Position numbers and translations under genes: made by a program. The notes below the pieces were generated by a model. The model ran no database searches. It was not told the origin of the DNA and saw only the letters and a list, made by a program, of their open reading frames with translations. Shown here piece by piece: positions 1 through 64,000 of a DNA stretch of 64,000 bases. This DNA is from an uncultured Oscillospiraceae bacterium (lineage in GTDB: Bacteria; Bacillota; Clostridia; Oscillospirales; Acutalibacteraceae). Position 1 is the stretch's first letter, and the number at the start of each line of letters is the position of its first letter. Location of the stretch: assembly GCA_900553255.1 (NCBI GenBank), contig USCI01000001.1, forward strand, positions 12,371 through 76,370. Direction: 5' to 3'.

Positions 1-1
1 C

Positions 2-586
2 ACCGTGCTGCACGTGCTGTTTTCGTCGATGGCGGCGTACCCGCTGGCCAAGAACGAATTTCACGGCAAGAAGGTGATTTTCTCCACCGTGGTGGTGGCG
101 CTGCTGTTCGTGCCGCAGGTGACCTTCCTGACCCAGTATGTGGTCATCGAGAAGCTGGGCCTGCTCAATACATACGGCGCGCTGATTTTTCCGTATGTCG
201 GTACGTCGCTGGGGCTGTTCCTGATGAAGCAGTTCATGGAGCAGATCCCCCAGTCGGTGCTCGAGGCGGCGCGCATCGACGGTTCGAGTGAGTACGGCAT
301 CTGGTGGCGGATCGTGATGCCCAACGTCAAGCCCGCGTGGCTGACGCTGATCATCTTTGTGTTCCAGAGCGCCTGGGCGAACAACGGGCAGATGGTCATT
401 TACGACGAATCACTCAAGCTGCTGCCTTCCGCGATCAGTCAGATCCTGTCCACCGGCAGCACCATCGCCCGCCAGGGTGCCGGCATGGCGTCCACCGTGT
501 TTATGATGATCCCTCCGATCCTCCTGTTTGTCTTTTCCCAAAGCCGGATCATCGCCACCATGGCGTATGCCGGCATCAAGGAATAA
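2..586 (+). CDS. carbohydrate ABC transporter permease (LplC/MalG-like), C-terminal part; 5' end lies outside the window
   Basis: Open frame runs from the window edge. Has the EAA-type loop 'LEAARIDGSSEYGIWWRIVMPNVKPAW' and several hydrophobic helices. Its C-terminus 'MAYAGIKE' parallels the 59255..60172 permease ('MTYSGIKG'). Confidence 0.85.
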   Translation, partial: TVLHVLFSSMAAYPLAKNEFHGKKVIFSTVVVALLFVPQVTFLTQYVVIEKLGLLNTYGALIFPYVGTSLGLFLMKQFMEQIPQSVLEAARIDGSSEYGIWWRIVMPNVKPAWLTLIIFVFQSAWANNGQMVIYDESLKLLPSAISQILSTGSTIARQGAGMASTVFMMIPPILLFVFSQSRIIATMAYAGIKE

Positions 587-601
587 GGGGGAGGGAAGCC
601 G

Positions 602-2710
602 ATGAAAAAGCGAATCAGGACGCTGTTATGCGCGGTGGTGCTGCTGCTTGTGCCGGCGATGGACTGCGCGGCCGATGCGGATGTGCGGGACAGCTATACC
701 TATACCTACTGGGGCGACGCCGAGCCGCTTCCCGCCCTGTACGAGGCGCAGCGGGTGATCCGTGCGGAGGACAGCGGGCTGCTGCCGTTCAAGGAGCCAC
801 AGGATCTGTTCGTGGACGCGCGCCATGATAATAAGGTTTATGTGGCGGATACCGGCCGGGACCGGGTGGTGATCTATGACGCGGATTTCACGCTGCTCGG
901 CGAGCTGCATGAGCTGACCGGGCCGGACGGAGCACAGCAGACGCTCAGCGTGCCGATGGGTGTATTCGTGGACGCGCAGGAGCGCATCTACGTGGCCGAC
1001 CAGGGCAATAAGCGTGCGGTGTGCGTGGACGCGCAGGGGAATATCCTGGCGGAATACCGGCAGCCGGAGGGGGAAATCACCTTTGAAAGCGTGGATTTCC
1101 TCCCGGTGAACGTGCTGGCGGATACCAATGGGTTTGTGTACGTGCTCGGTGCCGGGATGCTCGAAGGCGCCGCTGTCTACACGCAGGACGGCGTCTTTCA
1201 GGGGTATTACGGCGCGAACACGGTGGAGGTTACCCTGTCGGTGGCGCTCAATAACTTCTGGAAAAAGCTGCTCAACCAGGAGCAGCGGGACAAGATTGAG
1301 AAGAACGTGCCGGATCAGGTGGCGAACTTTGACATCGACAGCCGGAATTTCATCTATACCTGCACCGAGATTTCTCAGACCAACCAGAACCAGATCAAGC
1401 GCTTTAACCCGGTGAGCGTCAACGTGCTGCGCAGAAGCAGCACCCTCGCCGCCGCATATCAGGAGGTTTACGGCGACCTGAAGGTCAGCTATCTCAACGG
1501 CACCGCGCAGCGCAGCTCGTTTGTGGATGTGTGCTGCGACAGTGAGGGATATATTTACGGGTTGGACTTCACCCGCGGGCGCATCTTCATGTATACCGGC
1601 GACGGCGAGCTGGTCGGCGCATACGGCGGCACCGCCGAGCGGGAGGGGTATTTCCGCAAATGTGCGGCAGTGGATGATATGGGAACGCGGCTGGTGGTGC
1701 TGGATTCCGGCAAAAACGACATCACGGTGCTGTCCCGCACCGCCTTTGCCGAAAACATCGTGCGCGCGCAGACGGCGTATAAGACGGGAGACTATGCCGC
1801 CTCGCTGGAAAGCTGGCAGCAGGTGCTCGGCGCCGACCGCCATCTGGAGCTGGCGATCAACGGCGTAGGGCGAGCGCTGTATAACCTGGGAGATTACACC
1901 GCGGCGATGGGCTGGTTCCGGGAGGGCAACGACCGGGTGGATTACGAAAAGGCTTTCCAGCGCAGCCGCGATGACCGGATGCGGGCGCTGTTCCCCTGGC
2001 TGCTGTCGGGGCTGGCCGCCGTGGGTGTGCTCGCGGGGGTATGCGTGCTGGTGCGCCGTCGGAGGCGGGCGTCCGCCGCCGCAGATTACGGTCCCCGAAA
2101 GAGGGCGTATGTGCGGCATATCCTCAGCCATCCGACCGACGGCTTCGACGACCTGCGGGAGCAGAAGCACACCCTGCTGCTCTATACGCTGTTTATCCTG
2201 CTGCTGTTTTTCACCGGCCGGGTGGCGCAGCGGCAGCTGACCGGCTTCCTGTTCAACACCAACGATTTTTCCACCCTCAACCTGGCCACCGAGTTTTCCC
2301 GGACGATCCTGGTGTTTTTGCTGTGGGTGGTTTGTCACTGGGCGGTAACCACCCTGTTCTCCGGCAAGGCGGCCCCGCGGGAGATCTGGACGGTCAGCGC
2401 GGTGGCGCTGACGCCGTACGTGGCGGCGATGTGGATCAATGTGCTGCTGAGCAACGTGCTGCTGACCACCGAGTCGATGTTCATGACCATTCTGCAGGGT
2501 GTATGCGTGCTGTGGGCGGTCTGGATCCTGCTGTCCGGCCTGATTGATTATCAGGAATTTTCGTTCTGGCAGACCATCGGCTGCATCCTGCTGACGCTGG
2601 CCGCCATGCTGGTGGTGGTGTTCGTGCTGGTGCTGCTGTTCAGCCTGTTCCAGCAGGTCGCCAACTTTATCCAGACGGTGGCGCGGGAGATCATGCTGCG
2701 CATGCAGTAG
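602..2710 (+). CDS. membrane protein: signal peptide + NHL-repeat beta-propeller + TPR-like segment + C-terminal Yip1-like multi-TM domain
   Basis: RBS GGGAGGGAAG lies before the ATG. NHL-type motifs 'VYVADTGRDRVVIYD' and 'IYVADQGNKRAVCVD'. A TPR-like 'YKTGDYAASLESWQQVL..LGDYTAAMGWF'. About 6 C-terminal hydrophobic helices. Paralog of 60183..62303. Confidence 0.85.
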   Translation: MKKRIRTLLCAVVLLLVPAMDCAADADVRDSYTYTYWGDAEPLPALYEAQRVIRAEDSGLLPFKEPQDLFVDARHDNKVYVADTGRDRVVIYDADFTLLGELHELTGPDGAQQTLSVPMGVFVDAQERIYVADQGNKRAVCVDAQGNILAEYRQPEGEITFESVDFLPVNVLADTNGFVYVLGAGMLEGAAVYTQDGVFQGYYGANTVEVTLSVALNNFWKKLLNQEQRDKIEKNVPDQVANFDIDSRNFIYTCTEISQTNQNQIKRFNPVSVNVLRRSSTLAAAYQEVYGDLKVSYLNGTAQRSSFVDVCCDSEGYIYGLDFTRGRIFMYTGDGELVGAYGGTAEREGYFRKCAAVDDMGTRLVVLDSGKNDITVLSRTAFAENIVRAQTAYKTGDYAASLESWQQVLGADRHLELAINGVGRALYNLGDYTAAMGWFREGNDRVDYEKAFQRSRDDRMRALFPWLLSGLAAVGVLAGVCVLVRRRRRASAAADYGPRKRAYVRHILSHPTDGFDDLREQKHTLLLYTLFILLLFFTGRVAQRQLTGFLFNTNDFSTLNLATEFSRTILVFLLWVVCHWAVTTLFSGKAAPREIWTVSAVALTPYVAAMWINVLLSNVLLTTESMFMTILQGVCVLWAVWILLSGLIDYQEFSFWQTIGCILLTLAAMLVVVFVLVLLFSLFQQVANFIQTVAREIMLRMQ

Positions 2711-2729
2711 CGTGCAGGAGGAGGTTTGT

Positions 2730-4991
2730 ATGTACAGGAAACGAACCAACCGGTTCGCCGCCGGCGCGGCAGCGGTGCTTTGTGCGCTGTCCCTGTGCGG
2801 CTGCCGCGGGACACAGGCGCCCGCCGCTGCGGACACGGCCCCGCGCGCCGTGGGTGAACCGCTTTCCGGCGGGGAGCAGACGGTGGCGTCCGCCGGCGCC
2901 TGGCAGCTGACGGTGGAAGCGTCCACCGGGGAATTTGCAGTGGAAAACCAAGCAGCGGGCGTACGCTGGCGTTCCAACCCGACCGCCCAGGAACGGGAGG
3001 CGGATGAGATTGCCAAGGGCAACGGCCGCGCGCTGCTGGCGTCGGCGCTGCGCATCGAGTATCAGGATGCGCTGGGCAACATCAGCGCATCCTCCGGCTA
3101 CACGGCGTCGGTGCGTAAGGACGGCCTGAGGCTGTACGCCATTGAGGACGGCTTCCGGGCGGAGTACACCTTTGTGGACGAGGAGATCGTTATCCCGCTG
3201 GACGTGCAGCTGCAGCCGGACGGGCTGCACTGCTCGGTTCCGGTAGCCGAAATTCAGGAACTGGGGGAGAACCGCCTGCTGACGCTGACGCTGCTGCCCG
3301 CCTTCGGCGCGGCCGGCCCGGAGGAGGAGGGGTATTTCCTGGTGCCGGATGGCTCCGGCGCGCTCATCCGGTTTAATAACGGCAAATACCTGTACGACAG
3401 CTTTTCGATGCCGGTATACGGTGCGGAGGCGGCCCGTGAGCAGGATGCGCTGGCGTATACGGGGGAAAATGTGCTGCTGCCGGTGTTCGGTGTCAGCAAG
3501 GGAACGTCCGGCCTGCTGGCGGTGATCAGTGAGGGAGCAGCCGGCGCGTCGGTGGAGGCGTCGGTCGCCGGCAAATCCACCTCGTATAACCTCATCAGCG
3601 CCGCTTTTACGCTGCGCAGCACCGAGGGCTATACCATCGGCACCTCGGTGGGGGTCACCAAGGAGGTGCGCCTGTATCAGGAGGGCGCTCTCGGCGGCGG
3701 TTCGCTGGGCGTGACCTACCGATTCCTGGATGAGGGGCAGGCGGATTACGCCGGGATGGCGGTCTCCTGCCGCGAGTGGCTGCTCGGACGGGGCTGGCTG
3801 CCGGAACAGAAGACGGCGGCGCTGCCGCTGTATGTCCGCCTGCTGGGCGGTGCGCTCAAGGAAAAATCGGTGCTCGGCATCCCGACCAAACAGGTCGAAA
3901 AGCTCACCGGCTTTGCCCAGGCGGCGGATATCCTGCGGCAGCTGGAGAAAAGCGGCGCGGATGACCTGACGGTGCTGCTGGAGGGCTGGTCGCAGCCGAT
4001 GCTGCAGGGAAAAATCGATGTCAAGGCGTCGCCGGCCTCGGCGCTCGGCGGGAAAAAGGAGCTGGCGGCGCTGCAGGCGCTCTGCCGCGAACAGGGAACC
4101 GCCCTGTACCTTGACAGTGAATTTCAGAAGACCGCCAAATGGGGGAGCGGATACAGCTCGTTCCTGCACGCCGCCCGTACGGTCAGTGGGGTGCCCGCGA
4201 CGGTCAGCCGCTATGATCTCGCCAGCCGGCTGGCGGTGGAGGGGACGCAGGAAAACCTGCTGTCTCCCGGCGTTTTTACCGACGTATTCGGCCGTTTCCT
4301 GGCCGGCCTGCAAAAGCAGGACGAATCCGGTGAAACCGGCCTCGGCATGGGTTCGGCCGCATATATGCTGTACAGCGATTACGGCGCGGGCTACAGCCGG
4401 GAGCAGAGTGCGCTCGCCGTGCAGGCGGCGCTCGGGCAGGCAAAAGCGTCCGGCCGCGGGTTGGTGGGCTGCCGGGCCAACGCGTATGTGTGGCCCTATG
4501 CGGACAGCCTGCTGGCGCTGCCGCTGACCTCGAGCCGCTACAACATCGAGGACGAAACGGTGCCGTTTCTTCAGATGGTGCTTAAGGGCTATATCCCGTA
4601 CAGCACCCCGTCGGTCAACCAGGCGGACGACCCGCAGGAGATGTTCCTGCAGGCGGTCGAAACCGGCAGCGGGCTGCTGTTCACCCTGATCGGCGGGGCG
4701 GCGCAGCTCACGCGGGACACGGTGTACGCGGAATATACCAGCGCGTCGGCCGCCGAATGGATCGGCCCGGCGGCGGAATATCAGCAGGCGCTCGCGCAGC
4801 TCGCGGCGCAGATCGGGGACAGCACCATTGTCGGGCACAGCCGGCGCGGCAGCCTCAGCGCCACGGCGTATGAGAACGGCGTGACCGTGTACGTCAATTA
4901 CGGCAGCGCGGCAGCGCAGTGGGGGGACACGCAGGTGCCCGCCCGAAGCTACACGGCGGTGCGGGAGGACAGCGTGAAGGGAGGCGCATGA
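2730..4991 (+). CDS. DUF5696-like lipoprotein (family name from memory, function unknown)
   Basis: ATG at 2730 is preceded by GGAGGAGG (the track start 2712 is less likely). Signal peptide with 'LSLCGC'. Conserved block 'LTLTLLPAFGAAGPEEEGYFLVPDGSGALIRF' matches 'LEVMPFFGAAGAMEDSYILIPDGCGALMHF' in the ORF at 62317. Confidence 0.8.
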   Translation: MYRKRTNRFAAGAAAVLCALSLCGCRGTQAPAAADTAPRAVGEPLSGGEQTVASAGAWQLTVEASTGEFAVENQAAGVRWRSNPTAQEREADEIAKGNGRALLASALRIEYQDALGNISASSGYTASVRKDGLRLYAIEDGFRAEYTFVDEEIVIPLDVQLQPDGLHCSVPVAEIQELGENRLLTLTLLPAFGAAGPEEEGYFLVPDGSGALIRFNNGKYLYDSFSMPVYGAEAAREQDALAYTGENVLLPVFGVSKGTSGLLAVISEGAAGASVEASVAGKSTSYNLISAAFTLRSTEGYTIGTSVGVTKEVRLYQEGALGGGSLGVTYRFLDEGQADYAGMAVSCREWLLGRGWLPEQKTAALPLYVRLLGGALKEKSVLGIPTKQVEKLTGFAQAADILRQLEKSGADDLTVLLEGWSQPMLQGKIDVKASPASALGGKKELAALQALCREQGTALYLDSEFQKTAKWGSGYSSFLHAARTVSGVPATVSRYDLASRLAVEGTQENLLSPGVFTDVFGRFLAGLQKQDESGETGLGMGSAAYMLYSDYGAGYSREQSALAVQAALGQAKASGRGLVGCRANAYVWPYADSLLALPLTSSRYNIEDETVPFLQMVLKGYIPYSTPSVNQADDPQEMFLQAVETGSGLLFTLIGGAAQLTRDTVYAEYTSASAAEWIGPAAEYQQALAQLAAQIGDSTIVGHSRRGSLSATAYENGVTVYVNYGSAAAQWGDTQVPARSYTAVREDSVKGGA

Positions 4992-4992
4992 G

Positions 4993-5898
4993 ATGAATAC
5001 GATACGCAGGGACGGCGGCCGGTGGTCCTTTGAGAAGAAGAAACGCCGTATCGGCTATGCGTTCATAGCCAGCTGGCTGATCGGCTTCTTTCTGCTGTAT
5101 GCCAAGCCGCTCGTGGAGTCGCTGGTGTATACCTTCCATACGCTCAAGGTGACGTCAAGCGGGTTTGAGATGACTCCGGCGGGGCTGGACAATTACCGGT
5201 ACGCGTTCTTTTCGGATCCGGATTTTCTGCGGATTCTGCTGACCTCGCTGAAGGACATTCTGTACCAGACCCCCACCATCCTGGTGTTCAGCCTGCTGAT
5301 TGCGTTGCTGCTCAATCCGAAGTTCCGGGGCAGAGGCCTGATGCGCGCCGTCTTTTTTCTGCCGGTGATCATCGCGTCGGGCGTGGTCATCAACATCATC
5401 AACGGCGATGTAATGTCCACCGTGATGATGTCCAGCGAAAAAAGCGGCCAGCTGTTCGAGGTGGACGCCTTTTATGAGATGCTCATCGGCATGGGACTGA
5501 GCGAAAGCCTGGTGAGCACGATTGTGGGGGTGGCGAATAACATATTTGAATTGTCCTGGCAGTCCGGCATCCAGATCACCCTGATCCTCGCGGGGCTGCA
5601 GTCGATTTCCCCGACGCTGTACGAAGCGGCGGCGATGGACGGGGGCACCAAATGGGAGGTGTTCTGGTTCATCACCTTCCCGATGCTGACCCCCATTCTG
5701 ATGGTGGCCCTGATTTATACCGTGGTGGAAATGTTTACGAATTACAGCAACCCGGTGATGCAGAAGATCCTGGAATACGGCAATAAGCTGAATTTTGCCT
5801 ACAGCTCCACGATCGCGTGGCTGTATTTCCTGGTGATTGCCGTGCTGCTGGCGCTGGTGTTCCTGCTGTTCGGCAGGCGGGTGGTCTATGCGGACTGA
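4993..5898 (+). CDS. sugar ABC transporter permease (LplB/MalF-like)
   Basis: Start is 2 nt after the previous stop. Six hydrophobic segments. EAA loop 'LYEAAAMDGGTKWEVFWFITFPMLTP'. Confidence 0.9.
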   Translation: MNTIRRDGGRWSFEKKKRRIGYAFIASWLIGFFLLYAKPLVESLVYTFHTLKVTSSGFEMTPAGLDNYRYAFFSDPDFLRILLTSLKDILYQTPTILVFSLLIALLLNPKFRGRGLMRAVFFLPVIIASGVVINIINGDVMSTVMMSSEKSGQLFEVDAFYEMLIGMGLSESLVSTIVGVANNIFELSWQSGIQITLILAGLQSISPTLYEAAAMDGGTKWEVFWFITFPMLTPILMVALIYTVVEMFTNYSNPVMQKILEYGNKLNFAYSSTIAWLYFLVIAVLLALVFLLFGRRVVYAD

Positions 5899-5913
5899 GA
5901 AAGGAGGGGGCAT

Positions 5914-6936
5914 ATGATTCCCTGGTTTTCCGTGTGGGAGGCGAAGGTCTCCGGCTTTGTGCAGCGGATGGAGGGGCGTTTGCTCGGCAGTACGCGGGTG
6001 CGCCGCCGTGTGTCCGGCGTGGCCGGCTTCATCGGGCGGCTGCTGATCTTCACCGGCTTCAGCTTCATCATTCTGTATCCCCTGCTGTATATGCTCAGCG
6101 TAGGCTTCCGGCAGGCGGACGACATGGCGGATCCGATGGTCATCTGGATCCCGAAGCACCTGACCCTGGAGAATATACAGGACGCTTTCCGGCTGATGGA
6201 CTATCCGACGTCGCTGCGCAATTCGGTGACGCTTGGGGTGGTCAGCTCGCTGCTGCAGATCCTGTCCTGTGCACTGGTGGGCTATGGCTTTGCGCGGTTT
6301 GAATTCAAGGGCAAAAGGCTGCTGTTTGCGCTGGTGCTGTTCACCATCATCGTGCCGCCCCAGGTCATCTACGCCCCCACCTATCTGTCCTATAAGTCGT
6401 TTGACTTTTTCGGCCTGGGGCAGATCGGGCGGCTGTTCACCGGCGAGCCGTTCACGGTCAACATCCTCAACACCGGCTTCAGCCTGTACCTGCCGGCGCT
6501 GCTGGGGGTGGGGATCCGTTCGGGGCTGTTCATCTATATTTTCCGGCAGTTTTACCGCGGCCTCCCGCATGAGCTGGAGGACGCCGCCTATATCGACGGC
6601 TGTGGCTTTTTCCGGACCTTTTTCCGGGTGATCCTGCCCAACGCCTCGGCGGCGCTGCTGACCGTGTTCCTGTTTTCCATCGTGTGGTACTGGAACGATT
6701 ATTACTACATCGCGATGTATTTTTCCAGCACCAAAACCGTTTCGATGGCGTTGTCGCTGCTGCCGGACGCGCTGGCCACCAACCAGGCGACACAGTCGCT
6801 CAGCGGCGACCCCTACCTGATCGGCACCCGGCTGCAGGCCGGCGCGCTGCTGGCCATCACTCCGCTGCTGATCCTGTATCTGTTTTTGCAGAGGTATTTC
6901 ACCCAGGGCTTTGAACGCACCGGCCTGACCGGCTGA
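5914..6936 (+). CDS. carbohydrate ABC transporter permease (LplC/MalG-like)
   Basis: RBS AAGGAGGGGG. EAA loop 'LEDAAYIDGCGFFRTFFRVILPNASAAL'. Multiple TM helices. Confidence 0.9.
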   Translation: MIPWFSVWEAKVSGFVQRMEGRLLGSTRVRRRVSGVAGFIGRLLIFTGFSFIILYPLLYMLSVGFRQADDMADPMVIWIPKHLTLENIQDAFRLMDYPTSLRNSVTLGVVSSLLQILSCALVGYGFARFEFKGKRLLFALVLFTIIVPPQVIYAPTYLSYKSFDFFGLGQIGRLFTGEPFTVNILNTGFSLYLPALLGVGIRSGLFIYIFRQFYRGLPHELEDAAYIDGCGFFRTFFRVILPNASAALLTVFLFSIVWYWNDYYYIAMYFSSTKTVSMALSLLPDALATNQATQSLSGDPYLIGTRLQAGALLAITPLLILYLFLQRYFTQGFERTGLTG

Positions 6937-6969
6937 GTCTGCGGCAAAAAAAGAAAAGGAGAGCTGAAG

Positions 6970-8811
6970 ATGAAAAAACAACTGGTTGTTCTGCTGGCAC
7001 TGTGTATGCTGCTGAGCCTGGTGCTTTCCGGCTGCCAATCGACCACCACGTCCTCCGGTACGCCGGGCGAGGTGCCGGAAAACGGGATCGGCTCGGACGA
7101 TCTGGAATCGGATTTCCCGACCATTCCGCTGGAAAGCAAGGAAATCCGGGTGATGACCACCAACCCGGAATTCGACGAGAAGCTCGTCGAGCTGCTCGGG
7201 CAGCAGTACGGCGTAACGGCGGTCCCGGTAACGGTCAGCTGGGCGGATATCCCGGTGCGGCTGTCCACGATGGTGATGTCGGAGGATGCGCCGGATCTGG
7301 TCATCAACCGCAGCGATCTGGAGGACTATCCGAATTATATCGTCAACAATCTCGTGCAGCCGATCGACGGCTATATCAACCTCGAGCATAAACTGTTCCG
7401 CGACCTCAAGGATGCCTATGAATACTCCCTCTGGGGCGGTGAGCATTATATGCTCATCGGCCATTTGGGGCATGAGATGGGGGTCATGTTCAACACCAGG
7501 CTGTTCGAGGAATACGACCTGGAAAACCCGTGGGAGCTGTACCTTAAGGGTGAATGGGACTGGGACGCGCTGCGGGAGATGGCGATCGAGCTGACCGAGG
7601 ATGAGGACCGTGACGGCACGCCGGAGCGGTACGGCATGCAGTTTGTCAACCCCACCTCGTTTGTGTACAGCACCGGCAAAACGCTCGGGCGGATCGACGG
7701 GGCGAACAAAACCATCGTCAACCAGATCGAGGATCCGGATATCGCGCGGGCAATGAATTTTGTCTCGGACCTGATCACCAAGGATAAGGTGTGCACCACC
7801 GCGGTCAGCAGTGCGATCACCGATTTCCGCAACGGGAAATGTGCGATCCTGTACGGATCGGCGTATCCGTATATCGGTACCGAGCTCAAGGAAATGGCCA
7901 AGGCGGGGATCCTGGGCTTTGCGCCGCTCGCGCGCGACCCGCAGCTGGATACCCATTATGCGCGCGGCCAGTTTGCCGGCTATTTCATTCCGGTCGGGGC
8001 GAAGAACCCGCTGGGCGCGGTGGCGTTTTATGCGGTGGAACGGTATCTCAACACGGTGGGCAAGGAAGAAAAGGATAACGCCGACTGGGCGAAATACCAG
8101 TCTGAATATTATCTCAGCGATCTCAACCGCGAGCAGATTGAGGCGTGCTTCTCGGTGGAGATGCTGCCGGACCTGACGCCGTGGCTGGATCAGGGCGCGA
8201 TGTGGACTATGATCGGTTCGGGCAGCAGCTGGGCGGCGCAGCTGCAGAGCTCGCTGCCGAAGATCAATGCACGCATCGAGGAGCTCACTACGCCCGAAGA
8301 GTACGACGCGCCGTCCGGCCCGAAGGTCATCGACGATTTTGAAGGCTATGGCGACGAGGAAAAGACGCTGTCCCGCTATCTGCTGATGGACGGCGGCGAC
8401 CAGAACATCACCGTGTCGCTGGATGCGGCGCATTCCAATGGCGACGGCAAATTTGCGGCGAAGATCACCTACACGCTGGACAATGCCCTCTGGGGTGGCG
8501 TTTACCGCACGGTCAACAAGACCTGGAACGGCAACAATACGCTGCGCCTGTGGGTGCAGGGCGACGGCAGCGGTCAGGTGCTCGGCCTGCGGTTTGACAC
8601 GGCCAACGGCGGCGTTTGGAGCAAGAACATCGAGATCAACAGCGCCGAGGGCCAGGTCATCGAGATTCCGCTCAGCGAGTTTGAGGATGCGTATGGTTTG
8701 GGCGCGGATATGGATCTGACCAAGGTGACCAAGTTCTATATCTCGTTCGGCGAGATGAAGACCGCCACCAAGACCATGTATATCGACAACATTGAAGTGA
8801 TCGCGAAATAA
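6970..8811 (+). CDS. extracellular solute-binding lipoprotein with C-terminal CBM-like domain
   Basis: Lipobox 'LVLSGCQS'. SBP-like body. The last ~170 aa, 'VIDDFEGYGDEEKTLSRY...LRLWVQGDGSGQVLGLRFD...FYISFGEMKTATKTMYIDNIEVIAK', look like a CBM11/CIA30-type beta-sandwich. Confidence 0.8.
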   Translation: MKKQLVVLLALCMLLSLVLSGCQSTTTSSGTPGEVPENGIGSDDLESDFPTIPLESKEIRVMTTNPEFDEKLVELLGQQYGVTAVPVTVSWADIPVRLSTMVMSEDAPDLVINRSDLEDYPNYIVNNLVQPIDGYINLEHKLFRDLKDAYEYSLWGGEHYMLIGHLGHEMGVMFNTRLFEEYDLENPWELYLKGEWDWDALREMAIELTEDEDRDGTPERYGMQFVNPTSFVYSTGKTLGRIDGANKTIVNQIEDPDIARAMNFVSDLITKDKVCTTAVSSAITDFRNGKCAILYGSAYPYIGTELKEMAKAGILGFAPLARDPQLDTHYARGQFAGYFIPVGAKNPLGAVAFYAVERYLNTVGKEEKDNADWAKYQSEYYLSDLNREQIEACFSVEMLPDLTPWLDQGAMWTMIGSGSSWAAQLQSSLPKINARIEELTTPEEYDAPSGPKVIDDFEGYGDEEKTLSRYLLMDGGDQNITVSLDAAHSNGDGKFAAKITYTLDNALWGGVYRTVNKTWNGNNTLRLWVQGDGSGQVLGLRFDTANGGVWSKNIEINSAEGQVIEIPLSEFEDAYGLGADMDLTKVTKFYISFGEMKTATKTMYIDNIEVIAK

Positions 8812-8834
8812 CGCCTGCGGACGGCCGGGTGTCG

Positions 8835-8899
8835 GGCACGCAGGGGAAACGGACTCCGGGGCGGCGCGCGCTGTCCCGAGCGCCCGGCCCCTGCGTGCC
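8835..8899 (+). other. intercistronic stem-loop downstream of the SBP gene
   Basis: GGCACGCAGGGG (8835-8846) pairs perfectly with CCCCTGCGTGCC (8888-8899). The interior is GC-rich and there is no U-tract. Confidence 0.5.
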
Positions 8900-8930
8900 G
8901 CACAGGCGGACAGCGAAAGAGGTAGAACGT

Positions 8931-9665
8931 ATGACGGTTTTGACGCAAAAGGAATATCTGGATAAGGTGCAGGCCTGCTGGAACGGCAAGAATGTCGGCG
9001 GGACGCTTGGCGCGCCGTTTGAGTGTCTGCGCGGCGTGTTTGAGCTGGACGGCTACACCGTCGAGCTGGGCGGCGAGCCGCTGCCGAACGACGACCTGGA
9101 CCTGCAGCTGGTGTGGCTCAACGCCGCAGAGGCGTACGGCCCCGCGGTAAACAGCAAAATCCTCGGGGAATACTGGAACTGGTGGGTAACGCCCCATTGG
9201 GGCGAGTATGGCGCCGGAAAAAACAACCTGCGCGCGGGCATCGTCCCGCCGTTGTCCGGCGTGGTGAATAATGTCTACGGCAACTCAAACGGCTGTTTTA
9301 TCCTGTCGGAGATCTGGGCCTGCCTGTGTCCGGGGCATCCGGAACGGGCGGTGCGCTATGCCTATGAGGACGGCTGCGTCAATCACTATGCCGAGGGGCT
9401 GTATGCGGAAATTTTCTGTGCAGCGATGGAGAGCGCGGCCTTTGCCGAACGGGATATCGAGCGGCTGATCGACATCGGCCTGTCCTACATCCCGCAGGAC
9501 TGCGGCATCGCCGCAGCGGTGCGCAGCGTGCGCGGCGCGTTCGCGGCCGGCAAAACGGACGCCGAGATGTGTGCCTTTGGTGGACGGACGTTGTATATTA
9601 CGGCCGAAGCCGGCGAGGGCACACTCGCTTTTCGGTCGCTGTGCTTCCGGGCAATTTCGGAATAG
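8931..9665 (+). CDS. ADP-ribosylglycohydrolase-family protein, apparently C-terminally truncated
   Basis: ATG at 8931 after AAAGAGG. 'GGTLGAPFE', 'NDDLDLQLVWL' and 'EGLYAEIFCAAMESAAF' are ARH-like. The ORF ends after ~244 aa in an odd tail, just where AT-rich DNA and a terminator begin. The expected C-terminal metal-binding Asp region is missing. Confidence 0.6.
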   Translation: MTVLTQKEYLDKVQACWNGKNVGGTLGAPFECLRGVFELDGYTVELGGEPLPNDDLDLQLVWLNAAEAYGPAVNSKILGEYWNWWVTPHWGEYGAGKNNLRAGIVPPLSGVVNNVYGNSNGCFILSEIWACLCPGHPERAVRYAYEDGCVNHYAEGLYAEIFCAAMESAAFAERDIERLIDIGLSYIPQDCGIAAAVRSVRGAFAAGKTDAEMCAFGGRTLYITAEAGEGTLAFRSLCFRAISE

Positions 9666-9681
9666 ACTATCACCAGACGCT

Positions 9682-9722
9682 GCCTCTGCCGATGTTTTCC
9701 GACACCGGCAGAGGCTTTTTTA
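9682..9722 (+). terminator. rho-independent terminator
   Basis: GCCTCTGCCG ... CGGCAGAGGC stem followed by TTTTTTAT. Confidence 0.8.
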
Positions 9723-9756
9723 TTTATGGGAAGGGTGTTTTCTTGCCGGGGAATGG

Positions 9757-9785
9757 TTGAAAATCGGGAGGCGGTATGCTATAAT
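9757..9785 (+). promoter_or_regulatory. sigma-A type promoter upstream of aspS
   Basis: TTGAAA (9757-9762), a 17-nt spacer, then TATAAT (9780-9785). About 190 nt of AT-rich leader follows. Confidence 0.65.
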
Positions 9786-9977
9786 TTATCTTCAGACTGT
9801 AAATACTTGTCAATATTTTTTCCGGGTGCATGACGGTGTACCGGAAAATCATACTAAAAGCAACACATTGTTGTTTTGACAGGCGGATTTTGACGGCGTC
9901 AATTCCCATTTTTGGAATTGCCTGTTAAATTTTGAAAATGATTTGTTTAATCCTATCGACGAAAGGGCGAAACAGTT

Positions 9978-11729
9978 ATGACGAGGGCGAACATCTATCG
10001 CACCCACCACTGCGGGGAGCTGCGCGAAAACGATATCGGCAAACAGGTTCGGGTGGCCGGCTGGGTGGAGAATATCCGCGACCACGGCGGCGTTAAATTC
10101 CTGGATCTGCGGGATCATTACGGCGTGGTGCAGGTGGTGGTCTACGACGATGCGCTGCTCGCCGAGGTGAACCGGGAATGCACGGTCAGCGTCAGCGGCG
10201 AGGTGGTCAAGCGCAGTGAGGACACCTACAACGCCAAAATCGCGACCGGTACGGTCGAGGTGCGGGCGGATTCGCTGACGGTGCTCGGCAAGTGCGCCGG
10301 CAACCTGCCGTTTGAGGTGGCCTCCTCCACCGAAACCAAGGAGGAGGTGCGGCTGAAATACCGCTTCCTCGACCTGCGCAACCCCAAGGTGCACGAGAAG
10401 ATCGTGCTGCGCTCGCAGGTGATCGCGTTCCTGCGCAATAAAATGACCGAAATGGGCTTTTTGGAGATGCAGACCCCGATCCTGTCTGCCTCCTCGCCCG
10501 AGGGCGCGCGCGACTATCTGATCCCGAGCCGCAAGCATCACGGGATGTTTTACGCCCTGCCCCAGGCGCCGCAGATTTTTAAGCAACTGCTGATGGTGTC
10601 CGGGTTCGACAAATATTTCCAGATCGCCCCCTGCTTCCGCGATGAGGACGCCCGCGCCGACCGTTCGCCGGGCGAGTTCTACCAGCTGGACTTCGAGATG
10701 GCCTTTGCCACCCAGGAGGACGTGTTTGCCGCCGCCGAAGAGGTGCTGTACGCGGTATTTTCGCAGTTCTCCGGCGGCAAGCCGGTGTCCCCGGCGCCGT
10801 TTAAGCAGCTGACCTATGCGGAGTGCATGCTCAAATACGGCACCGACAAGCCCGACCTGCGCAACCCGCTGGAGATCATCGACATCAGCGACCTGTTTAC
10901 CGAAACCGATTTCAAGCCGTTCTGCGGCAAGACGGTGCGGGCGATCAACGTGCCCGGCTGCGCTTCCCAGCCTAAGAGTTTTTTTGAAAACATGCTCAAG
11001 TTCGCGACCGAAATCGGCATGAAGGGGCTCGGCTATGTCAAGGTCACCGAGGAGATGACCTTCCAGGGACCGATCGACAAATTCCTGTCCGACGCCGACC
11101 GCGAGGAGCTCAAGCGCCGCGCCGCACTCAAACCCGGTGACGTACTGTATTTCATCGCCGACACCGCCCAGCTGGCGCCCCGCCTCGCCGGCCAGATCCG
11201 TACCGAGGTCGCCCGACGCCTAAAGCTGATCGACGAGGATCGCTTCGAGCTGTGCTTTGTCAAGGATTTCCCGATGTACGAGCTCGACGAGGAGACCGGC
11301 AGGCCGGCCTTTACCCACAACCCCTTCTCGATGCCGCAGGGCGGCCTCGAAGCGCTCGAAACCAAGGATCCGCTCGATGTCCTCGCCTACCAGTACGACA
11401 TCGTGTGCAACGGGGTGGAGCTGTCCTCCGGCGCGGTGCGCAACCATGACCTCGACATCATGGTGAAGGCATTCGCCATTGCGGGTTATACGGAGGATGA
11501 TCTGAAAGCCAAATTCTCCGCTTTGTATAATGCGTTCAAGTACGGCGCGCCGCCGCATGCGGGCATGGCGCCGGGCATCGACCGGATGGTGATGCTGCTG
11601 ACAGGGGAGGAGAGCATCCGCGAGGTCATCGCCTTCCCGATGAACGCCAATGCGCAGGACCTGCTGCTCGGGGCACCCGGCCCGGTTTCGGAGCAGCAGC
11701 TGCGTGAGGTGCACATCAAATTGCGGTAA
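9978..11729 (+). CDS. aspS: aspartate--tRNA ligase (bacterial type, likely non-discriminating)
   Basis: 'YRTHHCGELR', 'FLDLRDHYG', 'FYALPQAPQIFKQLLM', 'QIAPCFRDED' and 'GMAPGIDRMVMLL' are class II AspRS motifs. Confidence 0.95.
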   Translation: MTRANIYRTHHCGELRENDIGKQVRVAGWVENIRDHGGVKFLDLRDHYGVVQVVVYDDALLAEVNRECTVSVSGEVVKRSEDTYNAKIATGTVEVRADSLTVLGKCAGNLPFEVASSTETKEEVRLKYRFLDLRNPKVHEKIVLRSQVIAFLRNKMTEMGFLEMQTPILSASSPEGARDYLIPSRKHHGMFYALPQAPQIFKQLLMVSGFDKYFQIAPCFRDEDARADRSPGEFYQLDFEMAFATQEDVFAAAEEVLYAVFSQFSGGKPVSPAPFKQLTYAECMLKYGTDKPDLRNPLEIIDISDLFTETDFKPFCGKTVRAINVPGCASQPKSFFENMLKFATEIGMKGLGYVKVTEEMTFQGPIDKFLSDADREELKRRAALKPGDVLYFIADTAQLAPRLAGQIRTEVARRLKLIDEDRFELCFVKDFPMYELDEETGRPAFTHNPFSMPQGGLEALETKDPLDVLAYQYDIVCNGVELSSGAVRNHDLDIMVKAFAIAGYTEDDLKAKFSALYNAFKYGAPPHAGMAPGIDRMVMLLTGEESIREVIAFPMNANAQDLLLGAPGPVSEQQLREVHIKLR

Positions 11730-11851
11730 AGCAGGGACCGGCCGCCGCGCGGTTTGGACGGCGGCCGTCTGCGTATGAAAACGGTTTTCGCCGGCCTTTT
11801 GTAAAAGGCCGTGGGGTTCGGGGCAAAGCCCCGGGATAAGGATGTGTGGAT

Positions 11852-12130
11852 ATGGTAACCCGAGAGGATGTACAGAGCATCGCGAGGCTCGCGAAATTGT
11901 CGGTCCCGGAGGATGAGCTGGACGCGCTGACCGGCGAGATGGCGAAGATCATTTCCTTTGCCGACACCATCAACGCGGCGGGCGCCGAAGCGGAGGAATT
12001 CGATAACATCAACGGCCTGTCCAACGCGTTCCGGGAGGACGTGGTGGTGCCCTCCTATCCCCGCGAGGAGATCCTGCGCAACGCGCAGGGCGGGGAGGAC
12101 GGCTTTTTTGCCGTGCGCCGGCGCCGCTGA
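11852..12130 (+). CDS. gatC: Asp/Glu-tRNA amidotransferase subunit C
   Basis: 'VTREDVQSIARLAKLSVPEDELDALTGEMAKIISFADTIN' is a typical GatC. ATG 11852 has better RBS spacing than GTG 11846. Confidence 0.9.
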   Translation: MVTREDVQSIARLAKLSVPEDELDALTGEMAKIISFADTINAAGAEAEEFDNINGLSNAFREDVVVPSYPREEILRNAQGGEDGFFAVRRRR

Positions 12131-12246
12131 GCGGCGGATAAGCCGACAATAAACCGGTGAAAGACCGGGATTATCCCTGCCGGGGCCGCCCGGCAGGTCA
12201 ATGCCCCGCGCGGAATCCGGGCGGGGAGGAAAGGACGTGACGGCGG

Positions 12247-13707
12247 ATGCCGCAGACAGGAAAAATTCGCAGGGTGCAGCAGCTGTATGCCCGCGGGGAG
12301 ATCACCTGCGAGGAGCTGACCCGGCGTTATCTCGACAGCATTGAGCGGGACAACGGGACACTTAACGCCTATGTGACGGTTACTCCCGACACCGCGCTCG
12401 AAGCCGCGCGGCGGGTGGATGCCAAGCTCCGCGCGGGCGAGACGCTCCGGCCGCTCGAGGGCATCCCGATGACCCTCAAGGACAACATTTCGACCCGGGG
12501 CATCCCGACCACCTGCTGTTCCCGAATTCTCGAGGGGTATACCCCGATCTACGACGCGACGGTGTGGGAGCTGCTGCAGCGCGAAAACGCGGTGCTGCTG
12601 GGCAAAACCAACATGGACGAGTTCGCGATGGGCTCGTCGTGTGAAACGTCCTGCTTCGGCGGGGCCAAAAATCCCTTTGACACCGGCCATGTGGCGGGCG
12701 GCTCCTCGGGCGGCGTGGCCGCCGCGGTCGGCGGCCGCCTTGCGGTGTACGGGCTCGGCTCGGATACCGGCGGCTCCATCCGCCAGCCGGCGAGTTTCTG
12801 CGGCATGGTCGGGCTCAAGCCCACCTACGGCGCGGTTTCCCGCTACGGCCTGATCGCCTATGCGTCCAGCTTCGATCAGATCGGCCCGATCACCGAAACG
12901 GTGGAGGACGCCGCGCTGGTGTACGACGCGATTGCCCGCTATGACGAGCGCGATTCCACCTCCCGCGGCGGCGCCGGGGAGACGGCGTCACAGCTTGACC
13001 GGCCGCTTAAGGGGCTGAAAATCGGCGTTGCGGAGGAATATTTCGACGGGGTGCGCGACGAGGTGAAGGCGGCGCTGCTCGCGGCGCTCGACGTGTACCG
13101 CGCGCTCGGCGCCGAAACGGTCGAGGTGGCGCTGCCAGAGCTGAAATACGCGCTGCCGGTGTACTACATCCTCGCGTGTGCGGAGGCGTCGTCCAACCTC
13201 GGCCGCTACGACGGTATCCGCTACGGCTATAAGACGCCTCACTACGACGACATCAACGACATGATCTGCAAGACCCGCAGCGAGGGCTTCGGCGCGGAGG
13301 TCAAGCGCCGGATCCTGCTGGGCACTTACGTGCTCTCCTCCGGCTACTACGACGCCTATTACAAAAAAGCGCAGAACCTGCGCGGCGCCATCGTGCGCGG
13401 GTTCGACCGCGCGTTTGCCCAGTGCGACCTGCTGGTTGCACCCACCGTGCCGATGACCGCGTTCGCCGAGGGCGATGCGGCGAAGGACCCGGTGGAAACC
13501 TACCTCACCGATATCTGCACGGTGCCGGTCAATATCGCCGGCCTGCCGGCGCTGTCGGTGCCCTGCGGCTTCGATGCGGCCGGCCTGCCCATCGGCATGC
13601 AGCTCATCGGCCGCCGGTTCGACGAGGCCCGGCTGCTCGCCGCCGCCTGGCGCTATGAGCAGGAGGCAGGCGCCGCCCGCAGCACCGCATGGGGCGTGGA
13701 GATTTAA
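12247..13707 (+). CDS. gatA: Asp/Glu-tRNA amidotransferase subunit A
   Basis: Amidase signature 'GGSSGGVAAAV' and 'GSDTGGSIRQPASFCG'. Sits between gatC and gatB. Confidence 0.95.
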   Translation: MPQTGKIRRVQQLYARGEITCEELTRRYLDSIERDNGTLNAYVTVTPDTALEAARRVDAKLRAGETLRPLEGIPMTLKDNISTRGIPTTCCSRILEGYTPIYDATVWELLQRENAVLLGKTNMDEFAMGSSCETSCFGGAKNPFDTGHVAGGSSGGVAAAVGGRLAVYGLGSDTGGSIRQPASFCGMVGLKPTYGAVSRYGLIAYASSFDQIGPITETVEDAALVYDAIARYDERDSTSRGGAGETASQLDRPLKGLKIGVAEEYFDGVRDEVKAALLAALDVYRALGAETVEVALPELKYALPVYYILACAEASSNLGRYDGIRYGYKTPHYDDINDMICKTRSEGFGAEVKRRILLGTYVLSSGYYDAYYKKAQNLRGAIVRGFDRAFAQCDLLVAPTVPMTAFAEGDAAKDPVETYLTDICTVPVNIAGLPALSVPCGFDAAGLPIGMQLIGRRFDEARLLAAAWRYEQEAGAARSTAWGVEI

Positions 13708-13735
13708 TGCGGGCCGCCCGTAAGGAAAGGAATGG

Positions 13736-15160
13736 ATGACCATGAGCAGGAGCTATGAGATGGTGGCCGGGCTGGAGACCCATGTGGAGCTGTCCACCAA
13801 AACCAAGATATTCTGCGGCTGCACCACCAAATTCGGGGGTGAGCCAAACACCAACTGCTGCCCGGTGTGCATCGGCCTGCCCGGCACGCTGCCCAAGCTC
13901 AACCATGAAGTGGTGCGCTATGCGATCAAGGCGGGGCTGGTGACCAACTGCACCATCAATCCCATCGCCAAGATGGACCGCAAAAATTACGTGTATCCCG
14001 ACCTGCCCAAGGCGTACCAGATCTCCCAGTACGACAAGCCGCTGTGCGAGCACGGATACATCGACCTGTCCAACGGACGCCGCATCCGCATCACCCGCAT
14101 CCACATCGAGGAGGACGCCGGCAAGCTGGTGCATTCCCGCGGCGACACCTTCGTGGACTACAACCGCGGCGGGGTGCCGCTCATCGAAATCGTGACCGAG
14201 CCGGATATCCGCAGCGTGGAGGAAATCCGCGAATACCTCGAAAAGCTGCAACTGCTCATGCGCACCATCGGCGTCTCCGACTGCCGCATGCAGGAGGGTT
14301 CGCTGCGCTGCGACGTCAACATCTCCGCGCGGCCCGCGGGCAGCGATAAGCTCGGCACCCGCACCGAAATCAAAAACATGAACTCCTTTGCCAACATGGT
14401 TAAGGCGGTCGACTATGAGTTCGGCCGGCAGGTGGAGCTGCTCGAATCCGGCGAGGCGGTGGTGCAGGAAACCCGCCGCTACAACGAGGAGTCCGGCGAG
14501 ACCGAAAGCATGCGCGGCAAGGAGGATGCGCACGACTACCGCTATTTCCGGGAGCCGGACCTGGTGACCATCGCCACCTCCGCCGAGGAAATCGAGGCGC
14601 TGCGTGCCGGGCTGCCGGAGCTGCCGGAGCAGCGGCTGGCCCGCTATACGGCCGGCTGGGGCATCCCGGAGACCGATGCGCAGCTGCTGGTTAAATACCG
14701 CGCGGTGGCCGACTATTTTGATGAGGCGGCGCAGGGCGTTACCCCGAAAACGGTCGCGAACTTCATCCTCGGTCCGATTTTCCGCCGGATGGAAACCGAG
14801 GCGGATAAGGAGGCCGGCAGCTTCCCGGTGCCGGCGGCACACCTCAACGAGCTGGTGCGGCTCATCGACAGCGGCAAGCTGCGGATGAACCTCGCCAAGG
14901 GTGCGCTCGACAAGATGATCGAAACCGGCAAGCCGGTGACCGAGGTGGTCAGCGAGGAGGATATGGCCGGTGTGGACGACAGCGCCCTGCAGGCGCTGTG
15001 CGAGCAGGCGGTTGCAGCTAACCCCAACGCCGTCAGCGACTATCTCGGCGGCAAGGAAAAGGCGCTCAAGGCGCTGGTCGGTTTCGTGATGAAGGCGACC
15101 CGCGGCACTGCCGACGCTGCAGCGGCAGAGAAAAAGCTGATTGAGCTTGTGCGCCGTTAG
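13736..15160 (+). CDS. gatB: Asp/Glu-tRNA amidotransferase subunit B
   Basis: 'YEMVAGLETHVELSTKTKIFCGC', 'NTNCCPVCIGLPGTLP' and 'SLRCDVNIS'. Confidence 0.95.
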   Translation: MTMSRSYEMVAGLETHVELSTKTKIFCGCTTKFGGEPNTNCCPVCIGLPGTLPKLNHEVVRYAIKAGLVTNCTINPIAKMDRKNYVYPDLPKAYQISQYDKPLCEHGYIDLSNGRRIRITRIHIEEDAGKLVHSRGDTFVDYNRGGVPLIEIVTEPDIRSVEEIREYLEKLQLLMRTIGVSDCRMQEGSLRCDVNISARPAGSDKLGTRTEIKNMNSFANMVKAVDYEFGRQVELLESGEAVVQETRRYNEESGETESMRGKEDAHDYRYFREPDLVTIATSAEEIEALRAGLPELPEQRLARYTAGWGIPETDAQLLVKYRAVADYFDEAAQGVTPKTVANFILGPIFRRMETEADKEAGSFPVPAAHLNELVRLIDSGKLRMNLAKGALDKMIETGKPVTEVVSEEDMAGVDDSALQALCEQAVAANPNAVSDYLGGKEKALKALVGFVMKATRGTADAAAAEKKLIELVRR

Positions 15161-15191
15161 GCGGGCGATGTCCCCTGCCTGACGGCGGGAT

Positions 15192-15241
15192 AAAAAACAC
15201 CCGGAAGAAAACCGGCCGGTTTTCTTCCGGGTGTTTTTTTA
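15192..15241 (+). terminator. rho-independent terminator after gatB
   Basis: AAAAAACACCCGGAAGAAAACCGG / CCGGTTTTCTTCCGGGTGTTTTTTT, a long perfect stem with a U-tract. Confidence 0.9.
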
Positions 15242-15346
15242 TACGTAAACTTAACATACGGTTAACTAAGGCCTGGTCGCGCGGCGGGAAGGATTCCGGT
15301 ATAGTAGGAGGTGCAAGGATAAAGAATAAAATGCAGGAGGAACGTT

Positions 15347-17953
15347 ATGAACGCAGGCAGAAAAACCCTTTCCGGACTGCTGGCGGCCGCTTTGTGTGCG
15401 GCGGCCATGCCCCTTACCCCGTTGGCGCAGGCACCTGACCACCTGGTAATCAATCAGGTTTACGGGGGCGGCGGAAAAGGCGACACCCCGTTTTCCCACA
15501 GCTTTATCGAGCTGTACAATCCCACCGATGCCGCCGTTGCGCTCGACGGCTACACCATCACCTACTCGTCCAACCGGAGCAATCCCGAGGGCAAGCATGA
15601 CGGCTCCACCTGGAACAGCGACGGCTCGGTGGATGTGGTGGAGCTCTCCCTGAGCGGCAGCCTGCCGTCCCGTCACGCGTATCTCATCCGCTGTGCGGCC
15701 GAAGAAACCGATTCCCCGGCCGTGACGCTGAGCGATTACGATCGGGAATGGGATCAGGTGATCGACAACGAAAAGGCGGTCGAGGTGATCCTGTATGACG
15801 GCGAAACCCGTGTGGACGCGGTATCCACGCGGGACACCGATTTCCGTGATGTGGGGGAGGGAAACGCACCGGCCACGGACGAGATTTCCAAGCAGAAATC
15901 CCTGCGCCGCACCAATTTCTCCGATACGGACAGCAATGCGGCCGACTTCCGGGTGGTTGTGTGGAATGCGCTGCCCGCCGACCCGGCGCAACGGCAGGCG
16001 TTTATCGACACCTACCGTCCGCGCAGCCTCGCGGACGGGGAATGGACCGAGTCGCTGACACCGGAGGATGAGGAAGAGAACCCCTCCCTTCCCGAACAGG
16101 ATTTTACCCGGAAAAATGACGGCTTTGAAAACGGTTCCGCTATGGATCTGAACAAAATCGGCAGCTACATTTCCGACTATTCCAACAAGGACGGCGGTGT
16201 GGCGGAAATCGTCTCCTACGATGCCGCGGCCAACAAGGCCTGGGTGGTCAACGGCACCACCGGCATGCTCGATATTCTGGATCTGACCGGTGTTACCTGC
16301 GGCGTGTCCGACACGATGACGGCCGAATCGCTGGATATCAAGTCGATTGTGGAACGGGAAGCGGCGGGCTTCGCCTATGGCGATATGACCTCGGTGGCGG
16401 TCAATTCCGAGCGGGGCATCGCGGCCGTCGCGCTGCAGGAGGCCGGGTATGACAAGAACGGCAAGGTTGCCCTGCTGGATACCGAGGGGACGCTGCTCGC
16501 GCTGCTCGATGCGGGCTGCCAGCCGGATATGCTCACCTTTACGCCCGACGGCTCCCGCATCCTTGTGGCGAATGAGGGTGAGCCGCGGGAAGGCTATGGA
16601 CCGGGCATCGCCGATCCGGCCGGGTCGGTGACCATCCTGACGCTGGACATGGAAAACCTGGCGGAAAGCCGTTCGGAAACCATCGGATTCGAAGCCTTTG
16701 ACGGGCAGCGGGAGCAGCTTGCCGCTGACGGGGTTATGCTGAAAAAGGGTTCCCTGCCTTCGGCCGATTTTGAGCCGGAGTACATTGCGTGCGATGACAA
16801 AACCGCTTACGTCGCGCTGCAGGAGGCGAATGCGGTCGCGGTGCTCGACCTCACAACCAAAGCCTATACTGGCGTGTATTCCCTCGGCTACAAGGATCTG
16901 AGCCGGGAGGAAAATGCGATTGACCTGGTGGAGGACAATGCCTATTCGCCCAAAACCTATCCGCAGGCGGTGGGCGCCTATATGCCCGATGCCGTCTCGC
17001 TGTACAGCGCCGGCGGGAAAACGTATCTGCTGACCGCCAATGAAGGCGACGCCCGGGAATGGGGCAAGGATGCGGCGGAGTATGTCAACGAAATAAAGGT
17101 GACTCTTCACGCGGCGGACGGCAGTGCCGCCGAAAAGGTCCGTGTGGTTGATCCGGAGGGGATCGACGGCATGCCGGAAGGCAGTTCGGTGCTTTTCGGC
17201 GGGCGCTCCTTCTCGGTGTACCGCGTGGAGGCGGACGGGCTGACGCAGGTGTTTGACAGCGGCAATGATTTTGAAGCGAAAACCGCGGCATATATCCCCG
17301 CCTTCTTCAACTGCTCAAACGACGACAACGCGTTTGACAGCCGCTCCGCCAAGAAGGGGCCGGAGCCGGAAAGCGTTACGGTCGGCACCGTTGAGGGCAG
17401 AACCTACGCCTTTGTTGCACTCGAACGAATCGGCGGCATTATGGTATACGACATTACCGACCCGGATGCGGTCACCTACAGCAACTACATCAATACCCGC
17501 GATTTTGCGGAGGATCCCGACAAGGCCAATCCGGAGAAGAACCCGGGGTTCAGCCTGACCGGCGATTTTGCCCCCGAGGGTCTGTATTTTATCGGCGCTG
17601 ATCAATCCCCCTCGTCCACGCCGATCCTGCTGGCGGCCTTTGAGGTCAGCGGCACGGTCGCGGCGTACGCCGTCGGTGAAAGCCCGTCTACCCACAACCT
17701 GGATTATGTGCCGGCCAAGGAGCCTACCACGCAGGAAGCCGGCAACCGGGAATACTGGGTCTGCCGGTCCTGCCACAGGCTTTTTGCCGATGCGCAGGGT
17801 ACTGTGGAGACCACCCTGGCCGAGATTACTCTCGACAAGCTGACGGATGCCCCGGATACCGGCGTGCAGGCGCCGGCGTATATCCTGGCGGCGCTTGTGC
17901 TGCTGGGTACAGCGGCTTTGGGGGTTTTCGTTGCAAAGCGCAGGCGGGTATAA
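15347..17953 (+). CDS. secreted LTD (lamin-tail) domain + choice-of-anchor-I-like beta-propeller protein with C-terminal anchor
   Basis: Signal peptide. LTD motif 'LVINQVYGGGG..FIELYNPTD'. 'PEPESVTVGTVEGRTYAFVALERIGGIMVYDITDP'. C-terminus 'APDTG-VQAPAYILAALVLLGTAALGVFVA-KRRRV'. Confidence 0.75.
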   Translation: MNAGRKTLSGLLAAALCAAAMPLTPLAQAPDHLVINQVYGGGGKGDTPFSHSFIELYNPTDAAVALDGYTITYSSNRSNPEGKHDGSTWNSDGSVDVVELSLSGSLPSRHAYLIRCAAEETDSPAVTLSDYDREWDQVIDNEKAVEVILYDGETRVDAVSTRDTDFRDVGEGNAPATDEISKQKSLRRTNFSDTDSNAADFRVVVWNALPADPAQRQAFIDTYRPRSLADGEWTESLTPEDEEENPSLPEQDFTRKNDGFENGSAMDLNKIGSYISDYSNKDGGVAEIVSYDAAANKAWVVNGTTGMLDILDLTGVTCGVSDTMTAESLDIKSIVEREAAGFAYGDMTSVAVNSERGIAAVALQEAGYDKNGKVALLDTEGTLLALLDAGCQPDMLTFTPDGSRILVANEGEPREGYGPGIADPAGSVTILTLDMENLAESRSETIGFEAFDGQREQLAADGVMLKKGSLPSADFEPEYIACDDKTAYVALQEANAVAVLDLTTKAYTGVYSLGYKDLSREENAIDLVEDNAYSPKTYPQAVGAYMPDAVSLYSAGGKTYLLTANEGDAREWGKDAAEYVNEIKVTLHAADGSAAEKVRVVDPEGIDGMPEGSSVLFGGRSFSVYRVEADGLTQVFDSGNDFEAKTAAYIPAFFNCSNDDNAFDSRSAKKGPEPESVTVGTVEGRTYAFVALERIGGIMVYDITDPDAVTYSNYINTRDFAEDPDKANPEKNPGFSLTGDFAPEGLYFIGADQSPSSTPILLAAFEVSGTVAAYAVGESPSTHNLDYVPAKEPTTQEAGNREYWVCRSCHRLFADAQGTVETTLAEITLDKLTDAPDTGVQAPAYILAALVLLGTAALGVFVAKRRRV

Positions 17954-17978
17954 GCCAAACGATATGGCGTATTCTAAG

Positions 17979-18010
17979 AGCGGGCAGGCAGCGGGCCTGC
18001 CCGCTTTTTG
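17979..18010 (+). terminator. rho-independent terminator
   Basis: AGCGGGCAGGC-agcg-GCCTGCCCGCT followed by TTTTT. Confidence 0.85.
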
Positions 18011-18251
18011 GACAGAAAAAATTTTTCCGTGTCCGGTTGCGGCGGGGACAGGCTTCGCAGGGAACACGATCGCCTCCGGAAACCGCCTGTGAACCTGCCG
18101 GCTGCGGGTAATCCGGATGGGCTGTTGGGCCTTCGAAATTTACACAAATTGACAGTTATAATCCTCCGTGTAAAAGTCAGAATAATGAATGCAAACGCAA
18201 TTATTATTCAGCGGCGAAAATGCCGCCAACTTTGAAGGAGTGTAGTTTATC

Positions 18252-18506
18252 ATGGCTAGCAACAAAACGATGGTTCCTGAGGCGCGCGAAGGTCTTAACC
18301 GTTTCAAGATGGAAGCTGCGAACGAAGTGGGCGTCAACCTGAAGCAGGGCTACAACGGCGACCTGACCTCCAAGCAGGCTGGCTCGATCGGCGGCCAGAT
18401 GGTTAAGAAGATTTTCCCGGAACGCCAAACGAAATTTACCCGTGAAAATCGGCGCGTGCTTAATCACCGGATGGAAATCTGCTATACCGTCGATATGGCA
18501 ATGTGA
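18252..18506 (+). CDS. alpha/beta-type small acid-soluble spore protein with atypical C-terminal extension
   Basis: 'VPEAREGLNRFKMEAANEVGVNL..YNGDLTSKQAGSIGGQMVKK' matches the SASP core. RBS GAAGGAG. Confidence 0.85.
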   Translation: MASNKTMVPEAREGLNRFKMEAANEVGVNLKQGYNGDLTSKQAGSIGGQMVKKIFPERQTKFTRENRRVLNHRMEICYTVDMAM

Positions 18507-18521
18507 ACATACAGACAGCAC

Positions 18522-18556
18522 AAAACCGGCCTTTGCAAAGGCCGGTTTTGTTTTTG
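18522..18556 (+). terminator. rho-independent terminator after the SASP gene
   Basis: AAAACCGGCCTTTGCAAAGGCCGGTTTT followed by GTTTTTG. Confidence 0.85.
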
Positions 18557-18706
18557 TCAATTTAGCTGTATTGAAGTTTTCGGTAATCCTCCCGCCATCG
18601 GAGGACAGACTTCATCTCATCGGCTATGTCGGAACACGTTGGATTGTATTGATATAAATGCCGATTTCATCATTGGTCAGATGCATATGACACTTTCGGC
18701 ATTCGC

Positions 18707-19856
18707 TCATTCCTCGTTCACAACCTTTGCACGTAGCAACAGACAGTCATGTGGAGCAATAGAGGCAGTATAGCGATAATCGCAGGTTTCGGATACGTCC
18801 CCAGTCCAGAGATTGGTCATGACCAACTTTTTACCGCAGGAACGGTTGAGGCCCAATTCCGCCATACAGAAATAAAAGTTACTGACATCGTCGGATAGAT
18901 TGAACAGGCCGATGGCGAAATCTCCATTGTTCAGGAGTCGTGCCATGATAAAGCAGTCCTCTGTACCACCGCGTACATCTGTCTGGTTTCCACCAAGCAG
19001 AAACGGCTGACAATAGGCAGGATCCTGATTAATGGCCAGCACCTCTTTGTTCATCAGTATGGTGCGTGTCTGCTCATCCATATGACGAATATCGCAGCCA
19101 ATCATGAGGGGAGAGGCAAAGAAAGCCCAGAGTGAAAAATGGGTGCGGTATTCAGCGAAGTCGCACCCCTGGAGACCGACATGTCCCTGGCCATTCATGC
19201 CCACTACCAGCATATCCATATCGTTAAAGCAGCCATGGCCGTTGTAGGGAAACAGCGCTCGCTGTTGCTTGGTCAACGATTTTATTGATTCCCAGGAGTC
19301 TACAATATCCGGAGTAGAGCGCCACATGTGGGCACCAGTGGTTTTAATCCAGCGGTGGGTTTCATCAGCCCCCCCAGGAGCAAGCGCTGAAAAGGATATC
19401 CCGGCCGCAGTTGGCCAGAGCAGTTCCCATGCGTCGGTAAAGCAGGTCTCCCGTATCCTCCGCCGGCTTGAAGCAGTAATCATATTTCAGAAAATCTACG
19501 CCCCATTCAGCAAAGTTTTGGGCGTCCAGAAATTCGTGCTCATAACTGCCCGGATATTGTCCGCAAGTCATACAGCCTGCGCAGGAATAAATACCAAATT
19601 TCAACCCCTTACTGTGCAGATAGTCCCCCACCGCTTTCATTCCATGAGGAAACTTATCCGTATTCACGACTAGCCGGTGCTGGTTATCCCGCTGCTTTCG
19701 CGCCCAAGTATCATCAATGACAACATATGTATAGCCGGCATCACGCAGTCCACTTTCCACCAACACATCTGCACATTCAAAAATGAGTTGTTCGCTGATT
19801 TTATCCGCAAATGTATTCCATGTGTTCCATCCTATAGGAGGTGTCAACTGATTCAT
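18707..19856 (-). pseudogene. GH27 alpha-galactosidase interrupted by a +1 frameshift in a G7 homopolymer
   Basis: N-terminal ORF (19365..19856): 'PPIGWNTWNTF', 'YVVIDDTW', 'LKYDYC'. C-terminal ORF (18707..19483): 'GAHMWRSTPDI', 'NDMDMLVVG'. The frames join if one base of the C7 run at 19369-19375 is removed. Confidence 0.85.
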
Positions 19857-19984
19857 ATTTTATTCCCCTCACGATTCTATTCTCTTCATCAGTATACTGA
19901 TGAACTGACACAGAATGCAACGCAGAATGTTGCCGGAACTTTGCATTTTGTTGCATCTAGAAAAAATTTATTATTGCACATTTG

Positions 19985-20845
19985 TTACATAGAGCCGGGA
20001 CACACTTCTTTCTCATTGCGGTACCGGAAACGATATTCCCGTGGAGAGCATTCATATTTGAGAGAAAACAGTCGATAAAAGGAGGAAAAAGTGCTGAAGC
20101 CCGTAGCCATTGCAATTTGTGATATGGAGAGATCACTGGTGATAAGCAGCTTTTTGGCCAGATCGACACGGTAATTGTTTAGATATTCATTTGGGGAAAT
20201 GCCGACTTCTTTTTTAAACAATCGATAAAAATAGCTGCGGTTAATCGAAATCATGTCGGCCAATCCGGATACGGTGAGATGAGAATTGTAGTTGAACTGG
20301 ATATAGCTTATCGCTTTCTGTACGTATTCTTTGGTCAAAGTGTTTTCCGTTTCCGGCGTATCAACGTGATCCATGAGGATCTCAAACATGCGCAGTAGCT
20401 GAATGGTGGCATACATGTCAATATTGCGGAAGGGCTTACTTAGGATAGTTTGAGCGGTTTCGATGATCAGGTCGCTCAACTTCATATCGTTTAGCGTAAT
20501 AACCATATTTCCATCCGCAAAACTGGTCCGCTTTAGAAGTCTTTCCACCATTTCCCCTTTGCAGGCAAAAAAGCTGTACTGCCAGGGATCTGTTTCATCA
20601 GCTGTATAAGTGGTAATCTCTTGTGGGTAGATAATAAACGCCTGGCCTTCATGTATATGGTAAATATTTCCGCGAGCGACATAGGTGCCCTTCCCGGAAG
20701 TAACCAGATGGATGAGATAAACCTCGCGTATGGCGGGACCGTAACAATAGCCACTTTCGCAAATATCCCTCCCCGCATGGCAGAAACTAAGGGATGGATC
20801 ATGAGAATTAATTGTGGCAAATAAAACCGGATTACGTAATGCCAT
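19985..20845 (-). CDS. AraC-family transcriptional regulator (cupin sensor + HTH)
   Basis: 'LIHLVTSGKGTYV' cupin-like N-terminus. C-terminal 'LTVSGLADMISINRSYFYRLFKKEVGISPNEYL..' has two HTH units. ATG at 20845; the track's longer N-terminal extension overlaps the IS remnant. Confidence 0.85.
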   Translation of the reverse strand: MALRNPVLFATINSHDPSLSFCHAGRDICESGYCYGPAIREVYLIHLVTSGKGTYVARGNIYHIHEGQAFIIYPQEITTYTADETDPWQYSFFACKGEMVERLLKRTSFADGNMVITLNDMKLSDLIIETAQTILSKPFRNIDMYATIQLLRMFEILMDHVDTPETENTLTKEYVQKAISYIQFNYNSHLTVSGLADMISINRSYFYRLFKKEVGISPNEYLNNYRVDLAKKLLITSDLSISQIAMATGFSTFSSFYRLFSLKYECSPREYRFRYRNEKEVCPGSM

Positions 20846-20847
20846 AC

Positions 20848-21290
20848 GCCAAAGAATTGACACATGACAACCACTGGATACTCTGTCCTGTGACGATAGA
20901 TGATGTGATATTTGATCCTTGGCCTCACTTCCTTTCTGTGCATTGCAGAAAATCCCGCAGCAGCTTATTCTCCATCTGTAAACGCCGGAACTCGTACGCC
21001 TGCTCTGCTTCCTTGCTGACAAACTTTGCCTCCTTTCGGCGGCGTCCTTTGGGACTGGGCAGGATTCCTGCTGCCAGTTTCGCCTGCTTGCGGTTATACC
21101 GGTTTATCCAATTCTTGATCTGCACCTTACTCAATCCAAGCCGCTCTGCTATCTCTTGCCGTGTCAATCCCATCTCCCGCATAGCCAGTATTTCTCCCTC
21201 TAACGCTTGCAGATGTGTGTATTTGTTCTTGGACATATGAACACCCCCTGTATAGGTCTATTTTCCTACACAGGGGGCGTTTTGTCCATT
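20848..21290 (-). mobile_element. IS3-family insertion sequence remnant (orfA plus the first ~25 codons of orfB)
   Basis: orfA at 20925..21236: 'LAMREMGLTRQEIAERLGLSKVQIKNWINRY..RRLQMENKLLRDF'. An orfB-like start 'IKYHIIYRHRTEYPVVVMCQFFGV' in the adjacent frame breaks off near 20850. Boundaries are approximate. Confidence 0.7.
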
Positions 21291-21333
21291 GTCCGTTTTT
21301 ACTGAACCGGTTCAAAATTGCCGCAGGGCTTTT

Positions 21334-22305
21334 TTAAAGCACCGCCAATGCCAGCCACAGCACGCCCGCTGTGGTCAGCAGCGCCGGCGCGCTGCGGAAG
21401 GGCCTCGGCAGATCGCTGTTGTCCACCCGGTACCAGACGGCGGCAAACAGGCAGCCGGCCGCAAACAGGATTGCCGCGCCGGCAAGCTGCCAGAGCAGGG
21501 CCTGCCAAATCCCGGCCGAGCGGCAGGACAGCCACGCCGTAAACGCGGCCGCCGCCATCCATACTCCATCCGCCGCCTCCGGCTTATACAGCCAGGACAG
21601 CGCGGCGACGGCCGTCACAAACGCGGCGGCGGACGGCAGCCATTCCTCCGGGAATACCGGCCAGATCATCCTCAGAAGGCTGAGCAGCACGCCCGCGGCC
21701 AGCGCGATCAGCGCAGCCAGTGCGGCCGGGAGGATCCCTTCGGCCGGACGCGGCGGCGCCACCGGCTTCCCCCGCAGGCAAAACAGCGCGAGAAGCAGGC
21801 CGGCCACCACCACACCGCTACCGCCGGCCGCAAAATCCGCCGACAGGCCCGCAGGCAGCAGACGTACCGCAAACACGGTGCCGTAGGCGAGCAGCTCCCG
21901 CACGGCGCCGATGACCACCGGCGCAAGGGCGGCGAGATAAACCCGTCCGCCCGACGGGGGCGTTTCGCTCCACTCCTCCGCCGCCGGCGCGCAGCTGAAC
22001 ACCATCGCATAAAACAGCCACAGCGGCGGCAGCCGGTCGGCCACGGCAGGCCAATATGCCAGCAGCAGCACCCGCGACAGCGTTGCGAGAAAGGCAGCGG
22101 TGAGCAGCAGCGCACCCTGCCGTATGGCGGCGGGCAGCGGCCGGAACAGCCGGGCAACCGGGATCAGGATCAGCAGCAGCCACGCGCCGAACATGGTCAC
22201 CAGCAGGCCGCCGAAGCCCGACACGCCGGCCGCCGCGCCCGTGCACAGCAGCACCGTCGATGCGGCCAGCCCGCGGTGCGCCGCCGTTTCCTTGGTATTC
22301 GTCAT
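21334..22305 (-). CDS. Rnf/Nqr-type membrane subunit, apparent RnfE-RnfA fusion (divergent)
   Basis: N-terminal half: 'AYWPAVADRL' and 'VIGAVRELLAYGTVF' resemble RnfE 'AYVPALYNSLG' and 'GSIREILGNGTIF' (from memory). C-terminus 'DLPRPFRSAPALLTTAGVLWLAL' resembles the RnfA end 'DIPKPFKGIPITLITAGLLALAF'. About 9-10 TM helices. Confidence 0.6.
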   Translation of the reverse strand: MTNTKETAAHRGLAASTVLLCTGAAAGVSGFGGLLVTMFGAWLLLILIPVARLFRPLPAAIRQGALLLTAAFLATLSRVLLLAYWPAVADRLPPLWLFYAMVFSCAPAAEEWSETPPSGGRVYLAALAPVVIGAVRELLAYGTVFAVRLLPAGLSADFAAGGSGVVVAGLLLALFCLRGKPVAPPRPAEGILPAALAALIALAAGVLLSLLRMIWPVFPEEWLPSAAAFVTAVAALSWLYKPEAADGVWMAAAAFTAWLSCRSAGIWQALLWQLAGAAILFAAGCLFAAVWYRVDNSDLPRPFRSAPALLTTAGVLWLALAVL

Positions 22306-22329
22306 CTTCCGGATCCTCCCTTTCTCCTG

Positions 22330-23310
22330 TCAGCGGGCCGCATCGCGGACAAACCGGTACGCGAGATTGGCCGCGCGCACCACCGCTTTGGAGGATACGG
22401 TCGCGCCGGATACCGCGTCCACCGCGCCGCCGTCGCCGGGAACGGCGACCGTATTATCCTGACCGGCGGCCTCGGCGAGCGCCTGCGCCGCCAGCTCAAC
22501 GAATTCCCCGACCGAAACCGACACACCGGCATAGGCGTCGGTTTTGCCGTCCGCTTCGTTATATACCAGCTTTGCCGGGTCCTGCACGCTCAGCAGTGCG
22601 TTTTCCATGGTCTGCGCCTGCTCATGCCAGCCGGGGCCGTCCTCGGTCATCACATACCGTCCGGCGAGCGATTCCGCCTTTTTGGTGGAATCGCTGTCCC
22701 GCTTGTCGGCGTCCCAGTTGACCGCCGTGATCTTCCCGCCGGATATGGTCAGCTCCACAAAGGCGCGGTAGCCGGCGCCGTCATAATCCGGTTTCTGTGC
22801 CCGGTATTCGCCGTCGGCCCACACCGTCTGCACAGGCGGGGCGGACGTATCCCCCGGCTCATCGATGCCGGTATAGCCGCCCACCGAGGCCGGTGCGGCC
22901 AAGGCGGTAAACTGGCCGTAAAACGCTTCCTCGGTGACCCGGGAGCCGTAGCCCATCGTTTCACTGTTGCGGCCGACCCGCAGGCCGATAAACCGCGACG
23001 CATCCGGCGAAAGCGCCGTTTTGACCTCGAGATCCCCGCCGTAGCCCTTCACCTGCACCGTGACCGCATAGCCGATCACCGCACCGGATTCATCGAGTGC
23101 GCGATAGGCCGACACGATGCCCTCCGCGTCCCCGGCGTCCATCGCCTCATAGCGTTCTGCCTCGAGCAGGCCGGAAAAATTCTCACGTACCGCCTGTTCC
23201 TCCTGCCGGACGGCCAGCGTTCCGGACACCTTGTCCATCCCCCACAGCAGGCCGACCGAAGCCACGCCGACAATCAGCAGATTCCGTACGGTTTTTCCCC
23301 ATGTTTTCAT
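22330..23310 (-). CDS. rnfG: RnfG-like FMN-binding subunit with a ~130-aa inserted second FMN_bind-like domain
   Basis: N-terminal TM anchor. 'GYGGDLEVKTAL', 'NSETMGYG' and C-terminal 'VDAVSGATVSSKAV' (flavinylation-type SGAT motif). At 326 aa it is much longer than a typical RnfG of about 200 aa. Confidence 0.7.
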   Translation of the reverse strand: MKTWGKTVRNLLIVGVASVGLLWGMDKVSGTLAVRQEEQAVRENFSGLLEAERYEAMDAGDAEGIVSAYRALDESGAVIGYAVTVQVKGYGGDLEVKTALSPDASRFIGLRVGRNSETMGYGSRVTEEAFYGQFTALAAPASVGGYTGIDEPGDTSAPPVQTVWADGEYRAQKPDYDGAGYRAFVELTISGGKITAVNWDADKRDSDSTKKAESLAGRYVMTEDGPGWHEQAQTMENALLSVQDPAKLVYNEADGKTDAYAGVSVSVGEFVELAAQALAEAAGQDNTVAVPGDGGAVDAVSGATVSSKAVVRAANLAYRFVRDAAR

Positions 23311-23329
23311 CCTTCGTCCCTTCCTCTCG

Positions 23330-24256
23330 TCAAGCGGCGTGCCGGCCGACCCGCACGCCGTACACCCGCGGCATGGTCAGCCATTCGATCAGCGGCGCTG
23401 CGGCGTTCATCAGCAAAATCGCAAAGCAGACCCCCTCGGGATACGGCCCCCAGATGCGCAGCACCGCCGTCAGGATGCCGACCCCTGCGGCAAAAAGACA
23501 TTCCCCTACCGGCGTCGTCGGCTTCGAGGTGAAATCGGTGACCATAAATACCGCGCCGAGCAGCAGGCCGCCGGACAGCAACTGCGCGGCCGCCGCCCCG
23601 GTGAAGGGCGTCGTTCCGCCGAATATCCAGTAGACCAGCGCAAAGCTCCACACACAGGTAACCGGCACCCGCATGCGGATTACCCCGCGCAGGCACAGAT
23701 ACACCATGCCGATCAGGATCAGCAGCGCGGAGGTTTCCCCCATGCTGCCGTTCTCATAGCCGAAGAACAGCGGCCACAGGGACGCATCCAGACCGGCTTC
23801 GGCAATCGGGGTGGCTGAGGATACGGCGTCCGGGCGCACATAGCCGCCCAGCGTCTGCGGCAGGGCGACCAGCAGCAGGGCACGACCGGCCATCGCCGGG
23901 TTGAACAGGTTGTGCCCGATACCGCCGGGCAGCTGCTTGACCACTGCGACGGCGAAAACGCCGGCCAGAGCCGCCGCCCAGAGCGCCGTACCCGCCGGCA
24001 GGGACAGCCCCAGCAGCAATCCGGTTACCGCCGCGCTGCCGTCAAAGCCGCCCCGGCCGCGCAGCTTCAGGCAGACCCAGTCCGCCAGGGAACACACCGC
24101 GGTGGTGGTCGCCAGAACGGCCGCCGCCTGCCAGCGGAACAGCCACACCGCCCACGCACACACCGGCAGCAGCGCGATCACCACGTCGGCCATGATAGCG
24201 GAGGTGGTGCGTTTTCTCCGGATATGCGGGGCGGCCATTTCCTGTTTTATCGCCAT
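23330..24256 (-). CDS. rnfD: Rnf electron-transport complex subunit D
   Basis: 'APHIRRKRTTSAIMADVVIALLP' typical N-terminus. 'DAVSSATPIAEAG' FMN-attachment motif. About 8-10 TM helices. Confidence 0.9.
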   Translation of the reverse strand: MAIKQEMAAPHIRRKRTTSAIMADVVIALLPVCAWAVWLFRWQAAAVLATTTAVCSLADWVCLKLRGRGGFDGSAAVTGLLLGLSLPAGTALWAAALAGVFAVAVVKQLPGGIGHNLFNPAMAGRALLLVALPQTLGGYVRPDAVSSATPIAEAGLDASLWPLFFGYENGSMGETSALLILIGMVYLCLRGVIRMRVPVTCVWSFALVYWIFGGTTPFTGAAAAQLLSGGLLLGAVFMVTDFTSKPTTPVGECLFAAGVGILTAVLRIWGPYPEGVCFAILLMNAAAPLIEWLTMPRVYGVRVGRHAA

Positions 24257-24379
24257 AGCCCATCGCTTCCTTTCTCACTCAATGGTCGGTACCCGGCCGG
24301 AAAATGCGGCGGTGCCGCAGCAGCAGGCGGGATCTTGTCCCGGCGGCCGATCCTTCCCAGGAAACCATTCCCTTGCCTC

Positions 24380-25666
24380 TCATCGTTTCGCCGCACGCGC
24401 CCGGGCGCGGATGCCCTCCCGCGCCATGCCCACCCGCGCGGCAAGCGGCCGCTTGGCCGGACAGGTGTACGAGCAGCAGCCGCAGGAGATGCACTGCGCC
24501 GCGTGCAGCGCTTCACAGACATCCCGCCGTCCGGCGATCACCGCCGCGTCGATCGCAAAGGGCTGCAGCCGCGACGGGCACACCCTCGCGCAGCCGCCGC
24601 AGCGGATGCAGGGCTGTTCGGTCCATCCGGGACGCCCGAGCAGTATCAGCCCGGACGTGGATTTGGTCATCGGCACATCCAGCCGGTCGAGCACCCGGCC
24701 GGTCATCGGCCCGCCGAAAACCGCGGTCAGCCCCTCGCCGCCCGCGCCGCCGCAGAAGGCCAGCAGGTCGCTGAGCAGGGTACCCACCGGCGCATAGACG
24801 TTGCCGGGATGCGCCACCTGCCCCGCCACCGTCACCAGCCGGTGGGTCAGCGGGAAGCCCGCCATCGCGTCCGAAAGCGCCGCGGCGGTGGCGACATTAT
24901 TCACGATTGCGCCGACATCGGCGGGCAGGCCGCCCTCCGGCACCTCCCGTCCTACCGCCGTCTGGATGAGCTGCCGCTCGCCGCCCTGCGGGTAGCGGTC
25001 GGGCAGCTCGAGGATTTCCACCCCGAACGGCAGCGCCGCCTCCCGCAGCTTTTTCACCGCGTCCGGCTTATTGCTTTCCACGCAGATTTTTACCGCCGCG
25101 CCCGCCGCCTGGCCGAGCGCCGCCGCGCCCGCCACCACCCGGTCGGCATGCCGCACCATCAGCTGATGGTCACAGGTGAGATACGGCTCGCATTCGCAGC
25201 CGTTGACCAACACCCAGTGGATCGCCTTATCGGTTTCGTACTTCACCGCGGTCGGAAACCCCGCACCGCCCATGCCGATCAGCCCTGCCTCCCGCATAAG
25301 GGTACGCAGGCCCTGCGCACCGGGCAGGTGCTTGATCCCCGGCGCCGGCGTGTCGCAGCCGTCGTTTTCCACCACCACACACAGGCCTTCTCCTTCGAGG
25401 CAGGGACGGTTTTCCACCGCGGTGACCGTGCCGGACACGCTGGCATGCACCGGCACCGACATTTTCCCGTCCGCCCGGCCGATCAGCTCACCCTTTCTCA
25501 CCGTCTGCCCCGGTTCCACCACCGGCAGCGCCGGCTTAGCCAGCCCCTGCGCCAGCGGGATGACCACCTGCGGCGGGGCAAGGGTCTGCACCGGCAGGTT
25601 TGCCGTCTCCTCTTTATGCTCGGTCTGATGCGGGAGAGCGATGCCCCCGCTGAATTTTGCGCCCAT
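24380..25666 (-). CDS. rnfC: Rnf electron-transport complex subunit C (NADH/FMN and 2x[4Fe-4S])
   Basis: 'GMGGAGFPTAVKY', 'CECEPYLTCD', 'CIRCGGCARVCP' and 'CISCGCCSYTCPA'. Confidence 0.9.
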   Translation of the reverse strand: MGAKFSGGIALPHQTEHKEETANLPVQTLAPPQVVIPLAQGLAKPALPVVEPGQTVRKGELIGRADGKMSVPVHASVSGTVTAVENRPCLEGEGLCVVVENDGCDTPAPGIKHLPGAQGLRTLMREAGLIGMGGAGFPTAVKYETDKAIHWVLVNGCECEPYLTCDHQLMVRHADRVVAGAAALGQAAGAAVKICVESNKPDAVKKLREAALPFGVEILELPDRYPQGGERQLIQTAVGREVPEGGLPADVGAIVNNVATAAALSDAMAGFPLTHRLVTVAGQVAHPGNVYAPVGTLLSDLLAFCGGAGGEGLTAVFGGPMTGRVLDRLDVPMTKSTSGLILLGRPGWTEQPCIRCGGCARVCPSRLQPFAIDAAVIAGRRDVCEALHAAQCISCGCCSYTCPAKRPLAARVGMAREGIRARARAAKR

Positions 25667-25687
25667 CCGGCAGCCTCCGTTTCTTCA

Positions 25688-26734
25688 TCACTCATCCAGA
25701 CAATGCCCGGCAAAGCCCAGGGTCATCTCCCGGCTGCCGTCCGCAAATATCCACAGTGCATCGACAGCCGGCAAGCTCTCCACCGCTGCCCGGCCGGTGG
25801 CATACGGCTGTGCGAACAGTGCGGTGGACAGGTAGTCCGCCGTAAACGCATCCGGCGCCAGCACACACACCGCACGGCAGTAGCGCGCCGGATACAGGGT
25901 GGATTCTTCCAGGATATGCGCATAGTATGTCCCGTTTGCGGCAAAATACTTCTGGTAATCCCCGCTGACCCCCAGGCACCGGTCGGTGAGAGCCAGCGTC
26001 ACGCTGTATTCCGGCACCTCCCGGCGTCCGGACAGGTTGAGCACGGCGTCCGGCTCCCGCAGGGCGACCGTCCAGCCGCTGCTCTCCGGCGGCGCGCCGG
26101 CGCACACCATGGTGCTCTCCCCGAAATCCAGCAAAAAATCGGTCAGCCTCAGTTCGCGCAGCCGCGCTGCGGCGGCATCCGCCGCGTGGCCCTTGCCCAC
26201 CGCGCCGAGATCGAGCGACAGCTCCGGGTCGGCGATGGTGATTTTTTCGCTTTCCGGATCCGCAATAACCTGATCCAGCGCCATGTGCTCCCCCGCATGC
26301 TGCAAAGCGGCAGCATCCGGCAGCACGCCGGACGCCCGGGCCTGCTCCCACAATCGCAGCACCGCCCCCATCGCGATGTTCGTCCCCGGCACCCGGGCAT
26401 ACAGCGCCTGGCAGCGGCCGACCAGCGCACACAGCTCCGCCGGGCAGGCAGCCGTGCCGCCCGCCGCCGCATTCACCCGGGACACCGCACTGTCCGGCCG
26501 GTGGACGTCGAGCAGCGCTTCCTGCCGCTCCAGCTCCCCGCGCACCGCCTCCACCGCCCGGATGAACTCCGCTTCGTCGGCACAATACACGATCATCCGC
26601 GATACGGTATCCATTGCCCCGATAAACTCGGTGGAAAACCGCCGCGGCGCGGGATCGGCCGCCTGCGCCATACAGCCGGTCAGACCCACACAAAGGATGG
26701 TCAATATCCCCAAAAACATCCGGCGCATCTTCAT
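25688..26734 (-). CDS. apbE: ApbE-family FAD:protein FMN transferase lipoprotein
   Basis: Lipobox 'LTGC'. 'MDTVSRMIVY', 'SAVSRVN' and 'LDLGAVGKGHAAD' ApbE-like motifs. First gene of the rnf-like operon. Confidence 0.85.
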   Translation of the reverse strand: MKMRRMFLGILTILCVGLTGCMAQAADPAPRRFSTEFIGAMDTVSRMIVYCADEAEFIRAVEAVRGELERQEALLDVHRPDSAVSRVNAAAGGTAACPAELCALVGRCQALYARVPGTNIAMGAVLRLWEQARASGVLPDAAALQHAGEHMALDQVIADPESEKITIADPELSLDLGAVGKGHAADAAAARLRELRLTDFLLDFGESTMVCAGAPPESSGWTVALREPDAVLNLSGRREVPEYSVTLALTDRCLGVSGDYQKYFAANGTYYAHILEESTLYPARYCRAVCVLAPDAFTADYLSTALFAQPYATGRAAVESLPAVDALWIFADGSREMTLGFAGHCLDE

Positions 26735-26865
26735 CCCCCTAACAAATCGCAGGCTTGACCCGATATTGTCCTTTTATTGTGCCCCGAAGTATGGTATAGT
26801 TTGTACAAAGTGGATGAATTTTTTCTCCGACCGTTGAATAACGGATGCGAAAGGATGAGGCTTCG

Positions 26866-27345
26866 ATGAAAAGAACCCATTGGTTTTCCGGAGCGGCAGG
26901 GATCGCCTGTGCGCTGATGATGGCGGCCATGCTGTCAGGATGCTCGAAGGAACCGGCGGGCAGCGATGCGGGTTCCGCTCCCGCAAGTGACACCGCCGCT
27001 TCCACCACCGCGGAGACAACGCCGGCTACCACGACGACCACTCTGCCGGGCGAGCCGGCGGCCTATCCGGTGCGCGGCTGGTGCTCGGACGATGACGTCC
27101 TTGTGCGCAGCGGGCCGGGCAAGGAATACGGCGCCATCGGCGGTGCGCACAAGGGCGAGCAGTTCAGCGTGCTCGGGCGCGAAGGCGACTGGTACAAGGT
27201 GCAGCATGGCGAGGACGAGGGCTATATCAGCGCCCAATTCATCCGGTTCAGCCTCGAAGAGGCGATGGCGACGACTACCACCGAAGCGCCGACCACCACG
27301 GCGGATACCGGCGAGAATTCCGCGCAGGAGGGACAGGATTCCTGA
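26866..27345 (+). CDS. SH3b-domain lipoprotein with Thr/Ala-rich linkers
   Basis: Lipobox 'MLSGCS'. 'VLVRSGPGKEYGAIGGAHKGEQFSVLGREGDWYKVQHGEDEGYISAQFI' is a bacterial SH3 motif. ATG 26866 follows GAGG. Confidence 0.75.
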   Translation: MKRTHWFSGAAGIACALMMAAMLSGCSKEPAGSDAGSAPASDTAASTTAETTPATTTTTLPGEPAAYPVRGWCSDDDVLVRSGPGKEYGAIGGAHKGEQFSVLGREGDWYKVQHGEDEGYISAQFIRFSLEEAMATTTTEAPTTTADTGENSAQEGQDS

Positions 27346-27400
27346 GTCCTTGGGAAACAATCCTATCCTTGCTCTGCAGAAAACAGGAGGGTGTTTGGTT

Positions 27401-27808
27401 GTGAAAAAGCTATGTCTTGCGATTCTTATTGTCCTGCTTGCTTTCACCCTTTCCGCCTGCAGGGGCGGGGATGTTACGCATACCGAAATTCTGGAGCAGC
27501 CATCCGAGATCTACACGGACAGCGATATCAATGCCGCCATCCAAACGATCAAGGATTATTTTGCCCAAAACCTTGACGGCTGCAAATTAACAGAAATCGG
27601 CTATATCGGCGACGATTCTGCCAGCAGCTTTGCGATGTGGGCCGAACGCTTTCAGACGGATGAAGCCATTATCCTTTGCTCTTCTTTCGATGTGGACCCC
27701 TCGGCAGACAATGTCATCCTTGAGCCGAACGCAACCTATGACTGGGAGTGGATCCTGGTAAGAGAGAAGGGCGGCAAGTGGATGCATGTCGACCATGGAT
27801 ACGGTTAA
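27401..27808 (+). CDS. small lipoprotein, function unknown
   Basis: RBS AGGAGG 10 nt before GTG 27401. 'KKLCLAILIVLLAFTLSAC' lipobox. Lower GC than flanks. The track ORF 26966..27808 is over-extended. Confidence 0.65.
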   Translation: MKKLCLAILIVLLAFTLSACRGGDVTHTEILEQPSEIYTDSDINAAIQTIKDYFAQNLDGCKLTEIGYIGDDSASSFAMWAERFQTDEAIILCSSFDVDPSADNVILEPNATYDWEWILVREKGGKWMHVDHGYG

Positions 27809-27837
27809 AAGCCTTATTTTTTGCCGCAGAACCGAAA

Positions 27838-28095
27838 AATGCCGCTATGGAATTCCATAGCGGCATTAGTCTGTCCAAAAAGTCGTTTCGCAAAAAAAAT
27901 CGTGCACAAAAAGTTTTCGCCCGCCTTTTGAAAAAGGCGGCGGGGTGGAGGGGCGGCGCCCCTCCTCGCCTTCCGCAGAAGGCGAAAGTCCCGACAGTTC
28001 AAAGGATCAGGAAGGGAGACGCAACAGCCCGGTGGGCTGTTGTGTCGTGGGAAACCCTATCAAGGGGTTTCCCGATGCGGCGTCTCACGCCGCAT
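27838..28095. repeat. train of seven independent GC-rich hairpins in a convergent intergenic spacer
   Basis: 30-nt perfect palindrome AATGCCGCTATGGAATTCCATAGCGGCATT (27838-27867). Further hairpins at about 27921-27940, 27947-27965, 27967-27984, 28018-28046, 28049-28073 and 28075-28095. Confidence 0.6.
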
Positions 28096-28138
28096 TTGGG
28101 CAACTTGCTACCTGCCAACCAGTTTTTCGACACGCTGA

Positions 28139-28190
28139 GACAGCAAAAGGCTGCCGCACCAGCGGCAGCCTTTTGCTGTCTGTTGCTTTT
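28139..28190 (+). terminator. strong hairpin with a U-rich tail only on the + strand, abutting the stop of the minus-strand permease gene
   Basis: GACAGCAAAAGGCTGCCGC / GCGGCAGCCTTTTGCTGTC (19 bp) followed by TGTTGCTTTTT. Confidence 0.6.
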
Positions 28191-29005
28191 TACGCGTTCC
28201 GGTTGCGAATAAAGAAGGTGCCGAAAAACAGCGCCGCCGCAACCAACACGATCATCGGGCCGGTGCCCACTGCGTGATAATACGAGAGCAGCAGGCCGAG
28301 CAGGCCGGAAAACAGGCCGAAAATCAATGCGAGGACGTGGTAGCTGCGCATGCTGCGGGACACGTTGCGCGCCGCAGCCGCCGGCAGGATCAGCATCGCG
28401 TTGATGATCAGCAGCCCCACCCAACGGATCGCCAGCATCACAATCACCGCGATAATCACCACAAACAGGTTATCGAGAAAGGCCACCGGGATCCCCTTGC
28501 TGCGGGCAAGCGACGGGCTGAGGCTGACCGCATGCAGGCTGTTGAAGCACAGCAGCCACAACAGCACGACCACCACCAGCGCGCCGGCGAGCACCGCCAG
28601 CTCCCCGCGGGAAATGCTCAGGATATCCCCGATGAGCAGGCTCTGGTATTTGGAAAAGCTGCTGCCCCTCGAGAGGATCACCAGCCCCAGCGCCACGCCG
28701 CAGGAGGAAAACACGCCGATAACCGTATCGGTCGAGGAAAGGCGGGAATGGCGGATGCGATTCATCAGCAGGGCAAACACCACCGCAAAGGCGATCATCA
28801 CAAGATTCGTATCGGTGAAGCCCAGCAGGACGCCAATGCCCACGCCGGTCAGTGCGGAGTGCCCGAGCGCATCCGAAAAGAACGCCATGCCGTTATTGAC
28901 CACCAGCGTGCCGAGCAGGGCAAACAGCGGCATAATCAGCAGCACGGCGACAAAGGCGTTACGCATAAAGTCATACTGCCACCAGCCAAACAGGGCGTCA
29001 AGCAT
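28190..29005 (-). CDS. metal (zinc-type) ABC transporter permease, ZnuB/AdcB-like
   Basis: ABC-3 type membrane protein with 8-9 TM helices. ATG 29005 overlaps the upstream stop (ATGCTTGA). Confidence 0.85.
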   Translation of the reverse strand: MLDALFGWWQYDFMRNAFVAVLLIMPLFALLGTLVVNNGMAFFSDALGHSALTGVGIGVLLGFTDTNLVMIAFAVVFALLMNRIRHSRLSSTDTVIGVFSSCGVALGLVILSRGSSFSKYQSLLIGDILSISRGELAVLAGALVVVVLLWLLCFNSLHAVSLSPSLARSKGIPVAFLDNLFVVIIAVIVMLAIRWVGLLIINAMLILPAAAARNVSRSMRSYHVLALIFGLFSGLLGLLLSYYHAVGTGPMIVLVAAALFFGTFFIRNRNA

Positions 29006-29747
29006 GCGCAATCCCCTCCCCTTCCGGAAATGCCGCGCGGAACGCCTCATCGGCAAACACCGTCTCCGGGTCGCCGGATGCCGCTACCCGGTGGTCGAGC
29101 AGCACCACCCGGTCCGCATGCCGCCGGACATAATCGAGGTCATGCGACACCAGCAGGATCACCATATCGTCGGTGGCCTTGAGCCGGTCCACCGTTTCAT
29201 AAAACTGCGCCAGCCCCGCCTGGTCGACGCCGGAGACCGGCTCGTCCAGGATCAGCAGATCCGGCTTGGGCAGCGTGGCAACGGCAAGCAGCACCCGCTG
29301 CAGCTCGCCGCCGGACAGCCGGCCCACCGGCTTATCCAGCAGCATGTCCGCCGAAAAGCGCGCCAGGTGCGCCCGCAGCGCCTCGGTCTGCTTTTTCCGC
29401 CGCGGCAGGAAGGCCGGATAGGCCGAGGAGTACGACAGCAGCATATCGTACACCGTCGCGGGCGAGCCGCTGTCGATGTTCAGCGACTGCGGCACATACC
29501 CGATGCGGGGCTTATGCACCCGCTCGCCTGCCGTATGCCCGCTGAATTCCACCGTTCCGGTGTGGCGGATCTCCCCCAGAATCGCCTTGAGCAGGGTGGA
29601 TTTCCCCGCACCGTTGCGCCCGATGATGGCGGTCAGCTCGCCGCAGTGCGCGTGCAGGTTCACATCGGTCAGGATCACCGTTTCCCCTGCCCGCACGCCG
29701 ATATGGTTGATTTTCAGGCAGTGCAGCCCGCAGCCGGTCGCAGTCAT
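28998..29747 (-). CDS. metal ABC transporter ATP-binding protein, ZnuC/AdcC-like
   Basis: Walker A 'GRNGAGKST', signature 'LSGGELQRV', Walker B 'LLILDEP'. ATGA overlap with the upstream gene. Confidence 0.9.
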   Translation of the reverse strand: MTATGCGLHCLKINHIGVRAGETVILTDVNLHAHCGELTAIIGRNGAGKSTLLKAILGEIRHTGTVEFSGHTAGERVHKPRIGYVPQSLNIDSGSPATVYDMLLSYSSAYPAFLPRRKKQTEALRAHLARFSADMLLDKPVGRLSGGELQRVLLAVATLPKPDLLILDEPVSGVDQAGLAQFYETVDRLKATDDMVILLVSHDLDYVRRHADRVVLLDHRVAASGDPETVFADEAFRAAFPEGEGIAHA

Positions 29748-30676
29748 GCCGTCTCCCCCCTCAGCTTGCGCAGGTTTTCCCGCATGGCGTTCAGCCAGGC
29801 GTCCGGGGACTCATCCCCGACGACCCCCATGTCCAGCTGCAGGATCCTGCCGTCCGCCGCACTGTCCGCAAGGTATTCGTACGCCGGGTCGTACTGGTTG
29901 TCGTACAGCAGCCACACCTGTCCGGCTGCAGCTGCGGCCTGCTGCGCCGCCGCCAGATCCGCGGCGGACACCCCCGCATCCTCCCCGATCGGCAGGGAGG
30001 CGAGCGGCGTCAGGCCGAGATCGTCGGCAAAATACCGCAGCGATTCATGGAACAGGATGCAGCCGTCAAACGGCAGCGATGCGGCGGTATCGGCAAACGC
30101 CGCCCGGATCTCCCCGATTTCCGCGAGGTATTGCGCGGCGTTGTCCCGATACTGCGCGGCATGCGCGGGATCCGCCTCACACAGCCCGTCGCGCAGGTTT
30201 TCCACCTGCCGGTAATACCGGCTGGGGCTCGTCCAGATATGCTCATTGACCAGCTCCTCGTGGATTTCGCCGTCCTCGTGCTCATGCGCATGTCCGCTCT
30301 CCAGCAGCGAAATCCCCGCCGAGGTATCCACCACCGGCAGCTCCGGGAACCGGCTGCGCGCATCGTCCAGGAACGCCTCGGCTCCCGCTCCGTTGATCAC
30401 CAGCACATCCGCTTCCGCAAGCGTAATCATGTTGTCCGGCGACAGCTGGAAATCGTGCAGGCAGCCGGTCTGCGGTCCGGTCAGGCTGATGAGCTCCACA
30501 TCGCCGATCCCCTGCGTCAGGTTCAGCGCCGCCACATACACCGGATAAAACGACGCGACGATCCGCGTTTTTTCCTTCCCGCGCTGCGCCGTACCGGTCA
30601 GCAGCGTAATCACCGCCGACAGCGCCACAATGCCCGCCATCAGCAGCGCCACCTGTGCGTAAACCCGTTTTCCCAT
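29744..30676 (-). CDS. metal-binding lipoprotein/SBP, ZnuA/AdcA-like with His-rich loop
   Basis: 'IVASFYPVYVAALNL' and 'CLHDFQLSP'. His/acid-rich loop 'SGHAHEHEDGEIHEE' typical of zinc-specific cluster A-I SBPs. Confidence 0.85.
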   Translation of the reverse strand: MGKRVYAQVALLMAGIVALSAVITLLTGTAQRGKEKTRIVASFYPVYVAALNLTQGIGDVELISLTGPQTGCLHDFQLSPDNMITLAEADVLVINGAGAEAFLDDARSRFPELPVVDTSAGISLLESGHAHEHEDGEIHEELVNEHIWTSPSRYYRQVENLRDGLCEADPAHAAQYRDNAAQYLAEIGEIRAAFADTAASLPFDGCILFHESLRYFADDLGLTPLASLPIGEDAGVSAADLAAAQQAAAAAGQVWLLYDNQYDPAYEYLADSAADGRILQLDMGVVGDESPDAWLNAMRENLRKLRGETA

Positions 30677-30702
30677 GCCGCCCTCCAAAAATGCTTCCGC
30701 TC

Positions 30703-30754
30703 ATTATTGCAATCCATTTGCAATTACAATACCCGAATTTTTCCCGCTTGTCAA
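30703..30754 (-). promoter_or_regulatory. promoter of the metal-uptake operon overlapped by a candidate Zur/Fur-type operator
   Basis: Minus strand: TTGACA (30754-30749), 17 nt, TATTGT (30731-30726). Two palindromic TTGCAA cores in ATTATTGCAATCCATTTGCAATTACAAT (30703-30730). Not a canonical Zur box. Confidence 0.4.
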
Positions 30755-30798
30755 GGGAAAAACCGCGAATCCCGCGGCAACAACGCCGAAAGACGCGG

Positions 30799-30827
30799 TT
30801 GACAACCGAATTTTCCCCGGATACAAT
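30799..30827 (+). promoter_or_regulatory. sigma-A type promoter for the Fur-family gene
   Basis: TTGACA (30799-30804), a 17-nt spacer, then TACAAT (30822-30827). Confidence 0.6.
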
Positions 30828-30850
30828 AGGAAACGAAAGGGGGCGGCCGC

Positions 30851-31282
30851 ATGGAACAGCGCACCACACGGCAAAAACAGCTGATTATGGACATCCTGCT
30901 GCATGCGGAAGAGCCACTGACTGCGCAGGAGGTTCATGCGCGCGCCGTACGGCAGCTGCCGAATCTCGCCAAGTCGACGGTATACCGCAACCTCGAGGCG
31001 ATGAAGGCACGCGGCGAGGTCACGCAGGGACGGCTCGACAACGGCGAAAGCTATTATGAAGCGGTGCACGAGGGGGAACACAAGCATTATATGGTGTGCA
31101 AGGACTGCCACGTCCGGGTGGATCTTCCCGACTGCCCTCTCGCGCATATGCAGCAGGAAATTGCGGACGCGGCCGATTTCACCATCACCGACCACGTGAT
31201 CCAGCTGTACGGCTACTGCCGCGAATGCGCCGCCCGGCGGCATATGCGGCCGGCGGATAAAAAAAGCCCCGACCATCGCTGA
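30851..31282 (+). CDS. zur: Fur-family metalloregulator, probably Zur
   Basis: 'TRQKQLIMDILL..PLTAQEV..STVYRNLE' winged helix. 'HYMVCKDCH' and 'GYCRECA' CxxC pairs. Divergent from the zinc-type ABC operon. Confidence 0.7.
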   Translation: MEQRTTRQKQLIMDILLHAEEPLTAQEVHARAVRQLPNLAKSTVYRNLEAMKARGEVTQGRLDNGESYYEAVHEGEHKHYMVCKDCHVRVDLPDCPLAHMQQEIADAADFTITDHVIQLYGYCRECAARRHMRPADKKSPDHR

Positions 31283-31301
31283 TCGGGGTAGCGGGGCGGC
31301 T

Positions 31302-31463
31302 TCACGCCTGCTTTTCAAAAAGGTTCTTTTCCACGCCGCAGATCGGACACAAAAAGCCCTCGGGCAGCTGGTCAAACGGCGTCCCGGGCGCGATGCCCTC
31401 TTCCGGCACACCGACGGCCGGGTCATACACATAACCGCATACCGAGCACACATATTTTTCCAT
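31302..31463 (-). CDS. rubredoxin (53 aa, too short for the ORF track)
   Basis: My translation: [53 protein letters not shown]. It has the classic CxxCG ... CPxCG pairs. Confidence 0.85.
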
Positions 31464-31549
31464 TGACCGGATTCTCCTTTTCTGTCGGATGACGTTAGGA
31501 TGCGCCGGCGGCCGGAAAAATATACGATATACGAAAGGAAGATTGACGT

Positions 31550-31897
31550 ATGGTACGGAAATTTCAGAGCCTGCCCGCCGAGCAGCGGGAGCATATGCGC
31601 GGCGGGGACGGGACGGTTACCCTGACGCCCGGCCTGCAGGCCGGGGATTACGCCGCGAAGCTGCGGCTGTTCTCCCGCATCACGCTGCCCGCCGGCGCCT
31701 CCATCGGCGCCCATGTGCATGAACAGGAGGAGGAATTTTTCTACATCCTCGCCGGTACCGGCGAATTCAATGACAACGGCACGGCGATCGCCGTCGGGCC
31801 GGGGGATTCCACCGTCACCCGCAGCGGCGAATGCCACTCCATCCGCAACACCGGCGATACCCCGCTCGAGCTGCTCGCGGTCATCGCCACGCTGTAA
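31550..31897 (+). CDS. cupin-domain protein
   Basis: '[25 protein letters not shown]' and '[19 protein letters not shown]' cupin_2 motifs. Confidence 0.8.
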
Positions 31898-31939
31898 GCC
31901 GCGCAGCCGCGGGGAACAGGGCAAATGCACGCCCGGTTC

Positions 31940-33860
31940 TCACCAGCGGGTGAGCGGGACGCCGTTTTCGCTGAGCACGATATTGCCGTCCTGCACCGCG
32001 ATGTCGTAGAGGTACGTTTGCGGCGTGTCGCCCCACGTGACGCCTTTCACCCGGAGTTTGCCGTCCGCCGTCTCCACAAAAGAGAACTGGGGGGTAAACA
32101 TCCAAAAACAGGACGAACGTCGTGCTGTATTCCGGCCGGCCGTCTTCGGCAGCCGAAAAGGTGAAGGTGAACAGGCCCGAGGTGGGTCCGGGTCCCAGGC
32201 AACAGGTTTCCTCTCTGCCGTCGCCGTCGATGTCGGCGACGGCGATGCTTTCGGCAGCAGGATACCCGTCGTATTCGTCGATATTGACAATCGCGTATAC
32301 CGTTTGGATCTTCGCGGGATAGGATACCGCGATCAGGCCGTCATAGAAGATGCGGACCAGCGAGCCGACGGTCAATGCAGCGCGTTCGCTTTCGGTCATG
32401 CCTCCCGCGGAAACCCAGATTTTATCCGCCGATCTGGCCTCATCGCTGCCGTCGAGCGGCCGTACCAGCAGGGATTCCCCGTTCACCTCCAAGACGGTGG
32501 CGGCGAAGTTCGGCGCAGCGGCCGTATCGGCGGCCTGCACCTGCGTCCGCAGCTTATCAAAAATCTCCCGGACCGCCTCCGGGTTCTGCACCTTATAGGA
32601 ATGCGCCGGGGGGTCCCCGTCATACAGCCAAAACGCCGTATACCCATCGTTGAAGCAGAGATACACACCGCCGAGCGCAGACGACGCCGAGGGAATTGCA
32701 TCCGTCTCGGACTGCAGCACAAGGGCATGGGCGGGGGTTCGGTCTTTGCCCGGGTCGTTGAGCAGCGGACGGCGGCGTATACGGATATTCCCGATCGTTT
32801 CCAGCTGCACGTCCTCCACAGAGGGCAGCCGCCGGTACGCCCCGCCGTCCCCTACCCACAGGCAGGCCGTTTCCCCGAAAACGGCCTCCAGGGAGATCCC
32901 CTCATCGAACGCCGACAGCGTCATCCCGGCCGGGTTGGTCAGCAGGCACACCGCCGCTGCCGCACAGAGCACAACCGCGGCGGCGGTCAGCCAGAAAGCC
33001 GGCTTTTTATAGCTGAGCACGTTTTTCACCCGTTCCTTTACCCCCACCTCGGCGAAGGACAGCGGACAGGCGGAAAGGCCGCGGCGGCCGGCGCTGCAGG
33101 ACAGCAGTGCTTCGGAATAGGCCTTTTTTTCCTGCAGATCCAGTGTCCTGACCACCCGTTCATCGCAGGCCAGTTCCATATCGCGGCAGAAAAACCAATA
33201 CGCCAGCCAGCACAGCGGGTTGAACCAGTAGACCGACAGCAGGAGAAAGCCCAGCGGCTTCCAGAGGTAATCCCGGCGCTTCAGGTGGGCTTTTTCATGG
33301 GCGAGCACATAGGCCATCCGCCCCTCGTCCAGGTCGGACGGCAAATAAATGCGCGGCTTCCAAAAGCCGAAAATAAACGGGGACGCCGTCTGGTCACACA
33401 GCCAGATATTGTCATCGACCCTCATCGCCGCGCCTACCCTCCGGCGCAGGCGGAAACAGCTCACCGCCGCATAGACCAGCATGGCGGCCAGACCGGCTGC
33501 CCAGATCACCGAAGCTGCAAAGACCGCAACCTGCAGCGGGCTGACGCTTGCCTCCGGCACAGGTGCGAAAGACTGTGACATGAACGGATTCATGGCGCTG
33601 TCCAGCGCGGGCATACCGCTGTCGACCGCCGGCGTCCGTGCATAAAGCATTTCGGGAGAAAGCGTTTCCTCGCTGGGGATCAGGCTGAACACGCTTTCCA
33701 GAGAAAACGGACACACCAGCCGGAAGGCAACAAATGCCCACAACAGGCAACGTATCCCCTTCGATGCCCTTTTCAATAGAACGCGAAGCAAAAGCACCGC
33801 AAAAATCAGCCATCCGGCCGCGATGCTCCGGTTCAGCAGCTCCAGGAATACCGTTTCCAT
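31940..33860 (-). CDS. BlaR1/MecR1-like M56 peptidase membrane sensor; 3' end disrupted by an apparent frameshift at a C6 run
   Basis: 'VLAHEKAHLKRRDYLWK' (HExxH) and N-terminal TM helices. The plausible C-terminus 'FSFVETADGKLRVKGVTWGDTPQTYLYDIAVQDGNIVLSENGVPLTRW' lies in the other frame (31940..32290). The frames join if one base of the run at 32089-32094 is removed. Confidence 0.75.
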
Positions 33861-33863
33861 CCG

Positions 33864-34256
33864 CTACACCTCCTGCGCATGGTCAATCATACGGCGGATC
33901 TCGGAAATTTCCTCGGCGGACAGGGCCTGACGCTGCGTAAACGCCGCAATAAATGCGGGAAGTGACCCGCCGAAGGCTTCCTCAACAAATTTTTCGCACT
34001 GCTTTGCGTAAAATTCCTGACGGGAGACCTGCGCACTCACCATACCGTTTTGGTTTTGAAAAACACCCCGTTCGCAGAATTTTTTCAAAACCGTGTAGGT
34101 CGTGGATTTTTTCCAGCCCAACTCTTTTTCGCACAATTTTACCAGTTCACCGGAGGAAAGCGGCTGTGCCTTCCAAACGATATCCGCAAAACGGGCTTCG
34201 ACCGTTCCCAGTTTTTTCTCATTCAAAGGTTTCCATCCCTTTCCGGGTCTATTCAT
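33864..34256 (-). CDS. BlaI/MecI/CopY-family transcriptional repressor
   Basis: 'ARFADIVWKAQPLSSGELVKLCEKELGWKKSTTYTVLKKFCERGV' winged helix. Sits 3 nt upstream of the M56 sensor gene. A TTG at 34226 is an alternative start. Confidence 0.85.
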   Translation of the reverse strand: MNRPGKGWKPLNEKKLGTVEARFADIVWKAQPLSSGELVKLCEKELGWKKSTTYTVLKKFCERGVFQNQNGMVSAQVSRQEFYAKQCEKFVEEAFGGSLPAFIAAFTQRQALSAEEISEIRRMIDHAQEV

Positions 34257-34290
34257 AGTAGACCCGTATTCAGTCTATCATGTATAGACC
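34257..34290. promoter_or_regulatory. candidate BlaI-family operator
   Basis: GTCTAT-catgt-ATAGAC palindrome (34273-34289), with a further GTAGAC half-site at about 34258-34263, immediately upstream of the repressor gene. Confidence 0.45.
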
Positions 34291-34470
34291 TTTCTGTCAA
34301 GCCCGGTGGCAGTGCCACCGGTGTGCGGACATTTTTATAGCCGAGCAGCGGTTCAGCGTATTCACCGGAACGAAACACATGAGGCCGTTGCCTTGGCGGC
34401 CGTAAATCGGCATAGGCCAAGCCGGGCCAAGGAAATATTTTCGCACCAATAAAGCAGAGGAGGCAGACAA

Positions 34471-34854
34471 ATGGATCTTGTTGCGTATCTGAAAAATGCC
34501 ATTACAGACAAAATGCCGCTCGAAAACATCGTGGATGTATTCGAACAGATGTGCCAGGTGCCGATTGAAGAGGACATGATCCTGTTTGAAACCGGAACCT
34601 ATTCCTTTACGGGGGAGCCCTTCTTTTATTTCTCGCTGGTTCGACAATTTCCCAATAACATCGATGATGAATTCTACCAGCTCCACGTGGACGTTCTTTA
34701 CGTGCCGACGGATGAAAACGAAGCTTTTCAGTCCTCCGTGTGGGACAGTGATGTGGAGGGGAATATTTTCGATTATATCCGCAAATCCCCGGATTTTGCT
34801 TACGCCAAAAATGAGGAATATGTGCGGGTAGACATATTCCTGACCGAAACATAA
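34471..34854 (+). CDS. hypothetical acidic cytoplasmic protein (127 aa)
   Basis: RBS AGAGGAGG, protein-like composition, lower GC than surroundings. I recognise no family. Confidence 0.55.
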   Translation: MDLVAYLKNAITDKMPLENIVDVFEQMCQVPIEEDMILFETGTYSFTGEPFFYFSLVRQFPNNIDDEFYQLHVDVLYVPTDENEAFQSSVWDSDVEGNIFDYIRKSPDFAYAKNEEYVRVDIFLTET

Positions 34855-34922
34855 CGTTGCGTTTTCTCACCCCGCCCGGCTATAAGCGGTTTACCGGGCC
34901 TTGACAAGCCAAATACCGCAAC

Positions 34923-34961
34923 AGCCCGGACGGCGAAAATCGCCGTCCGGGCTTTCCTTTT
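34923..34961 (+). terminator. rho-independent terminator
   Basis: AGCCCGGACGGCG-aaaat-CGCCGTCCGGGCT followed by a T-rich tail. Confidence 0.8.
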
Positions 34962-35260
34962 GCTGTCAATCCGCCGTGGCCCGGCTGACCAGGCAGTGCA
35001 GCGAACGCGCGATACCGCCCTGCATCGTCCCGCAGAAAATCGTCCGCGGCGTGCCGCACACAGAATTTTCTGCGTCAACCCACCGGTATTCCCAAAAGGT
35101 ATATCTTTTCAGACAGCCGTTGTCAAGTCCGTTTTTCGCTTTTTTTCGGGCGTTCTCACCAGTGTACGATGATTTCATTGTTCAACACATCTAAATTTAT
35201 CGCCGGCCGGCAACCTATACTTTACCAGTCGGAAAATTTTTCCGGTCTTTCCGCCGGGCA

Positions 35261-35289
35261 TTGTGCTTTTCCCGGCGGCATGGTATGAT
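35261..35289 (+). promoter_or_regulatory. sigma-A type promoter with extended -10
   Basis: TTGTGC (35261-35266), 17 nt, then TGgTATGAT (-10 at 35284-35289). Confidence 0.5.
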
Positions 35290-35315
35290 AGGCGAGGAAT
35301 CGACTAAAGGAGGGA

Positions 35316-36218
35316 ATGCCTGTGGGGCTTTCTTTACAGCACGTCAGCAAATCCTTCGGTGAGCGCAAGGCGGTGGACGACCTCAGCTTCTCGATGGAGC
35401 ATCCGGGGGTCTTCGGCCTGATCGGCACCAACGGCGCCGGAAAAACCACCACCATCCGCATGACGCTCGGCGTGATGGATCGCGATGCCGGGGAAATCAC
35501 CTGGAACGGCGGCCCGCTCAACCGGGACACCGTGCGTTTCGGCTACATGCCGGAGGAGCGCGGCATCTATCCAAAGGTGAAGGTCATCGACCAGCTTGTG
35601 TATTTCGGTGAGCTGCGCGGCATGAGCCGCAAAGCGGCGTTCGAATCCGCCGACCGCTGGCTCGCGCGGCTCGGGGTAACCGAATACCGGGACATGATGG
35701 CCGAAAAGCTGTCGAAGGGCAACCAGCAGAAAATCCAGCTGATCGCCACCCTGATCCACAGCCCGGAGCTGATCTTCCTCGATGAGCCGTTCAGCGGCCT
35801 TGACCCGATCAACACCGATGTTTTCAAAAGCGTGATCGGCGAGCTGATCGCTGAAAACAAATACATTGTGATGTCCAGCCACCAGATGGCGACGGTGGAG
35901 GAATACTGCGAGGATCTGGTGATCCTCACCCATGGGCGCACGGCGCTGGCCGGCAACCTGCGGCAGATCAAGGCGGGATACGGCCACACCAACCTGTCGG
36001 TCGGCTGCGCAGCCGACCTGCTGCCGCTGGCCGAACAGCACGGGCTGCGGCTGATCGAAAAGACCGCCGGCGGCTATGAATTCAAAATCACCGGCGATGA
36101 GATGGCCAACGGCTTCCTGCGGGACATGGTGGCGCGCGATATTTTCCCGGAACGCTTTGAGATCCGGGAGCCGTCGCTGCACGAAATTTTTGTGGAAAAG
36201 GTGGGTGAGGCCGGATGA
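35316..36218 (+). CDS. ABC transporter ATP-binding protein (ABC-2/NatA-like)
   Basis: Walker A 'GTNGAGKTT', signature 'LSKGNQQK', Walker B 'LIFLDEPFSGLD'. Confidence 0.9.
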   Translation: MPVGLSLQHVSKSFGERKAVDDLSFSMEHPGVFGLIGTNGAGKTTTIRMTLGVMDRDAGEITWNGGPLNRDTVRFGYMPEERGIYPKVKVIDQLVYFGELRGMSRKAAFESADRWLARLGVTEYRDMMAEKLSKGNQQKIQLIATLIHSPELIFLDEPFSGLDPINTDVFKSVIGELIAENKYIVMSSHQMATVEEYCEDLVILTHGRTALAGNLRQIKAGYGHTNLSVGCAADLLPLAEQHGLRLIEKTAGGYEFKITGDEMANGFLRDMVARDIFPERFEIREPSLHEIFVEKVGEAG

Positions 36219-37492
36219 GAGACATTTTGACGGTATTCCGCTTCACCCTGCGGGACGGCGCGCGCAAAAAAGCCTTCTGGGTGACCACCATTATCGTGCT
36301 GGTGCTGATCGTCGGCATCTGCTGCATACCGCGGGTTATGGAGCTGTTTTCCGGCGGAAGCACGCCGGAACCGGGCACCGAACCCCCCGGCGCCTCCGCG
36401 GGCGAGCCGGCCGAAAAGACCGAAACCTGCTACCTGATCGATGAGCAGCAGCTCATCCCCGGCGCCGCCGAAGCGCTCGCCGCCGCGCTGCCGCAGGCCG
36501 ACGTCATCGCCGGCGAGGAAAGCCAGCTCGACAGCTATAAGACGGAGGCCGAGGAGGACAACAGCATCTATATCGTTCAGGTTTTGCCGTCCGAACAAGG
36601 GGCGCTGCCGAAGGTACAGTTTTATGTGCACGACATCCTCAGCGGCGCGCCGACCGACACGGTGACAGCGGTGCTCAAGACCACCTATGTGTCCCAGGCG
36701 CTGCAGTCCGCCGGCGTTTCGGCCGATATGGCGGCGCTTGCCCTGTCCGACATGACCTACGACATGGCGATTGTGGGAAAAATGGATATGTCGGGGTATG
36801 TCCTTGGCATTCTGCTGACCATGCTCACCTTCTTTGCGGTGTACTATTACGGCTACGGCGTGGCGATGTCGGTCGCGTCCGAAAAGACCTCCCGCGTGAT
36901 GGAAACGCTGGTGGTTTCCGCCAAGCCGTCCCGCATCCTGGTGGGCAAAATCCTCGGCATGGGCGTGCTTGGACTGCTCCAGATGCTGATGTTCCTGGTG
37001 GTCGGGGCGCTCGGCTACACGCTGCTCGTACCGGAGGGCTTCACCATCGGCGGCATGCCGCTGGCGCTGTCGGCCTTCACCCCCGCCTCCGCGGTGCTGA
37101 TCCTCGTGTACTTCCTGCTCGGCTATGCGCTGTATGCGGTGCTCAACTCGGTCTGCGGCGCCACGGTCAGCCGCACCGAGGACCTCAACGCCGCGATGAT
37201 GCCCACCGTATTCATCAGCCTGATCGCGTTCTATGCTGCCTATATGGTGATGTTTATCCCCAACGAGGCGGCCAAGCGGATCGTCACCTATATCCCGTTC
37301 ACCTCCCCGTTCCTGCTGCCCTTCCGGCTGCTCAACGAAACGGTGCCGGCGACGGATATCGCCATCTCGCTTGTACTGCTGGTGGTCTGCATCGCGCTCG
37401 TGGCGCTGCTGTCCATCCGGATTTATTCCGCTTCGGTGCTGCATTACGGCCAGCGGCTGAAGCTGAAGGACATTCTCAAGCTGAGCAAATAA
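36215..37492 (+). CDS. ABC-2 family transporter permease (NatB-like)
   Basis: ATGA overlap with the ATPase gene. An N-terminal TM, a large extracytoplasmic loop, then 5 C-terminal TM helices. Confidence 0.85.
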   Translation: MRDILTVFRFTLRDGARKKAFWVTTIIVLVLIVGICCIPRVMELFSGGSTPEPGTEPPGASAGEPAEKTETCYLIDEQQLIPGAAEALAAALPQADVIAGEESQLDSYKTEAEEDNSIYIVQVLPSEQGALPKVQFYVHDILSGAPTDTVTAVLKTTYVSQALQSAGVSADMAALALSDMTYDMAIVGKMDMSGYVLGILLTMLTFFAVYYYGYGVAMSVASEKTSRVMETLVVSAKPSRILVGKILGMGVLGLLQMLMFLVVGALGYTLLVPEGFTIGGMPLALSAFTPASAVLILVYFLLGYALYAVLNSVCGATVSRTEDLNAAMMPTVFISLIAFYAAYMVMFIPNEAAKRIVTYIPFTSPFLLPFRLLNETVPATDIAISLVLLVVCIALVALLSIRIYSASVLHYGQRLKLKDILKLSK

Positions 37493-37577
37493 TGCCAAAA
37501 GGGAGCCGGACAGAGCCGGCTCCCTTTTGGCGGCTTACGGCGGAAAAAAAGTCTTTCTTAATACGAGGGGATCGGCC

Positions 37578-39176
37578 ATGACAAAACAAAAATGGCGGAA
37601 AAAGCTCGAAGCCCGTTTTGGACGGATGCCGCAGGAAGCCATCGAAGACAGCGAAATCGATATCCTGCGGGGGTATTTCGACCACCGGCGTAAAGCGGAG
37701 CCGACGGTCTTCCATATCGACGAGACCACCTGGCAGGATCTCTCGCTGGACGAGGTGTACCGGCGGGTCAACCACACCCTGACCTCGCCGGGGGATCAGC
37801 TGCTGTACTACTGGCTGCGCGCCCCTGCGCAGGAGGAAGCGGTCTACACCCGGCGGCGGGAGATGATCCGCTATATGGAGACACACCCCGAGGTTCGTCT
37901 GCGCATCCAGATGATCCTGGCCAAAACCGGAAAGCACCGGGCCGCGCAGACAATCGAGTCCTTTGCCCCGTCGGCCGCCCGCTCAGGCGGATTATGGATC
38001 GCCCTGCTGCTGCCCGTGATGCTGCTGGCAGCGGGACTGTGCATGGTGAAAATCGCCTGGATGGTGCCGGTGTTTTTCGCGCTGCTCATCCTGCTGCCGG
38101 CCTACCATATCGGGATGACCCGCCGGCTGGAGGAAAACCTGCCGATTGCCAACGCCATCGTCTCCACCGTTGCCGCCTACCGGAAAATCGTCCGCACGCT
38201 GCCGGAGGACGGCCGGTTTTTAACCGCGCCGTACGAGCAGGCCGGCCGCCGGGCAAAGACGGTCACCCGGATCGGCGGCGCATCGTTCGCGACCTGCAAC
38301 GACCTGATGCTGCTGATCAACAACTTCCTTTTGTTTGACCTGATCGTATACGAGCTGCTGAAAACCCGCATCGGCCGGCTGAGCCGGGAGGTATCCGCCA
38401 TTCATACCTGTGTGGGCGAGCTCGACGCGGCCATCGCGGCGGCCTCCTACCGGAAGGCGGCCGGACACTGGTGCGAGCCGGATTTGTCCTTCGCGCCGGA
38501 TGCCCCGCTGCAGCTGCGGGCCGTCGGTATGGTACACCCGCTGCTCCGCCATCCGGTGCCCAACACGGTGGACACCGCACAGTGCCTGCTGATCACCGGT
38601 TCCAACGCTTCGGGTAAATCCACCTTTCTGAAGGCGGTCGCACTCAACGCCCTGCTCGCGCAGAGCATCGCCACCGCCCTGTGCGACGAATACAGCGCCC
38701 CGGCCTTCCATATTTACAGCTCGATGGCGCTCAGCGACGATATTCTGGCAGGCGAAAGCTATTTCGTCACCGAAATCAAGGCTGTGCGGCGCATCTGCCG
38801 CGCCGCGGAACGGGGAGAGCGCGTGCTGTGTATCGTCGACGAGGTGCTGCGCGGCACCAACACGGTCGAGCGCATCGCCGCCTCGAGCGTCCTGCTCGAG
38901 GATTTAGCGGAGCACGACTGCCTGTGCATCGCGGCAACGCATGACGCCGAACTGTGCGAGCTGCTCGGGGCGCGCTATGCCCTGTTCCATTTTCAGGAGC
39001 AGGTCACCGATTCCGACATCACCTTCGATTACCGTCTGCGCCCCGGTGCCGTCTGCTCCAGCAACGCCATCCGGCTGCTCGGGCTGCTCGGCTTTCCGGA
39101 AGCCGTCACCGCGCGTGCGGATGAACGGGCGGACCGTTATCGCCAAAGCGGAAAATGGACGCCCTCACCGCAATAG
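37578..39176 (+). CDS. MutS-family (domain V ATPase) protein with internal transmembrane segments
   Basis: 'LITGSNASGKSTFLKAVALNALLAQ' Walker A. 'SYFVTEIKAV' and 'IVDEVLRGTNTVERIA' MutS ATPase motifs. Hydrophobic stretch 'LWIALLLPVMLLAAGLCMVKIAWMVPVFFALLILLPA'. No mismatch-binding or Smr domain is evident. Confidence 0.75.
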   Translation: MTKQKWRKKLEARFGRMPQEAIEDSEIDILRGYFDHRRKAEPTVFHIDETTWQDLSLDEVYRRVNHTLTSPGDQLLYYWLRAPAQEEAVYTRRREMIRYMETHPEVRLRIQMILAKTGKHRAAQTIESFAPSAARSGGLWIALLLPVMLLAAGLCMVKIAWMVPVFFALLILLPAYHIGMTRRLEENLPIANAIVSTVAAYRKIVRTLPEDGRFLTAPYEQAGRRAKTVTRIGGASFATCNDLMLLINNFLLFDLIVYELLKTRIGRLSREVSAIHTCVGELDAAIAAASYRKAAGHWCEPDLSFAPDAPLQLRAVGMVHPLLRHPVPNTVDTAQCLLITGSNASGKSTFLKAVALNALLAQSIATALCDEYSAPAFHIYSSMALSDDILAGESYFVTEIKAVRRICRAAERGERVLCIVDEVLRGTNTVERIAASSVLLEDLAEHDCLCIAATHDAELCELLGARYALFHFQEQVTDSDITFDYRLRPGAVCSSNAIRLLGLLGFPEAVTARADERADRYRQSGKWTPSPQ

Positions 39177-39211
39177 AAAACAAGCTTACGATTAAAAAGG
39201 AGGCCTATCCA

Positions 39212-39964
39212 TTGACGACAAAAAAGCAGCTTTGCGAGGGACTGCGCCGGCTTGGCGTGCAGCCCGGCGATGTCCTTCTTGTCCACAGCGCGATGAAACC
39301 GCTCGGCCCGGTCGAGGACGGCTGCCGCGGCGTGATCGAGGCGCTGCTTGAGGCGCTGACCGACACGGGCACCCTGCTGCTGCCGGCGCTCACCTATGCG
39401 ACGGTCACGCGGGAAAACCCCGTTTTTTCGGTCAGCGATACCCCCTCCTGCGTCGGCAAACTGTCCGAGGCGTTCCGCACCATGCCGGGCGTCCGGCGCA
39501 GCGTACACCCCACCCACTCGGTGTGTGCCGTCGGACGGCTTGCCGCCGAAATGCTATCCGGGCACGAGGACGACCGCACACCGGTGGGACCGCATTCCCC
39601 GTTTCGCCGTCTGGCCGAGCAGGGCGGAAAAATCCTGATGCTCGGCTGCAGGCTAACCCCCAACACCTTTATGCACGGCGTCGAGGAGGAGGCCGGGGTA
39701 CCGTACTGCCTGTCACCCGACCCGATTGCCTATACCTGCATCCTGCCGGACGGGACGCGGTACACCGCCACATACACGCCCCATCTGTTTGAAGGGATAA
39801 CCCAGCGCTACGATCGGGCAGCGGCGCTGCTCGACGGGGGCGCCCTGCGGTTCGGCCGGGTAGCTCTGGCCGACTGCGCCTTGATCGACGCGGCAAAGCT
39901 GCGCCGGGCGGCGCTGGCCCGGATGCAGACGGAGCCTCTGTATTTTGTCGATCGCAACGTCTGA
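39212..39964 (+). CDS. AAC(3)-family aminoglycoside N-acetyltransferase-like protein
   Basis: 'GVQPGDVLLVHSAMKPLG', 'GTLLLPALTY', 'RSVHPTHSVCAVG' and 'TFMHGVEE' match the AAC(3) fold. TTG 39212 follows AAGGAGG by 8 nt. The track start at 39155 overlaps the upstream gene. Confidence 0.75.
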   Translation: MTTKKQLCEGLRRLGVQPGDVLLVHSAMKPLGPVEDGCRGVIEALLEALTDTGTLLLPALTYATVTRENPVFSVSDTPSCVGKLSEAFRTMPGVRRSVHPTHSVCAVGRLAAEMLSGHEDDRTPVGPHSPFRRLAEQGGKILMLGCRLTPNTFMHGVEEEAGVPYCLSPDPIAYTCILPDGTRYTATYTPHLFEGITQRYDRAAALLDGGALRFGRVALADCALIDAAKLRRAALARMQTEPLYFVDRNV

Positions 39965-40015
39965 ATCCTGTGACAAACAAAAACGGGCCATCGGCATGGC
40001 CCGCTGAAAATCTTC

Positions 40016-40049
40016 GGGGGATGATGCCACGCATCATCCCCCCTTTTTT
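40016..40049 (+). terminator. rho-independent terminator
   Basis: GGGGGATGATG-ccacg-CATCATCCCCC followed by CTTTTTT. Confidence 0.8.
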
Positions 40050-40071
40050 ACGGCCGTCCGGCCGGAAAACG

Positions 40072-40614
40072 CTATTCCTCCATCTGCTTGCCGAGGAAAG
40101 CCGCCGCCACCTGCGCCAGGCGGACATCGCCTTCGTTGGGGACCGCACCGCTGTCCGGCAGCAGCATACACACCGCGCCGATGACATCCCCCGCGGCGAG
40201 GATCGGCGCCACCACCGCAGCCGCCCGGTCGCTGCCGTCGACCGGCTGGACCCGGTTCGCATCCCCCGCCGCGATCTGATAGGTCCGGCGCTGGTCCATC
40301 AGTTCTTCGAGGCGTGCGGATACCCGCCGCTCCTGAAACTCCTTTTTGGAAATACCGGCGGCCGCCACCACATGGTCCCGGTCGCAGATCAGCACCGCCA
40401 TACCGCAGGCGCGGGACATCACGTCGGCGTACTGACCGGCAAACGGGGAAAGCTCGCCGATCGGGGAATACTTTTTGAATACCACTTCCCCGTCGTTATC
40501 GGTAAAGATCTCCAGGGGATCCCCTTCACGGATACGCATGGTCCGCCGGATTTCCTTGGGGATCACCACGCGGCCGAGATCATCTATTCTACGAACAATT
40601 CCTGTTGCCTTCAT
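40072..40614 (-). CDS. spoVT: stage V sporulation protein T (AbrB-type N-domain + GAF-like domain)
   Basis: 'MKATGIVRRIDDLGRVVIPKEIRRTMRIREGDPLEIF' followed by a ~120-aa C-terminal domain. The length fits SpoVT. Confidence 0.9.
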   Translation of the reverse strand: MKATGIVRRIDDLGRVVIPKEIRRTMRIREGDPLEIFTDNDGEVVFKKYSPIGELSPFAGQYADVMSRACGMAVLICDRDHVVAAAGISKKEFQERRVSARLEELMDQRRTYQIAAGDANRVQPVDGSDRAAAVVAPILAAGDVIGAVCMLLPDSGAVPNEGDVRLAQVAAAFLGKQMEE

Positions 40615-40620
40615 AATATA

Positions 40621-40679
40621 AATCAATCTCCTTGTTTTAGTAATAGTGATACTATTATCTGTAAAACAAGGAGATTTAT
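40621..40679 (-). promoter_or_regulatory. inverted repeat in the spoVT leader that can base-pair with the Shine-Dalgarno sequence
   Basis: The minus-strand RNA arm AAAUCUCCUUGUUUUA pairs over 15 bp with UAAAACAAGGAGAUU, which contains the SD AAGGAGA. The 22-nt loop holds a nested AAUAGU/ACUAUU stem. Confidence 0.55.
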
Positions 40680-40805
40680 ACGCTATAGGATATTTTTAAG
40701 GCAAGTCACGAAGTATAGGCAAAAACTGTAGCCGGAGTCTGCGAAATATTTTGAACAGTGCAAACTCGACGTGACATAAAATGATTTTTCTATTTTTGAA
40801 ACGCA

Positions 40806-41678
40806 TCAACTGCGATTCTTCCGATACTTGGATGGAGCAGCGCCGTAATACCGTTCAAACACTCTGGTAAAGGACGACGCATCAGGAAAACCGACTGCGG
40901 CACCGATTTGAGTAACACTGAGGGAAGATTCCGTAAGCATCTGCTTCGCGTGGGTCAGACGGCACAGTAAAAGATATTCATGCGGTGCTATTCCCGTAAC
41001 ACGGCGGAACAACTTTGAAAAATAAGGTCGGGATAAAAAGCACTGTTGTGCCAACTGATCTACATTGAGCGGTTCACGATAATGCGTCTTGATGTAGGTA
41101 ATACTGTTTCCTATCAACTGCCGTGACAATTCCGAAACAGTATCACAGCAATCCTCGTCACCAAGCAGTGCGACCAAAATGGCATAGATCTCACCTGACA
41201 AAAGCGCACCTGCACCGAGCGGTGGCTGCTCCATCATAGCAAGAATCCGATCGGTATGCTCAATCACATTTAAGAACGTCGGGGATGTAGGTATCATCAT
41301 AGGTCCACTTTTCTTTTGCAGATGTGAGGTGTACTGCTCGCGCATTGCACCGCCCCAATGAATATATTTGAACGCCCAGCCCTCCTCCAAAGAATAGTAA
41401 CTGTGCGGCGTTTCGGCATCCAATATAGCAACCGTTCCTGCCGTCAGAAGGTAGGTTTTTTCGCGATAAAGCAGTTCCCCGCGACCCGACAGCGTCATCA
41501 TAAGCAGTGTATCGCCGCAGACCCGTTGTCTAATCGCATAGCTTTTTTTGGTAACATAGTGCCCTGCATAGTGCGGCGTAAAAAACAGCTTCTCATGTTC
41601 ATCCGATGCAATATAGATGTGCCGCAGAGTATATATAGAGTTTTCTGTTTCCGCAACCGGAATTCGATCATTTATCAT
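40806..41678 (-). CDS. AraC-family transcriptional regulator
   Basis: Cupin-like N-terminus and C-terminal 'NVDQLAQQCFLSRPYFSKLFRRVTGIAPHEYL..' HTH pair. ATG at 41678 (MINDRIPV) is preferred over the track start. Confidence 0.85.
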   Translation of the reverse strand: MINDRIPVAETENSIYTLRHIYIASDEHEKLFFTPHYAGHYVTKKSYAIRQRVCGDTLLMMTLSGRGELLYREKTYLLTAGTVAILDAETPHSYYSLEEGWAFKYIHWGGAMREQYTSHLQKKSGPMMIPTSPTFLNVIEHTDRILAMMEQPPLGAGALLSGEIYAILVALLGDEDCCDTVSELSRQLIGNSITYIKTHYREPLNVDQLAQQCFLSRPYFSKLFRRVTGIAPHEYLLLCRLTHAKQMLTESSLSVTQIGAAVGFPDASSFTRVFERYYGAAPSKYRKNRS

Positions 41679-41835
41679 ACAAGTCGGCAAATTTATCCCT
41701 CCAAGATTACAAAACGTAAAAAATCGGATACATTTTATCATTGCAACCCCTTTATTTGTGTACTATAATCAAAAATAACCATATTAGTATTATACTACAT
41801 TGATGACATTTTGTAAAGAATGCAAGGAGGCAAAT

Positions 41836-42726
41836 ATGAACACGTTCCAAAAATCACCCAATAATCCTATCTATGGCAGTAAGAGCACCGGTACTCTTTT
41901 TGATGTTCTGGTACAGAAAGAGGACGGCAGATTCCGCATGGACTTCTCCTGGCGTTCGAAGAAAGCGCTGGCTGTCGCGTTTTCTGATGATGGTAGTCAT
42001 TGGAGTGACCCTCAGATCACACTGCATTGCGATCAGAACACCGGCTGGGAGGATAACAACAACCGCAACTGTGTCGTGCGTATCGGAGACACCTGGCATA
42101 TGTGGTATACAGGACAAGCTCGCGGCTATAGCTTTATCGGCTATGCAAAAAGCGACGACGGTCTGCACTTCATGCGTGTCATCGACGAACCCGTTCTGAT
42201 CTCCGAGCGACTTTGGGAAGGTATGTCAGTCATGAATCCCTGTGTGTTGTATGAGGATGGCATCTTCAAGATGTGGTATGCCGCAGGGGAAACGTATGAG
42301 CCGAACGTTCTTGCCTATGCCGAAAGCCACGACGGCATTCACCGGGAAAAGAGTCGAATCAATCCGATTTTTGTCAGAGAAACGAGCAATGACTATGAAC
42401 AGAACCGCGTCGGCGGCTGTCAGGTTCTCCATGTCGAAGGGCTTGGCTATCTGATGTTCTACATCGGCTATGGTGATATCAACACTGCATGCATCTGTGC
42501 CGCACTTTCTCCCGATGGAAAAACGCAATGGAAGCGCTGCAAAAAGAATCCATTAGTCGTACCCGACATCGGTATGTGGGACGAGCATTCCTGTTATAAG
42601 CCTTCCGCACTGTATGATGAGAATATCGGTGGCTGGCGTATCTGGTATAACGGCCGCAGAAACAGCAACGAATTCATCGGTGAAGCCTTTATGCCTGGAG
42701 ATCTGACCGCAGAGGATTTCGGCTGA
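41836..42726 (+). CDS. five-bladed beta-propeller glycosidase/phosphorylase-like protein (GH130/GH43-type fold)
   Basis: RBS AAGGAGG. Repeated 'W(H/K)MWY(T/A)G'-type blade motifs ('WHMWYTGQA', 'FKMWYAAGE', 'WRIWYNGRR'). No signal peptide. Confidence 0.65.
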   Translation: MNTFQKSPNNPIYGSKSTGTLFDVLVQKEDGRFRMDFSWRSKKALAVAFSDDGSHWSDPQITLHCDQNTGWEDNNNRNCVVRIGDTWHMWYTGQARGYSFIGYAKSDDGLHFMRVIDEPVLISERLWEGMSVMNPCVLYEDGIFKMWYAAGETYEPNVLAYAESHDGIHREKSRINPIFVRETSNDYEQNRVGGCQVLHVEGLGYLMFYIGYGDINTACICAALSPDGKTQWKRCKKNPLVVPDIGMWDEHSCYKPSALYDENIGGWRIWYNGRRNSNEFIGEAFMPGDLTAEDFG

Positions 42727-42779
42727 TTAGAATCCCCGTTACAACATCATTTGTGCAAAAGAAAGGAGATCCGGCGCCA

Positions 42780-44129
42780 ATGACTATTGCATTTCCAAAG
42801 TTTATCTCCTCAGATGAGGATTTAAATGTCACCTATGACTACCGCCGTTCAATATATCAACAGCATATCAAAAAAACGCCCACCGGTCATGTTATCACGG
42901 AATTTCTTCCGGACGTCCCTTGGGCAGGCGTTTATAATACCATCAGCTGTGCGGCAATGCATCATTTTCGCGAAGGACGCTGGATGCAAAATCCTTCTGT
43001 GCTGACAGAATATGCACAGTTTTGGTGCACGGAAGGCAACCCGCGCCTGTACAGCTTTCCTATTGCCGACAGCATCCTCGCACTGTGTCGGGTGACGGGT
43101 GATTATTCCACCGCCGATGCGCTTTACTCAAAGCTTTGTGAAATTCACAGCGCATGGGATGACCACAAAACCGCTGACGGTATGTATCGTCAGTCCTGTG
43201 ACCGCGACGGTATGGAATATTCCATTTCCGGTGACGGTCTGCGTCCGACGATCAACTCTTATATGTACGCAGACAAGTGTGCATTGTCGTATCTTGCGCG
43301 CCGTGCGAATGACAACACCGCCGCACAGTCCTATGCTGATGATGCTTTTCATTTGCTCGAGCAAATCAATGTGTGTCTGTGGAATGATGAAACCAATATG
43401 TATGGTGTTGTTTCTGATAACGGTATGATGCAGAACGTTCGCGAGCTGATCGGCTATATTCCGTGGATTTATGGAATTCCGACCGCAAAGCGGGACTCCT
43501 GCTTTGATAATCTGCTCGATCCATCCTGTTTCGCCTCGCCCTTCGGTCTGCGTACCGCAGACGCTTCCCATCACGATTATCGGAAACCCTACCCGCATGA
43601 ATGCCTCTGGAACGGTCCGATTTGGCCATTTGCCTCTTCTCAGACATTGACGGCAGTCATCGAATATCTACACACAGCAGAGGCACCTGTCCTGTCACCC
43701 AAGGATTTTACAGAGCTTATTCTGACCTATGCAAGATCCCACCGCGATACGGACGGCACACCTTATTTGGATGAAAATATGGACCCCGACACAGGCATCT
43801 GGCTCGCACGAGAGATTATGCGCGGATGGAATCGACCCGGTAAGGATCCCACGCGCGGGCGACACTATAATCATTCCACATTTATCGATCTGGTGATGAC
43901 CGGCATCTGCGGCATCCGTCCGTGTGACAGTGATCGTTTGATTCTGCACCCGCTCGGCACTTCACTTGATTGGTTCTCCGCAGAAGATATTCACTATCAC
44001 GGACATGTCCTCTCATTCAGGTGGGACAAAATCGATGGTCTGCGTGTGGATGTGGACGGAACACGGTCGTTTTTTGCTCAAGCAGCTGCGGATGTTCGTT
44101 TGGAGATCCATCTTGCCGACATTGAATGA
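42780..44129 (+). CDS. (alpha/alpha)6-barrel glycoside hydrolase, GH63/MGH1-like
   Basis: RBS AAAGGAG before ATG 42780. 'PFGLRTADASH', 'ECLWNGPIWPFASSQ' and 'HYNHSTFIDLVMTGICGIRP' resemble GH63/trehalase-type six-hairpin enzymes. Confidence 0.65.
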   Translation: MTIAFPKFISSDEDLNVTYDYRRSIYQQHIKKTPTGHVITEFLPDVPWAGVYNTISCAAMHHFREGRWMQNPSVLTEYAQFWCTEGNPRLYSFPIADSILALCRVTGDYSTADALYSKLCEIHSAWDDHKTADGMYRQSCDRDGMEYSISGDGLRPTINSYMYADKCALSYLARRANDNTAAQSYADDAFHLLEQINVCLWNDETNMYGVVSDNGMMQNVRELIGYIPWIYGIPTAKRDSCFDNLLDPSCFASPFGLRTADASHHDYRKPYPHECLWNGPIWPFASSQTLTAVIEYLHTAEAPVLSPKDFTELILTYARSHRDTDGTPYLDENMDPDTGIWLAREIMRGWNRPGKDPTRGRHYNHSTFIDLVMTGICGIRPCDSDRLILHPLGTSLDWFSAEDIHYHGHVLSFRWDKIDGLRVDVDGTRSFFAQAAADVRLEIHLADIE

Positions 44130-44169
44130 TAAGATCATATGTGTGTAACGAGTTAAGATGAAATTTACC

Positions 44170-44323
44170 TCGTTTGTGCTATGTATAGTTCAAAATTTGC
44201 TGGTTTTCATCAAAAATTATTCTTTGAAATTGCCCGAAATCCCAGTGTTTATGCGGCTTTAAGCGACGTTTGTGTTATTATAACACGAGCCTCAATCCTT
44301 CTGACAATTCCAGTTGCTTTCAT
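44170..44323 (-). pseudogene. degraded AbrB/SpoVT-family gene remnant
   Basis: The minus strand after the RBS GAAAGGA reads MKATGIVRRIEARVIITQTSLKAA*. Its first 10 aa are identical to SpoVT at 40614. A downstream 'TLGF' echo of AbrB 'RRTLGI' follows an in-frame stop. Confidence 0.55.
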
Positions 44324-44593
44324 CTTAAAAATTCCTTTCTTCCACGATACGCTTTTTTCCATCTATATTCCATGCAGGGATTTCATGGATCGTTCTTTCC
44401 GCTCCCTGCCATCAATGGCAAAAGTAGTATCTGTCTGAACGGAATTTTTATTCAGCGGCAACAGCCATTTTTTCGCATTGAAAGCCAACACTGTCTGCCC
44501 GTACAACCGCGCTTTCCGGCCAAACACCGGACAATGCCCGGACTTTGTCGTTATCCTGAAGCGACCTGGAAAATGTTTCTATATATTCAAAAT

Positions 44594-44637
44594 ACGGGAA
44601 CGGAGGCTGAGGTGTTGACCTCAGCCTCCGTTCCCGT
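44594..44637 (-). terminator. rho-independent terminator of the membrane AraC regulator gene
   Basis: 19-bp perfect stem ACGGGAACGGAGGCTGAGG / CCTCAGCCTCCGTTCCCGT. The U-rich tail is on the minus strand (CGTATTTTG). Confidence 0.8.
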
Positions 44638-44655
44638 ATACGGCCGCAAACCATC

Positions 44656-46932
44656 CTAGCGGTATCGCTCGCGGTAATCCCCCATGGTCACGCCCTGGAT
44701 TTGCTTGAACTTGCGCAGAAAGGTGGGCACATCCCCATACCCCACCGCCAGCACAATGTCCTTGATCGGCAGGTCGGAATCCCGCAGCAGCTCCGTTACC
44801 CGCGCCATGCGCAGCGCCGCAACATATTGTGCGAACCCGACACCGGTTTTTTTCTTGACCATCCGGCTGATGTAATACACCGAAAGCCCGAAGATTTCGG
44901 AAAGCTGCGCCAGGCTCAGCTGCGGATCGGTAAAATGCGCATCAATGTAGGCAACCATACGGTCCGCATCCGAAAGCAGCGCCGACCGGTTGCGCTCGCA
45001 CAGCGACAAAAGCAGCTGCCGCAGCTGTTCCCGGTTTTCCTCCGGCGAACTGACCCCCAGCATCGCCTTGAAGCGGGCCAGCGATGCGTAGTCTATCGGG
45101 GTGTCCTTCTCCTGTACGGCATTGAGGATTTCGGTACAGATATATTTGGCCAGAATCACCGAGCTGTTCCCCCGCGTTATGGTTTCCCACAGATCGTCAA
45201 ACTGCCGTGCCGCCTCCTGCGCGTCGCCCTGCCGCACACATTGCGCAAGCAGGGAATAATCCGCCGGCGTGCCGGAAAAGGGCTGATTCTGCAGGCTGGA
45301 CAGGTGCTCAAAAAAGACCAGGCCGTCCTGCATGCCGTCGGCCAGGTCGGCCGCCGTAAACGCCTCATAATACATCCGGCGGATCTCCGCCGCCGTACCC
45401 TGCCGGCCAGCGCCGGCGCTGCGGATAAACCGCATGGCGGCGTCGGTGCGCTGGGCGTATTCACGCAGCGCGCGGGAAACGGTACTGGCAAGCCATGCAC
45501 AGCCGTCCGGCGTTCCGTTTGCAAGCAGAACAAAACCATCTTCAAAAACCGGTTCAAATATCCACCAGCCGGCAGCTCCGTTTTCCGCCGAACGCGCCAG
45601 CGCGTCCGCAATAAAGGAAAAATCCACCCTGGCCTGCGCCGCCTTATTCTCCTTAAAAACAAGGAGGATAAAGGCCTCTTCCGGGAAACTGACGCCGCAG
45701 GCTTCCGCTTCCCGGAAAATCTCATCCGTATTCCCAAAGTCACCGGCAATCAACCGGCTGAAATACTGCTGCCGCACAATCCCGGCCTGCGCATTCAGCT
45801 GGCTTTTCAGCCGTTCACTGCTTTCGAGTATCGGCTCAATGGTATCCAGCGAACGCTCCAGCAAAGCCAGATCATCCCGGCCGCCGCCTTCCACATGCGC
45901 GATATCGGCTGCCTTCCGGATGAGCCGCGCAATCGGCCGGTAGTTCCTCCGCGTGAACAGCGCTACCGCGCCGAAAGCCACCAGCAAAACCACGATGACC
46001 GCCAGCGTCGCTACCAGCAGCACCGGCAGCGAGGCGGCAAAGTAGGCCCTGCGCGGGATGGTTACCGCCAGGACGGTCGGCGCCTGCCCGGAATTGCAGG
46101 CAATGACCGTGAAATCGTCCTGCGTTATGCCGGTCGGTGCATAGGCCGCCGTGTCCAGCACCGTCTGTGCGGAGGCACCCGCCTCCGCTCCGCCGGACAG
46201 CAGCCGGTCGCCCGCAGCGGTGAGCAGCTGCCATCCGGCATATTCGCCTCCCACCCCTTCAAGCATGGCCGTTATTGCTCGGCTGCTGATGCAGAACGCC
46301 AGACTTCCCTTGCCCTCATAGCTCAGATCGACGGCATACACCAGCATCAGAATATCCGTACGGCTGATCGAGGATGTCTGCAGCTCACAGGAAGGGATAA
46401 AAAGACGGCTGATCCGATGCCGGTTCTCGACAGACAGCCGGAAAACGTCCTGCAGCCCCTGTGCGCCGGTATACAGGGAGGCCGTTTCCGGCGCCAAATG
46501 TGCGGTAAAAAAGCCCGGCGGGTACTGATAAAACTGCCCGAAAAAGGTTTCCCGGTCAACCGTACCGCGGGAAGTATACACCAGCGGGGCATCCACCGGA
46601 TAAAACAGGACCTCCTCTAGGATCGCATATTCCCCGCGGATGCTGCGGATGCGCTCGGAAATCTCCGAATGCGATCCGCTTTCCACCGCTTCCCGGAAGT
46701 TCTGGGCGGTTACCAGGGAGGAAACCGCATAATCAAAATACGAAAACCAGCCGTCCATATATGCACTCACCCGCTGCAGCTCGGCCGCGGTGTCCTCATT
46801 AAACCGCCTGCGGGTGTCCTGATAATACAGCGTATAAAAAAGCAGGCCGACCAGCGACAGCGCGGCCGCAACCACCAGCGACTGCGTGAGAATAAAACGG
46901 AACAGGGTATGCATCGCTGGTTTTTCTTTCAT
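44656..46932 (-). CDS. membrane-anchored one-component AraC-family regulator (TM, ~270-aa extracytoplasmic domain, TM, cytoplasmic linker, AraC HTH)
   Basis: Hydrophobic 'LTQSLVVAAALSLVGLLFYTLYY' and 'LPVLLVATLAVIVVLLVAFGAVALF'. C-terminal 'LSLAQLSEIFGLSVYYISRMVKKKTGVGFAQYV..GYGDVPTFLRKFKQIQGVTMGDYR'. ATG 46932 preferred. Confidence 0.8.
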   Translation of the reverse strand: MKEKPAMHTLFRFILTQSLVVAAALSLVGLLFYTLYYQDTRRRFNEDTAAELQRVSAYMDGWFSYFDYAVSSLVTAQNFREAVESGSHSEISERIRSIRGEYAILEEVLFYPVDAPLVYTSRGTVDRETFFGQFYQYPPGFFTAHLAPETASLYTGAQGLQDVFRLSVENRHRISRLFIPSCELQTSSISRTDILMLVYAVDLSYEGKGSLAFCISSRAITAMLEGVGGEYAGWQLLTAAGDRLLSGGAEAGASAQTVLDTAAYAPTGITQDDFTVIACNSGQAPTVLAVTIPRRAYFAASLPVLLVATLAVIVVLLVAFGAVALFTRRNYRPIARLIRKAADIAHVEGGGRDDLALLERSLDTIEPILESSERLKSQLNAQAGIVRQQYFSRLIAGDFGNTDEIFREAEACGVSFPEEAFILLVFKENKAAQARVDFSFIADALARSAENGAAGWWIFEPVFEDGFVLLANGTPDGCAWLASTVSRALREYAQRTDAAMRFIRSAGAGRQGTAAEIRRMYYEAFTAADLADGMQDGLVFFEHLSSLQNQPFSGTPADYSLLAQCVRQGDAQEAARQFDDLWETITRGNSSVILAKYICTEILNAVQEKDTPIDYASLARFKAMLGVSSPEENREQLRQLLLSLCERNRSALLSDADRMVAYIDAHFTDPQLSLAQLSEIFGLSVYYISRMVKKKTGVGFAQYVAALRMARVTELLRDSDLPIKDIVLAVGYGDVPTFLRKFKQIQGVTMGDYRERYR

Positions 46933-47059
46933 GCAAACGCCATCCTTTTCGCAGCAGGCCCCTAACCGGAATGTATACGGATTAATTATCGCACAGAGCT
47001 GCCCCGTCCCGCAATGGCCAATTTTTGGATATCGGTAGAGTCTGTTTGGCTTTTTGATT

Positions 47060-47100
47060 TTGTGGACAAATTTGTGCAAATAATCGCCATTGTGGGCAAA
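47060..47100. repeat. three direct repeats TTGTG(G)(A/G)CAAA in the divergent promoter region
   Basis: TTGTGGACAAA (47060-47070), TTGTGCAAA (47072-47080) and TTGTGGGCAAA (47090-47100). Weaker TTGT..AAA copies follow at about 47137-47160. Confidence 0.5.
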
Positions 47101-47234
47101 AAAAACATATTTCAATCAACCCCCGTTTTTGATATGGTTGTTTTGTAAATACGGATTGTTGCCATACCGTTCTGTTTATGATCCGTTTCAAAGGGGTATC
47201 AAATCCCGGCGCCATGAAAAAAGGAGGTCGATTC

Positions 47235-49124
47235 ATGTATTCCCTGCAGGAACTCGGCAAAGCCTATACCCCCATACACGTCGTCGGAAACGGTCGGGTA
47301 TGCGCTTACGGCAACGGCGTGGCTGTCGAGCAGCTGTTTGGCCCGCATTACAGCGCGGCGGTGTTCTGCTCCCTTCTGCCGGCGGGGGAAGCGGCGCAGG
47401 CCGAAACCCGGCGGCTGCCGCAGACCGCCGTTTATGAACACCGGCTGTATGACGCGCACGGGCGGCAGGCGGCGACGATACGCGACTTTGCCGCCGCGGA
47501 GCATACCGCCTTCGTGCGATTGATTGACGGCAGCGTACCCACCGGATGGACGGCACAAACCCGAGCCCCGACCGGCTGGAAGCCGCTTACCCCCGTCCAT
47601 CTGACGGGAGCGCGGGCTTTTTGGGGCGAAATTCCGGAGGGTGCTTCCTTTTACGACTACGCGACCGAACCGGGGCGGGTACGCAGCTACATAACCCCTA
47701 CTCCTTCGCTGATGTGTCTGCTGGTGACCGGTGAAGCGGATATCCAAAACGACGGCGCACTCCTGCATCTGCGCATCGGCAGCGGCATGCTGGCGGCCGT
47801 GTTCGCGGCCGATTTCGGCGGGCTGATGGCGGAATGCCGCCGGGTGCTGGATACCGGCGCCCCGGCACTGCTGGAGGCAGCGCTCGCGGATGGCAGGCGG
47901 TTCTCCGCCCGGCGGTCGGCAAACCGGCCGCTTGCCGATCCCAGGCTTGAGGCGGTGGCCGACGATGTTGCGATGCTCATCCGCTGCCAGCAGTCGGCCT
48001 CCGGCGGCATCATGGCCGGACCGCGCTATCATCTGAGCTATGTGCGGGACAACTACGGCACCCACCGGGGGCTGCTGAGCCTGGGCTGTTTTGACGAGGC
48101 GCGCCGGCTTTTGGGGTTCTATGCCGACACCTTCGCACGCTACGGTGCCGTACACACCGCTCAGGCCACCGATTGCTATGGCTTTCATATCCACGAGCAG
48201 GACGCCGTGGAAATCACTGCATACCTGATGCTCATGGCGGCCGAATACCGGCAGAAAACCGGCGACACCGATACCTTTGCGGCTCTGCTGCCCCTGATCC
48301 GGTGGGCCGCTGCGCAGCAGCATGCACTTCTGAAAAACGGCATGCTCCCGTTCAACGGGGACGAAACCTACATTGCCTGCGGATTGCTGCCCCGCACCGT
48401 CATCAACAACGGTTCCATGGAGGCCACTGCGCTGTATCACCGGGCATGTGACCGCCTGCTGGCCATGGGAGAGGACGCCGGCCTTACAGCGGCACAGCGC
48501 AGCATGCTTGCGGCGGACCGGGAAGACATCGAACGGCTTTTTGCCGATAATTTTGTCTGCAGCGGCACCCTCACTGCCAACTGTCCCCGCTATTACGCCC
48601 CGGGCGAAGCGCCGGCATACCGGCACGGCGTTTACCAGTGCGGTCACGGCATGGGCGGCAATGCCTGCCGCAATCCGGACGGGATCTATGTCTGCCCCGA
48701 CTGCGCCGGCAAATCCATCCCCGGGCTGCAGGAAAACACCGAGCGCCGCTTCACCGTCCCATCGGCCGTGCTGATGCCGGCGGTCGCCGGCTCGCCGCTG
48801 ATGAGCCGCCCTTATGCGGTAAAAACGGTGCAGACAATGCTGGACCATTTCCGTGCCGGCGGCACCTTAGACGGCAGCAGGCGGATGATCGGCTACGAAT
48901 ACGGCGAGCTGCTGTTCGCCCTGCAGGCTGCCGGCTGCGGTACGCCTGCGGATATTGCCGCCATCGGCCGGCAGATGCTGGCGGTGCGGGACGCGGCCGG
49001 CGCCTGGGTGGAGTGCTATGACAACGGGCAGCCGGTGGGCTGCATGTGCCGTCCGTGGGAAAGCGGCATCAACGCCGCCGCACTGCTGGACATCGCCGGA
49101 ACGGCAGCATTTCCGGCGGAATAA
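47235..49124 (+). CDS. (alpha/alpha)6-barrel glycoside hydrolase-like protein (GH15-like), cytoplasmic
   Basis: RBS AAGGAGG 7 nt before ATG 47235. 'GPRYHLSYVRDNYG' resembles the GH15 'Y..W.RD' motif. Helix-rich composition and no signal peptide. Confidence 0.6.
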   Translation: MYSLQELGKAYTPIHVVGNGRVCAYGNGVAVEQLFGPHYSAAVFCSLLPAGEAAQAETRRLPQTAVYEHRLYDAHGRQAATIRDFAAAEHTAFVRLIDGSVPTGWTAQTRAPTGWKPLTPVHLTGARAFWGEIPEGASFYDYATEPGRVRSYITPTPSLMCLLVTGEADIQNDGALLHLRIGSGMLAAVFAADFGGLMAECRRVLDTGAPALLEAALADGRRFSARRSANRPLADPRLEAVADDVAMLIRCQQSASGGIMAGPRYHLSYVRDNYGTHRGLLSLGCFDEARRLLGFYADTFARYGAVHTAQATDCYGFHIHEQDAVEITAYLMLMAAEYRQKTGDTDTFAALLPLIRWAAAQQHALLKNGMLPFNGDETYIACGLLPRTVINNGSMEATALYHRACDRLLAMGEDAGLTAAQRSMLAADREDIERLFADNFVCSGTLTANCPRYYAPGEAPAYRHGVYQCGHGMGGNACRNPDGIYVCPDCAGKSIPGLQENTERRFTVPSAVLMPAVAGSPLMSRPYAVKTVQTMLDHFRAGGTLDGSRRMIGYEYGELLFALQAAGCGTPADIAAIGRQMLAVRDAAGAWVECYDNGQPVGCMCRPWESGINAAALLDIAGTAAFPAE

Positions 49125-49143
49125 GAAAAAGCCTTCACGGTAT

Positions 49144-49413
49144 GAGATAAGCAGGCTCGAACCCGGCCCGCCTTCTCTGGGCAGGACGTCGGCCGTCTGC
49201 GTTTTCGTCCTTGATGGGCGCCAGCCCATCTTCGTTCTCAGCCTTGCCGGACAACGTCCTGCTCCCCAGAGAAGGTCGAAGAATTTCGGAGAGCGGAAGA
49301 AAGGCGGGACAAGGCGCCTGACCGAGGCATGCTGCCGCATGCTAAGGAAAGGCAACGACGGCCGGCTTTTCTTCCGCCGCCGAAATCGTGTCGTGTTCGT
49401 GCCTGCTTATCTT
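49144..49413 (+). other. ~270-nt non-coding element with nested long-range helices (candidate structured RNA or MITE-like element)
   Basis: AGATAAGCAGGC (49145-49156) pairs with GCCTGCTTATCT (49401-49412). CCTTCTCTGGGCAGGACGT (49171-49189) pairs with ACGTCCTGCTCCCCAGAGAAGG (49254-49275). GCGGAAGAAA (49293-49302) pairs with TTTCTTCCGC (49368-49377). Inner hairpins at 49213-49230 and 49328-49343. Confidence 0.55.
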
Positions 49414-49449
49414 AACCAAATCATTCAAACAGAGAGGGGTTCCGATCCG

Positions 49450-50631
49450 ATGGCAAACGATTCTTGGCAGCAGGAGCAATTCGTACTATCCACTTTTCAC
49501 GCAGTGCCTGCCGACGCAGGCGACGAGCTGCCGGCCATTCTCAACGCCTGCAAGGAGGCCGGACTGACCCATGTCGAAACCGCCTTTTCAGCACGGCCTG
49601 CCATCCTGCGGGCACTGGACATCTGCGACGAAATCGGCCTGAAGGTGATCGTGCAGGATCTCGGCTCACTCAGCGGGTTCCAGGATCGCACCACTTCCGC
49701 CGCCACCCCCGAGACGGTGGCCGAGGCGGTAAAAACCTACGGCGCCCACCGGTCGGTGGACGGCTACTACATCTGGGACGAACCGTTTTTCGAGCAGCTG
49801 GACTTTGCCGCCGAAAACACCCGGCTGATCCGGCAGTATGCGCCCGGCAAGCTGCAGCTGATCGCACTGCTGCAGTCCTACAGCCCGGATTATCACTGGG
49901 AAAACGGTCTGTTCCCCCGGTATATTGATACCTTCATCGAGCGTACCGACCCATCCCTTTTATCCTTTGACTATTATGTCTTTGACCATGACGTGGACAA
50001 AGGGGTTTCCCTTGAGGATTCCTACTTGTGGACCGATATGGCGTACATCCGCAAAAAAGCGCTGGAAAACGGCATTCCGTACTGGTACTACCTGCAGCTC
50101 ATCGGCGATATTATCGGGCATCAGCCCGACCGCATTACTCTCGAGCGGGTGCGGGTACAGACCGGCATAGCGCTGGCCTTCGGAGCCTCGGGCATCCAGT
50201 ATTTCAACATCCTCGACGGCATCCTGACCAAACAGGGGGAACGCATGAAGCTGTTCGACCCGGTGGCCGCCCTCAACCGCGAGGTGCTTTCGCTCGGGGA
50301 GGCGCTGTTCGGCAAAAAATCCACCCTCGTTTACCCCTCCGGCAGACTGCTGCACCGCGAATATCTGGACAGCCCGGCCGATTCCCCGCTGGTCGCCGGG
50401 GCGCCGGACGGCCTGTTCATCGGCGAATTTACCGACGAGGCAAGCGATTATCTGCTGGCGGTCAGCCTCGATTACGAACAGCCGCGCACGGGAGAAATCC
50501 GGCTGCGGCAGACACGGCAGGCTGCAGCATTCGACCCGGGCAGCAAAACCTACGGTGCCCCGGAACGCACCGCCGCCCTGGCGTACAATCTGCCGGCCGG
50601 CGGCTATCGTCTGTACCGGTTTGCAAAATAA
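49450..50631 (+). CDS. uncharacterised TIM-barrel-like protein (GH42/clan GH-A-like by eye), cytoplasmic paralog 1 of 3
   Basis: No signal peptide. Blocks shared with the next two genes: 'FVLSTFHAVP', 'GLTHVETAF', 'IGLKVIVQD', 'GYYIWDEPFFEQ', 'LLQSYSPDY', 'LSFDYYVFDHDVDKG', 'IPYWYYLQLIGD', 'GIQYFN'. Confidence 0.8.
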   Translation: MANDSWQQEQFVLSTFHAVPADAGDELPAILNACKEAGLTHVETAFSARPAILRALDICDEIGLKVIVQDLGSLSGFQDRTTSAATPETVAEAVKTYGAHRSVDGYYIWDEPFFEQLDFAAENTRLIRQYAPGKLQLIALLQSYSPDYHWENGLFPRYIDTFIERTDPSLLSFDYYVFDHDVDKGVSLEDSYLWTDMAYIRKKALENGIPYWYYLQLIGDIIGHQPDRITLERVRVQTGIALAFGASGIQYFNILDGILTKQGERMKLFDPVAALNREVLSLGEALFGKKSTLVYPSGRLLHREYLDSPADSPLVAGAPDGLFIGEFTDEASDYLLAVSLDYEQPRTGEIRLRQTRQAAAFDPGSKTYGAPERTAALAYNLPAGGYRLYRFAK

Positions 50632-50643
50632 GGAGGAGAGGCA

Positions 50644-52134
50644 ATGCACGGCAAAAAACGTCTGGCCGGCGCAGCGGCGCTGGCAATCGGCGCGGCCTGT
50701 CTGCTCAGCCCGGCCGCACTCGCCGAGGAGACCCCCAGATACCAGCAGGAGGAATTTGTTATTTCCACCTTCCACGGCGTACCCTCGATGCCTAACGGTT
50801 TTTACAACGAGGTGATGTTCGCCCTCAAGGAGGTGGGGATGACCCATTTGGAGACCGCCTTCACCTCTCCGGAGGGAAGTGAGATGGCTCTTCAGATCGC
50901 AGAGGAGCTGGGCCTGAAGGTCATTGTGCAGGATACCAACCTTTACGGCGGTTTCCAGAACCAGACCATCCCTCCCACCACCGAGGAGGACATCCTCAAA
51001 GTGATCGAGAAATACGCCCAGTACGAGTCCTTCGGCGGTTACTACGTCTGGGATGAGCCGTTTCTTGAACAGCTCGACGACGTAAAAAAGAACATGGACT
51101 GGATACAGAAGCATGATCCCGGCAAGCTGCGGCTGGTGGCACTGCTGCAGTCCTACAGCCCCACCTACTGGTGGCCCAACGGCACCTTCAAGGAATACAT
51201 TGACACCTATGTCGACAAGATTGATCCCGACCATCTGTCCTTCGACTATTACGTGTTCGATGCCGATGTGGATAACGGTACCCCGCTTAAGGATTCCTAC
51301 ATGTGGATGGACATGGCGTATATCCGCAAAAAAGCCCTTGAGCGCGATATCCCGTACTGGTATTACCTGCAGATCCTCGACGATGTGGCGAATCCCAACA
51401 TCAATCCCCAGCCCATGACCCGCGGGCGCATCAGTTTCCAGGTATACACCGCCATGGCGTACGGTGCAACCGGCATCCAGTATTTCAACACCATGGACAG
51501 CATTGTGGACGATTACGGGCGGCGTCTGGACAAATTCGACATCCTCAAGTCCATTAACAGTGAAATCCATAACCTCGGCCCGACCCTGATGGAGCTGACC
51601 TCCACCGTGATTTACCCCACCATTGATCTCGCACGCCACGAATATATCGGCTCCCTGGAGGAGGATGCCACGCTGGTCGCTTCCGCACCGGGGGACATGT
51701 TCTTCGGCGAGTTCAAGGATGACGACGGCAACGACTACCTGCTGCCGGTCAACTGCGATTACGACAACCCGAAAGCCGGCACCATCACCCTTAAAGGGCG
51801 CTGGGATGTCTACGAGCTGGACGCGGCCACCGGCGAAACCAAGCTGAAGGCAGCGGACACCGACACGATCGAGATCGATTATGTTGAGGGCGGCGGCGCA
51901 CTGTACGCACTGCGGCCGGTTGGCGCGGACTTCCCGGTTCTGCCCGGGACCGGGGAGCCGGCAGCACCGGATAATCCGTCGTCGGACGGCCCGTCCTCCG
52001 ACACGGCATCCAACGGGGAAACAGACAACGGGCTGATGACCGTACTGCTGATCGTCGGCGGCATCGTGGCAGCCGGCCTGGTGATCATCGGGGTGATCAT
52101 GGTGGTGAAGCTGCGGCGCCCGGTTAAGAAATGA
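50644..52134 (+). CDS. same family, paralog 2: signal peptide and C-terminal Pro/Ser/Asp linker + TM anchor
   Basis: RBS AAGGAGGAG. 'AALAEE' signal cleavage-like site. The same conserved blocks. C-terminus 'LPGTGEPAAPDNPSSDG..LMTVLLIVGGIVAAGLVIIGVIMVVKLRR'. Confidence 0.85.
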   Translation: MHGKKRLAGAAALAIGAACLLSPAALAEETPRYQQEEFVISTFHGVPSMPNGFYNEVMFALKEVGMTHLETAFTSPEGSEMALQIAEELGLKVIVQDTNLYGGFQNQTIPPTTEEDILKVIEKYAQYESFGGYYVWDEPFLEQLDDVKKNMDWIQKHDPGKLRLVALLQSYSPTYWWPNGTFKEYIDTYVDKIDPDHLSFDYYVFDADVDNGTPLKDSYMWMDMAYIRKKALERDIPYWYYLQILDDVANPNINPQPMTRGRISFQVYTAMAYGATGIQYFNTMDSIVDDYGRRLDKFDILKSINSEIHNLGPTLMELTSTVIYPTIDLARHEYIGSLEEDATLVASAPGDMFFGEFKDDDGNDYLLPVNCDYDNPKAGTITLKGRWDVYELDAATGETKLKAADTDTIEIDYVEGGGALYALRPVGADFPVLPGTGEPAAPDNPSSDGPSSDTASNGETDNGLMTVLLIVGGIVAAGLVIIGVIMVVKLRRPVKK

Positions 52135-52144
52135 GGTCGTGTTC

Positions 52145-53683
52145 ATGAAAAAAGCAATCAAACGCCCTCTGGCGCTGGCGGCTGCGCTGTGTATCTCCGG
52201 TTCCGCCTGCGCGGCATCGCCGGCCGAAGCGCTGCCCGCACCGGCAGGCGAAACGCTTGTCCAGACCGATTTCGTCATCTCCACCTTTCATTGTGTTCCC
52301 GGCGGCCTCACCCCGGAATACCCTCAGCTTCTCACCCTGGCCAAGGAGGCGGGGCTGACCCACGTGGAAACCACCTTCACCGCGCCTTCCGCCAGCCAGA
52401 CAGTGCTGGACATCGCGGAACAGATCGGGTTAAAGGTGATCGTACAGGACTACACCCGCTTCGGCGGGTTCCAGAACTGGCCCGACCGCATCGCCGCCAC
52501 CACCGAGGACAGCGCAAAAGAAGCGGTGGAAATGTTCGATTCCCCGGCCCTGGCCGGCTATTACATCTGGGATGAACCGTTTCTTGAGCAGTTTGAACAG
52601 GTACGTCAGGACATCGGTATCATGGACCGGTTGGATCCCGGAAAAATCCAGCTGGTAACCATGCTGCAGAGCTACAGCCCCGACTACACCTGGGACAACG
52701 GCATGTACAAAACATACCTTGACCGCTATATGGCCGAGGTGCGGCCTCCGCTGCTGGTATTCGACTACTACGTCTTCGACCATGATGTGGATAAGGGGGT
52801 CGGCCTGTACGACTCCGCAATGTGGAAGGATATGGGCTATATCCGCCTGAAGGCTAAGGAGGCGGATATCCCCTACTGGTTCTATATCCAGCTCATCGGG
52901 GACATTCCCAACAACACGCCCGGCACCATGACCGTCCCCCGCGTCGCGGTGCAGGATTATATTTCGCTGGCGTTCGGGGTGTCCGGTATCTCCTACTACA
53001 ACGCCATCGAGGGCATTTTTGACGACAAGGGCAACAAAAACCATCTGTATGACGGGGTGGCTGCCCTCAACCGGGATATTCTGACGCTCGGCCGGGCGCT
53101 GCTCGGCGCGGAATCCACCCTGGTCTACCATACCTCCCCACTGCAGCATGACGATTATCTTGACCAGTTGGGGGACTCCGAAACGGTGGAAGCGGCGCCG
53201 GCCGACCTGTTTATCGGCGAGTTCAACGCCCCGGACGGCGGGCAGTATCTGCTGCCGGTAAATACCGATTATGAAAAGGAACGCAGCGGAAGCATCCGGC
53301 TGAAAGCGTCAAAAACCGTGTACCGCATCGACAAAGCCACCGGACAGCCGGTGCTCGTTGCCGAAAGCACCGATGCCATCGACTACCAGATGGCGGCAGG
53401 CGAAGGCGAGCTGTACTGGCTGACCGATCTGCCCTCCGATCCGCCGCCGGTTGTCCCGACCGGTGACCAACCCGCCGCAAGCGAACCGGATTCCCCGGCT
53501 GAAACCGGCGGATCCGAAAGCGGCATCCCATCAACCGGTACGGAACCAGGCGCCTCTCCCCCCATTGGGCTGATTGCCGCACTGGTGCTTGGCGGCGCCG
53601 TCCTGCTCGGCGGTGCCGGGATCGTCTGTGCGTATCTTTACCGACGGAAAACCATGAACAAAAGAAAGGAGCCACCGCAATGA
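52145..53683 (+). CDS. same family, paralog 3: signal peptide and C-terminal linker + TM anchor
   Basis: ATG 52145 after GAGG. The same conserved blocks. C-terminus 'IPSTGTEPGASPPIGLIAALVLGGAVLLGGAGIVCAYLYRRK'. Confidence 0.85.
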   Translation: MKKAIKRPLALAAALCISGSACAASPAEALPAPAGETLVQTDFVISTFHCVPGGLTPEYPQLLTLAKEAGLTHVETTFTAPSASQTVLDIAEQIGLKVIVQDYTRFGGFQNWPDRIAATTEDSAKEAVEMFDSPALAGYYIWDEPFLEQFEQVRQDIGIMDRLDPGKIQLVTMLQSYSPDYTWDNGMYKTYLDRYMAEVRPPLLVFDYYVFDHDVDKGVGLYDSAMWKDMGYIRLKAKEADIPYWFYIQLIGDIPNNTPGTMTVPRVAVQDYISLAFGVSGISYYNAIEGIFDDKGNKNHLYDGVAALNRDILTLGRALLGAESTLVYHTSPLQHDDYLDQLGDSETVEAAPADLFIGEFNAPDGGQYLLPVNTDYEKERSGSIRLKASKTVYRIDKATGQPVLVAESTDAIDYQMAAGEGELYWLTDLPSDPPPVVPTGDQPAASEPDSPAETGGSESGIPSTGTEPGASPPIGLIAALVLGGAVLLGGAGIVCAYLYRRKTMNKRKEPPQ

Positions 53684-55287
53684 AAACCATGAAAGCACGT
53701 CTTCTCGCCCTGGCCGCCTGCGCGGCGATGACCATCGGCCTGGCTGCCGGCTGCAGCCCCTCGGACCCCGCCGGCTCCGGCGGTGCCGTGGACACCGAAA
53801 ATCCCGACCTGGCCGCCTTCCCTGTTTCGGAGGAAACCATCAATCTCAAGGTGGTGCTCAAGACCAACCCGGTCAACGGCGACATCGAGAGCATGTGGTT
53901 CTGGGAAGAAATGGAAAGGCTGAGCAATATCCATTTCGAGGTGCAGGCGATCGACATGGCTACCTTCCACGACCGCAAGGCACTGATGATCATGTCCGAA
54001 CAGCTGCCGGATATGTTTCTGGGCTATGCCGAATTTGATTCCGGCGAGGTGCTCAAATACGGCAACGAGGGCGTGTTTATCGACCTGCAGGATTATGTGG
54101 CCGATATGCCGAACCTGCAGAAGGTACTGGCTACCGGCGGAAACAACACCCTGAAAACGGTGACCGCGCCGAGCGGGCAGATTTATTCGCTGCCCTGCTT
54201 CAACACCCGCGGCAATCCCGACACCGGCACCCGCGCCTTTATCAATACCCAGTGGCTGGAAAATCTGGGACTGGAGATGCCCACCACCCTGTCCGAGCTG
54301 CACGACGTACTGGTCGCTTTCCGCGACCGCGACCCGGACGGTGACGGCGTCAACAACACCATCCCCTTCTCCGCAGTGGGCTGGAACTTCGTCGAGCTGT
54401 TCAAGCATGCCTACGGCTATGTTTCCGACTTTGATGTCAAGGACGGCAAGATTTCCTATTTCCCGCTGACGCCGGAATATGTGGACTACTATGATACCCT
54501 CAACCGCTTCTACACCGAAAACCTGATCGACCACGAATTCTACACCCAGTCGGACGATCAGTTCAAGGCCAAGGCGCAGGCAATGAAGGTTGGTATGTTC
54601 GTCTATTCCTCGATCGATATCGCGGTGGGCGATGACGAGGAGAAATGGTCCCAGTATGAGGCGTTCATGCCGGTCAAGGCGGACGAGAATACCGAAGCCA
54701 CCTGGAGCCTGCTCGACGGTGTCTATCCCCACGCCGCAATCCTTACCAAGGCCAACCAGCATGTGGAGGAATCGCTCAAATTCCTGGATTTCCTGTACAC
54801 CGACACCGGCACCACCATGCTGCGCAACGGCCCGGAAAAAGGCAAATGGTCGGGTGAAGGCGGCTGGTACTACAACGAAAACGGCGAAGTGGAAATTGAA
54901 CCGTCGCCGGAGTTCACCAACTCCTGGGAATACATCAACGCTGTGACGCCCGCCATCAACATCCTGCCCTGCTGGATGCCGTCTGCCACGATGGAAAAGG
55001 GCAAGGGTACCCCGAAGGACGATTATCTCACCGAGCAGCTGGCACGGTATGAGGACGTGGGCCGCTATATCCTGCCGGAGGTCATGTACACCGAAGAAGA
55101 GGCCGCCCGCATCAACGAAATCTGGCCGTATCTGGAGGCATATGTCGGCGGCCAGGTAGGCAACCTGATTATCGGTGTCAAGGCGGTGGAGGAAATCCCC
55201 GCCATGCAGGAGCAGATGCGCAAAATCGGTGCGGAGGAGCTTCTTCAGATCCGGCAGGCGGCCTACGACCGCTACCTGAACAGCTGA
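53680..55287 (+). CDS. extracellular solute-binding lipoprotein (LplA-type, family 1)
   Basis: ATGA overlap with the previous gene. Lipobox 'LAAGCS'. About 510-aa SBP body typical of LplA-like oligosaccharide binders. Confidence 0.85.
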   Translation: MKTMKARLLALAACAAMTIGLAAGCSPSDPAGSGGAVDTENPDLAAFPVSEETINLKVVLKTNPVNGDIESMWFWEEMERLSNIHFEVQAIDMATFHDRKALMIMSEQLPDMFLGYAEFDSGEVLKYGNEGVFIDLQDYVADMPNLQKVLATGGNNTLKTVTAPSGQIYSLPCFNTRGNPDTGTRAFINTQWLENLGLEMPTTLSELHDVLVAFRDRDPDGDGVNNTIPFSAVGWNFVELFKHAYGYVSDFDVKDGKISYFPLTPEYVDYYDTLNRFYTENLIDHEFYTQSDDQFKAKAQAMKVGMFVYSSIDIAVGDDEEKWSQYEAFMPVKADENTEATWSLLDGVYPHAAILTKANQHVEESLKFLDFLYTDTGTTMLRNGPEKGKWSGEGGWYYNENGEVEIEPSPEFTNSWEYINAVTPAINILPCWMPSATMEKGKGTPKDDYLTEQLARYEDVGRYILPEVMYTEEEAARINEIWPYLEAYVGGQVGNLIIGVKAVEEIPAMQEQMRKIGAEELLQIRQAAYDRYLNS

Positions 55288-55355
55288 TAGCCGCACGGAA
55301 ACCACCCCAGGCAGCGGGGCAAAAGAAACCCCCACAGCCCGCAAGTGTTTTTCAA

Positions 55356-55392
55356 GGAGCTGCTGCAAAAGGAAACCTTTTGCAGCAGCTCC
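55356..55392 (+). other. perfect 17-bp intercistronic stem-loop between the two SBP genes
   Basis: GGAGCTGCTGCAAAAGG-aaa-CCTTTTGCAGCAGCTCC with no U-tract after it. Confidence 0.7.
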
Positions 55393-55418
55393 GTCGGCAC
55401 GAGAGGATGATCTACATA

Positions 55419-58340
55419 ATGAGAGCACCGAGGAACAGGCTAAGAAAAGCCATTGCCCTGCTGGCAGCGGCGCTGACGGCTGTTTCACTGTCCGCCGGGT
55501 ATACTGCGCTCGCCGGTGCCGGCGGCAAGCCGCTCCGGGAAGAGTTTATTTCCGGGGATGAGGGGGAGTCGGTCGATTTCGTCAACCAGCTTGAGCAGCC
55601 GTACTACCGCACCGTGCGGGAGGAGTACACCGCTAAGGGCTATACCCCCGCTGAAGCGGAGGATATCGTACTGCCGCCTTCGCACCTTTCGGAAACGCTC
55701 ACGGAACAGCTGGGAGAAACCGCCTTTCACTGGACCGGGGAGGACGAAGAGGTCAGCTGGACCTTCACCATCGAGCAGGCGGGGCTGTATGAAATCCGCC
55801 TCGACTACCTCGTGGCAGAGGGCGGGGTCAATCCCGCGCGGCGTTCGATCACTGTTGATGGTGAGACCCCCTTCTTTGAATGCAGCGGCTTGTATTTCTA
55901 CCGGCTGTGGGAGGATGACGGCGAGCCGATTGTCAACAGCCTCGGCGACGAAATCAAACCGCGTCAAAAGGAGGTCCGCCGCTGGCAGTCGGTTTCTCTG
56001 GAGGACGGGCACGGGTTTTACGCTGAACCGTTCGCCTTCTACTTCACCCCCGGCGAGCACACCCTGACGATGGCCTACGTCGAGGAGGATATGTATATCG
56101 GGGATTTGACCGTCACGCCTCAGCGGGTAATTCCCCCGTACAGCGAAGTGGCGGCAGAATACGAGGCAAAGGGCTACCAGCCCGCGGCTGCCGCGGACGG
56201 CGGAATATTCCAGGCAGAGCTGACCGCCGTGGAAAAGTCCGATCAGACCCTGCGCCGGGAGAGCGACACCGATCCGGCCACGCAGCCGTCCAGTCCGTCC
56301 GAACGCCGGCTCAACATGATGGGCGGAGTCGGCTGGGCCAAGGGCAATCAAACCATCACATGGTCCTTTGAGGTGAAGCAGGACGGGTTGTATACCCTGT
56401 CGCTGCGGTATGGGCAGATCTGGCTCAACGGCCTGCCCTCCTACCGCCGCATCGCCATCGACGGTGAGGTGCCGTTCGCCGAGCTGCTCGATTACCGTTT
56501 CGATTACGGCTCCGGCTGGCAGGCCGAAACCCTCAGCGACAGTGAAGGGAATCCTTTTCAGTTTTACCTCACCGCCGGGAAGCACACCCTGTCGATGACC
56601 GTAAAATTCGGAGAGATCACCGAAGTGGTGCAATCGCTCAATGAGGACTCCATCCGGATGTCCAACATCATGCTGGATCTGCTGCGCATCACCGGCAATG
56701 ATCCGGATCCGAATTACGATTACGAATTTTTCACCGCGATCCCGGGCCTCGAGGATACGCTGCGGCAACTGTCCGCGAGCCTGGACGAAAAATACCAGCA
56801 GCTTGTGGATATCTGCGGCGGGGACGTGCCCGGCTTTGCCAACTCCCTGAAGGCCACCCGCATCCAGATCGACGAGCTGATCGAGGATCCTTTCCTCATC
56901 GCCCGGCGCATGGACGATCTGACCACCATTCAGTCGAATCTGGGCAGCTGGTATATGGAGTTCCAGACCCAGCCGATTATGATCGACTATTTTGAGGTCG
57001 GCAGCGCCGACACCCCCTTTGTCATGCGCAAATCCAACATACTGGAAAAGATCCAATACATGATGATCAGCCTGGCGGTATCCTTCGTTAAGGATTACGA
57101 CTCGGTCGGCTCGGTAGCCGACAACAGCGCCGTGATTACCGACAACATCACCGTCTGGATTGCACGCGGCAACGAGTGGGCCAGCCTGATCAAGGAGCTG
57201 GCCGACCAGCAGTTCACCCCCGCCACCGGCATCAACGTCAACATCAACATCATGCCGGCTTCCCAGCTCAATGCCGGTGCGGTCAACGCGCTGATGCTGT
57301 CGATCACCTCCGGCAAAGCGCCGGACGCAGCGATGGGCGTGGATCCCGGCTCCCCGGTGGAATTCGCCATCCGCGATGCCGTGGTGGATCTGTCGTCCCT
57401 GCCGGGGTTTGACGAAACGGTCGCTCCCCGGTTCATCGAACAATGCCTGGTGCCGTTTACCTACCGCGGTGGGATTTACGCGCTGCCCGAAACGATGGAT
57501 TTCCGGGTGCTGATCTACCGCAAGGATATTGTTGCCAAGCTGGGACTGACCCTGCCGGATACCCGGCAGGATCTGTACGACACCGTGCTGCCGGCGCTGT
57601 ATCAAAACGGCATGAATTTTTACTACCCCCGTGACGATTCCCAGTTTGTCTACCAGCACGGTGCCGCTTTCTACACGGAGGACGGCCTGCGTTCCGGGCT
57701 GGACACCCCCGAGGCATACCAGGCCTTCAAGGAATCCACCGAGCTGTACACCAACTACGGCATCCCGGTGACCGCCAACTTCTACAACCGCTTCCGCAGC
57801 GGCGAGATGCCGATGGGCATCGGCTCATTCACCGATTATATCCAGATCAGCGTGGCCGCCCCGGAGCTGTCCGGCAAATGGGGAATCGCTCCGCTGCCCG
57901 GCATTGAGCGGGAAGACGGCAGCGTGGACCGCTCGGTCGGCAGCATCACCGGCCAGTGCAGCCTGATCATGAGCCAGACCGACAAGGTCGATGCGGCATG
58001 GCAGTTCCTGCAGTGGTGGACCGAGGCACAGACCCAGACCGATTTCGGCCGGGAGATCGAGGCGCTGCTGGGCAGCTCCGCCCGCTGGAATTCGGCAAAT
58101 GTGGAGGCGTTCTGCAACATGCCCTGGCCGCAGGAGGACCTCGCGGTCATTCAGGAGATGTGGCCGTTCTACCGGGAGGTACCGGTGGTGCTGGGCGGCT
58201 ATTTCACCGGCCGGCATCTCAACAACGCCTGGAACAATGTCGTCATCGGCGGCGAACCGCTGCGGGACAGCTTGGAAGAGGCGGTCAAGGAAATCAACCG
58301 CGAGCTTTCGATGAAGCAGCGCGAATACGGCGTGACCTGA
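55419..58340 (+). CDS. large extracellular protein: two tandem CBM-like beta-sandwich repeats fused to an ABC solute-binding domain
   Basis: Signal/anchor 'AIALLAAALTAVSL'. Internal repeat 'VSWTFTIEQAGLYEIRLDY..RRSITVDGETPF..FTPGEHTLTM' versus 'ITWSFEVKQDGLYTLSLRY..YRRIAIDGEVPF..LTAGKHTLSM'. The C-terminal ~430 aa are SBP-like. Confidence 0.75.
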   Translation: MRAPRNRLRKAIALLAAALTAVSLSAGYTALAGAGGKPLREEFISGDEGESVDFVNQLEQPYYRTVREEYTAKGYTPAEAEDIVLPPSHLSETLTEQLGETAFHWTGEDEEVSWTFTIEQAGLYEIRLDYLVAEGGVNPARRSITVDGETPFFECSGLYFYRLWEDDGEPIVNSLGDEIKPRQKEVRRWQSVSLEDGHGFYAEPFAFYFTPGEHTLTMAYVEEDMYIGDLTVTPQRVIPPYSEVAAEYEAKGYQPAAAADGGIFQAELTAVEKSDQTLRRESDTDPATQPSSPSERRLNMMGGVGWAKGNQTITWSFEVKQDGLYTLSLRYGQIWLNGLPSYRRIAIDGEVPFAELLDYRFDYGSGWQAETLSDSEGNPFQFYLTAGKHTLSMTVKFGEITEVVQSLNEDSIRMSNIMLDLLRITGNDPDPNYDYEFFTAIPGLEDTLRQLSASLDEKYQQLVDICGGDVPGFANSLKATRIQIDELIEDPFLIARRMDDLTTIQSNLGSWYMEFQTQPIMIDYFEVGSADTPFVMRKSNILEKIQYMMISLAVSFVKDYDSVGSVADNSAVITDNITVWIARGNEWASLIKELADQQFTPATGINVNINIMPASQLNAGAVNALMLSITSGKAPDAAMGVDPGSPVEFAIRDAVVDLSSLPGFDETVAPRFIEQCLVPFTYRGGIYALPETMDFRVLIYRKDIVAKLGLTLPDTRQDLYDTVLPALYQNGMNFYYPRDDSQFVYQHGAAFYTEDGLRSGLDTPEAYQAFKESTELYTNYGIPVTANFYNRFRSGEMPMGIGSFTDYIQISVAAPELSGKWGIAPLPGIEREDGSVDRSVGSITGQCSLIMSQTDKVDAAWQFLQWWTEAQTQTDFGREIEALLGSSARWNSANVEAFCNMPWPQEDLAVIQEMWPFYREVPVVLGGYFTGRHLNNAWNNVVIGGEPLRDSLEEAVKEINRELSMKQREYGVT

Positions 58341-58353
58341 AGGAGGAACGGAT

Positions 58354-59250
58354 GTGAAGGCAATCACCAAAAAACGCTTTATGCGTGAATATCGCTACGG
58401 CTATATCTTTTTGGCGCCGTTTCTGATCCTCTTTTTTGTGTTTATGGTCATACCGATATTCGTCGCCTTTTTTCTGAGCTTCACCAACTATAACATGCTC
58501 CAGTCGCCGGTATTCACCGGCATTGAGAACTATAAGATGCTGCTGCTCGACGACAAGGTGTTTCTCACCGCGCTCAAAAACACCCTGATCTTTGCGCTGA
58601 TTACCGGGCCGGTGGGGTATTTCTGCTCCTTTATCTTCGCCTGGGTAATCAACGAGCTGCGCTTCCGCACCGTGTTCGCGCTGGCGTTTTATGCGCCCTC
58701 GATCACCAACGGCATCGCCATGTCGGTCATCTGGCTGTATTTCTTCTCCGGAGACCGCTACGGCATGATCAACAACGTCCTGATTAACATCGGTATCATC
58801 AGCGAACCAATCCAGTGGACCATGGACGCCAACTACATTCTCGGTGTGGTTATCTTCATCTCGATATGGATGAGCATGGGCACCGGCTTCCTGGTTTTCC
58901 TGGCCGGATTCCAGAATATCAACAAGGAATACTACGAGGCCGGAGCCATCGACGGCATCCGCAACAAGACCCAGGAGCTCCGCCTGCTGACCCTGCCCAT
59001 GATGAAGCCGCAGCTGCTATTCGGCGCGATCAACGCGCTGGTCAACTCATTCGGGGTGTTCGACGTCGCGGTGTCGGTAGCCGGCATGCCAAGCCCCAAC
59101 TATGCTGCGCACACCATTGTGGCGCATCTGTACGATTACGCATTCATCCGCTTCCAGATGGGATATGCCTCGGCGGTTGCCATGGTGTTGTTCCTGATCA
59201 CCTTTGTGATCGGCCGCGGATTCATGAAGCTGCTGAGCAGCGACGACTGA
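58354..59250 (+). CDS. sugar ABC transporter permease (LplB/MalF-like)
   Basis: AGGAGG 7 nt before GTG 58354. EAA loop 'YYEAGAIDGIRNKTQELRLLTLPMMKP'. Confidence 0.9.
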   Translation: MKAITKKRFMREYRYGYIFLAPFLILFFVFMVIPIFVAFFLSFTNYNMLQSPVFTGIENYKMLLLDDKVFLTALKNTLIFALITGPVGYFCSFIFAWVINELRFRTVFALAFYAPSITNGIAMSVIWLYFFSGDRYGMINNVLINIGIISEPIQWTMDANYILGVVIFISIWMSMGTGFLVFLAGFQNINKEYYEAGAIDGIRNKTQELRLLTLPMMKPQLLFGAINALVNSFGVFDVAVSVAGMPSPNYAAHTIVAHLYDYAFIRFQMGYASAVAMVLFLITFVIGRGFMKLLSSDD

Positions 59251-59254
59251 GGAG

Positions 59255-60172
59255 GTGGTACGGTTGGCTGAGCTTCAACGGGCAAAACGGATACGCACAC
59301 ATGCGCCGCTTCGCCGGCGCGTACATAAGATCCGTGCCCCCTGGGTAATCGTCTACATCCTGATGATCCTGCTGGTCTGCTTCACGGCACTGCCTCTGGT
59401 ATACATGGTAAACACCGCATTCAAGCCCATGCAGGAATTATTTGTATTCCCGCCCAACTTTTTTGTACGCAATCCCACCACCAAGAACTTTGTCGACCTG
59501 GTGGTGGTTATGGGCAGCTCGACGGTGCCGTTTATCCGCAACGTGGTCAACAGCATCATTGTTTCGGTTTCCATCGTATTTCTGACGGTGATGGTGTCCA
59601 CCACCGGCGCCTACGGCCTGGTCAAATTCCATATTCCCGGCCGCAAGCTGATTTTCAATATCGTGGTGGCCTCCCTGATGTTCTCCCCTCATGTGACCCA
59701 GATCCCCCGTTACCTGGTGGTCAACGGCCTGGGCATGATCAACCACTATTCGGCGCTGATCCTGCCGGCGGTGGCGAGCAGCTACAACTTTTTCCTGATG
59801 AAGCAGTTTGTCGAGCAGTTCCCGAACGAGCTGCTCGAAGCGGGACGCATCGACGGCTGCGGGGAATACCGCATGTTTTTCAAGCTGGTAATGCCGGCCC
59901 TCCGTCCAGCATGGTGCACGCTGGTCGTTTTCTCCTTTGTATCCAGCTGGAACGACTATTTCACCCCGCTGATCTACGTGACCAGTCAGGCAATGAAGAC
60001 GCTGCCGCTGGCGCTGCAGACCATCGCGGGCGGTGCCGCGGCACAGAGCATTTCACGCGCCGGGGCAGTAGCGGCCGCCACACTTCTGATGACCCTGCCT
60101 ACCATCGTCATTTTCACCGCCATGCAGAAAAACGTAATGGAAACGATGACCTACTCCGGCATAAAGGGGTGA
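59255..60172 (+). CDS. carbohydrate ABC transporter permease (LplC/MalG-like)
   Basis: EAA loop 'LLEAGRIDGCGEYRMFFKLVMPALRPAW'. Paralog of the gene at 2..586. The start may be TTG 59264, which has better RBS spacing. Confidence 0.9.
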   Translation: MVRLAELQRAKRIRTHAPLRRRVHKIRAPWVIVYILMILLVCFTALPLVYMVNTAFKPMQELFVFPPNFFVRNPTTKNFVDLVVVMGSSTVPFIRNVVNSIIVSVSIVFLTVMVSTTGAYGLVKFHIPGRKLIFNIVVASLMFSPHVTQIPRYLVVNGLGMINHYSALILPAVASSYNFFLMKQFVEQFPNELLEAGRIDGCGEYRMFFKLVMPALRPAWCTLVVFSFVSSWNDYFTPLIYVTSQAMKTLPLALQTIAGGAAAQSISRAGAVAAATLLMTLPTIVIFTAMQKNVMETMTYSGIKG

Positions 60173-60182
60173 CAGACGGAGC

Positions 60183-62303
60183 ATGAAAATCCAAAAAGTC
60201 CTTGCGCTCCTCCTCACGGCGGTGCTGCCTGTTATGGCGGCGCTGCCTGCCGGTGCGGCCAGCGACCAGTTCACGCTGGAGGATAACGAGCGCATCCCAA
60301 TCCCGGAGGCCTATACCCTTGAGAGAACCCTCTCCGGTTTCACGGCCGACGGGCAGCAACAGCAATTTAGCGGCATACTGGACATCTTCATAGATGAAGG
60401 CGGCACGCTGTACGTCAGCGATACCGCGAACAACCGCGTGGTCCGGCTGGATGCCGACGGCAACTGCACCGGCGTTTTCACCGGCGACGAGAAGGGCTTC
60501 AGCAATCCGGACGGCCTGTTTGTCGACGATACCGGCGATATATTCGTCGCCGATACCGGCAACAAGCGGATTGTGCATCTGGATAAAAACGGCGGGTTTA
60601 TCGAGGAATTCGGCAAGCCGGAATCCGAGCTCCTGGACGAAAACTTCGATTACCGCCCGTCCAAGATCTGCGTCAGCGATACAGGCTATATTTATGTCAT
60701 CAAAGAGCAGGCGATTATGCAGCTGGATTCCCTCAACCGGTTCCGCGGCTATATCGGCCAGCCGGAAGTTGGCTTTAGCTTCACCGATTTTCTGCTGCGC
60801 ATCTTTGCTTCCGAAAATCAAAGCCGGCTCATTGAGAAACGGCTGCCGGCAACCTATTCCAACATCCTTCTGGATCAGGAGGGCAACCTGTTCGCCGTAT
60901 CGCGGGACACCACCGACGGCGAAATCAAGCAGCTCAACTCCATCGGCAAAAACATCTACCGCGAATATGCCGAAGGCAACGTGATCACCAGCACCATAAT
61001 GAGCTTCCTGAGCCTGGAAGGGACCATGCAGTGGTTCGGCGAACGGACCGATCCGGCGGGCAATCCACGCGTCCCTACTTTCAGCGATATCGCGGTGGAC
61101 AGCAACGGCGTGGTGACGGTTCTGGATTCCGGCAACCTGCAGCTGTATCAGTACGACCCGGAGGGACAGCTGCTGTGTTCGTTCGGCGGCCAGGGGACAA
61201 GGCGCGGGAAATTCTCCTCCCCGACCTCTATCGCAGTCGGGCCGGACGGCCGCATCTATGTGGCCGACCGTACCCAGAACAACATCCAGGTATTCGCCCC
61301 CACCGCCTTCATCCAAAGTGTGCACGAGGCGGTGGCCGCCTACGCTGACGGCGACTATGAGAAAGCGTTTACCTGCTGGCAGGCGGTGCTGAGCATCGAC
61401 GAAAACTACCGCTTTGCCCACGACGGCATCGCCGATACCCTATACAAGCGCGGCCAGTACAGCGAAGCGATGGACGAATATGTCATCGCCGAAAACCGCG
61501 AGGGCTACACCAAAGCGTTCAACGAACACCGCATGGAGCTGTTCAAGCAATATTTCGTGCTGATTATCCTGTGCATCCTCGCCATCGCTGCGGCGGTATG
61601 GTTTTTCGGCCGCTGGCTGCTGCACGCCGGCAGGCGGGCACAGCACCGCTTTCTCTTCAAGGAAGAGGGCCGGAACAGGCTCGGCAACTTCCTGCTGCTG
61701 GCACCTGCCATGATGACCAGGCCCAGCGACACGGTGGAAGCCGTCAAGGAAAACCGCGGCCATAACCGGATGCTTCCGGGGATACTGGTCATACTCGCCG
61801 CACTCGCTTCACGGCTCATATACATTTTCATTGTGCATTTCCCGCTCATGGACGTCTCTCCGCAGAACGTCAACCTGGTGCTGGAGGTGCTCAAGATGGT
61901 GCTGCCGGTTGTCACCTGGGCGGTTGCCTCTTATGCGGTATCCTCCATCATGGGCGGCGAAGCGCGCTTCGACGAGGTTTTCCTGTGCGCGTCGTTCGGC
62001 ATGATCCCCTATGTGATGTTTACTCTGCCGATGGGCCTTGTCTCCAACGTACTCGCCCACGGCGAACAGCAATTTTATGCCATCGCCACCATTATTGTGT
62101 TCGTCTGGCAGATCGTGCTGATGTTCATCGGATTGATGCAACTCAACCGTTACGGCTTCTGGCAGGCGGTAGGCGTCGGCATCATCAGCCTGCTGGTCAT
62201 GCTGCTGTTCTGGGTGGTGGCTATCCTGTGTTTCGGCCTGATCGGCCAGCTTATCCGCTTTGCGGACGGTCTGATCACCGAAATCCGCCTGAATTCGCTA
62301 TAG
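60183..62303 (+). CDS. membrane protein: signal peptide + NHL-repeat propeller + TPR-like + Yip1-like multi-TM domain (paralog of 602..2710)
   Basis: 'LYVSDTANNRVVRLD', 'IFVADTGNKRIVHLD' and 'IYVADRTQNNIQVF' NHL motifs. 'YADGDYEKAFTCWQAVL'. About 6 C-terminal TM helices. Confidence 0.85.
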   Translation: MKIQKVLALLLTAVLPVMAALPAGAASDQFTLEDNERIPIPEAYTLERTLSGFTADGQQQQFSGILDIFIDEGGTLYVSDTANNRVVRLDADGNCTGVFTGDEKGFSNPDGLFVDDTGDIFVADTGNKRIVHLDKNGGFIEEFGKPESELLDENFDYRPSKICVSDTGYIYVIKEQAIMQLDSLNRFRGYIGQPEVGFSFTDFLLRIFASENQSRLIEKRLPATYSNILLDQEGNLFAVSRDTTDGEIKQLNSIGKNIYREYAEGNVITSTIMSFLSLEGTMQWFGERTDPAGNPRVPTFSDIAVDSNGVVTVLDSGNLQLYQYDPEGQLLCSFGGQGTRRGKFSSPTSIAVGPDGRIYVADRTQNNIQVFAPTAFIQSVHEAVAAYADGDYEKAFTCWQAVLSIDENYRFAHDGIADTLYKRGQYSEAMDEYVIAENREGYTKAFNEHRMELFKQYFVLIILCILAIAAAVWFFGRWLLHAGRRAQHRFLFKEEGRNRLGNFLLLAPAMMTRPSDTVEAVKENRGHNRMLPGILVILAALASRLIYIFIVHFPLMDVSPQNVNLVLEVLKMVLPVVTWAVASYAVSSIMGGEARFDEVFLCASFGMIPYVMFTLPMGLVSNVLAHGEQQFYAIATIIVFVWQIVLMFIGLMQLNRYGFWQAVGVGIISLLVMLLFWVVAILCFGLIGQLIRFADGLITEIRLNSL

Positions 62304-62316
62304 GAGGGATGCGGAT

Positions 62317-64000
62317 ATGTTATACAAACGATTTCTGGCCGCTGCGCTGGCGCTGTGCTGCCTGGCGCTGACCTCCTGTGCGGGAAAGGCTGTTCCTCAG
62401 CGCACCCTTACCTCCGGTGAAGCACGCCTGGTGACGGTGGCCAGCGACCCGGTGTCGCTCGATGCCCCCGACCGCCTCGCCGACACCTATGAACGGGTGA
62501 CCGATGGCGGGAGTGTGGCTCTCTACCTTGACCGGGAAGCCTGTACCATCGGGGTTTTCGACAAACGAAGCGGCGCCTTCTGGCGGGCGGCGGTCGATCC
62601 TGCTGCCGTGGACGCCGAAAAGATCAACCGGCTTTGGCTGAACTACATGAACTCCATGCTGTCCATCCGTGCCACCAAGGCTGACGACGAACAGGCGCAG
62701 GTGCAGCGCTACGATTCCGCCGACGAGGATATGACCCGCTCGGTACAGGAAGAGGACGGCCGTCTTCTGTTCACCGTCACCTTTGGGCGCACCGGTATTA
62801 CGGCGGGGATGGAGGTATCTCTCGAAGACGACCAGCTGTGCGTGCGCGTCCCGCAGGACAGCATCCGGGAGGAAGGCGAATACCGGCTGGTTTCCCTTGA
62901 GGTCATGCCCTTTTTCGGCGCCGCAGGCGCGATGGAGGACAGCTACATCCTCATCCCGGACGGCTGCGGCGCACTGATGCATTTTCTGCCGGGGACACAG
63001 CGGGTAAACGCGCAGACCTACTATTTCCCGGTGTATTCCTCCCACGATTCCTCGGTGGATGTCCATCTTAACCGGGAAGTCCAGGCAGAACCCTACCTGC
63101 CGCTGCCGGTGTACGGCATCAAGCAGCAGGATAGTGCGGTGCTTGGCTTTATCACGGAGGGGGAAGCGGACGCCGAGCTGGCGGTCACCCCGGAAAGCAC
63201 TGCTGTGGCGCTCAACCGCGCCGGCTTCCAGTTCAAATACCGGTATTCCTACAACCTGCTCACCAGCAACATCGGCCTGGCGGACGACAACAGCATGAAA
63301 AGCCTGTCCGGTTCCACCACGTCGGCGCTCTCGGTGGCGTTTGAAGAGGAACTGCGCCGTCAGGACCGGGAGCTGCGTTTCGCTTTCCTGCAGGGTGAAT
63401 CCGCCAATTACTCCGGTATGGCCAACGTCTATCGCAACTATCTCGCCCAGGCCGGACTGCTCAATACGGCTGCCGCCCGGCGGCCGGCGCTGTCGCTGGA
63501 GTTCTTCTGCGGCATCCTGGAGCCCAACCTGTTTTTCGACACCTTTGTGCCGATGACGGACTTCGAGCAGGCCGCCGCCATGCTGGAACAGCTTGGGGGC
63601 GAGGGAGTATCCGGCATTGACGTTACTCTCAACGGCTGGGCAAAAAACGGCTACGGCGTGTATCCGCCGAAGCTGTCGCCGGACAGCCGGCTGGGCGGAA
63701 AAAATGCGCTTGAGGCCCTCGCCGGGACAGTGACCGGACAGCAGGGGCGGCTTTTCCTGCAGACCGAGCCGATGCTGTATGACACCTCCGGCGGCGGCTT
63801 TATCTCCCGCGGCGATGTGCTTACCCTCAAGACCGGCGTGCCGGTTGCTGACAGCGCCGGTACTCTGCAGGTATTCAACCTGCAGGTAGCGGCCGAGCGC
63901 ATGCTGGCCATGCGCACCCAGATCGCCGCCTTCGACGGCGCCGGCCTGCGTCTGACCCATACGGCAATGGTCTTCAACGATTACAACCAGAAACGGCCGA
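62317..64000 (+). CDS. DUF5696-like lipoprotein (paralog of 2730..4991), 3' end outside the window; absent from the ORF track
   Basis: My own translation from ATG 62317: MLYKRFLAAALALCCLALTSCAGK... (lipobox LTSC), open to the window end. Shares 'FFGAAGAMEDSYILIPDGCGALMHF' and later blocks with the left copy. The track's minus ORF 62320..63960 is its antisense artefact. Confidence 0.8.
   Translation, partial: MLYKRFLAAALALCCLALTSCAGKAVPQRTLTSGEARLVTVASDPVSLDAPDRLADTYERVTDGGSVALYLDREACTIGVFDKRSGAFWRAAVDPAAVDAEKINRLWLNYMNSMLSIRATKADDEQAQVQRYDSADEDMTRSVQEEDGRLLFTVTFGRTGITAGMEVSLEDDQLCVRVPQDSIREEGEYRLVSLEVMPFFGAAGAMEDSYILIPDGCGALMHFLPGTQRVNAQTYYFPVYSSHDSSVDVHLNREVQAEPYLPLPVYGIKQQDSAVLGFITEGEADAELAVTPESTAVALNRAGFQFKYRYSYNLLTSNIGLADDNSMKSLSGSTTSALSVAFEEELRRQDRELRFAFLQGESANYSGMANVYRNYLAQAGLLNTAAARRPALSLEFFCGILEPNLFFDTFVPMTDFEQAAAMLEQLGGEGVSGIDVTLNGWAKNGYGVYPPKLSPDSRLGGKNALEALAGTVTGQQGRLFLQTEPMLYDTSGGGFISRGDVLTLKTGVPVADSAGTLQVFNLQVAAERMLAMRTQIAAFDGAGLRLTHTAMVFNDYNQKRP

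Follow-up and report, generated by a model that had tools for sequence, protein, structure and literature searches.

The question raised by this locus is why two genes for envelope proteins, one encoding a beta-propeller joined to a Yip1 domain and the other a DUF5696 lipoprotein, lie among genes for ABC sugar permeases. The locus is found at one end of the window (the whole stretch of 64,000 nucleotides analysed here, from an uncultured Oscillospiraceae bacterium), where the following genes, designated cluster A, are present:

5-586, forward strand: permease P2, C-terminal 193 aa, MalG/UgpE-like (BPD_transp_1 43.7 bits; partial UgpE and MalG matches)
602-2710, forward strand: NHL-TPR-TM-Yip1 fusion, copy A, 702 aa (Pfam Yip1 and SGL, AF2, Foldseek, alignment)
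2730-4991, forward strand: DUF5696 lipoprotein, copy A, 753 aa (Pfam DUF5696, AF2, Foldseek, PDB profile, residue conservation)
4993-5898, forward strand: permease P1', MalF/UgpA-like, 301 aa (BPD_transp_1 24.7 bits; UgpA E 8e-10; P1' orthologous group)
5914-6936, forward strand: permease P2', MalG/UgpE-like, 340 aa (BPD_transp_1 55.3 bits; P2' orthologous group)
6970-8811, forward strand: SBP', a solute-binding lipoprotein with a C-terminal CBM11, 613 aa (SBP_bac_8 47 bits, CBM_11 46 bits)

The open reading frames, with their starts and stops, bear out the two genes and the gaps of 15, 19, and 1 nt given for them in a preliminary description of this DNA. The P2 stop at 586 is followed by the ATG of the NHL-Yip1 gene at 602, which is preceded by GGGGGAGGG; this gene stops at 2710, and the DUF5696 ATG at 2730 is preceded by GGAGGAGG. 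That ATG is most likely the correct start, although the listed open reading frame opens at GTG 2712. The DUF5696 stop at 4991 is separated by a single nucleotide from the ATG of P1' at 4993. The preliminary description also placed the pair between two ABC transporter gene sets, which holds for the downstream side; the upstream "set" is the 3' part of one permease gene, cut by the window edge. This gene, P2, is the final gene of the first permease pair and corresponds to a 308-aa P2 gene in a 90% identical locus (L081). The products of 5-586, 4993-5898, and 5914-6936 are BPD_transp_1 permeases, each with an EAA loop (EAAAMDGGTKWEVFWFITFP in P1' and EDAAYIDGCGFFRTFFRVILP in P2'), and that of 4993-5898 lies just under the Pfam cut-off of 26.4 bits. 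The operon was called LplABC-type in the preliminary description; the scores of the cluster A permeases indicate CUT1 proteins of a generic kind (UgpAE, MalFG, GlcTU).

The product of 602-2710 is divided as follows:

~602-667, forward strand: signal peptide
~689-1738, forward strand: six-bladed NHL propeller
~1742-1924, forward strand: TPR helices
~1985-2047, forward strand: TM1, then RRRRR
~2117-2707, forward strand: Yip1 five-helix domain

In Pfam searches, Yip1 scores 46.2 bits over residues 506-675 (cut-off 28.6) and the beta-propeller family SGL 27.2 bits (cut-off 26.3), while NHL (18.1 bits) and TPR_16 (25.9 bits) are each under their own cut-off. Among the families named beforehand for an HMM check, Yip1 and DUF5696 are thus above cut-off in copy A; NHL is not, but it reaches 75.3 bits in a second copy of the pair, copy B. 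The predicted union of a propeller with a multi-TM Yip1 domain is upheld by the Pfam matches, by the AF2 model (pLDDT 80.7), and by Foldseek, in which the propeller matches TRIM-NHL propellers (E 1.5e-15, TM 0.78). Further matches are PknD of M. tuberculosis, through its extracellular NHL sensor domain (1rwi, E 1.4e-6), and designed proteins based on that domain. Structure prediction, together with the 75-bit NHL match in the paralogue, confirms the modelled propeller and TPR of copy A. The signal peptide before these domains and the single TM helix after them, whose cytoplasmic tail is positively charged, show that they lie outside the membrane. The five-helix Yip1 domain follows this tail either as a fusion (16 loci of the comparison below) or as the next, overlapping gene (61 loci). 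The split falls exactly behind TM1 and the K/R tail, and the split NHL proteins carry a signal peptide (55/57) and a C-terminal TM helix (56/57). A cytoplasmic motif, HPxDGF, is conserved at the start of Yip1.

The second protein, described earlier as a DUF5696 lipoprotein of about 750 aa, indeed matches that family with 540 bits (E 8e-162) and has a lipobox in its N-terminus, MYRKRTNRFAAGAAAVLCALSLCGC. Its domains are:

~2862-3734, forward strand: N-terminal beta-sandwich with the invariant PDGSG loop (D207)
~3747-4694, forward strand: TIM barrel
~4749-4970, forward strand: C-terminal beta-sandwich

An N-terminal hydrophobic segment is present in 127 of 132 DUF5696 proteins; judging from these signals, the protein is exported, with a lipid anchor in this genome. 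With the predicted topology of the NHL-TPR protein, this agrees with the proposal that both products face outside. The family is large (~7,300 clusters at 50% identity).

The suggestion that a structural search might reveal a glycosidase fold proved apt. The AF2 model (pLDDT 87.8, pTM 0.88) matches GH129 enzymes over its full length (E 1.9e-29 to 1e-24, TM 0.70-0.74), including ZgGH129 (5opq, E 1.9e-29) and NagBb (TM 0.74), followed by GH101, GH36, and GH31. The model thereby shows the three-domain GH129/GH101 fold (beta-sandwich, TIM-barrel, beta-sandwich), with putative catalysis. A DUF5696 profile has weak similarity to such glycosidases among PDB sequences (E 1.5e-9 and 1.9e-5), and the catalytic half gave no detectable match at the sequence level. 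Membership of an ordinary annotated enzyme family had been named as grounds for refutation. This applies only in part: the fold is glycosidase-like, but at 13-15% identity to GH129/GH101 the protein is a remote relative, and we found no paper on it.

In the AF2 model, the beta4-alpha4 loop carries D550, and the beta6-alpha6 loop carries E607/D608/E609. We take these barrel loops, with their conserved Asp residues, to be those where related glycosidases have catalytic residues, the D550 loop being presumably the nucleophile site. D207 is kept in 132/132 members, D/E233 in 128/132, and D550 in 122/132; the other 10 have N, H, S, E, or a gap in place of D550. Position 608/609 is acidic in 113/132. 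As candidate catalytic acids are missing (that at 608/609 in 19/132), some members may be inactive. The GH129 enzymes compared are the B. bifidum alpha-N-acetylgalactosaminidase NagBb and the Zobellia 3,6-anhydro-D-galactosidase ZgGH129/DagB, along with GH101 endo-alpha-GalNAc-ases. The two GH129 branches are reported to have only the Asp (NagBb D435, ZgGH129 D486) in common (PMC5698469), and the one strongly conserved barrel Asp of DUF5696 parallels this. Unlike GH129 and GH101, DUF5696 has a PDGSG hallmark loop of its own, is exported, and is operon-locked to permeases, Yip1, and NHL.

The gene order was examined in 80 loci/genomes retrieved with a DUF5696 motif and scored with custom HMMs; these are the top-ranking ones among at least 590 matches in species-representative genomes, a sample skewed to close relatives. 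Seven further loci were checked, 3 of them around distant DUF5696 relatives. In these loci, from Clostridia and Bacilli, the order is large SBP, P1, P2, NHL, Yip1, DUF5696, P1', P2'. Where the flank was sufficient, Yip1 is directly upstream of DUF5696 in 77/77 loci and NHL is upstream in 73/73. Co-occurrence with ABC permeases had been set beforehand as a test, and it is complete: a permease is directly downstream of DUF5696 in 77/77 flank-sufficient loci, two are downstream in 58/58, and two are upstream in 66/66. The large SBP heads the operon in 62/64 loci. The cluster can do without an SBP behind P2', which is present in only 30/64 related loci and missing throughout the Ruminococcus group. 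The order is kept around the distant relatives checked, which comprise only 3 of DUF5696 (23-26% identity) and 2 of NHL-Yip1 (28-29%), with independent Pfam labels.

The four permeases fall into four distinct orthologous groups, with the best match in the same group in 278/278 cases. By these comparisons, both permease pairs are parts of one co-inherited unit, the four groups travelling together; the idea that the DUF5696/NHL-Yip1 pair is an insertion between two independent transporters is rejected on this ground. The junction medians are -4 nt for NHL-Yip1 and for DUF5696-P1' and 12-22 nt for all others, and such tight spacing and overlap shows the core genes to be arranged as in a single operon. 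Taken together, the results are best explained if the NHL-Yip1 and DUF5696 genes form the invariant centre of a ~12 kb operon core of eight genes (seven if NHL and Yip1 are fused). This is an eight-gene sugar-uptake operon of many Firmicutes, apparently undescribed; we found no literature on a DUF5696/NHL-Yip1 operon.

The pair recurs at the far end of the window (60183-64000), in cluster B:

53680-55287, forward strand: solute-binding lipoprotein at the head of the cluster, 535 aa (SBP_bac_1 47.8 bits)
55380-58340, forward strand: large solute-binding protein, 986 aa (SBP_bac_1 81.6 bits, residues 603-886)
58354-59250, forward strand: permease P1, 298 aa (BPD_transp_1)
59255-60172, forward strand: permease P2, 305 aa (BPD_transp_1 48 bits)
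60183-62303, forward strand: NHL-TPR-TM-Yip1 fusion, copy B, 706 aa (NHL 75.3, Yip1 48.3, SGL 37.7, TPR_2 27.3 bits)
62317-64000, forward strand: DUF5696 lipoprotein, copy B, 561 aa seen, crossing the window end (DUF5696 271.7 bits)

The copies are well diverged, with the NHL-Yip1 proteins 27% identical by alignment and the DUF5696 proteins 31% identical over 397 aa (BLASTP); the copy B lipobox is LALTSC. The large SBP begins with ~560 residues that contain two internal repeats, which may be carbohydrate-binding, continues with a CUT1 SBP domain, and resembles the sugar SBPs Lin1841 and GacH. The recurrence, together with the order in the 80 loci, supports the original proposal of an accessory module at a fixed operon position, which may act in substrate capture, processing, or gating.

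The surroundings of the core vary: enzymes of glycan degradation and sugar regulators lie around it in changing combinations. Among 105 flanking ORFs, GH32 occurs in 6, GH53 in 5, and DUF4838 in 6; other families are GH43, lyases including alginate lyase, GH95, GH10, GH5, GH16 with GH4, DUF4855 with GH43, AraC, and LacI.

We think it somewhat probable that the module serves a dual CUT1 importer as a hitherto unrecognised accessory platform outside the cell, and that it is the core that stays constant among Gram-positive glycan-utilisation loci. NHL-TPR, Yip1, and DUF5696 would build this platform on two CUT1-type sugar translocators powered by an ATPase encoded elsewhere. No ATPase gene was found in the cluster, which counts against this reading; Firmicutes sugar importers commonly share the ATPase MsmX/MsmK, so that it is not local. 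By analogy with YknW in YknWXYZ, Yip1 would be the scaffold in the membrane; the NHL-TPR ectodomain would grip glycan chains or partner proteins; and DUF5696 would trim or hold the captured glycan beside the permeases, via D550 and the acid at 607-609. The large SBP, its long N-terminal extension possibly carbohydrate-binding, heads the operon. The core would be generic, with specificity coming from flanking enzymes, binding proteins, and divergence of the core sequences. The platform, scaffold, and glycan-trimming roles are ones that we infer at every functional step. The chemically different flanking enzymes (GH32, GH53, GH10, alginate lyase) argue against a glycosidase with a conserved active site, and the scaffold analogy is weakened by YknW belonging to an exporter of a different ABC class.

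Known CUT1 importers (MalEFGK2, MsmEFGK, UgpBAEC, B. subtilis LplABC) share with this system the MalF/UgpA- and MalG/UgpE-like BPD_transp_1 permeases, in which EAA loops occur, and binding proteins that are SBP_bac_1/8 lipoproteins resembling sugar SBPs. As is usual in those Firmicutes that share MsmX/MsmK, the ATPase is not encoded at the locus. Unlike them, it has two permease pairs co-inherited with one obligatory large SBP, and three conserved envelope proteins between the pairs; we found no described CUT1 system with NHL-TPR, Yip1, and DUF5696 components in the literature. The PknD propeller is extracellular, on a single TM helix, as is the propeller here, and both it and TRIM-type NHL domains are six-bladed; unlike PknD, the present protein has no kinase, has Yip1 as its membrane partner, and carries a TPR module after the propeller. 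In B. subtilis, the Yip1 family member YknW is an accessory subunit that modulates how the YknXYZ ABC transporter assembles (PMC4887032). It is likewise a small multi-helix membrane protein in an ABC transporter operon, a likeness of shared Pfam family; in contrast, YknYZ is an exporter of the MacB type that has a membrane-fusion protein, whereas type I importer permeases are present here, and an NHL-TPR ectodomain is joined to Yip1 by fusion or by translational coupling.

Other explanations must be weighed against such a platform. DUF5696 could be a non-catalytic, glycosidase-derived receptor that replaces an SBP for P1'P2', binding the glycan chain and docking on the permeases, which would give an importer without a classical binding protein. 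Its position before P1'-P2' parallels that of the SBP before P1-P2, the end of its gene runs into the start of P1' (median -4 nt), and a dedicated SBP behind P2' is as sporadic as noted above. Moreover, candidate catalytic acids are missing in 8-14% of members, the highest conservation is in the PDGSG loop of the N-domain rather than in the barrel, and the variable flanking enzymes speak against a single fixed hydrolytic specificity. Nevertheless, we consider a receptor unlikely. To our knowledge, type I ABC importers trigger their ATPase via a class I/II periplasmic-binding-protein fold, and we know of no case of a TIM-barrel receptor; D550 is retained in 92% of members, in what we take to be the nucleophile loop; and P1'P2' could be served by the large upstream SBP or by orphan SBPs elsewhere. 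That the NHL-TPR-Yip1 protein is instead a sensor or gate, its propeller detecting glycan, in the manner suggested for the PknD sensor propeller, and its Yip1 helices switching the permeases on or off, appears more doubtful still. The PknD match, the architecture of ectodomain, single TM helix, and membrane domain, and the cytoplasmic HPxDGF motif would fit this role; however, the protein is without a kinase, HTH, GGDEF, or other signalling output domain, the adjoining regulators are ordinary (AraC, LacI, two-component) and variable, and assembly is the only documented role for a bacterial Yip1 protein (PMC4887032).

A constant enzyme amid variable substrates would be explained most easily by a constant self structure, such that an alpha-glycosidase-like DUF5696 and the propeller open the cell's own wall polysaccharide or capsule to let large glycans in; the N-terminal extensions of the Ruminococcus versions (~190 aa), in which no domain is recognisable, could also reach across the wall. 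Yet the family occurs in Paenibacillus, Gracilibacillus, Oscillospiraceae, and Lachnospiraceae, whose envelope polymers likely differ, paralogues in the same genome are only 27-31% identical, suggesting substrate-linked divergence, and a search for wall-binding domains (SLH, LysM, CWB) detected none, making action on the envelope very improbable. Finally, a single locus by itself gives the appearance of two unrelated ABC sugar transporters that happen to flank two unrelated genes. We give coincidence almost no credence, since the synteny data already refute it: the order holds in 80/80 loci where the flank allows, in Clostridia and Bacilli, and again in the 7 further loci and a second time in the window.

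The platform reading, with a constant uptake core, several diverged copies per genome, and variable CAZymes and regulators around it, recalls both the SusC/SusD polysaccharide utilisation loci of Bacteroidetes and Gram-positive PULs. The SusC/SusD loci use wholly different proteins, and an outer membrane is absent here, making this an analogy and not a homology, in which the core would have a role in Gram-positive loci resembling that of SusC/SusD in Bacteroidetes loci.

The genes for the NHL-TPR-Yip1 protein (gene 1) and the DUF5696 protein (gene 2) lie at the 5' end of the window in a closely spaced series (cluster A), and the ORF map and junction sequences bear out the two genes and the gaps of 15, 19 and 1 nt reported in a preliminary description:

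Stop at 586, plus strand: upstream permease gene fragment (ORF map, BPD_transp_1)
602-2710, plus strand: gene 1, 702 codons, RBS GGGGGAGGG, gap of 15 nt to the upstream permease
2730-4991, plus strand: DUF5696 gene, most plausible start ATG at 2730, preceded by GGAGGAGG and 19 nt after gene 1 (called mechanically, the ORF runs from GTG at 2712)
From 4993, plus strand: next permease, 1 nt after the DUF5696 stop, BPD_transp_1 at 24.7 bits, just under the Pfam cut-off of 26.4
6970-8811: SBP_bac_8 plus CBM11 lipoprotein (Pfam)

The preliminary description labelled the operon LplABC-type; by NCBIfam, the similarity of the flanking permeases is to CUT1 types in general, and they have EAA loops. Rfam gave no RNA elements over the window, and a terminator scan within cluster A gave only weak terminator-like matches inside ORFs; the single strong promoter-like site (9757-9785) is positioned downstream of cluster A and upstream of aspS.

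A second copy of the arrangement (cluster B) lies at the other end of the window, with intergenic gaps of 4-13 nt. It and the genes between the two clusters are as follows:

35316-37492: ABC-2 exporter pair
37527-39176: MutS domain V protein
39155-39964: aminoglycoside 3-N-acetyltransferase
40806-41741, minus strand: AraC regulator
42753-44129: GH63-like MGH1-type hydrolase
53680-64000, plus strand: cluster B, with an SBP, a 986-aa SBP, two permeases, NHL-TPR-Yip1 and DUF5696

The products of the two copies are only 27% (NHL-Yip1) and 31% (DUF5696) identical, and this second copy shows that the two genes come as a unit behind a permease pair. Three tandem paralogues, each of about 500 aa, immediately precede cluster B (48955-53683, plus strand) and match no Pfam family except for a weak hit to DUF4434 (16 bits). 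Paralogues 2 and 3 are equipped with a signal peptide and, at the C-terminus, a TM anchor; paralogue 1 appears to be cytoplasmic, if its start is near MANDSWQQEQ. All three may represent TIM-barrel glycosidases that are still uncharacterised. (At locus L087, too, the core is followed by a DUF4434 protein.)

In Pfam searches, the gene 2 product of cluster A (copy A) matches DUF5696 (PF18952) with 540.4 bits (cut-off 25.6) over model positions 7-612 of 612, and it has an LCGC lipobox at its N-terminus. Its counterpart in cluster B (copy B), a lipoprotein that runs past the window end, scores 271.7 bits on the part within the window. The gene 1 product matches Yip1 (PF04893; 46.2 bits in copy A, 48.3 in copy B, cut-off 28.6, model positions 2-172 of 173) and, in copy A, SGL (27.2 bits); TPR_16 (25.9, cut-off 32.7) and NHL (18.1, cut-off 20) fall below their cut-offs there. 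Thus the HMM check upheld DUF5696 and Yip1 in copy A but not NHL, which is recognized in the 706-aa copy B (75.3 bits), where TPR_2 is just above its cut-off (27.3 against 27).

Insight into how general this arrangement is came from a DUF5696 motif scan of one genome per species, in which at least 590 matches were confirmed; the best 80 loci were fetched, a sample that leans to closer relatives. Their hosts are Oscillospiraceae, Ruminococcus, Lachnospiraceae, Acetatifactor, Christensenellales-type MAGs and many Paenibacillus. With ORFs labelled by HMMs from the window's own proteins, and counting loci with enough contig, the co-occurrence with permeases that had been proposed as a test is seen without exception:

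Neighbours of DUF5696 among the 80 loci
Yip1 immediately upstream: 77 of 77
NHL upstream: 73 of 73
Two permeases upstream: 66 of 66
SBP of more than 800 aa upstream: 62 of 64
Permease immediately downstream: 77 of 77
Two permeases downstream: 58 of 58

The core order is large SBP, P1, P2, NHL, Yip1, DUF5696, P1', P2' (P, permease), and by precomputed gene calls and Pfam it is kept around three distant DUF5696 proteins (23-26% identity), two NHL-Yip1 relatives (28-29% identity) and L081, a 90%-identical relative of the window. The permeases form four groups, with 39-53% identity within a group and about 24% between groups, and the best match of each lies in the same group (278 of 278). The median gap is -4 nt for NHL to Yip1 and for DUF5696 to P1', and 12-22 nt at the other junctions. 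In only 30 of 64 loci is P2' followed by a further SBP, as it is in the window, so this SBP is optional. The pair had been described as embedded between two ABC transporter sets; permease pairs are indeed present on both sides, but they constitute with it one conserved unit and not two transporters with an insertion between them. Two independent transporters flanking the pair are ruled out by the synteny.

The downstream permease genes are adjacent in 49 loci and split by a two-gene insertion in 9 (among them L008 13452-16624, L015 13184-16972 and L026 12998-15792). The inserts between P1' and P2' encode secreted proteins of about 360-390 aa and 520-840 aa, for which Pfam gave no match, and the DUF5696 proteins of this subgroup have the motif xETxxVPF in place of xDExVPF.

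L081 supplies the part of cluster A that lies beyond the window edge: DUF4855 proteins, an AraC regulator, a 943-aa SBP, P1 and P2. The two DUF4855 proteins (L081 1-1693 and 2982-5222, one with an F5/8 type C domain) head the cluster together with the AraC gene, and DUF4855 is, as seen at this locus, another uncharacterised family tied to the core. Relative to L081, the window is missing about 2.25 kb at about 9557-9581 (L081 18947-21197), which costs it the 3' half of an ADP-ribosylglycohydrolase gene (278 aa versus 521 aa in L081) and, downstream of cluster A, an entire GH43 gene.

Beyond the core, the gene content varies. The flanking ORFs of 34 loci encode SBPs, GH32, GH53, DUF4838, GH43, alginate lyase, GH95, GH10 and dockerin proteins, along with AraC, LacI or response regulators; GH5, GH16 with GH4, and DUF4434 are seen in the flanks of other loci. 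Polysaccharide utilisation loci are organised in this way, with a constant core and varying enzymes. In several Paenibacillus, GH32 fructosidase genes lie on both sides of the core (L007 1-1398; L024 2-1780 and 15646-18619), which makes levan or inulin a candidate substrate there. Cultured strains that carry such a locus include Paenibacillus baekrokdamisoli KCTC 33723 (AP019308.1, 6,264,948-6,287,038), with GH32 genes in the flanks, and Ruminococcus callidus ATCC 27760 (NZ_CP186925.1, 3,293-25,269).

NHL and Yip1 are encoded by separate genes in 61 loci and by a fused gene in 16, and the fusion indicates that they work together. In copy A, the NHL-Yip1 alignment and an AF2 model (pLDDT 80.7) show a signal peptide (residues 1-22) ahead of an all-beta propeller (about 30-379). 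Next come four helices of TPR type (381-441) and a long helix that includes TM1 (about 462-482), with RRRRR after it; a disordered linker then leads to the five Yip1 helices (526-546, 561-585, 592-616, 626-651 and 655-701). By Foldseek, the protein resembles TRIM-type NHL domains (E 1.5e-15, TM 0.78), and the modelled all-beta region is consistent with a six-bladed propeller; the sensor propeller of PknD is also matched by sequence search, and consensus TPR proteins match residues 391-442. The Yip1 part of copy A had no match in the PDB. Of 57 split NHL proteins, 55 have a signal peptide and 56 have a TM helix plus K/R tail at the C-terminus, features which together place the propeller and TPR outside the membrane, as had been predicted; split Yip1 proteins start at a conserved HPxDGF-like motif (52 of 59).

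The DUF5696 protein was likewise predicted to face outward, and an N-terminal export or anchor segment is found in 127 of 132 members (a lipobox in only 35). The AF2 model (pLDDT 87.8, pTM 0.88) consists of a beta-sandwich, a TIM barrel and a second beta-sandwich. When this model was searched for glycosidase folds, as the preliminary description had suggested, a GH129/GH101-type three-domain fold emerged: the best full-length Foldseek matches are the GH129 structures 5opq, 8rzk (a Michaelis complex of ZgGH129 D486N) and 5wzn-5wzr (E 1e-29 to 1e-24, TM 0.70-0.74), followed by GH101, GH36, GH31 and GH97. A 25-sequence DUF5696 profile run against PDB sequences recovers ZgGH129/DagB (whole-sequence E 1.5e-9) and NagBb (E 1.9e-5), with marginal single aligned stretches (i-E 0.006 to 3.5) at 13-15% identity. 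Using a profile of the catalytic half of the barrel, the sole match among PDB sequences was a spurious nanobody, and a homologue search seeded with a 137-residue segment of 5opq found nothing.

Across the 132 members, D207 in the N-domain loop PDGSG is invariant (132 of 132), D or E is found at 233 in 128 (97%), D550 is kept in 122 (92%), and 113 (86%) have an acid at 608/609, with E607 instead in another subgroup. (The loop of copy B, whose gene occupies 62317-64000, reads PDGCG; all 132 other members examined have PDGSG.) The model places D550 in the beta4-alpha4 loop and residues 607-609 in the beta6-alpha6 loop, where enzymes of GH27, GH31, GH36 and GH101 carry the nucleophile and the acid/base. 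The GH129 reference residues were D435/E478 of NagBb and D486/E517 plus D202 of ZgGH129, and only the Asp is common to the two GH129 branches (PMC5698469). D550, E607/D608/E609 and D/E233 are candidates for the corresponding residues of DUF5696, for which catalysis is plausible. Clustered at 50% identity, the family numbers about 7,281 clusters with E <= 1e-3 and 4,144 with E <= 1e-30; in long variants (about 950-1300 aa) Pfam adds only DUF6273, in one variant.

BPD_transp_1 permeases are known from importers. On this ground, and because the flanks are catabolic, an export or biosynthesis system was rejected; a classical sensor was rejected since there is no output domain. The core shares with CUT1 importers its BPD_transp_1 permeases with EAA loops and its SBPs, but no ATPase gene was present in any cluster inspected; by analogy with MsmX/MsmK, we assume that a shared ATPase is encoded elsewhere. 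YknW, a Yip1-family protein, modulates assembly of the YknXYZ ABC transporter (PMC4887032). In contrast to YknWXYZ, the core lacks MacB-type permease/ATPase and MFP genes and has importer permeases instead, and the likeness to YknW would be one of functional analogy only.

Taken together, these results are best explained if the pair, both permease pairs and the large SBP form one conserved glycan-import apparatus. In such an apparatus an extracellular platform would sit on two translocators, with Yip1 as a membrane scaffold, for which YknW offers a precedent, NHL-TPR as a binding ectodomain, and DUF5696 as a glycosidase or glycan holder. That the genes have come together by coincidence is refuted by the synteny and can be given next to no credence. 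A different role for DUF5696, as a receptor without catalytic activity that serves P1'P2' in place of an SBP, would account for the position of its gene and its overlap with P1', and for the frequent absence of the second SBP; we consider it unlikely.

The other alternatives concern what the membrane protein does and where the module acts. NHL-Yip1 might instead be a sensor or gate, a role we judge quite improbable, and action of the module on the cell's own envelope is very improbable. The import apparatus could take a more specific form, a supercomplex of the eight-gene core in which Yip1 ties together two CUT1 translocators and DUF5696 docks on P1'P2' as a binding-protein substitute, feeding bound or cut glycan into the permease. 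This is a speculative proposal and quite unlikely to be correct; if true, the ABC importer would be coupled to an enzyme and dispense with a classical SBP, and it would be a Gram-positive counterpart of SusCD for large glycans.

Each component falls into a known superfamily (CUT1 permeases and SBPs, a GH129-like fold, NHL and Yip1), and the core is a variant of a binding-protein-dependent sugar importer. What sets it apart is the combination of an obligatory double permease set with three conserved accessory envelope proteins; we found neither this combination nor either of the two central proteins described, and the chance of a mechanism of a new kind is modest. Literature searches on DUF5696/PF18952, on Yip1 with permeases, and on NHL/Yip1 with a glycoside hydrolase or SBP returned nothing relevant, and public names are confined to 'DUF5696 domain-containing', 'YIP1 family' and 'NHL repeat-containing', in keeping with the initial statement that neither protein has an assigned function in glycan uptake. 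How complex glycans are taken up in gut and soil Firmicutes such as Ruminococcus, Oscillospiraceae, Lachnospiraceae and Paenibacillus is far less understood than the Sus-like systems of Bacteroidetes. The core, which is represented by thousands of sequence clusters and by several copies in a genome, could be part of what is missing from the picture of this uptake; as a marker it would help to find Gram-positive glycan loci, including those with the uncharacterised DUF4855, DUF4838 and DUF4434. DUF5696 would be added as a candidate glycosidase family with a relationship to GH129, and bacterial Yip1 proteins would gain a testable function.

Two of the loci examined stand out. At L086, an IS element with HTH and DDE_3 transposase genes (5981-7092) lies in the P1 region and splits the permease, leaving the cluster otherwise intact. 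L078 is a complete cluster whose contig has the bin label 'uncultured Alistipes sp.' (Bacteroidota), whereas every other host belongs to the Firmicutes; this placement is probably a binning error, or else transfer.

Follow-up and report, generated by a model that had tools for sequence, protein, structure and literature searches.

A conserved RnfB-less derivative of the Rnf complex in gut Clostridia as a candidate one-way NADH branch

In this study we describe a conserved four-subunit derivative of Rnf, composed of RnfC, RnfD, an RnfG with a nested domain and an RnfE-RnfA fusion, which comes with its own flavin transferase and which we propose to act as a one-way NADH branch. The probability that we assign to this reading is roughly 0.55. 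The operon is located on the minus strand at 21334-26734 of the window, that is, the whole 64-kb stretch of DNA that was analysed, and comprises five closely packed genes separated, from apbE to the fusion gene, by 21, 123, 19 and 24 nt. In the literature we found no published description of an RnfB-less RnfC-RnfD-long RnfG-fusion complex. The locus contains the following features:

26845-27345, plus strand: divergent SH3_3 lipoprotein-like gene (PF08239, E 2.7e-13)
25688-26734, minus strand: ApbE-family FAD:protein FMN transferase, predicted lipoprotein, 348 aa, first gene of the operon
24380-25666, minus strand: RnfC, cytoplasmic NADH/FMN-binding subunit, 428 aa (TIGR01945)
23330-24256, minus strand: RnfD, membrane subunit, 308 aa (PF03116, E 3.8e-97)
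22330-23310, minus strand: enlarged RnfG, 326 aa, FMN_bind split into two stretches
22462-22827, minus strand: nested FMN-binding domain of RnfG, about aa 162-283 (profile A6)
22333-22434, minus strand: C-terminal segment completing the RnfG core (alignment with 7zc6_G residues 150-184)
21334-22305, minus strand: RnfE-RnfA fusion membrane protein, 323 aa (family profile)
21766-22305, minus strand: RnfE-like half of the fusion, aa 1-180, six helices (A3, hhalign, Foldseek)
21337-21747, minus strand: RnfA-like half of the fusion, aa 187-323, five helices (A3, MAFFT, AF2)
21313-21333, no strand: 3' edge of the conserved unit (blastn of the window against L001, L009 and L002)

All five open reading frames were recovered where an earlier note on this DNA had placed them, and their agreement with the domain matches confirms its claim of a real non-canonical Rnf-like operon. 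The leading gene had been described as encoding an ApbE lipoprotein, which is in line with a match to PF02424 over the entire model (positions 1-266 of 266, E 7.6e-51) and with a lipobox, LTGC at aa 18-21, that predicts an extracytosolic lipoprotein. RnfC scored 382.9 bits against a TIGR01945 cut-off of 245.95 (E 1.5e-114) and contains RnfC_N, Complex1_51K (E 1.3e-43) and SLBB domains. Together with two CxxCxxCxxxCP [4Fe-4S] motifs at aa 353-364 and 392-403, the Complex1_51K match shows the NADH and FeS motifs to be intact, as had been stated. The same holds for the FMN site claimed for RnfD. This protein matched PF03116 alone (residues 8-300), has no C-terminal NqrF-type PF00175 domain and aligned over its full length to the solved RnfD 7zc6_D (E 1.1e-62), with SSAT (aa 146-149, including the predicted covalent-FMN threonine) opposite TTAT of 7zc6_D (DAVSSATP versus DGVTTATP). 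The subunit identities assigned on such sequence matches are firm.

RnfG begins with an N-terminal membrane helix, which is followed by an FMN-binding core interrupted by a second, nested FMN-binding domain. The RnfG family profile A6 aligned to RnfG 7zc6_G in two pieces (7zc6_G residues 7-139 and 150-184, E 3e-23), placing the insertion between residues ~139 and ~150 of that chain, and A6 positions 159-281 matched the stand-alone domain 2kzx_A (E 1.8e-39) as well as 3o6u. The extra flavin domain that had been suspected in the enlarged RnfG is thus a complete one. The AF2 model of RnfG (pLDDT 84.3, pTM 0.53), which does not fix the relative placement of the two flavin sites, matched RnfG and NqrC chains in Foldseek, and the nested domain matched 2KZX/3O6U with a TM-score of 0.69-0.75. 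It shares fold and sequence family with 2KZX (C. thermocellum A3DHT5) and 3O6U (C. perfringens CPE2226); however, these are free-standing, uncharacterised structural-genomics proteins, whereas here the domain is inserted within RnfG. The core carries the canonical flavinylation motif SGAT (aa 301-304, predicted Thr304), of which G302, A303 and T304 are invariant in A6. In the nested domain the flavinylation-type motif is DAYAGVS (aa 258-264) with a predicted FMN-bearing Ser264, and the corresponding motif of 2kzx_A is DAISGAT. As the nested domain carries AGVS and not the canonical [ST]GA[ST], flavinylation of Ser264 is uncertain; all 35 aligned homologues retain S/T as the last residue of the motif, and about half of them have the canonical form. 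Exactly three flavinylation-type motifs were detected in the 64-kb window, two in RnfG and one in RnfD, all of them near apbE. Besides, the nested domain weakly matched the PplA model NF041941 (E 7e-7, 28.7 bits, far under the cut-off of 325).

The last gene of the operon encodes the 323-aa membrane protein that the earlier note had put in the place of separate RnfE and RnfA. A Pfam search gave no match and the Rnf-Nqr model fails to recognise the protein, so that this claim depended on a family profile. This profile, A3, maps the protein colinearly, with RnfE/NqrD in the N-terminal half (7zc6_E, E 4e-9; 8ahx_E; 7xk3_D) and RnfA/NqrE in the C-terminal half (7zc6_A, E 7.3e-8; 9eri_A; 8ahx_A). 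All three alignments of the C-terminal half begin at RnfA residue 35-39, and in A3 as well as in a MAFFT alignment with canonical RnfA this half corresponds to RnfA residues ~36-184, with RnfA helix 1 absent. Judged by these profile matches, the 323-aa protein is RnfE fused to an RnfA without its first transmembrane helix. Separate six-helix RnfE and RnfA in inverted topology were not found here; instead, there is a single chain of 6+5 helices. Comparison of the RnfE-like half with canonical RnfE by hhalign gave 94.4%, Foldseek matched this half to 9eri_E with a probability of 1.00 and a TM-score of 0.59, and the AF2 model of the fusion reached a pLDDT of 87.4 with the 6+5 helices. The hhalign, AF2 and Foldseek results are consistent with the assignment from A3.

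The deletion concerns the part of the complex that normally communicates with RnfB. In canonical Rnf, RnfB feeds an intramembrane [2Fe-2S] cluster, to which four inner helices of the core supply one cysteine each, two from RnfA and two from RnfE (PMC12174285). Both canonical RnfA cysteines are absent from the RnfA half and the family alignment has no conserved cysteine column there, leaving at most two of the four cluster ligands. Since helix 1 and both cysteines of RnfA are lost, the electron path normally fed by RnfB is removed. The RnfE half has the motif G-x-x-R-E at aa 133-137, with G133, R136 and E137 invariant, and keeps Cys21 (15/17 sequences) and Cys105 (13/19), which are partly conserved only. 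Most likely, the fusion is a cluster-free scaffold that holds RnfG beside RnfD, although the two cysteines persisting in most members leave some room for a cluster with non-cysteine or intermolecular ligands. In the latter case the two-branch, energy-coupled mechanism could have been kept, with a metal centre held by the RnfE-half cysteines together with further ligands or with another copy of the fusion, and with a cytoplasmic partner replacing RnfB as NqrF does in Nqr. The retention of Cys21 and Cys105 in most members, the purifying selection on the fusion with its three invariant residues and the precedent for RnfB replacement in Nqr (PMC12174285) speak for such a new input module. However, there is no conserved candidate partner gene by the operon, the flanks differing among loci, and the RnfA half has no other conserved Cys or His column. 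Moreover, Cys105 is missing in 6/19 members and Cys21 in 2/17, which points to relaxed rather than strict constraint, and we consider this explanation unlikely.

We scanned the whole 64-kb window for ferredoxin-type CxxCxxCxxxC motifs, and the scan found RnfB in the canonical rnf locus L013, which served as positive control. RnfC was the only open reading frame in the window with such motifs and no RnfB-like ORF was detected; therefore the window contains no rnfB, as the earlier note had claimed. Its further suggestion, that rnfB may have been lost at an insertion sequence (IS) remnant next to the operon, was not supported. Nucleotide homology with the relatives L001 and L009 ends at 21313, 21 nt beyond the stop codon of the fusion gene, and below this position a low-GC island bearing the IS remnant starts (GC falls to 0.48-0.54 at 18-22 kb). 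Here, a 103-aa helix-turn-helix (HTH) ORF at 20925-21236 matched models of IS630/IS3-family transposases only below threshold and in their N-terminal HTH region, and it is not followed by the body of a transposase. The RnfC-RnfD-long RnfG-fusion core without rnfB was found in ten more loci (L001, L006, L009-L012, L015, L016, L051 and L052) from gut Ruminococcaceae/Oscillospiraceae MAGs, metagenome contigs and the cultured Anaerocolumna cellulosilytica. No rnfB was present in their flanks, as judged from called genes with Pfam annotation in L015, L016, L051 and L052 and from the motif scan of related loci. Beyond the operon end all ten have other genes, which vary and include GT2, rpsO-pnp and a hydrogenase operon (L001, L009 and eight more divergent loci). 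As none of the ten has the IS remnant, rnfB was not lost to it.

These results also bear on the possibility that the complex is an ordinary ferredoxin:NAD+ Rnf which works canonically, its rnfB having been removed by an IS event or being encoded elsewhere. An IS-type HTH remnant does lie directly downstream of the operon, RnfC, RnfD and the core of RnfG have canonical sequences, and since the search covered the 64-kb window, the genome may have an rnfB outside it, on its own or in a canonical rnf operon. Nevertheless, IS-free relatives have the identical operon end and the ten loci of the same gene order lack rnfB in their flanks. Moreover, because helix 1 and both cluster cysteines are missing from the RnfA half, the site reduced by RnfB is not formed in the canonical way. 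An ordinary Rnf is therefore improbable.

All five genes are under purifying selection, with dN/dS values of 0.04-0.16 (fusion, 0.16; RnfC, RnfD and RnfG, 0.04-0.09). Fusion proteins across the ten loci differ down to an identity of about 20-30%, and in many lineages a homologue of full length (316-346 aa) is found beside the same neighbouring genes. One database homologue, P0005, appears to be frameshifted. This, and the failure of Pfam to see the 323-aa protein, would fit a functionless, decaying rnf remnant whose 323-aa ORF arose through gene decay or an assembly frameshift. However, the low dN/dS values, the full-length homologues and the confident AF2 model of the fusion make decay so improbable that it can be regarded as refuted for practical purposes.

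In the one-way NADH branch that we propose, the ferredoxin branch would be missing by design, as there is no RnfB and the cluster cysteines on the RnfA side are gone. NADH would reduce the FMN of RnfC, from which electrons would pass via the two RnfC [4Fe-4S] clusters and cross the membrane through the flavins of RnfD (covalent FMN at Thr149). On the outer face they would be received by the covalent FMN of RnfG at Thr304 and move onward to FMN at Ser264 in the nested domain and then to an extracytosolic acceptor, e.g. free flavins, metal or humic compounds, oxygen or a surface flavoprotein reductase. The three extracytosolic FMNs would be attached by the lipoprotein ApbE. Gene content, fusion architecture, lost ligands, the added flavin domain, conservation and purifying selection are observations, whereas the direction of electron flow, the absence of the cluster, the flavinylation of Ser264 and the acceptor are parts of the model that we infer. 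Outward electron export without ion pumping would serve redox balance, with no obvious energy gain. The complex probably has a role other than Fd:NAD+ coupling. This proposal of the earlier note is strengthened by an RnfA half without helix 1 and [2Fe-2S] cysteines, and the role itself is still something that we infer. For the concept of an outward Rnf/Nqr derivative with a single path, there is a published precedent of another architecture (PMC8238504; PMC10979944).

Electrons might also flow inward, by uptake from reduced extracellular flavins, or the complex might have a regulatory or maintenance function and hold a redox protein of the surface or membrane in its reduced state, similar to E. 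coli Rsx with SoxR. Rnf-type complexes are reversible and Rsx is regulatory (PMC12174285). In addition, no gene for an acceptor protein or terminal reductase adjoins the operon, its neighbours being the SH3_3 protein, a ZnuABC-type transporter, a BlaR1-type M56 peptidase, an AraC protein and an alpha-galactosidase. With regard to redox potentials, however, the transfer of electrons from flavin-level donors to NAD+ is thermodynamically unfavourable without energy coupling, which would disfavour uptake through a complex that lacks the energy-coupled branch. Besides, the added outward-facing flavin domains, which are present in duplicate in many RnfG homologues, resemble the extension of an outward wire. 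We therefore regard inward or regulatory function as unlikely too, slightly more so than a new input module.

Compared with canonical Rnf (7zc6, 8ahx, 9eri), the complex shares the NADH/FMN domain and both [4Fe-4S] motifs of RnfC, the predicted flavinylation threonine of RnfD, the SGAT of the RnfG core, the dependence on ApbE, helices derived from RnfE and RnfA, and the gene order C-D-G-E-A. It differs by the absence of RnfB, the single RnfE-RnfA chain with its helix deletion and incomplete set of [2Fe-2S] cysteines, the nested FMN domain of RnfG and the position of apbE at the start of the operon. Na+-NQR (NqrABCDEF) is likewise an Rnf descendant that lost RnfB and has a membrane core of common ancestry. 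However, Nqr has NqrF for RnfB, lost the cofactors of NqrA and has separate NqrD and NqrE with the [2Fe-2S] cluster, whereas here the RnfC cofactor motifs are kept and the D/E equivalent lacks the cluster ligands. A single transmembrane path, ApbE, an extracytosolic FMN_bind protein and a proposed one-way transfer of electrons from NAD(P)H to the outside are also features of the NQR/RNF-like systems (Meheust et al. 2021, eLife, PMC8238504; PMC10979944/PMC11334425). Those consist of two subunits, an RnfD-like protein fused to an NqrF-type FNR NAD-binding domain (PF00175) and an RnfG-like protein; the former has no flavinylation site, and the systems occur mainly in Actinobacteria and CPR (PMC8238504). 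In contrast, the derivative described here has a separate RnfC for NADH, a flavinylation site in RnfD, a vestigial RnfE-A and hosts among Clostridia. As far as the account cited in PMC8238504 goes (Light et al. 2018), Gram-positive flavin-based extracellular electron transfer in Listeria involves Ndh2, DmkA/B, EetA/B, PplA and FmnB. In that account, too, an ApbE-type lipoprotein flavinylates surface FMN_bind domains as the last protein-bound carriers, but Listeria relies on a type-II NADH dehydrogenase together with a pool of demethylmenaquinone, whereas here RnfC and RnfD are proposed to cross the membrane without a quinone step. No Ndh2, EetA/EetB or DmkA/DmkB was found among the neighbouring genes of the operon.

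A wider formulation, which we put forward tentatively and at slightly below even odds, is that gut Clostridia (Oscillospiraceae/Ruminococcaceae, and Lachnospiraceae such as Anaerocolumna) have built a quinone-independent electron-export machine from half an Rnf. RnfC, RnfD and RnfG with one or two extra covalent flavins would carry electrons from NADH to the cell surface, and RnfE-RnfA would be a cluster-free scaffold whose fusion was enabled by the deletion of exactly one helix. Rnf and Nqr, textbook cases of ion pumps driven by redox reactions, have a membrane core whose cofactors a 2025 review describes as strictly conserved (PMC12174285). The present complex would be a natural dissection in which RnfB and the [2Fe-2S] ligands were dropped and RnfC, RnfD and RnfG were kept, isolating the branch from NADH to the outer flavin. 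If this is true, a complex naturally without the RnfA/E redox centre tests whether the site of ion translocation lies at the RnfA/E (NqrD/E) cluster or at RnfD (NqrB). Export of electrons to the cell surface would also provide abundant, mostly quinone-free gut fermenters with a possible route of NAD+ regeneration and would add a new, direct mechanism to flavin-based extracellular electron transfer. With respect to membrane-protein evolution, homologous subunits of opposite orientation would be joinable through the loss of a single helix. The cultured carrier Anaerocolumna cellulosilytica opens the system to experiment.

The gene apbE occupies the same position in L001, L006, L009-L012 and L052. 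It is uncertain whether the SH3_3 gene is part of the system; its position next to the operon is conserved, with a homologue located divergently upstream of apbE in L001, L006, L009, L010, L011 and L052.

The operon (window 21334-26734, minus strand) consists of five co-directional ORFs separated by gaps of 21, 123, 19 and 24 nt. Four of the five products were identified without ambiguity, confirming the five-gene Rnf-like operon that had been read from the sequence alone in the earlier note. The 348-aa product belongs to the ApbE family (PF02424, E 7.6e-51) and its lipoprotein signal ends in LTGC. The product of 428 aa was recognised as RnfC (TIGR01945, 382.9 bits vs a cut-off of 245.95) and has RnfC_N, Complex1_51K and SLBB domains and two CxxCxxCxxxCP motifs. 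The product of 308 aa is RnfD (PF03116, E 3.8e-97); it aligned over its whole length with the solved Clostridium tetanomorphum RnfD, and its segment DAVSSATP fell on DGVTTATP, the flavinylated-threonine segment of that protein. In an HMM scan the 326-aa product matched RnfG models as two separated pieces. The fifth product is a membrane protein of 323 aa. The dN/dS values between the window and the related metagenome contig L001 were 0.16 for ApbE, 0.04 for RnfC, 0.07 for RnfD, 0.09 for RnfG and 0.16 for the 323-aa protein. Together with the conservation of the operon in other genomes, these values exclude gene decay or a pseudogene.

A scan for ferredoxin-type cysteine motifs in the 64-kb window returned RnfC as the sole ORF, and the same scan did detect RnfB in the canonical rnf control locus L013, which bears out the claim that the window holds no rnfB. 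Moreover, when RnfA, RnfE, RnfC and RnfD from another cluster were used in tblastn, no second rnf locus came up in the window. It had been proposed that rnfB was lost at an IS remnant beyond the 3' end of the operon. At the nucleotide level the closest relatives, L001 and L009 (~85%), are homologous to the window from 27.3 kb down to position 21313, where the homology stops 21 nt beyond the stop codon. In L001 a convergent GT2 glycosyltransferase comes after the last gene, and in the relatives the operon is followed by other genes, not by rnfB. Synteny therefore rejects a loss at the remnant. The wider explanation, a canonical Rnf whose rnfB lies elsewhere or fell to the insertion, is contradicted by the synteny and also by the loss of cluster ligands described below. 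Exactly where the synteny ends, a low-GC island begins (18707-21313, GC 0.48-0.54 vs ~0.62), which looks like an inserted or rearranged segment and holds the following features:

20925-21236: transposase-type HTH ORF of 103 aa without transposase body (the IS remnant)
within 19985-21022: AraC-family regulator
19365-19856 and 18707-19483: GH27-type alpha-galactosidase in two overlapping ORFs

The split of the alpha-galactosidase is a frameshift or a pseudogene.

The core of RnfC, RnfD, long RnfG and the 323-aa type of membrane protein was found in ten other loci (L001, L006, L009-L012, L015, L016, L051 and L052). Among them are four MAGs of bacteria titled as uncultured Ruminococcaceae or Oscillospiraceae (L009-L012), two metagenome contigs (L001 and L006) and the cultured Anaerocolumna cellulosilytica (L015, AP023367.1). 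The apbE gene stands first in the operon in seven of the ten (L001, L006, L009-L012, L052) and on the opposite strand in L015; none was called adjoining the core in L016 and L051. The fourth protein of L016 (286 aa) aligned over its full length with the family of the 323-aa protein (hhalign 97.7%), and the Anaerocolumna protein of 271 aa has at least the central G-x-x-R-E segment in common with it. The genes 3' of the operon vary by locus, comprising a HydABC-type hydrogenase operon, rpsO-pnp or NusG_II, and none of these genes is rnfB. The RnfB-less layout is an evolved and maintained design, and it is very likely that the operon represents a conserved, RnfB-less and cluster-ligand-deficient variant of Rnf.

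As regards the neighbours of these operons, the HydABC-type set of the divergent carrier L006 (8969-14009; NuoE/NuoF-like proteins and an [FeFe] hydrogenase) lies ~560 bp after the operon, possibly by mere adjacency. Directly after the operon, rpsO-pnp occurs in two unrelated carriers (L016:11931-14574 and L052:10073-12926). L016 also has, ~5 kb upstream of its operon, a fused FAD synthetase/riboflavin kinase-HAD gene (1239-2804).

According to the earlier note the 323-aa protein replaces both RnfE and RnfA. A single-sequence scan against Pfam gave no match, and NCBIfam gave a weak match to the RsxA C-terminus only (E 0.0019). When 21 members of the family were scanned singly, Rnf-Nqr was matched in two (best E 0.54). 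Homologues are called hypothetical in databases because such single-sequence Pfam scans fail. Taken alone, these scans would make the protein unrelated to Rnf/Nqr, a view overturned by comparing a family profile with solved structures. A word-indexed protein search with the protein alone or with an alignment recovered near-identical sequences only, probably because the sequence is rich in Ala and Leu. When 1.84 billion representative proteins were searched exhaustively with HMMER, only 24 matched, ~17 of them full-length (285-346 aa), so the family is small and divergent. One homologue, P0005, matches the window protein in blocks only and diverges between them, a pattern that fits frameshift errors in metagenome assembly. 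A profile built from 19 members (A3) was compared with all sequences in the PDB. Its positions 13-177 matched RnfE/NqrD chains (7zc6_E, E 4e-9; 8ahx_E, 3.7e-7; 7xk3_D, 3.8e-7) and its positions 187-325 matched RnfA chains (7zc6_A, E 7.3e-8; 9eri_A, 2e-5; 8ahx_A, 6.4e-4). The other PDB matches were a weak one to NqrE (7xk3_E, E 0.09, positions 258-325) and one to an unrelated membrane protein (E 0.17); no unrelated protein was matched significantly. Against the canonical L013 subunits, hhalign gave 94.4% for RnfE and 61% for RnfA. The fusion call is thus correct, with the refinement that the first RnfA helix and cluster ligands are lost. All three RnfA alignments start at RnfA residue 35-39 and the two halves are only ~10 residues apart; therefore the first helix of RnfA is absent. 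The AlphaFold2 model built with the family alignment is confident (pLDDT 87.4, pTM 0.85) and has six helices and then five. As supporting evidence only, Foldseek returned RnfE (probability 1.00 and 0.98, TM-score 0.59, RMSD 4.3-4.5 A) and RnfA (probability 0.89); E-values were poor and most hits were unrelated helical transporters at RMSD ~20 A, RnfE and RnfA alone being superposable.

Saaf et al. reportedly placed, in 1999, both termini of RnfE inside and both termini of RnfA outside. Joined head to tail, the two would then retain their orientations only with the loss of one helix. The deletion of one helix would match this need to preserve the inverted topology of RnfE and RnfA, which are six-helix paralogues (PMC12174285). 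The charges of the fusion, with R178, K180 and R186 in the linker and E220 and E221 in the next loop, would also fit the proposed topology.

In canonical Rnf two transmembrane branches meet at the RnfG flavin, one leading from RnfB to the [2Fe-2S] cluster of RnfA/E and the other connecting the RnfD flavins to RnfC and NAD(H) (PMC12174285). The intramembrane cluster of Rnf/Nqr, which receives electrons from RnfB or NqrF, is bound by four inner half-helices, two per subunit, with one cysteine each (PMC12174285). In the fusion family cysteine is frequent in only two alignment columns, both in the RnfE half, namely Cys21 (15/17 sequences) and Cys105 (13/19). Cys21 aligned with the LGLCP cysteine of canonical RnfE, and Cys105 lies at or <=4 residues from the VNC cysteine. 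The RnfA half lacks the helix that carries the first cysteine, and its TNC position is occupied by alanine-rich sequence devoid of cysteine. Judged from these alignments, at most two of the four ligands are left, even these dispensable in some members, and the cluster itself is probably absent. Because Cys21 and Cys105 persist, a machine that still has two branches, in which a new module serves as input and the metal site is unconventional, is a less likely alternative; no conserved candidate partner for it was found. In the operon the RnfB branch is without its input subunit and its cluster ligands, whereas the branch of RnfC and RnfD is intact and gains an extra flavin domain on its outer side (two such domains in many relatives).

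This additional domain resides in RnfG. A search with the 326-aa protein gave 93 clusters of homologues of ~300-470 aa, and 35 of these homologues were built into a profile (A6). The profile matched two separate stretches of RnfG 7zc6_G (residues 7-139 and 150-184). The A6 positions between them, 159-281, matched the stand-alone domain 2kzx_A of C. thermocellum A3DHT5 (E 1.8e-39) as well as 3o6u. A Foldseek comparison of the AF2 model (pLDDT 84.3) agreed with this assignment. RnfG thus holds a complete second FMN-binding domain nested in its own, in line with the proposal that it is enlarged by an extra flavin domain. The nested domain ends in the flavinylation-type motif D-A-[YV]-[STA]-[GS]-[VA]-[ST], whose final S/T is kept in 35/35 sequences, and about half of them have the canonical [ST]GA[ST] there. 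In the window it reads DAYAGVS with Ser264 as the predicted flavin site, the change from Ala to Val in this clade being non-canonical. The SGAT of the RnfG core (Thr304) is canonical and invariant in the A6 alignment. Across the whole window the motif scan found only three flavinylation-type motifs, two in RnfG and one in RnfD, and hence these three sites would be the local clients of ApbE. In many relatives the nested domain is present in two copies (RnfG of 454-466 aa), giving three predicted flavin sites per RnfG. Long RnfG with the tandem-duplicated domain was found in:

L003:333-1697
L006:5928-7310
L010
L015:10001-11395
the database homologues P0030-P0043 and P0098

Besides, a homologue of the enlarged RnfG with 322 aa (P0110) is encoded on its own at L050:8001-8969, flanked by an MFS transporter and trigger factor and without a neighbouring RnfC or RnfD. 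Thus the module of two flavins occurs outside the operon as well.

Similar concepts have been described. The closest is the 'NQR/RNF-like' class of Meheust et al. 2021, likewise read as a single-path outward derivative (PMC8238504). The defining features of that class are an RnfD-NqrF(FNR) fusion with PF00175 and an RnfG-like protein (PMC8238504). The RnfD-like part has no site for flavinylation, and members of the class are found mostly in Actinobacteria and CPR (PMC8238504; PMC10979944). Our operon is not a member, since the defining RnfD-NqrF fusion is absent. Neither is it a canonical Rnf, because three features that define that complex are missing (RnfB, separate A and E subunits, four cluster cysteines), nor an Nqr, because NqrF is absent and the cofactor motifs of RnfC are retained, nor a Listeria-type EET locus, because Ndh2, Eet and Dmk genes are missing among its neighbours. 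Meheust et al. 2021 defined RNF clusters by the presence of RnfB (PMC8238504), and operons of the present kind would therefore go unclassified there. In the literature searched, neither an RnfE-A fusion nor an RnfC-D-G system lacking RnfB was described, an absence from that literature which is not proof. As far as can be told, the operon is a real, conserved and undescribed variant of the Rnf family.

The most economical reading, to which we assign a probability of roughly 0.55, is an outward wire from NADH through RnfC, RnfD, RnfG and the nested-domain FMN to an extracytosolic acceptor. NADH would reduce RnfC, and electrons would pass through its two [4Fe-4S] clusters, cross the membrane via RnfD, reach the FMN on Thr304 of RnfG, move onward to the FMN on Ser264 of the nested domain and exit to the acceptor. 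ApbE would install the three outer flavins, and the fusion protein may have been kept as a structural partner anchoring RnfG beside RnfD. No acceptor gene is encoded near the operon. An inward or regulatory role of the complex would be a poorer fit to the added outward flavins. The idea of the earlier note that the operon serves a role other than Fd:NAD+ coupling is strengthened but unproven.

A second cluster derived from Rnf (RnfC2-RnfD2-RnfE2-RnfA2), in which D and E are not separated by an RnfG, was observed in a relative (L001:12683-16015) and is absent from the 64-kb window. No RnfB-like ORF was found within 5-8 kb upstream of RnfC2 or 7-10 kb downstream of RnfA2. Of the cluster cysteines only the first (GICP) is left in RnfE2, and none in RnfA2. 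Homologues of RnfE2 occur on 33 metagenome contigs, many labelled human gut (L017-L048 among the loci), and the same gene order without RnfB was confirmed in all six examined (L017, L019, L021, L028, L035, L045). This cluster may be another unexplored cluster-deficient Rnf variant.

Upstream of the operon the window encodes two systems with no evident link to it:

28190-30688: ZnuABC-type metal ABC transporter (ABC-3 permease, ATPase, ZnuA binding protein)
31881-33860: BlaR1-type M56 peptidase sensor of 659 aa

At 15347-17953 the window encodes an 868-aa protein with lamin-tail and choice-of-anchor I domains, which is probably a surface protein.

Follow-up and report, generated by a model that had tools for sequence, protein, structure and literature searches.

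What is the protein encoded by the last gene of the rnf-type operon in this region, and what can it still do there? The window, i.e. the whole stretch of 64,000 nucleotides that was analysed, carries at positions 21334..22305 of the minus strand a gene, hereafter gene X, that encodes a protein of 323 aa with an ATG start and 11 predicted transmembrane helices. A first-pass annotation regarded this protein, by eye, as a compacted RnfE-RnfA fusion with inverted halves, in which four cysteines at equivalent positions implied an Fe centre. The strings quoted for this reading are all present in X: LLC (residues 19-21), AYWPAVADRL (83-92), VFSC (102-105), AVRELLAYGTVF (134-145), LFCLRG (174-179), LSCRS (259-263), and DLPRPFRSAPALLTTAGVLWLAL (298-320). 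Based on the ORF list, the homology of each half, and a structural model, X is described here as a fused RnfE-RnfA-like membrane protein. The ORF, the strings and the likeness of the two halves thus stand, whereas the four equivalent cysteines do not.

Gene X is preceded by a Shine-Dalgarno sequence, GGGAGGA, at 22320-22314, 8 nt 5' of the start codon and 24 nt beyond the stop codon of its upstream neighbour. The operon ends with X, and synteny with relatives stops at 21313. The possibility that a downstream IS-like region has truncated the operon was ruled out, since relatives that differ in their downstream genes share the end point of the conserved block. An artefact of assembly or of a frameshift was likewise rejected, as intact orthologues are found in many samples. 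The family of X comprises about 17 full-length clusters, all unannotated, with intact ORFs of 302-346 aa and at most 50% identity between clusters. P0005 resembles a frameshifted copy. When GTDB genomes were scanned with X as single protein, one MAG was found, that of an uncultured Ruminococcaceae bacterium.

Searches of Pfam, NCBIfam and the PDB with the single sequence of X gave no significant match. The Pfam model Rnf-Nqr (PF02508) did not match X, its gathering threshold not being reached, and among 20 family members it was found in only two, with a best E-value of 0.54. The NCBIfam model RsxA aligned to residues 268-320 with an E-value of 0.0019 and 18 bits, which is below its threshold (cut-off 240). 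A family profile built from 20 sequences was searched against all PDB sequences with E-values up to 10. Of the nine matches obtained, all but the marginal 6bhp_A (E 0.13) are Rnf/Nqr membrane subunits. A profile made of the four closest sequences only gave spurious NOTUM matches in the PDB, with E-values of about 1.

The N half (residues 1-185, 21751..22305, minus strand), which is RnfE/NqrD-like and has six helices, matched only RnfE and NqrD chains over residues 13-175 or so: 7zc6_E (3.5e-9), 7xk3_D (2.1e-7), 8ahx_E (3e-7), and 9eri_E (1e-6). The C half (residues 186-323 and the stop codon, 21334..21750, minus strand) matched only RnfA and NqrE chains: 7zc6_A (8.5e-8, residues 189-324 of X to 39-184 of RnfA), 9eri_A (3.7e-6), 8ahx_A (4.5e-4) and, weakly, NqrE (0.11). 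Profile-profile comparison with hhalign found the same two halves, the N half aligning with the RnfE profile at Prob 91.6% and E 8e-7 (RnfA profile, 0.26) and the C half with the RnfA profile at Prob 96.9% and E 1.9e-10 over template columns 37-190 (RnfE, 2.5e-4), while reversed-template controls gave E-values of 0.06-0.6. The likeness that had been noticed by eye is therefore beyond chance, and the division into about 185 and 138 aa is close to the 190 and 130 or so first proposed. Compared directly, the two halves are only weakly similar (E 0.0016, Prob 16%) and do not match in BLASTP, so that the internal repeat of X is invisible without RnfA and RnfE profiles.

Each half also exhibits the motif of its relatives. 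At the end of helix 5, G133-x-x-R136-E137 (GAVRE; 21895..21909, minus strand) is the counterpart of the RnfE/NqrD motif G..RE.LG.G.LF; it aligns with 'iGiiREfLGtGkvFG' of RnfE/NqrD and is invariant in 20/20 sequences. The RnfA-type C-terminal motif, R293-x-D-N-x-x-L-P-x-P-F-R-x-x-P, together with the last helix covers residues 293-320 (21346..21429, minus strand) and is 54% identical over 28 aa to an RnfA-type protein that matches PF02508. P300 is invariant in the family. The operon of this RnfA-type protein, which is found in locus L001, contains neither rnfG nor rnfB.

Subunits of the Rnf-Nqr family normally comprise six transmembrane helices, of which I and IV are broken. The alignments of the C half begin at residue 35-39 of RnfA, past helix I, and only helices II-VI are thus represented. 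The compaction noticed in the first-pass annotation is mainly due to this deletion, which had not been identified at that stage. Helix 6 of X (residues 153-178) was considered as a substitute for RnfA helix I and rejected: a full-length hhalign alignment reached RnfA column 21, with zero confidence there. RnfA helix IV is also shortened in X.

The AlphaFold2 model of X (pLDDT 87.5, pTM 0.84) exhibits 11 helices, arranged as six and five, with a short hairpin that follows the RE motif; a model from a shallow alignment of four sequences reached a pLDDT of 40 only. When the model was used in Foldseek, the only matches with low rmsd and high probability were RnfE chains (9eri_E, prob 1.00, TM 0.58, 4.1 A; 7zc6_E, prob 0.97, TM 0.57), with poor E-values of 0.36-0.79. 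The best E-values were those of MFS-type transporters, at an rmsd of around 20 A, and no RnfA chain was present among the best 50 matches. Between the halves, the linker (residues 175-187, CLRGKPVAPPRPA; 21745..21783, minus strand) is rich in Arg, Lys and Pro, is predicted to be cytoplasmic, and connects the RnfE-like helix 6 directly to the equivalent of RnfA helix II. The model shows no helix at 175-186 and a dip in pLDDT, and on average over the family no other loop is as rich in K+R (mean 3.3). The loops on the N-terminal side sum to a family mean of 11.1 K+R, against 3.2 on the opposite side, and the N-terminus is accordingly predicted to be inside and the C-terminus outside, with antiparallel halves. 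Six plus five helices with these ends place the second unit in an inverted orientation relative to the first, and the predicted topology is compatible with two inverted halves. RnfA has its N-terminus outside and RnfE inside. The loss of RnfA helix I is what makes a fusion topologically possible: an RnfE-type domain of six helices with a cytoplasmic N-terminus would be joined to an RnfA-type domain of five helices with its C-terminus outside. As the end of RnfE and the start of RnfA helix II are both cytoplasmic, the deletion permits a join through a short basic loop, with the antiparallel arrangement kept.

The genes upstream of X, all on the minus strand, are those of an Rnf-like respiratory complex. 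The first is that of an ApbE flavin transferase (25688..26734; PF02424, 7.6e-51). It is followed by the gene of RnfC (24380..25666, 428 aa), which carries the NADH/FMN module; RnfC_N, Complex1_51K and SLBB pass the Pfam cut-offs, and two CxxCxxCxxxC motifs are present at residues 353 and 392, with Fer4-type matches below the cut-offs. RnfD (23330..24256, 308 aa; PF03116 3.8e-97, TIGR01946 3e-74) exhibits a DAVSSAT flavinylation-type motif at residues 143-149. The gene preceding X encodes an RnfG-like extracytoplasmic flavoprotein of 326 aa (22330..23310; FMN_bind 9.8e-13, rnfG models), whose RnfG fold is interrupted by an extra FMN_bind/PplA-like domain that E. coli RsxG lacks; the flavoprotein has a flavinylation-type motif, DAVSGAT, at residues 298-304 and the sequence DAYAGVS at 258-264. 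Divergent from the operon, on the plus strand (26845..27345), lies the gene of a lipoprotein with a lipobox-like SGCS, a Thr-rich linker and an SH3_3 domain. An SH3_3 gene is also found upstream of apbE in loci L001, L003, L007 and L008, so this is a conserved neighbour; whether it is part of the system is uncertain.

The same operon is found in loci L001, L003 and L006 and in the distant members L007, L008 and L009. The order is apbE-rnfC-rnfD-rnfG(extended)-X, with X always last, and it is colinear with the clostridial rnfCDGEAB minus rnfB. No RnfB-type or Fer4-rich gene was found in the operon or its flanks in the window, L001, L003, L007, L008 and L009, and no separate PF02508 gene (rnfA or rnfE) in the X operons of the window and the loci compared. 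An RnfB or another partner may be encoded elsewhere in this genome, of which the window covers 64 kb. This order suggests that X stands in for RnfA and RnfE in a four-subunit Rnf derivative without RnfB, which may have arisen from the clostridial order by merging of E and A and loss of B.

Apart from the cluster held by RnfA/RnfE (NqrE/NqrD), no iron-sulfur cluster is known to lie buried midway through a membrane. Four cysteines are described as its invariant ligands in published Rnf structures (PMC9588780; bioRxiv 10.1101/2024.06.21.599731). In X, cysteine is present at only two of these four positions, both variable. Cys21 (22243..22245, minus strand) aligns with the cluster cysteine of RnfE helix I (LCP motif) and is a cysteine in 16 of the 18 family members having that column. 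Cys105 (21991..21993, minus strand) lies at, or within about four residues of, the cluster cysteine of RnfE helix IV (NC motif), the alignment being exact in 8ahx_E and 3-4 residues off in 7zc6_E and 7xk3_D; it is a cysteine in 13/19 members. Several members are without C21 or C105. The other two cysteines put forward in the first-pass annotation, C176 and C261, do not align with RnfA ligands and are a lineage-specific feature, present in the closest relatives only. As for the ligands of RnfA, helix I is missing, and Ala253 occupies the place of the helix IV cysteine, with Ala, Ser, Gly or Val in 19 of 20 members. The equivalents of the Na+ ion pair R67/E115 of RnfE (R62 and E110/E111 in X) are not conserved. 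With two of the four cysteines missing, the other two variable, and no RnfB in the operon to feed a cluster, the membrane [2Fe-2S] centre has most likely been lost from X, although C21 and C105, being kept in most members, may still contribute to some metal site. The proposal of a compacted fusion with inverted halves is hence supported by homology, model, topology and operon, while the part of it that retained a four-cysteine Fe centre is not.

The pace of evolution of X is about double that of its partners: dN/dS is 0.13-0.17 for X and 0.04-0.10 for RnfC, RnfD and RnfG, and identity across the family is 25-37% for X and 42-64% for the partners. In canonical Rnf and Nqr, RnfA/E are the best-conserved membrane subunits (PMC12174285).

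Taken together, we consider it probable that X is a fusion of RnfE and RnfA within an RnfB-less Rnf derivative, that its cluster has been lost, and that it serves mainly as a scaffold in an outward conduit for electrons from NADH. Together with the cluster, X would have lost that half of the Rnf cycle which faces ferredoxin and is coupled to ions, and it would persist chiefly to support RnfD structurally and to anchor the RnfG-like protein. Electrons would flow one way, from cytoplasmic NADH through the FMN and 4Fe-4S centres of RnfC to the flavins of RnfD and on to the extended RnfG-like flavoprotein outside. A scaffold remnant in such a conduit from NADH to extracytoplasmic flavin, rather than a ferredoxin-driven ion pump, is the most likely description of X.

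A fusion that still binds an Fe or Fe-S centre, through Cys21, Cys105 and non-cysteine or partner-provided ligands, and that works in a full ion-coupled oxidoreductase whose cytoplasmic electron donor is not a co-encoded RnfB, would be in line with the frequency of C21 and C105 in the family, with the strong conservation of the RE motif and of the RnfA C-terminal motif, and with RnfC, RnfD and RnfG that all look intact. We regard it as unlikely, given that the ligand-bearing RnfA helix I is absent, that the helix IV position is substituted in nearly all members, that several members dispense with C21 or C105, and that rnfB is present in 0/6 operon copies; moreover, no other subunit evolves as fast as X, in contrast to canonical Rnf and Nqr, in which no membrane subunits are better conserved than RnfA/E.

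That every other gene of the operon is better conserved than X, and that X has lost a helix and ligand residues, could also indicate a functionless, decaying rnfE-rnfA remnant that is carried along with the operon. This is very improbable in view of the intact ORFs across the divergent clusters, the low dN/dS, the invariant motifs, the confident AlphaFold2 fold, the constant position in the operon, and the good ribosome-binding site. An unrelated polytopic membrane protein, resembling Rnf subunits by a chance likeness of hydrophobic, Ala/Leu-rich sequences, would account for the failure of the single-sequence searches and for the MFS-type transporters with the best Foldseek E-values. Nevertheless, the family profile has Rnf/Nqr chains as its eight best PDB matches, correctly split by half, seven of them with E-values from 3.5e-9 to 4.5e-4, followed by NqrE and only then by the unrelated chain. 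As the reversed-profile controls fail and the RnfC/RnfD/RnfG/ApbE context is found in every locus examined, a chance likeness is effectively refuted.

On a broader scale, and more tentatively, the RnfB-less scaffold reading may describe a transition within gut Clostridia (MAGs of Ruminococcaceae/Oscillospirales), in which the Rnf pump could have given rise to an undescribed four-subunit conduit without RnfB, leading from NADH to the outside, with an RnfA/E module that is fused, one helix short, stripped of its cofactor and retained as a scaffold only. The operon hints at an unrecognised link between NADH and extracytoplasmic flavoproteins in gut anaerobes. The X proteins currently carry the label 'hypothetical' and escape the Pfam and NCBIfam models, so that this system goes unnoticed in genome surveys that rely on RnfB or PF02508 to recognise Rnf. 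A family that purifying selection maintains next to an intact RnfC, RnfD and RnfG reveals which parts of the RnfA/E module are dispensable, and X, as a single chain, is a simpler object for structural and mutational studies. Na+ pumping by Rnf has recently been proposed to reside in RnfA/RnfE (bioRxiv 10.1101/2024.06.21.599731). If X is indeed a cofactor-free scaffold, it would constitute a natural experiment that separates the structural role of RnfA/E from their redox and Na+-pumping role.

The closest known system is the RnfE/RnfA heterodimer (PF02508; 7ZC6, 8AHX, 9ERI), with which X shares the homology of each half to one subunit, in the E-then-A order of the clostridial rnfCDGEAB, antiparallel halves (predicted in X), the motifs GxxRE..G.G.LF of RnfE and RxD(N)..P.PFR..P of RnfA, and co-encoded RnfC, RnfD, RnfG and ApbE. 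In contrast to the two chains of six helices, X is a single chain of 11 with RnfA helix I deleted and helix IV shortened, has cysteine at half of the ligand positions, is encoded with no RnfB partner, falls below the Pfam and NCBIfam models, and outpaces its partners in evolution. NqrD and NqrE of Na+-NQR (7XK3) form a similar inverted pair, NqrD resembling the N half (E 2.1e-7) and NqrE, weakly, the C half (E 0.11). The same differences in fusion and cysteine pattern apply, and the operon of X lacks NqrA and NqrF, with an RnfC carrying NADH/FMN and FeS modules instead.

The NQR/RNF-like systems, mainly from Actinobacteria and CPR, are defined by a fusion between RnfD/NqrB and the NAD-binding domain of NqrF type (PF00175), and no RnfA/E-like subunit has been described in them (Meheust et al. 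2021, PMC8238504). Like the operon of X, they are derived from Rnf and associated with ApbE, and in both cases one of the two transmembrane electron paths appears to have been kept, so that electrons would flow one way, with an NAD(P)H site in the cytoplasm at one end and an FMN domain outside the cytosol at the other. Unlike them, the operon of X has an RnfD that stands alone (PF03116 only), an RnfC that provides the NADH site, and a fused RnfE-A remnant. As RNF is defined by RnfB in PMC8238504, the operon of X would not be classified in that scheme. In the literature, which we covered incompletely, we found no described RnfA-RnfE fusion and no RnfB-less rnfCDG operon.

The third comparison is with dual-topology and inverted-repeat families, in which an oppositely oriented homologous pair likewise becomes one chain with an internal inverted repeat. 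RnfA and RnfE are reportedly a classic oppositely oriented pair. Fusions of antiparallel pairs usually gain a linker helix, whereas the odd number of helices in X has apparently been reached by helix loss. If the cofactor-free scaffold reading is correct, X would be an example of an antiparallel heterodimer fused through the deletion of a helix.

The ORF of protein X (323 codons, 21334-22305, minus strand) starts at an ATG that lies 24 nt past the stop codon of the preceding gene and is preceded, at a distance of 8 nt, by a GGGAGGA ribosome-binding site. Upstream, on the same strand, lie the genes for an RnfG-like FMN_bind protein of 326 aa (22330-23310), RnfD (23330-24256), RnfC (24380-25666), which by domain and motif matches comprises RnfC_N, a Nuo51-type FMN domain, SLBB and two CxxCxxCxxxC motifs, and ApbE (25688-26734). 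Neither rnfB nor a separate Rnf-Nqr (PF02508) gene was found in this operon; the window covers 64 kb of the genome, and an RnfB could be encoded outside it. As synteny with relatives ends at 21313, about 20 nt beyond the stop codon of X, X is the true last gene of the operon and was not cut short by the IS-bearing, low-GC DNA that follows it. This DNA (~18000-21313; GC 48-54% versus ~62-66%) contains an IS-type HTH ORF (20925-21236), an AraC-family regulator (19985-21022) and an apparent truncated alpha-galactosidase (18707-19483), all on the minus strand, and probably reflects an insertion or rearrangement confined to this genome. The window as a whole (1-64000) is free of tRNA and tmRNA genes, of tandem repeats scoring >=80 and of Rfam matches that reach the gathering score.

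The apbE-rnfC-rnfD-rnfG-X block is repeated in the close relatives L001, L003 and L006 (85% nucleotide identity) and also surrounds the distant family members P0010 (locus L007) and P0016 (L008); around P0025 (L009) it is the same but without apbE. The only named genome found to encode a protein close to X (85% identity) is an uncultured Ruminococcaceae MAG, and the named homologues, from Clostridiales MAGs, are annotated 'hypothetical protein'. Divergent from apbE, a lipoprotein gene (26845-27345, plus strand) encodes an SGCS lipobox, a Thr-rich linker and an SH3_3 domain; its position is kept in L001, L003, L007 and L008 though the operons are only ~55% identical, and the product is a possible cell-wall-associated partner of the X system. 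A ZnuA/ABC-3/ABC_tran metal-uptake operon (28190-30688, minus strand) adjoins the Rnf-like operon in the window and in L003, where a Fur-family gene is also present, and L008, but not in L007. This adjacency could be synteny alone, or it could point to a connection with metal acquisition.

The first-pass annotation had proposed that X is a compacted RnfE-RnfA fusion, and all the strings it quoted were found in X (residues 19-21, 83-92, 102-105, 134-145, 174-179, 259-263 and 298-320). With the single sequence, a Pfam search gave no relevant match, phmmer against PDB sequences gave none, and the sole NCBIfam match was RsxA (18 bits, last 53 residues). Among 1.84 billion representatives scanned exhaustively with HMMER, only 24 proteins matched, nearly all of 302-346 aa and aligned full-length, none of them a canonical RnfA or RnfE. 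The homologue P0005 (333 aa), in which family-identical stretches alternate with unrelated ones, as is typical of assembly frameshift errors, was left out of the family alignment. The resulting 20-sequence alignment is decisive for Rnf/Nqr homology. An HMM made from it, searched against the complete set of PDB sequences, gave nine matches at E <=10, eight of which were Rnf/Nqr membrane subunits and the ninth a marginal one (6bhp_A, E 0.13). The N half (~13-175) matched RnfE (7zc6_E, E 3.5e-9; 8ahx_E, 3e-7; 9eri_E, 1e-6) and NqrD (7xk3_D, 2.1e-7), and the C half (~185-324) matched RnfA (7zc6_A, 8.5e-8; 9eri_A, 3.7e-6; 8ahx_A, 4.5e-4) and NqrE (7xk3_E, 0.11).

Profile-profile comparison by hhalign in local mode, with RnfE-type and RnfA-type profiles that include E. 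coli RsxE and RsxA, showed the same specificity. The N half matched the RnfE profile (Prob 91.6%, E 8e-7; RnfA profile, E 0.26) and the C half the RnfA profile (Prob 96.9%, E 1.9e-10; RnfE profile, E 2.5e-4), with reversed-template controls at E 0.06-0.6. In all alignments, the C half starts at RnfA residue 35-39, directly after RnfA helix I.

The AlphaFold2 model built from the family alignment (pLDDT 87.5, pTM 0.84) has 11 helices: six in 13-174 and five in 187-322, separated by a non-helical basic linker (175-186). The Foldseek matches in the PDB with low rmsd and high probability were RnfE chains only (9eri_E, probability 1.00, TM 0.58, 4.1 A over 169 columns; 7zc6_E, probability 0.97, TM 0.57), but E-values were weak throughout. 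Since K+R averages 11.1 in the N-terminal-side loops versus 3.2 on the opposite side (17 full-length members), X is predicted to be N-in/C-out, with antiparallel halves. Saaf et al. 1999 reportedly placed RnfE as N-in/C-in and RnfA as N-out/C-out; it is therefore precisely the loss of RnfA helix I that lets RnfE helix VI connect to RnfA helix II at the cytoplasmic face with the halves still antiparallel. Together, the matches by half, the 11-helix model, the predicted topology and the operon context support a single-chain, compacted RnfE-RnfA fusion.

In published Rnf structures, four invariant Cys, in helices I and IV of each subunit, ligate an intramembrane Fe/[2Fe-2S] centre (PMC9588780; bioRxiv 10.1101/2024.06.21.599731). 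X has five Cys (21, 105, 176, 261 and 285), and the earlier placing of four of them at plausible equivalent positions fails. Only C21, aligned to the RnfE helix I Cys, and C105, which coincides with the RnfE helix IV Cys in one alignment and lies 3-4 residues away from it in two others, correspond, and Cys is kept there in only 16/18 and 13/19 members, respectively. X has no counterpart of RnfA helix I; in the column of the RnfA helix IV Cys it has Ala253 (A/S/G/V in 19/20 members), and C176, C261 and C285 are confined to the closest relatives. Likewise, the X equivalents (R62; E110/E111) of R67/E115, an RnfE ion pair linked to Na+ uptake, are not conserved. Invariant residues are G133, R136 and E137 (the RnfE-type RE motif), G161, G164 and P300.

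In related genomes there is another unusual cluster, in which rnfC-rnfD-rnfE-rnfA precedes a DUF4015 gene (L001, 12683-16015; L010 and L011, 7116-10594), with neither rnfG nor rnfB. Both cluster-ligand positions of its RnfA lack Cys (TTGFGSS and AAFNNVV), and in its RnfE the helix I Cys alone is left, so loss of RnfA/E cluster ligands may be more widespread in the clade.

Between the window and two relatives, dN/dS is 0.13-0.17 for X, 0.14-0.16 for ApbE and 0.04-0.10 for RnfC/RnfD/RnfG; across the family, X is 25-37% identical versus 42-64% for RnfC, RnfD and RnfG. Among the membrane subunits of canonical Rnf/Nqr, RnfA/E are the most conserved (table in PMC12174285). X is functional, yet it is now the least constrained subunit.

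X is an RnfE-RnfA fusion in an Rnf derivative that lost RnfB, and its operon is colinear with the clostridial rnfCDGEAB order. As half of the cluster ligands and RnfB are missing, the most parsimonious reading is that the ferredoxin -> RnfB -> [2Fe-2S] -> RnfG branch would have been abandoned along with Na+ pumping, which one recent model sites in RnfA/E (bioRxiv 10.1101/2024.06.21.599731), and that X would persist as a structural partner. What is left of the cofactor chain would run from cytoplasmic NADH through the RnfC FMN and 4Fe-4S clusters, the flavins of RnfD, which carries a DAVSSAT motif, and the RnfG-like protein to the outside; we infer both the electron acceptor and the direction of flow. 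This reading is supported by an extra FMN_bind/PplA-like domain (aa ~150-285) that interrupts the RnfG fold of the RnfG-like protein and precedes its canonical DAVSGAT helix. In most members the motif of the insert is the conserved but non-canonical TDAYAGVS, and in L009 it is the canonical DAYSGAT. L007 has two copies of the insert, in a protein of 460 aa.

The literature searched yielded no account of an RnfA-RnfE fusion or of an operon of this type. X descends from, and works like, RnfE plus RnfA; in contrast to that family, it falls below the Pfam threshold, its second unit has five modelled helices instead of six, and it does not have the four invariant Cys. Unlike canonical Rnf, its operon has no RnfB, and it lies outside the 'NQR/RNF-like' class defined by Meheust et al. 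(PMC8238504), which is an RnfD-NqrF fusion. The extended RnfG-like protein resembles the multi-flavinylated RnfG proteins that the same authors proposed as exits to extracytosolic acceptors (PMC8238504).
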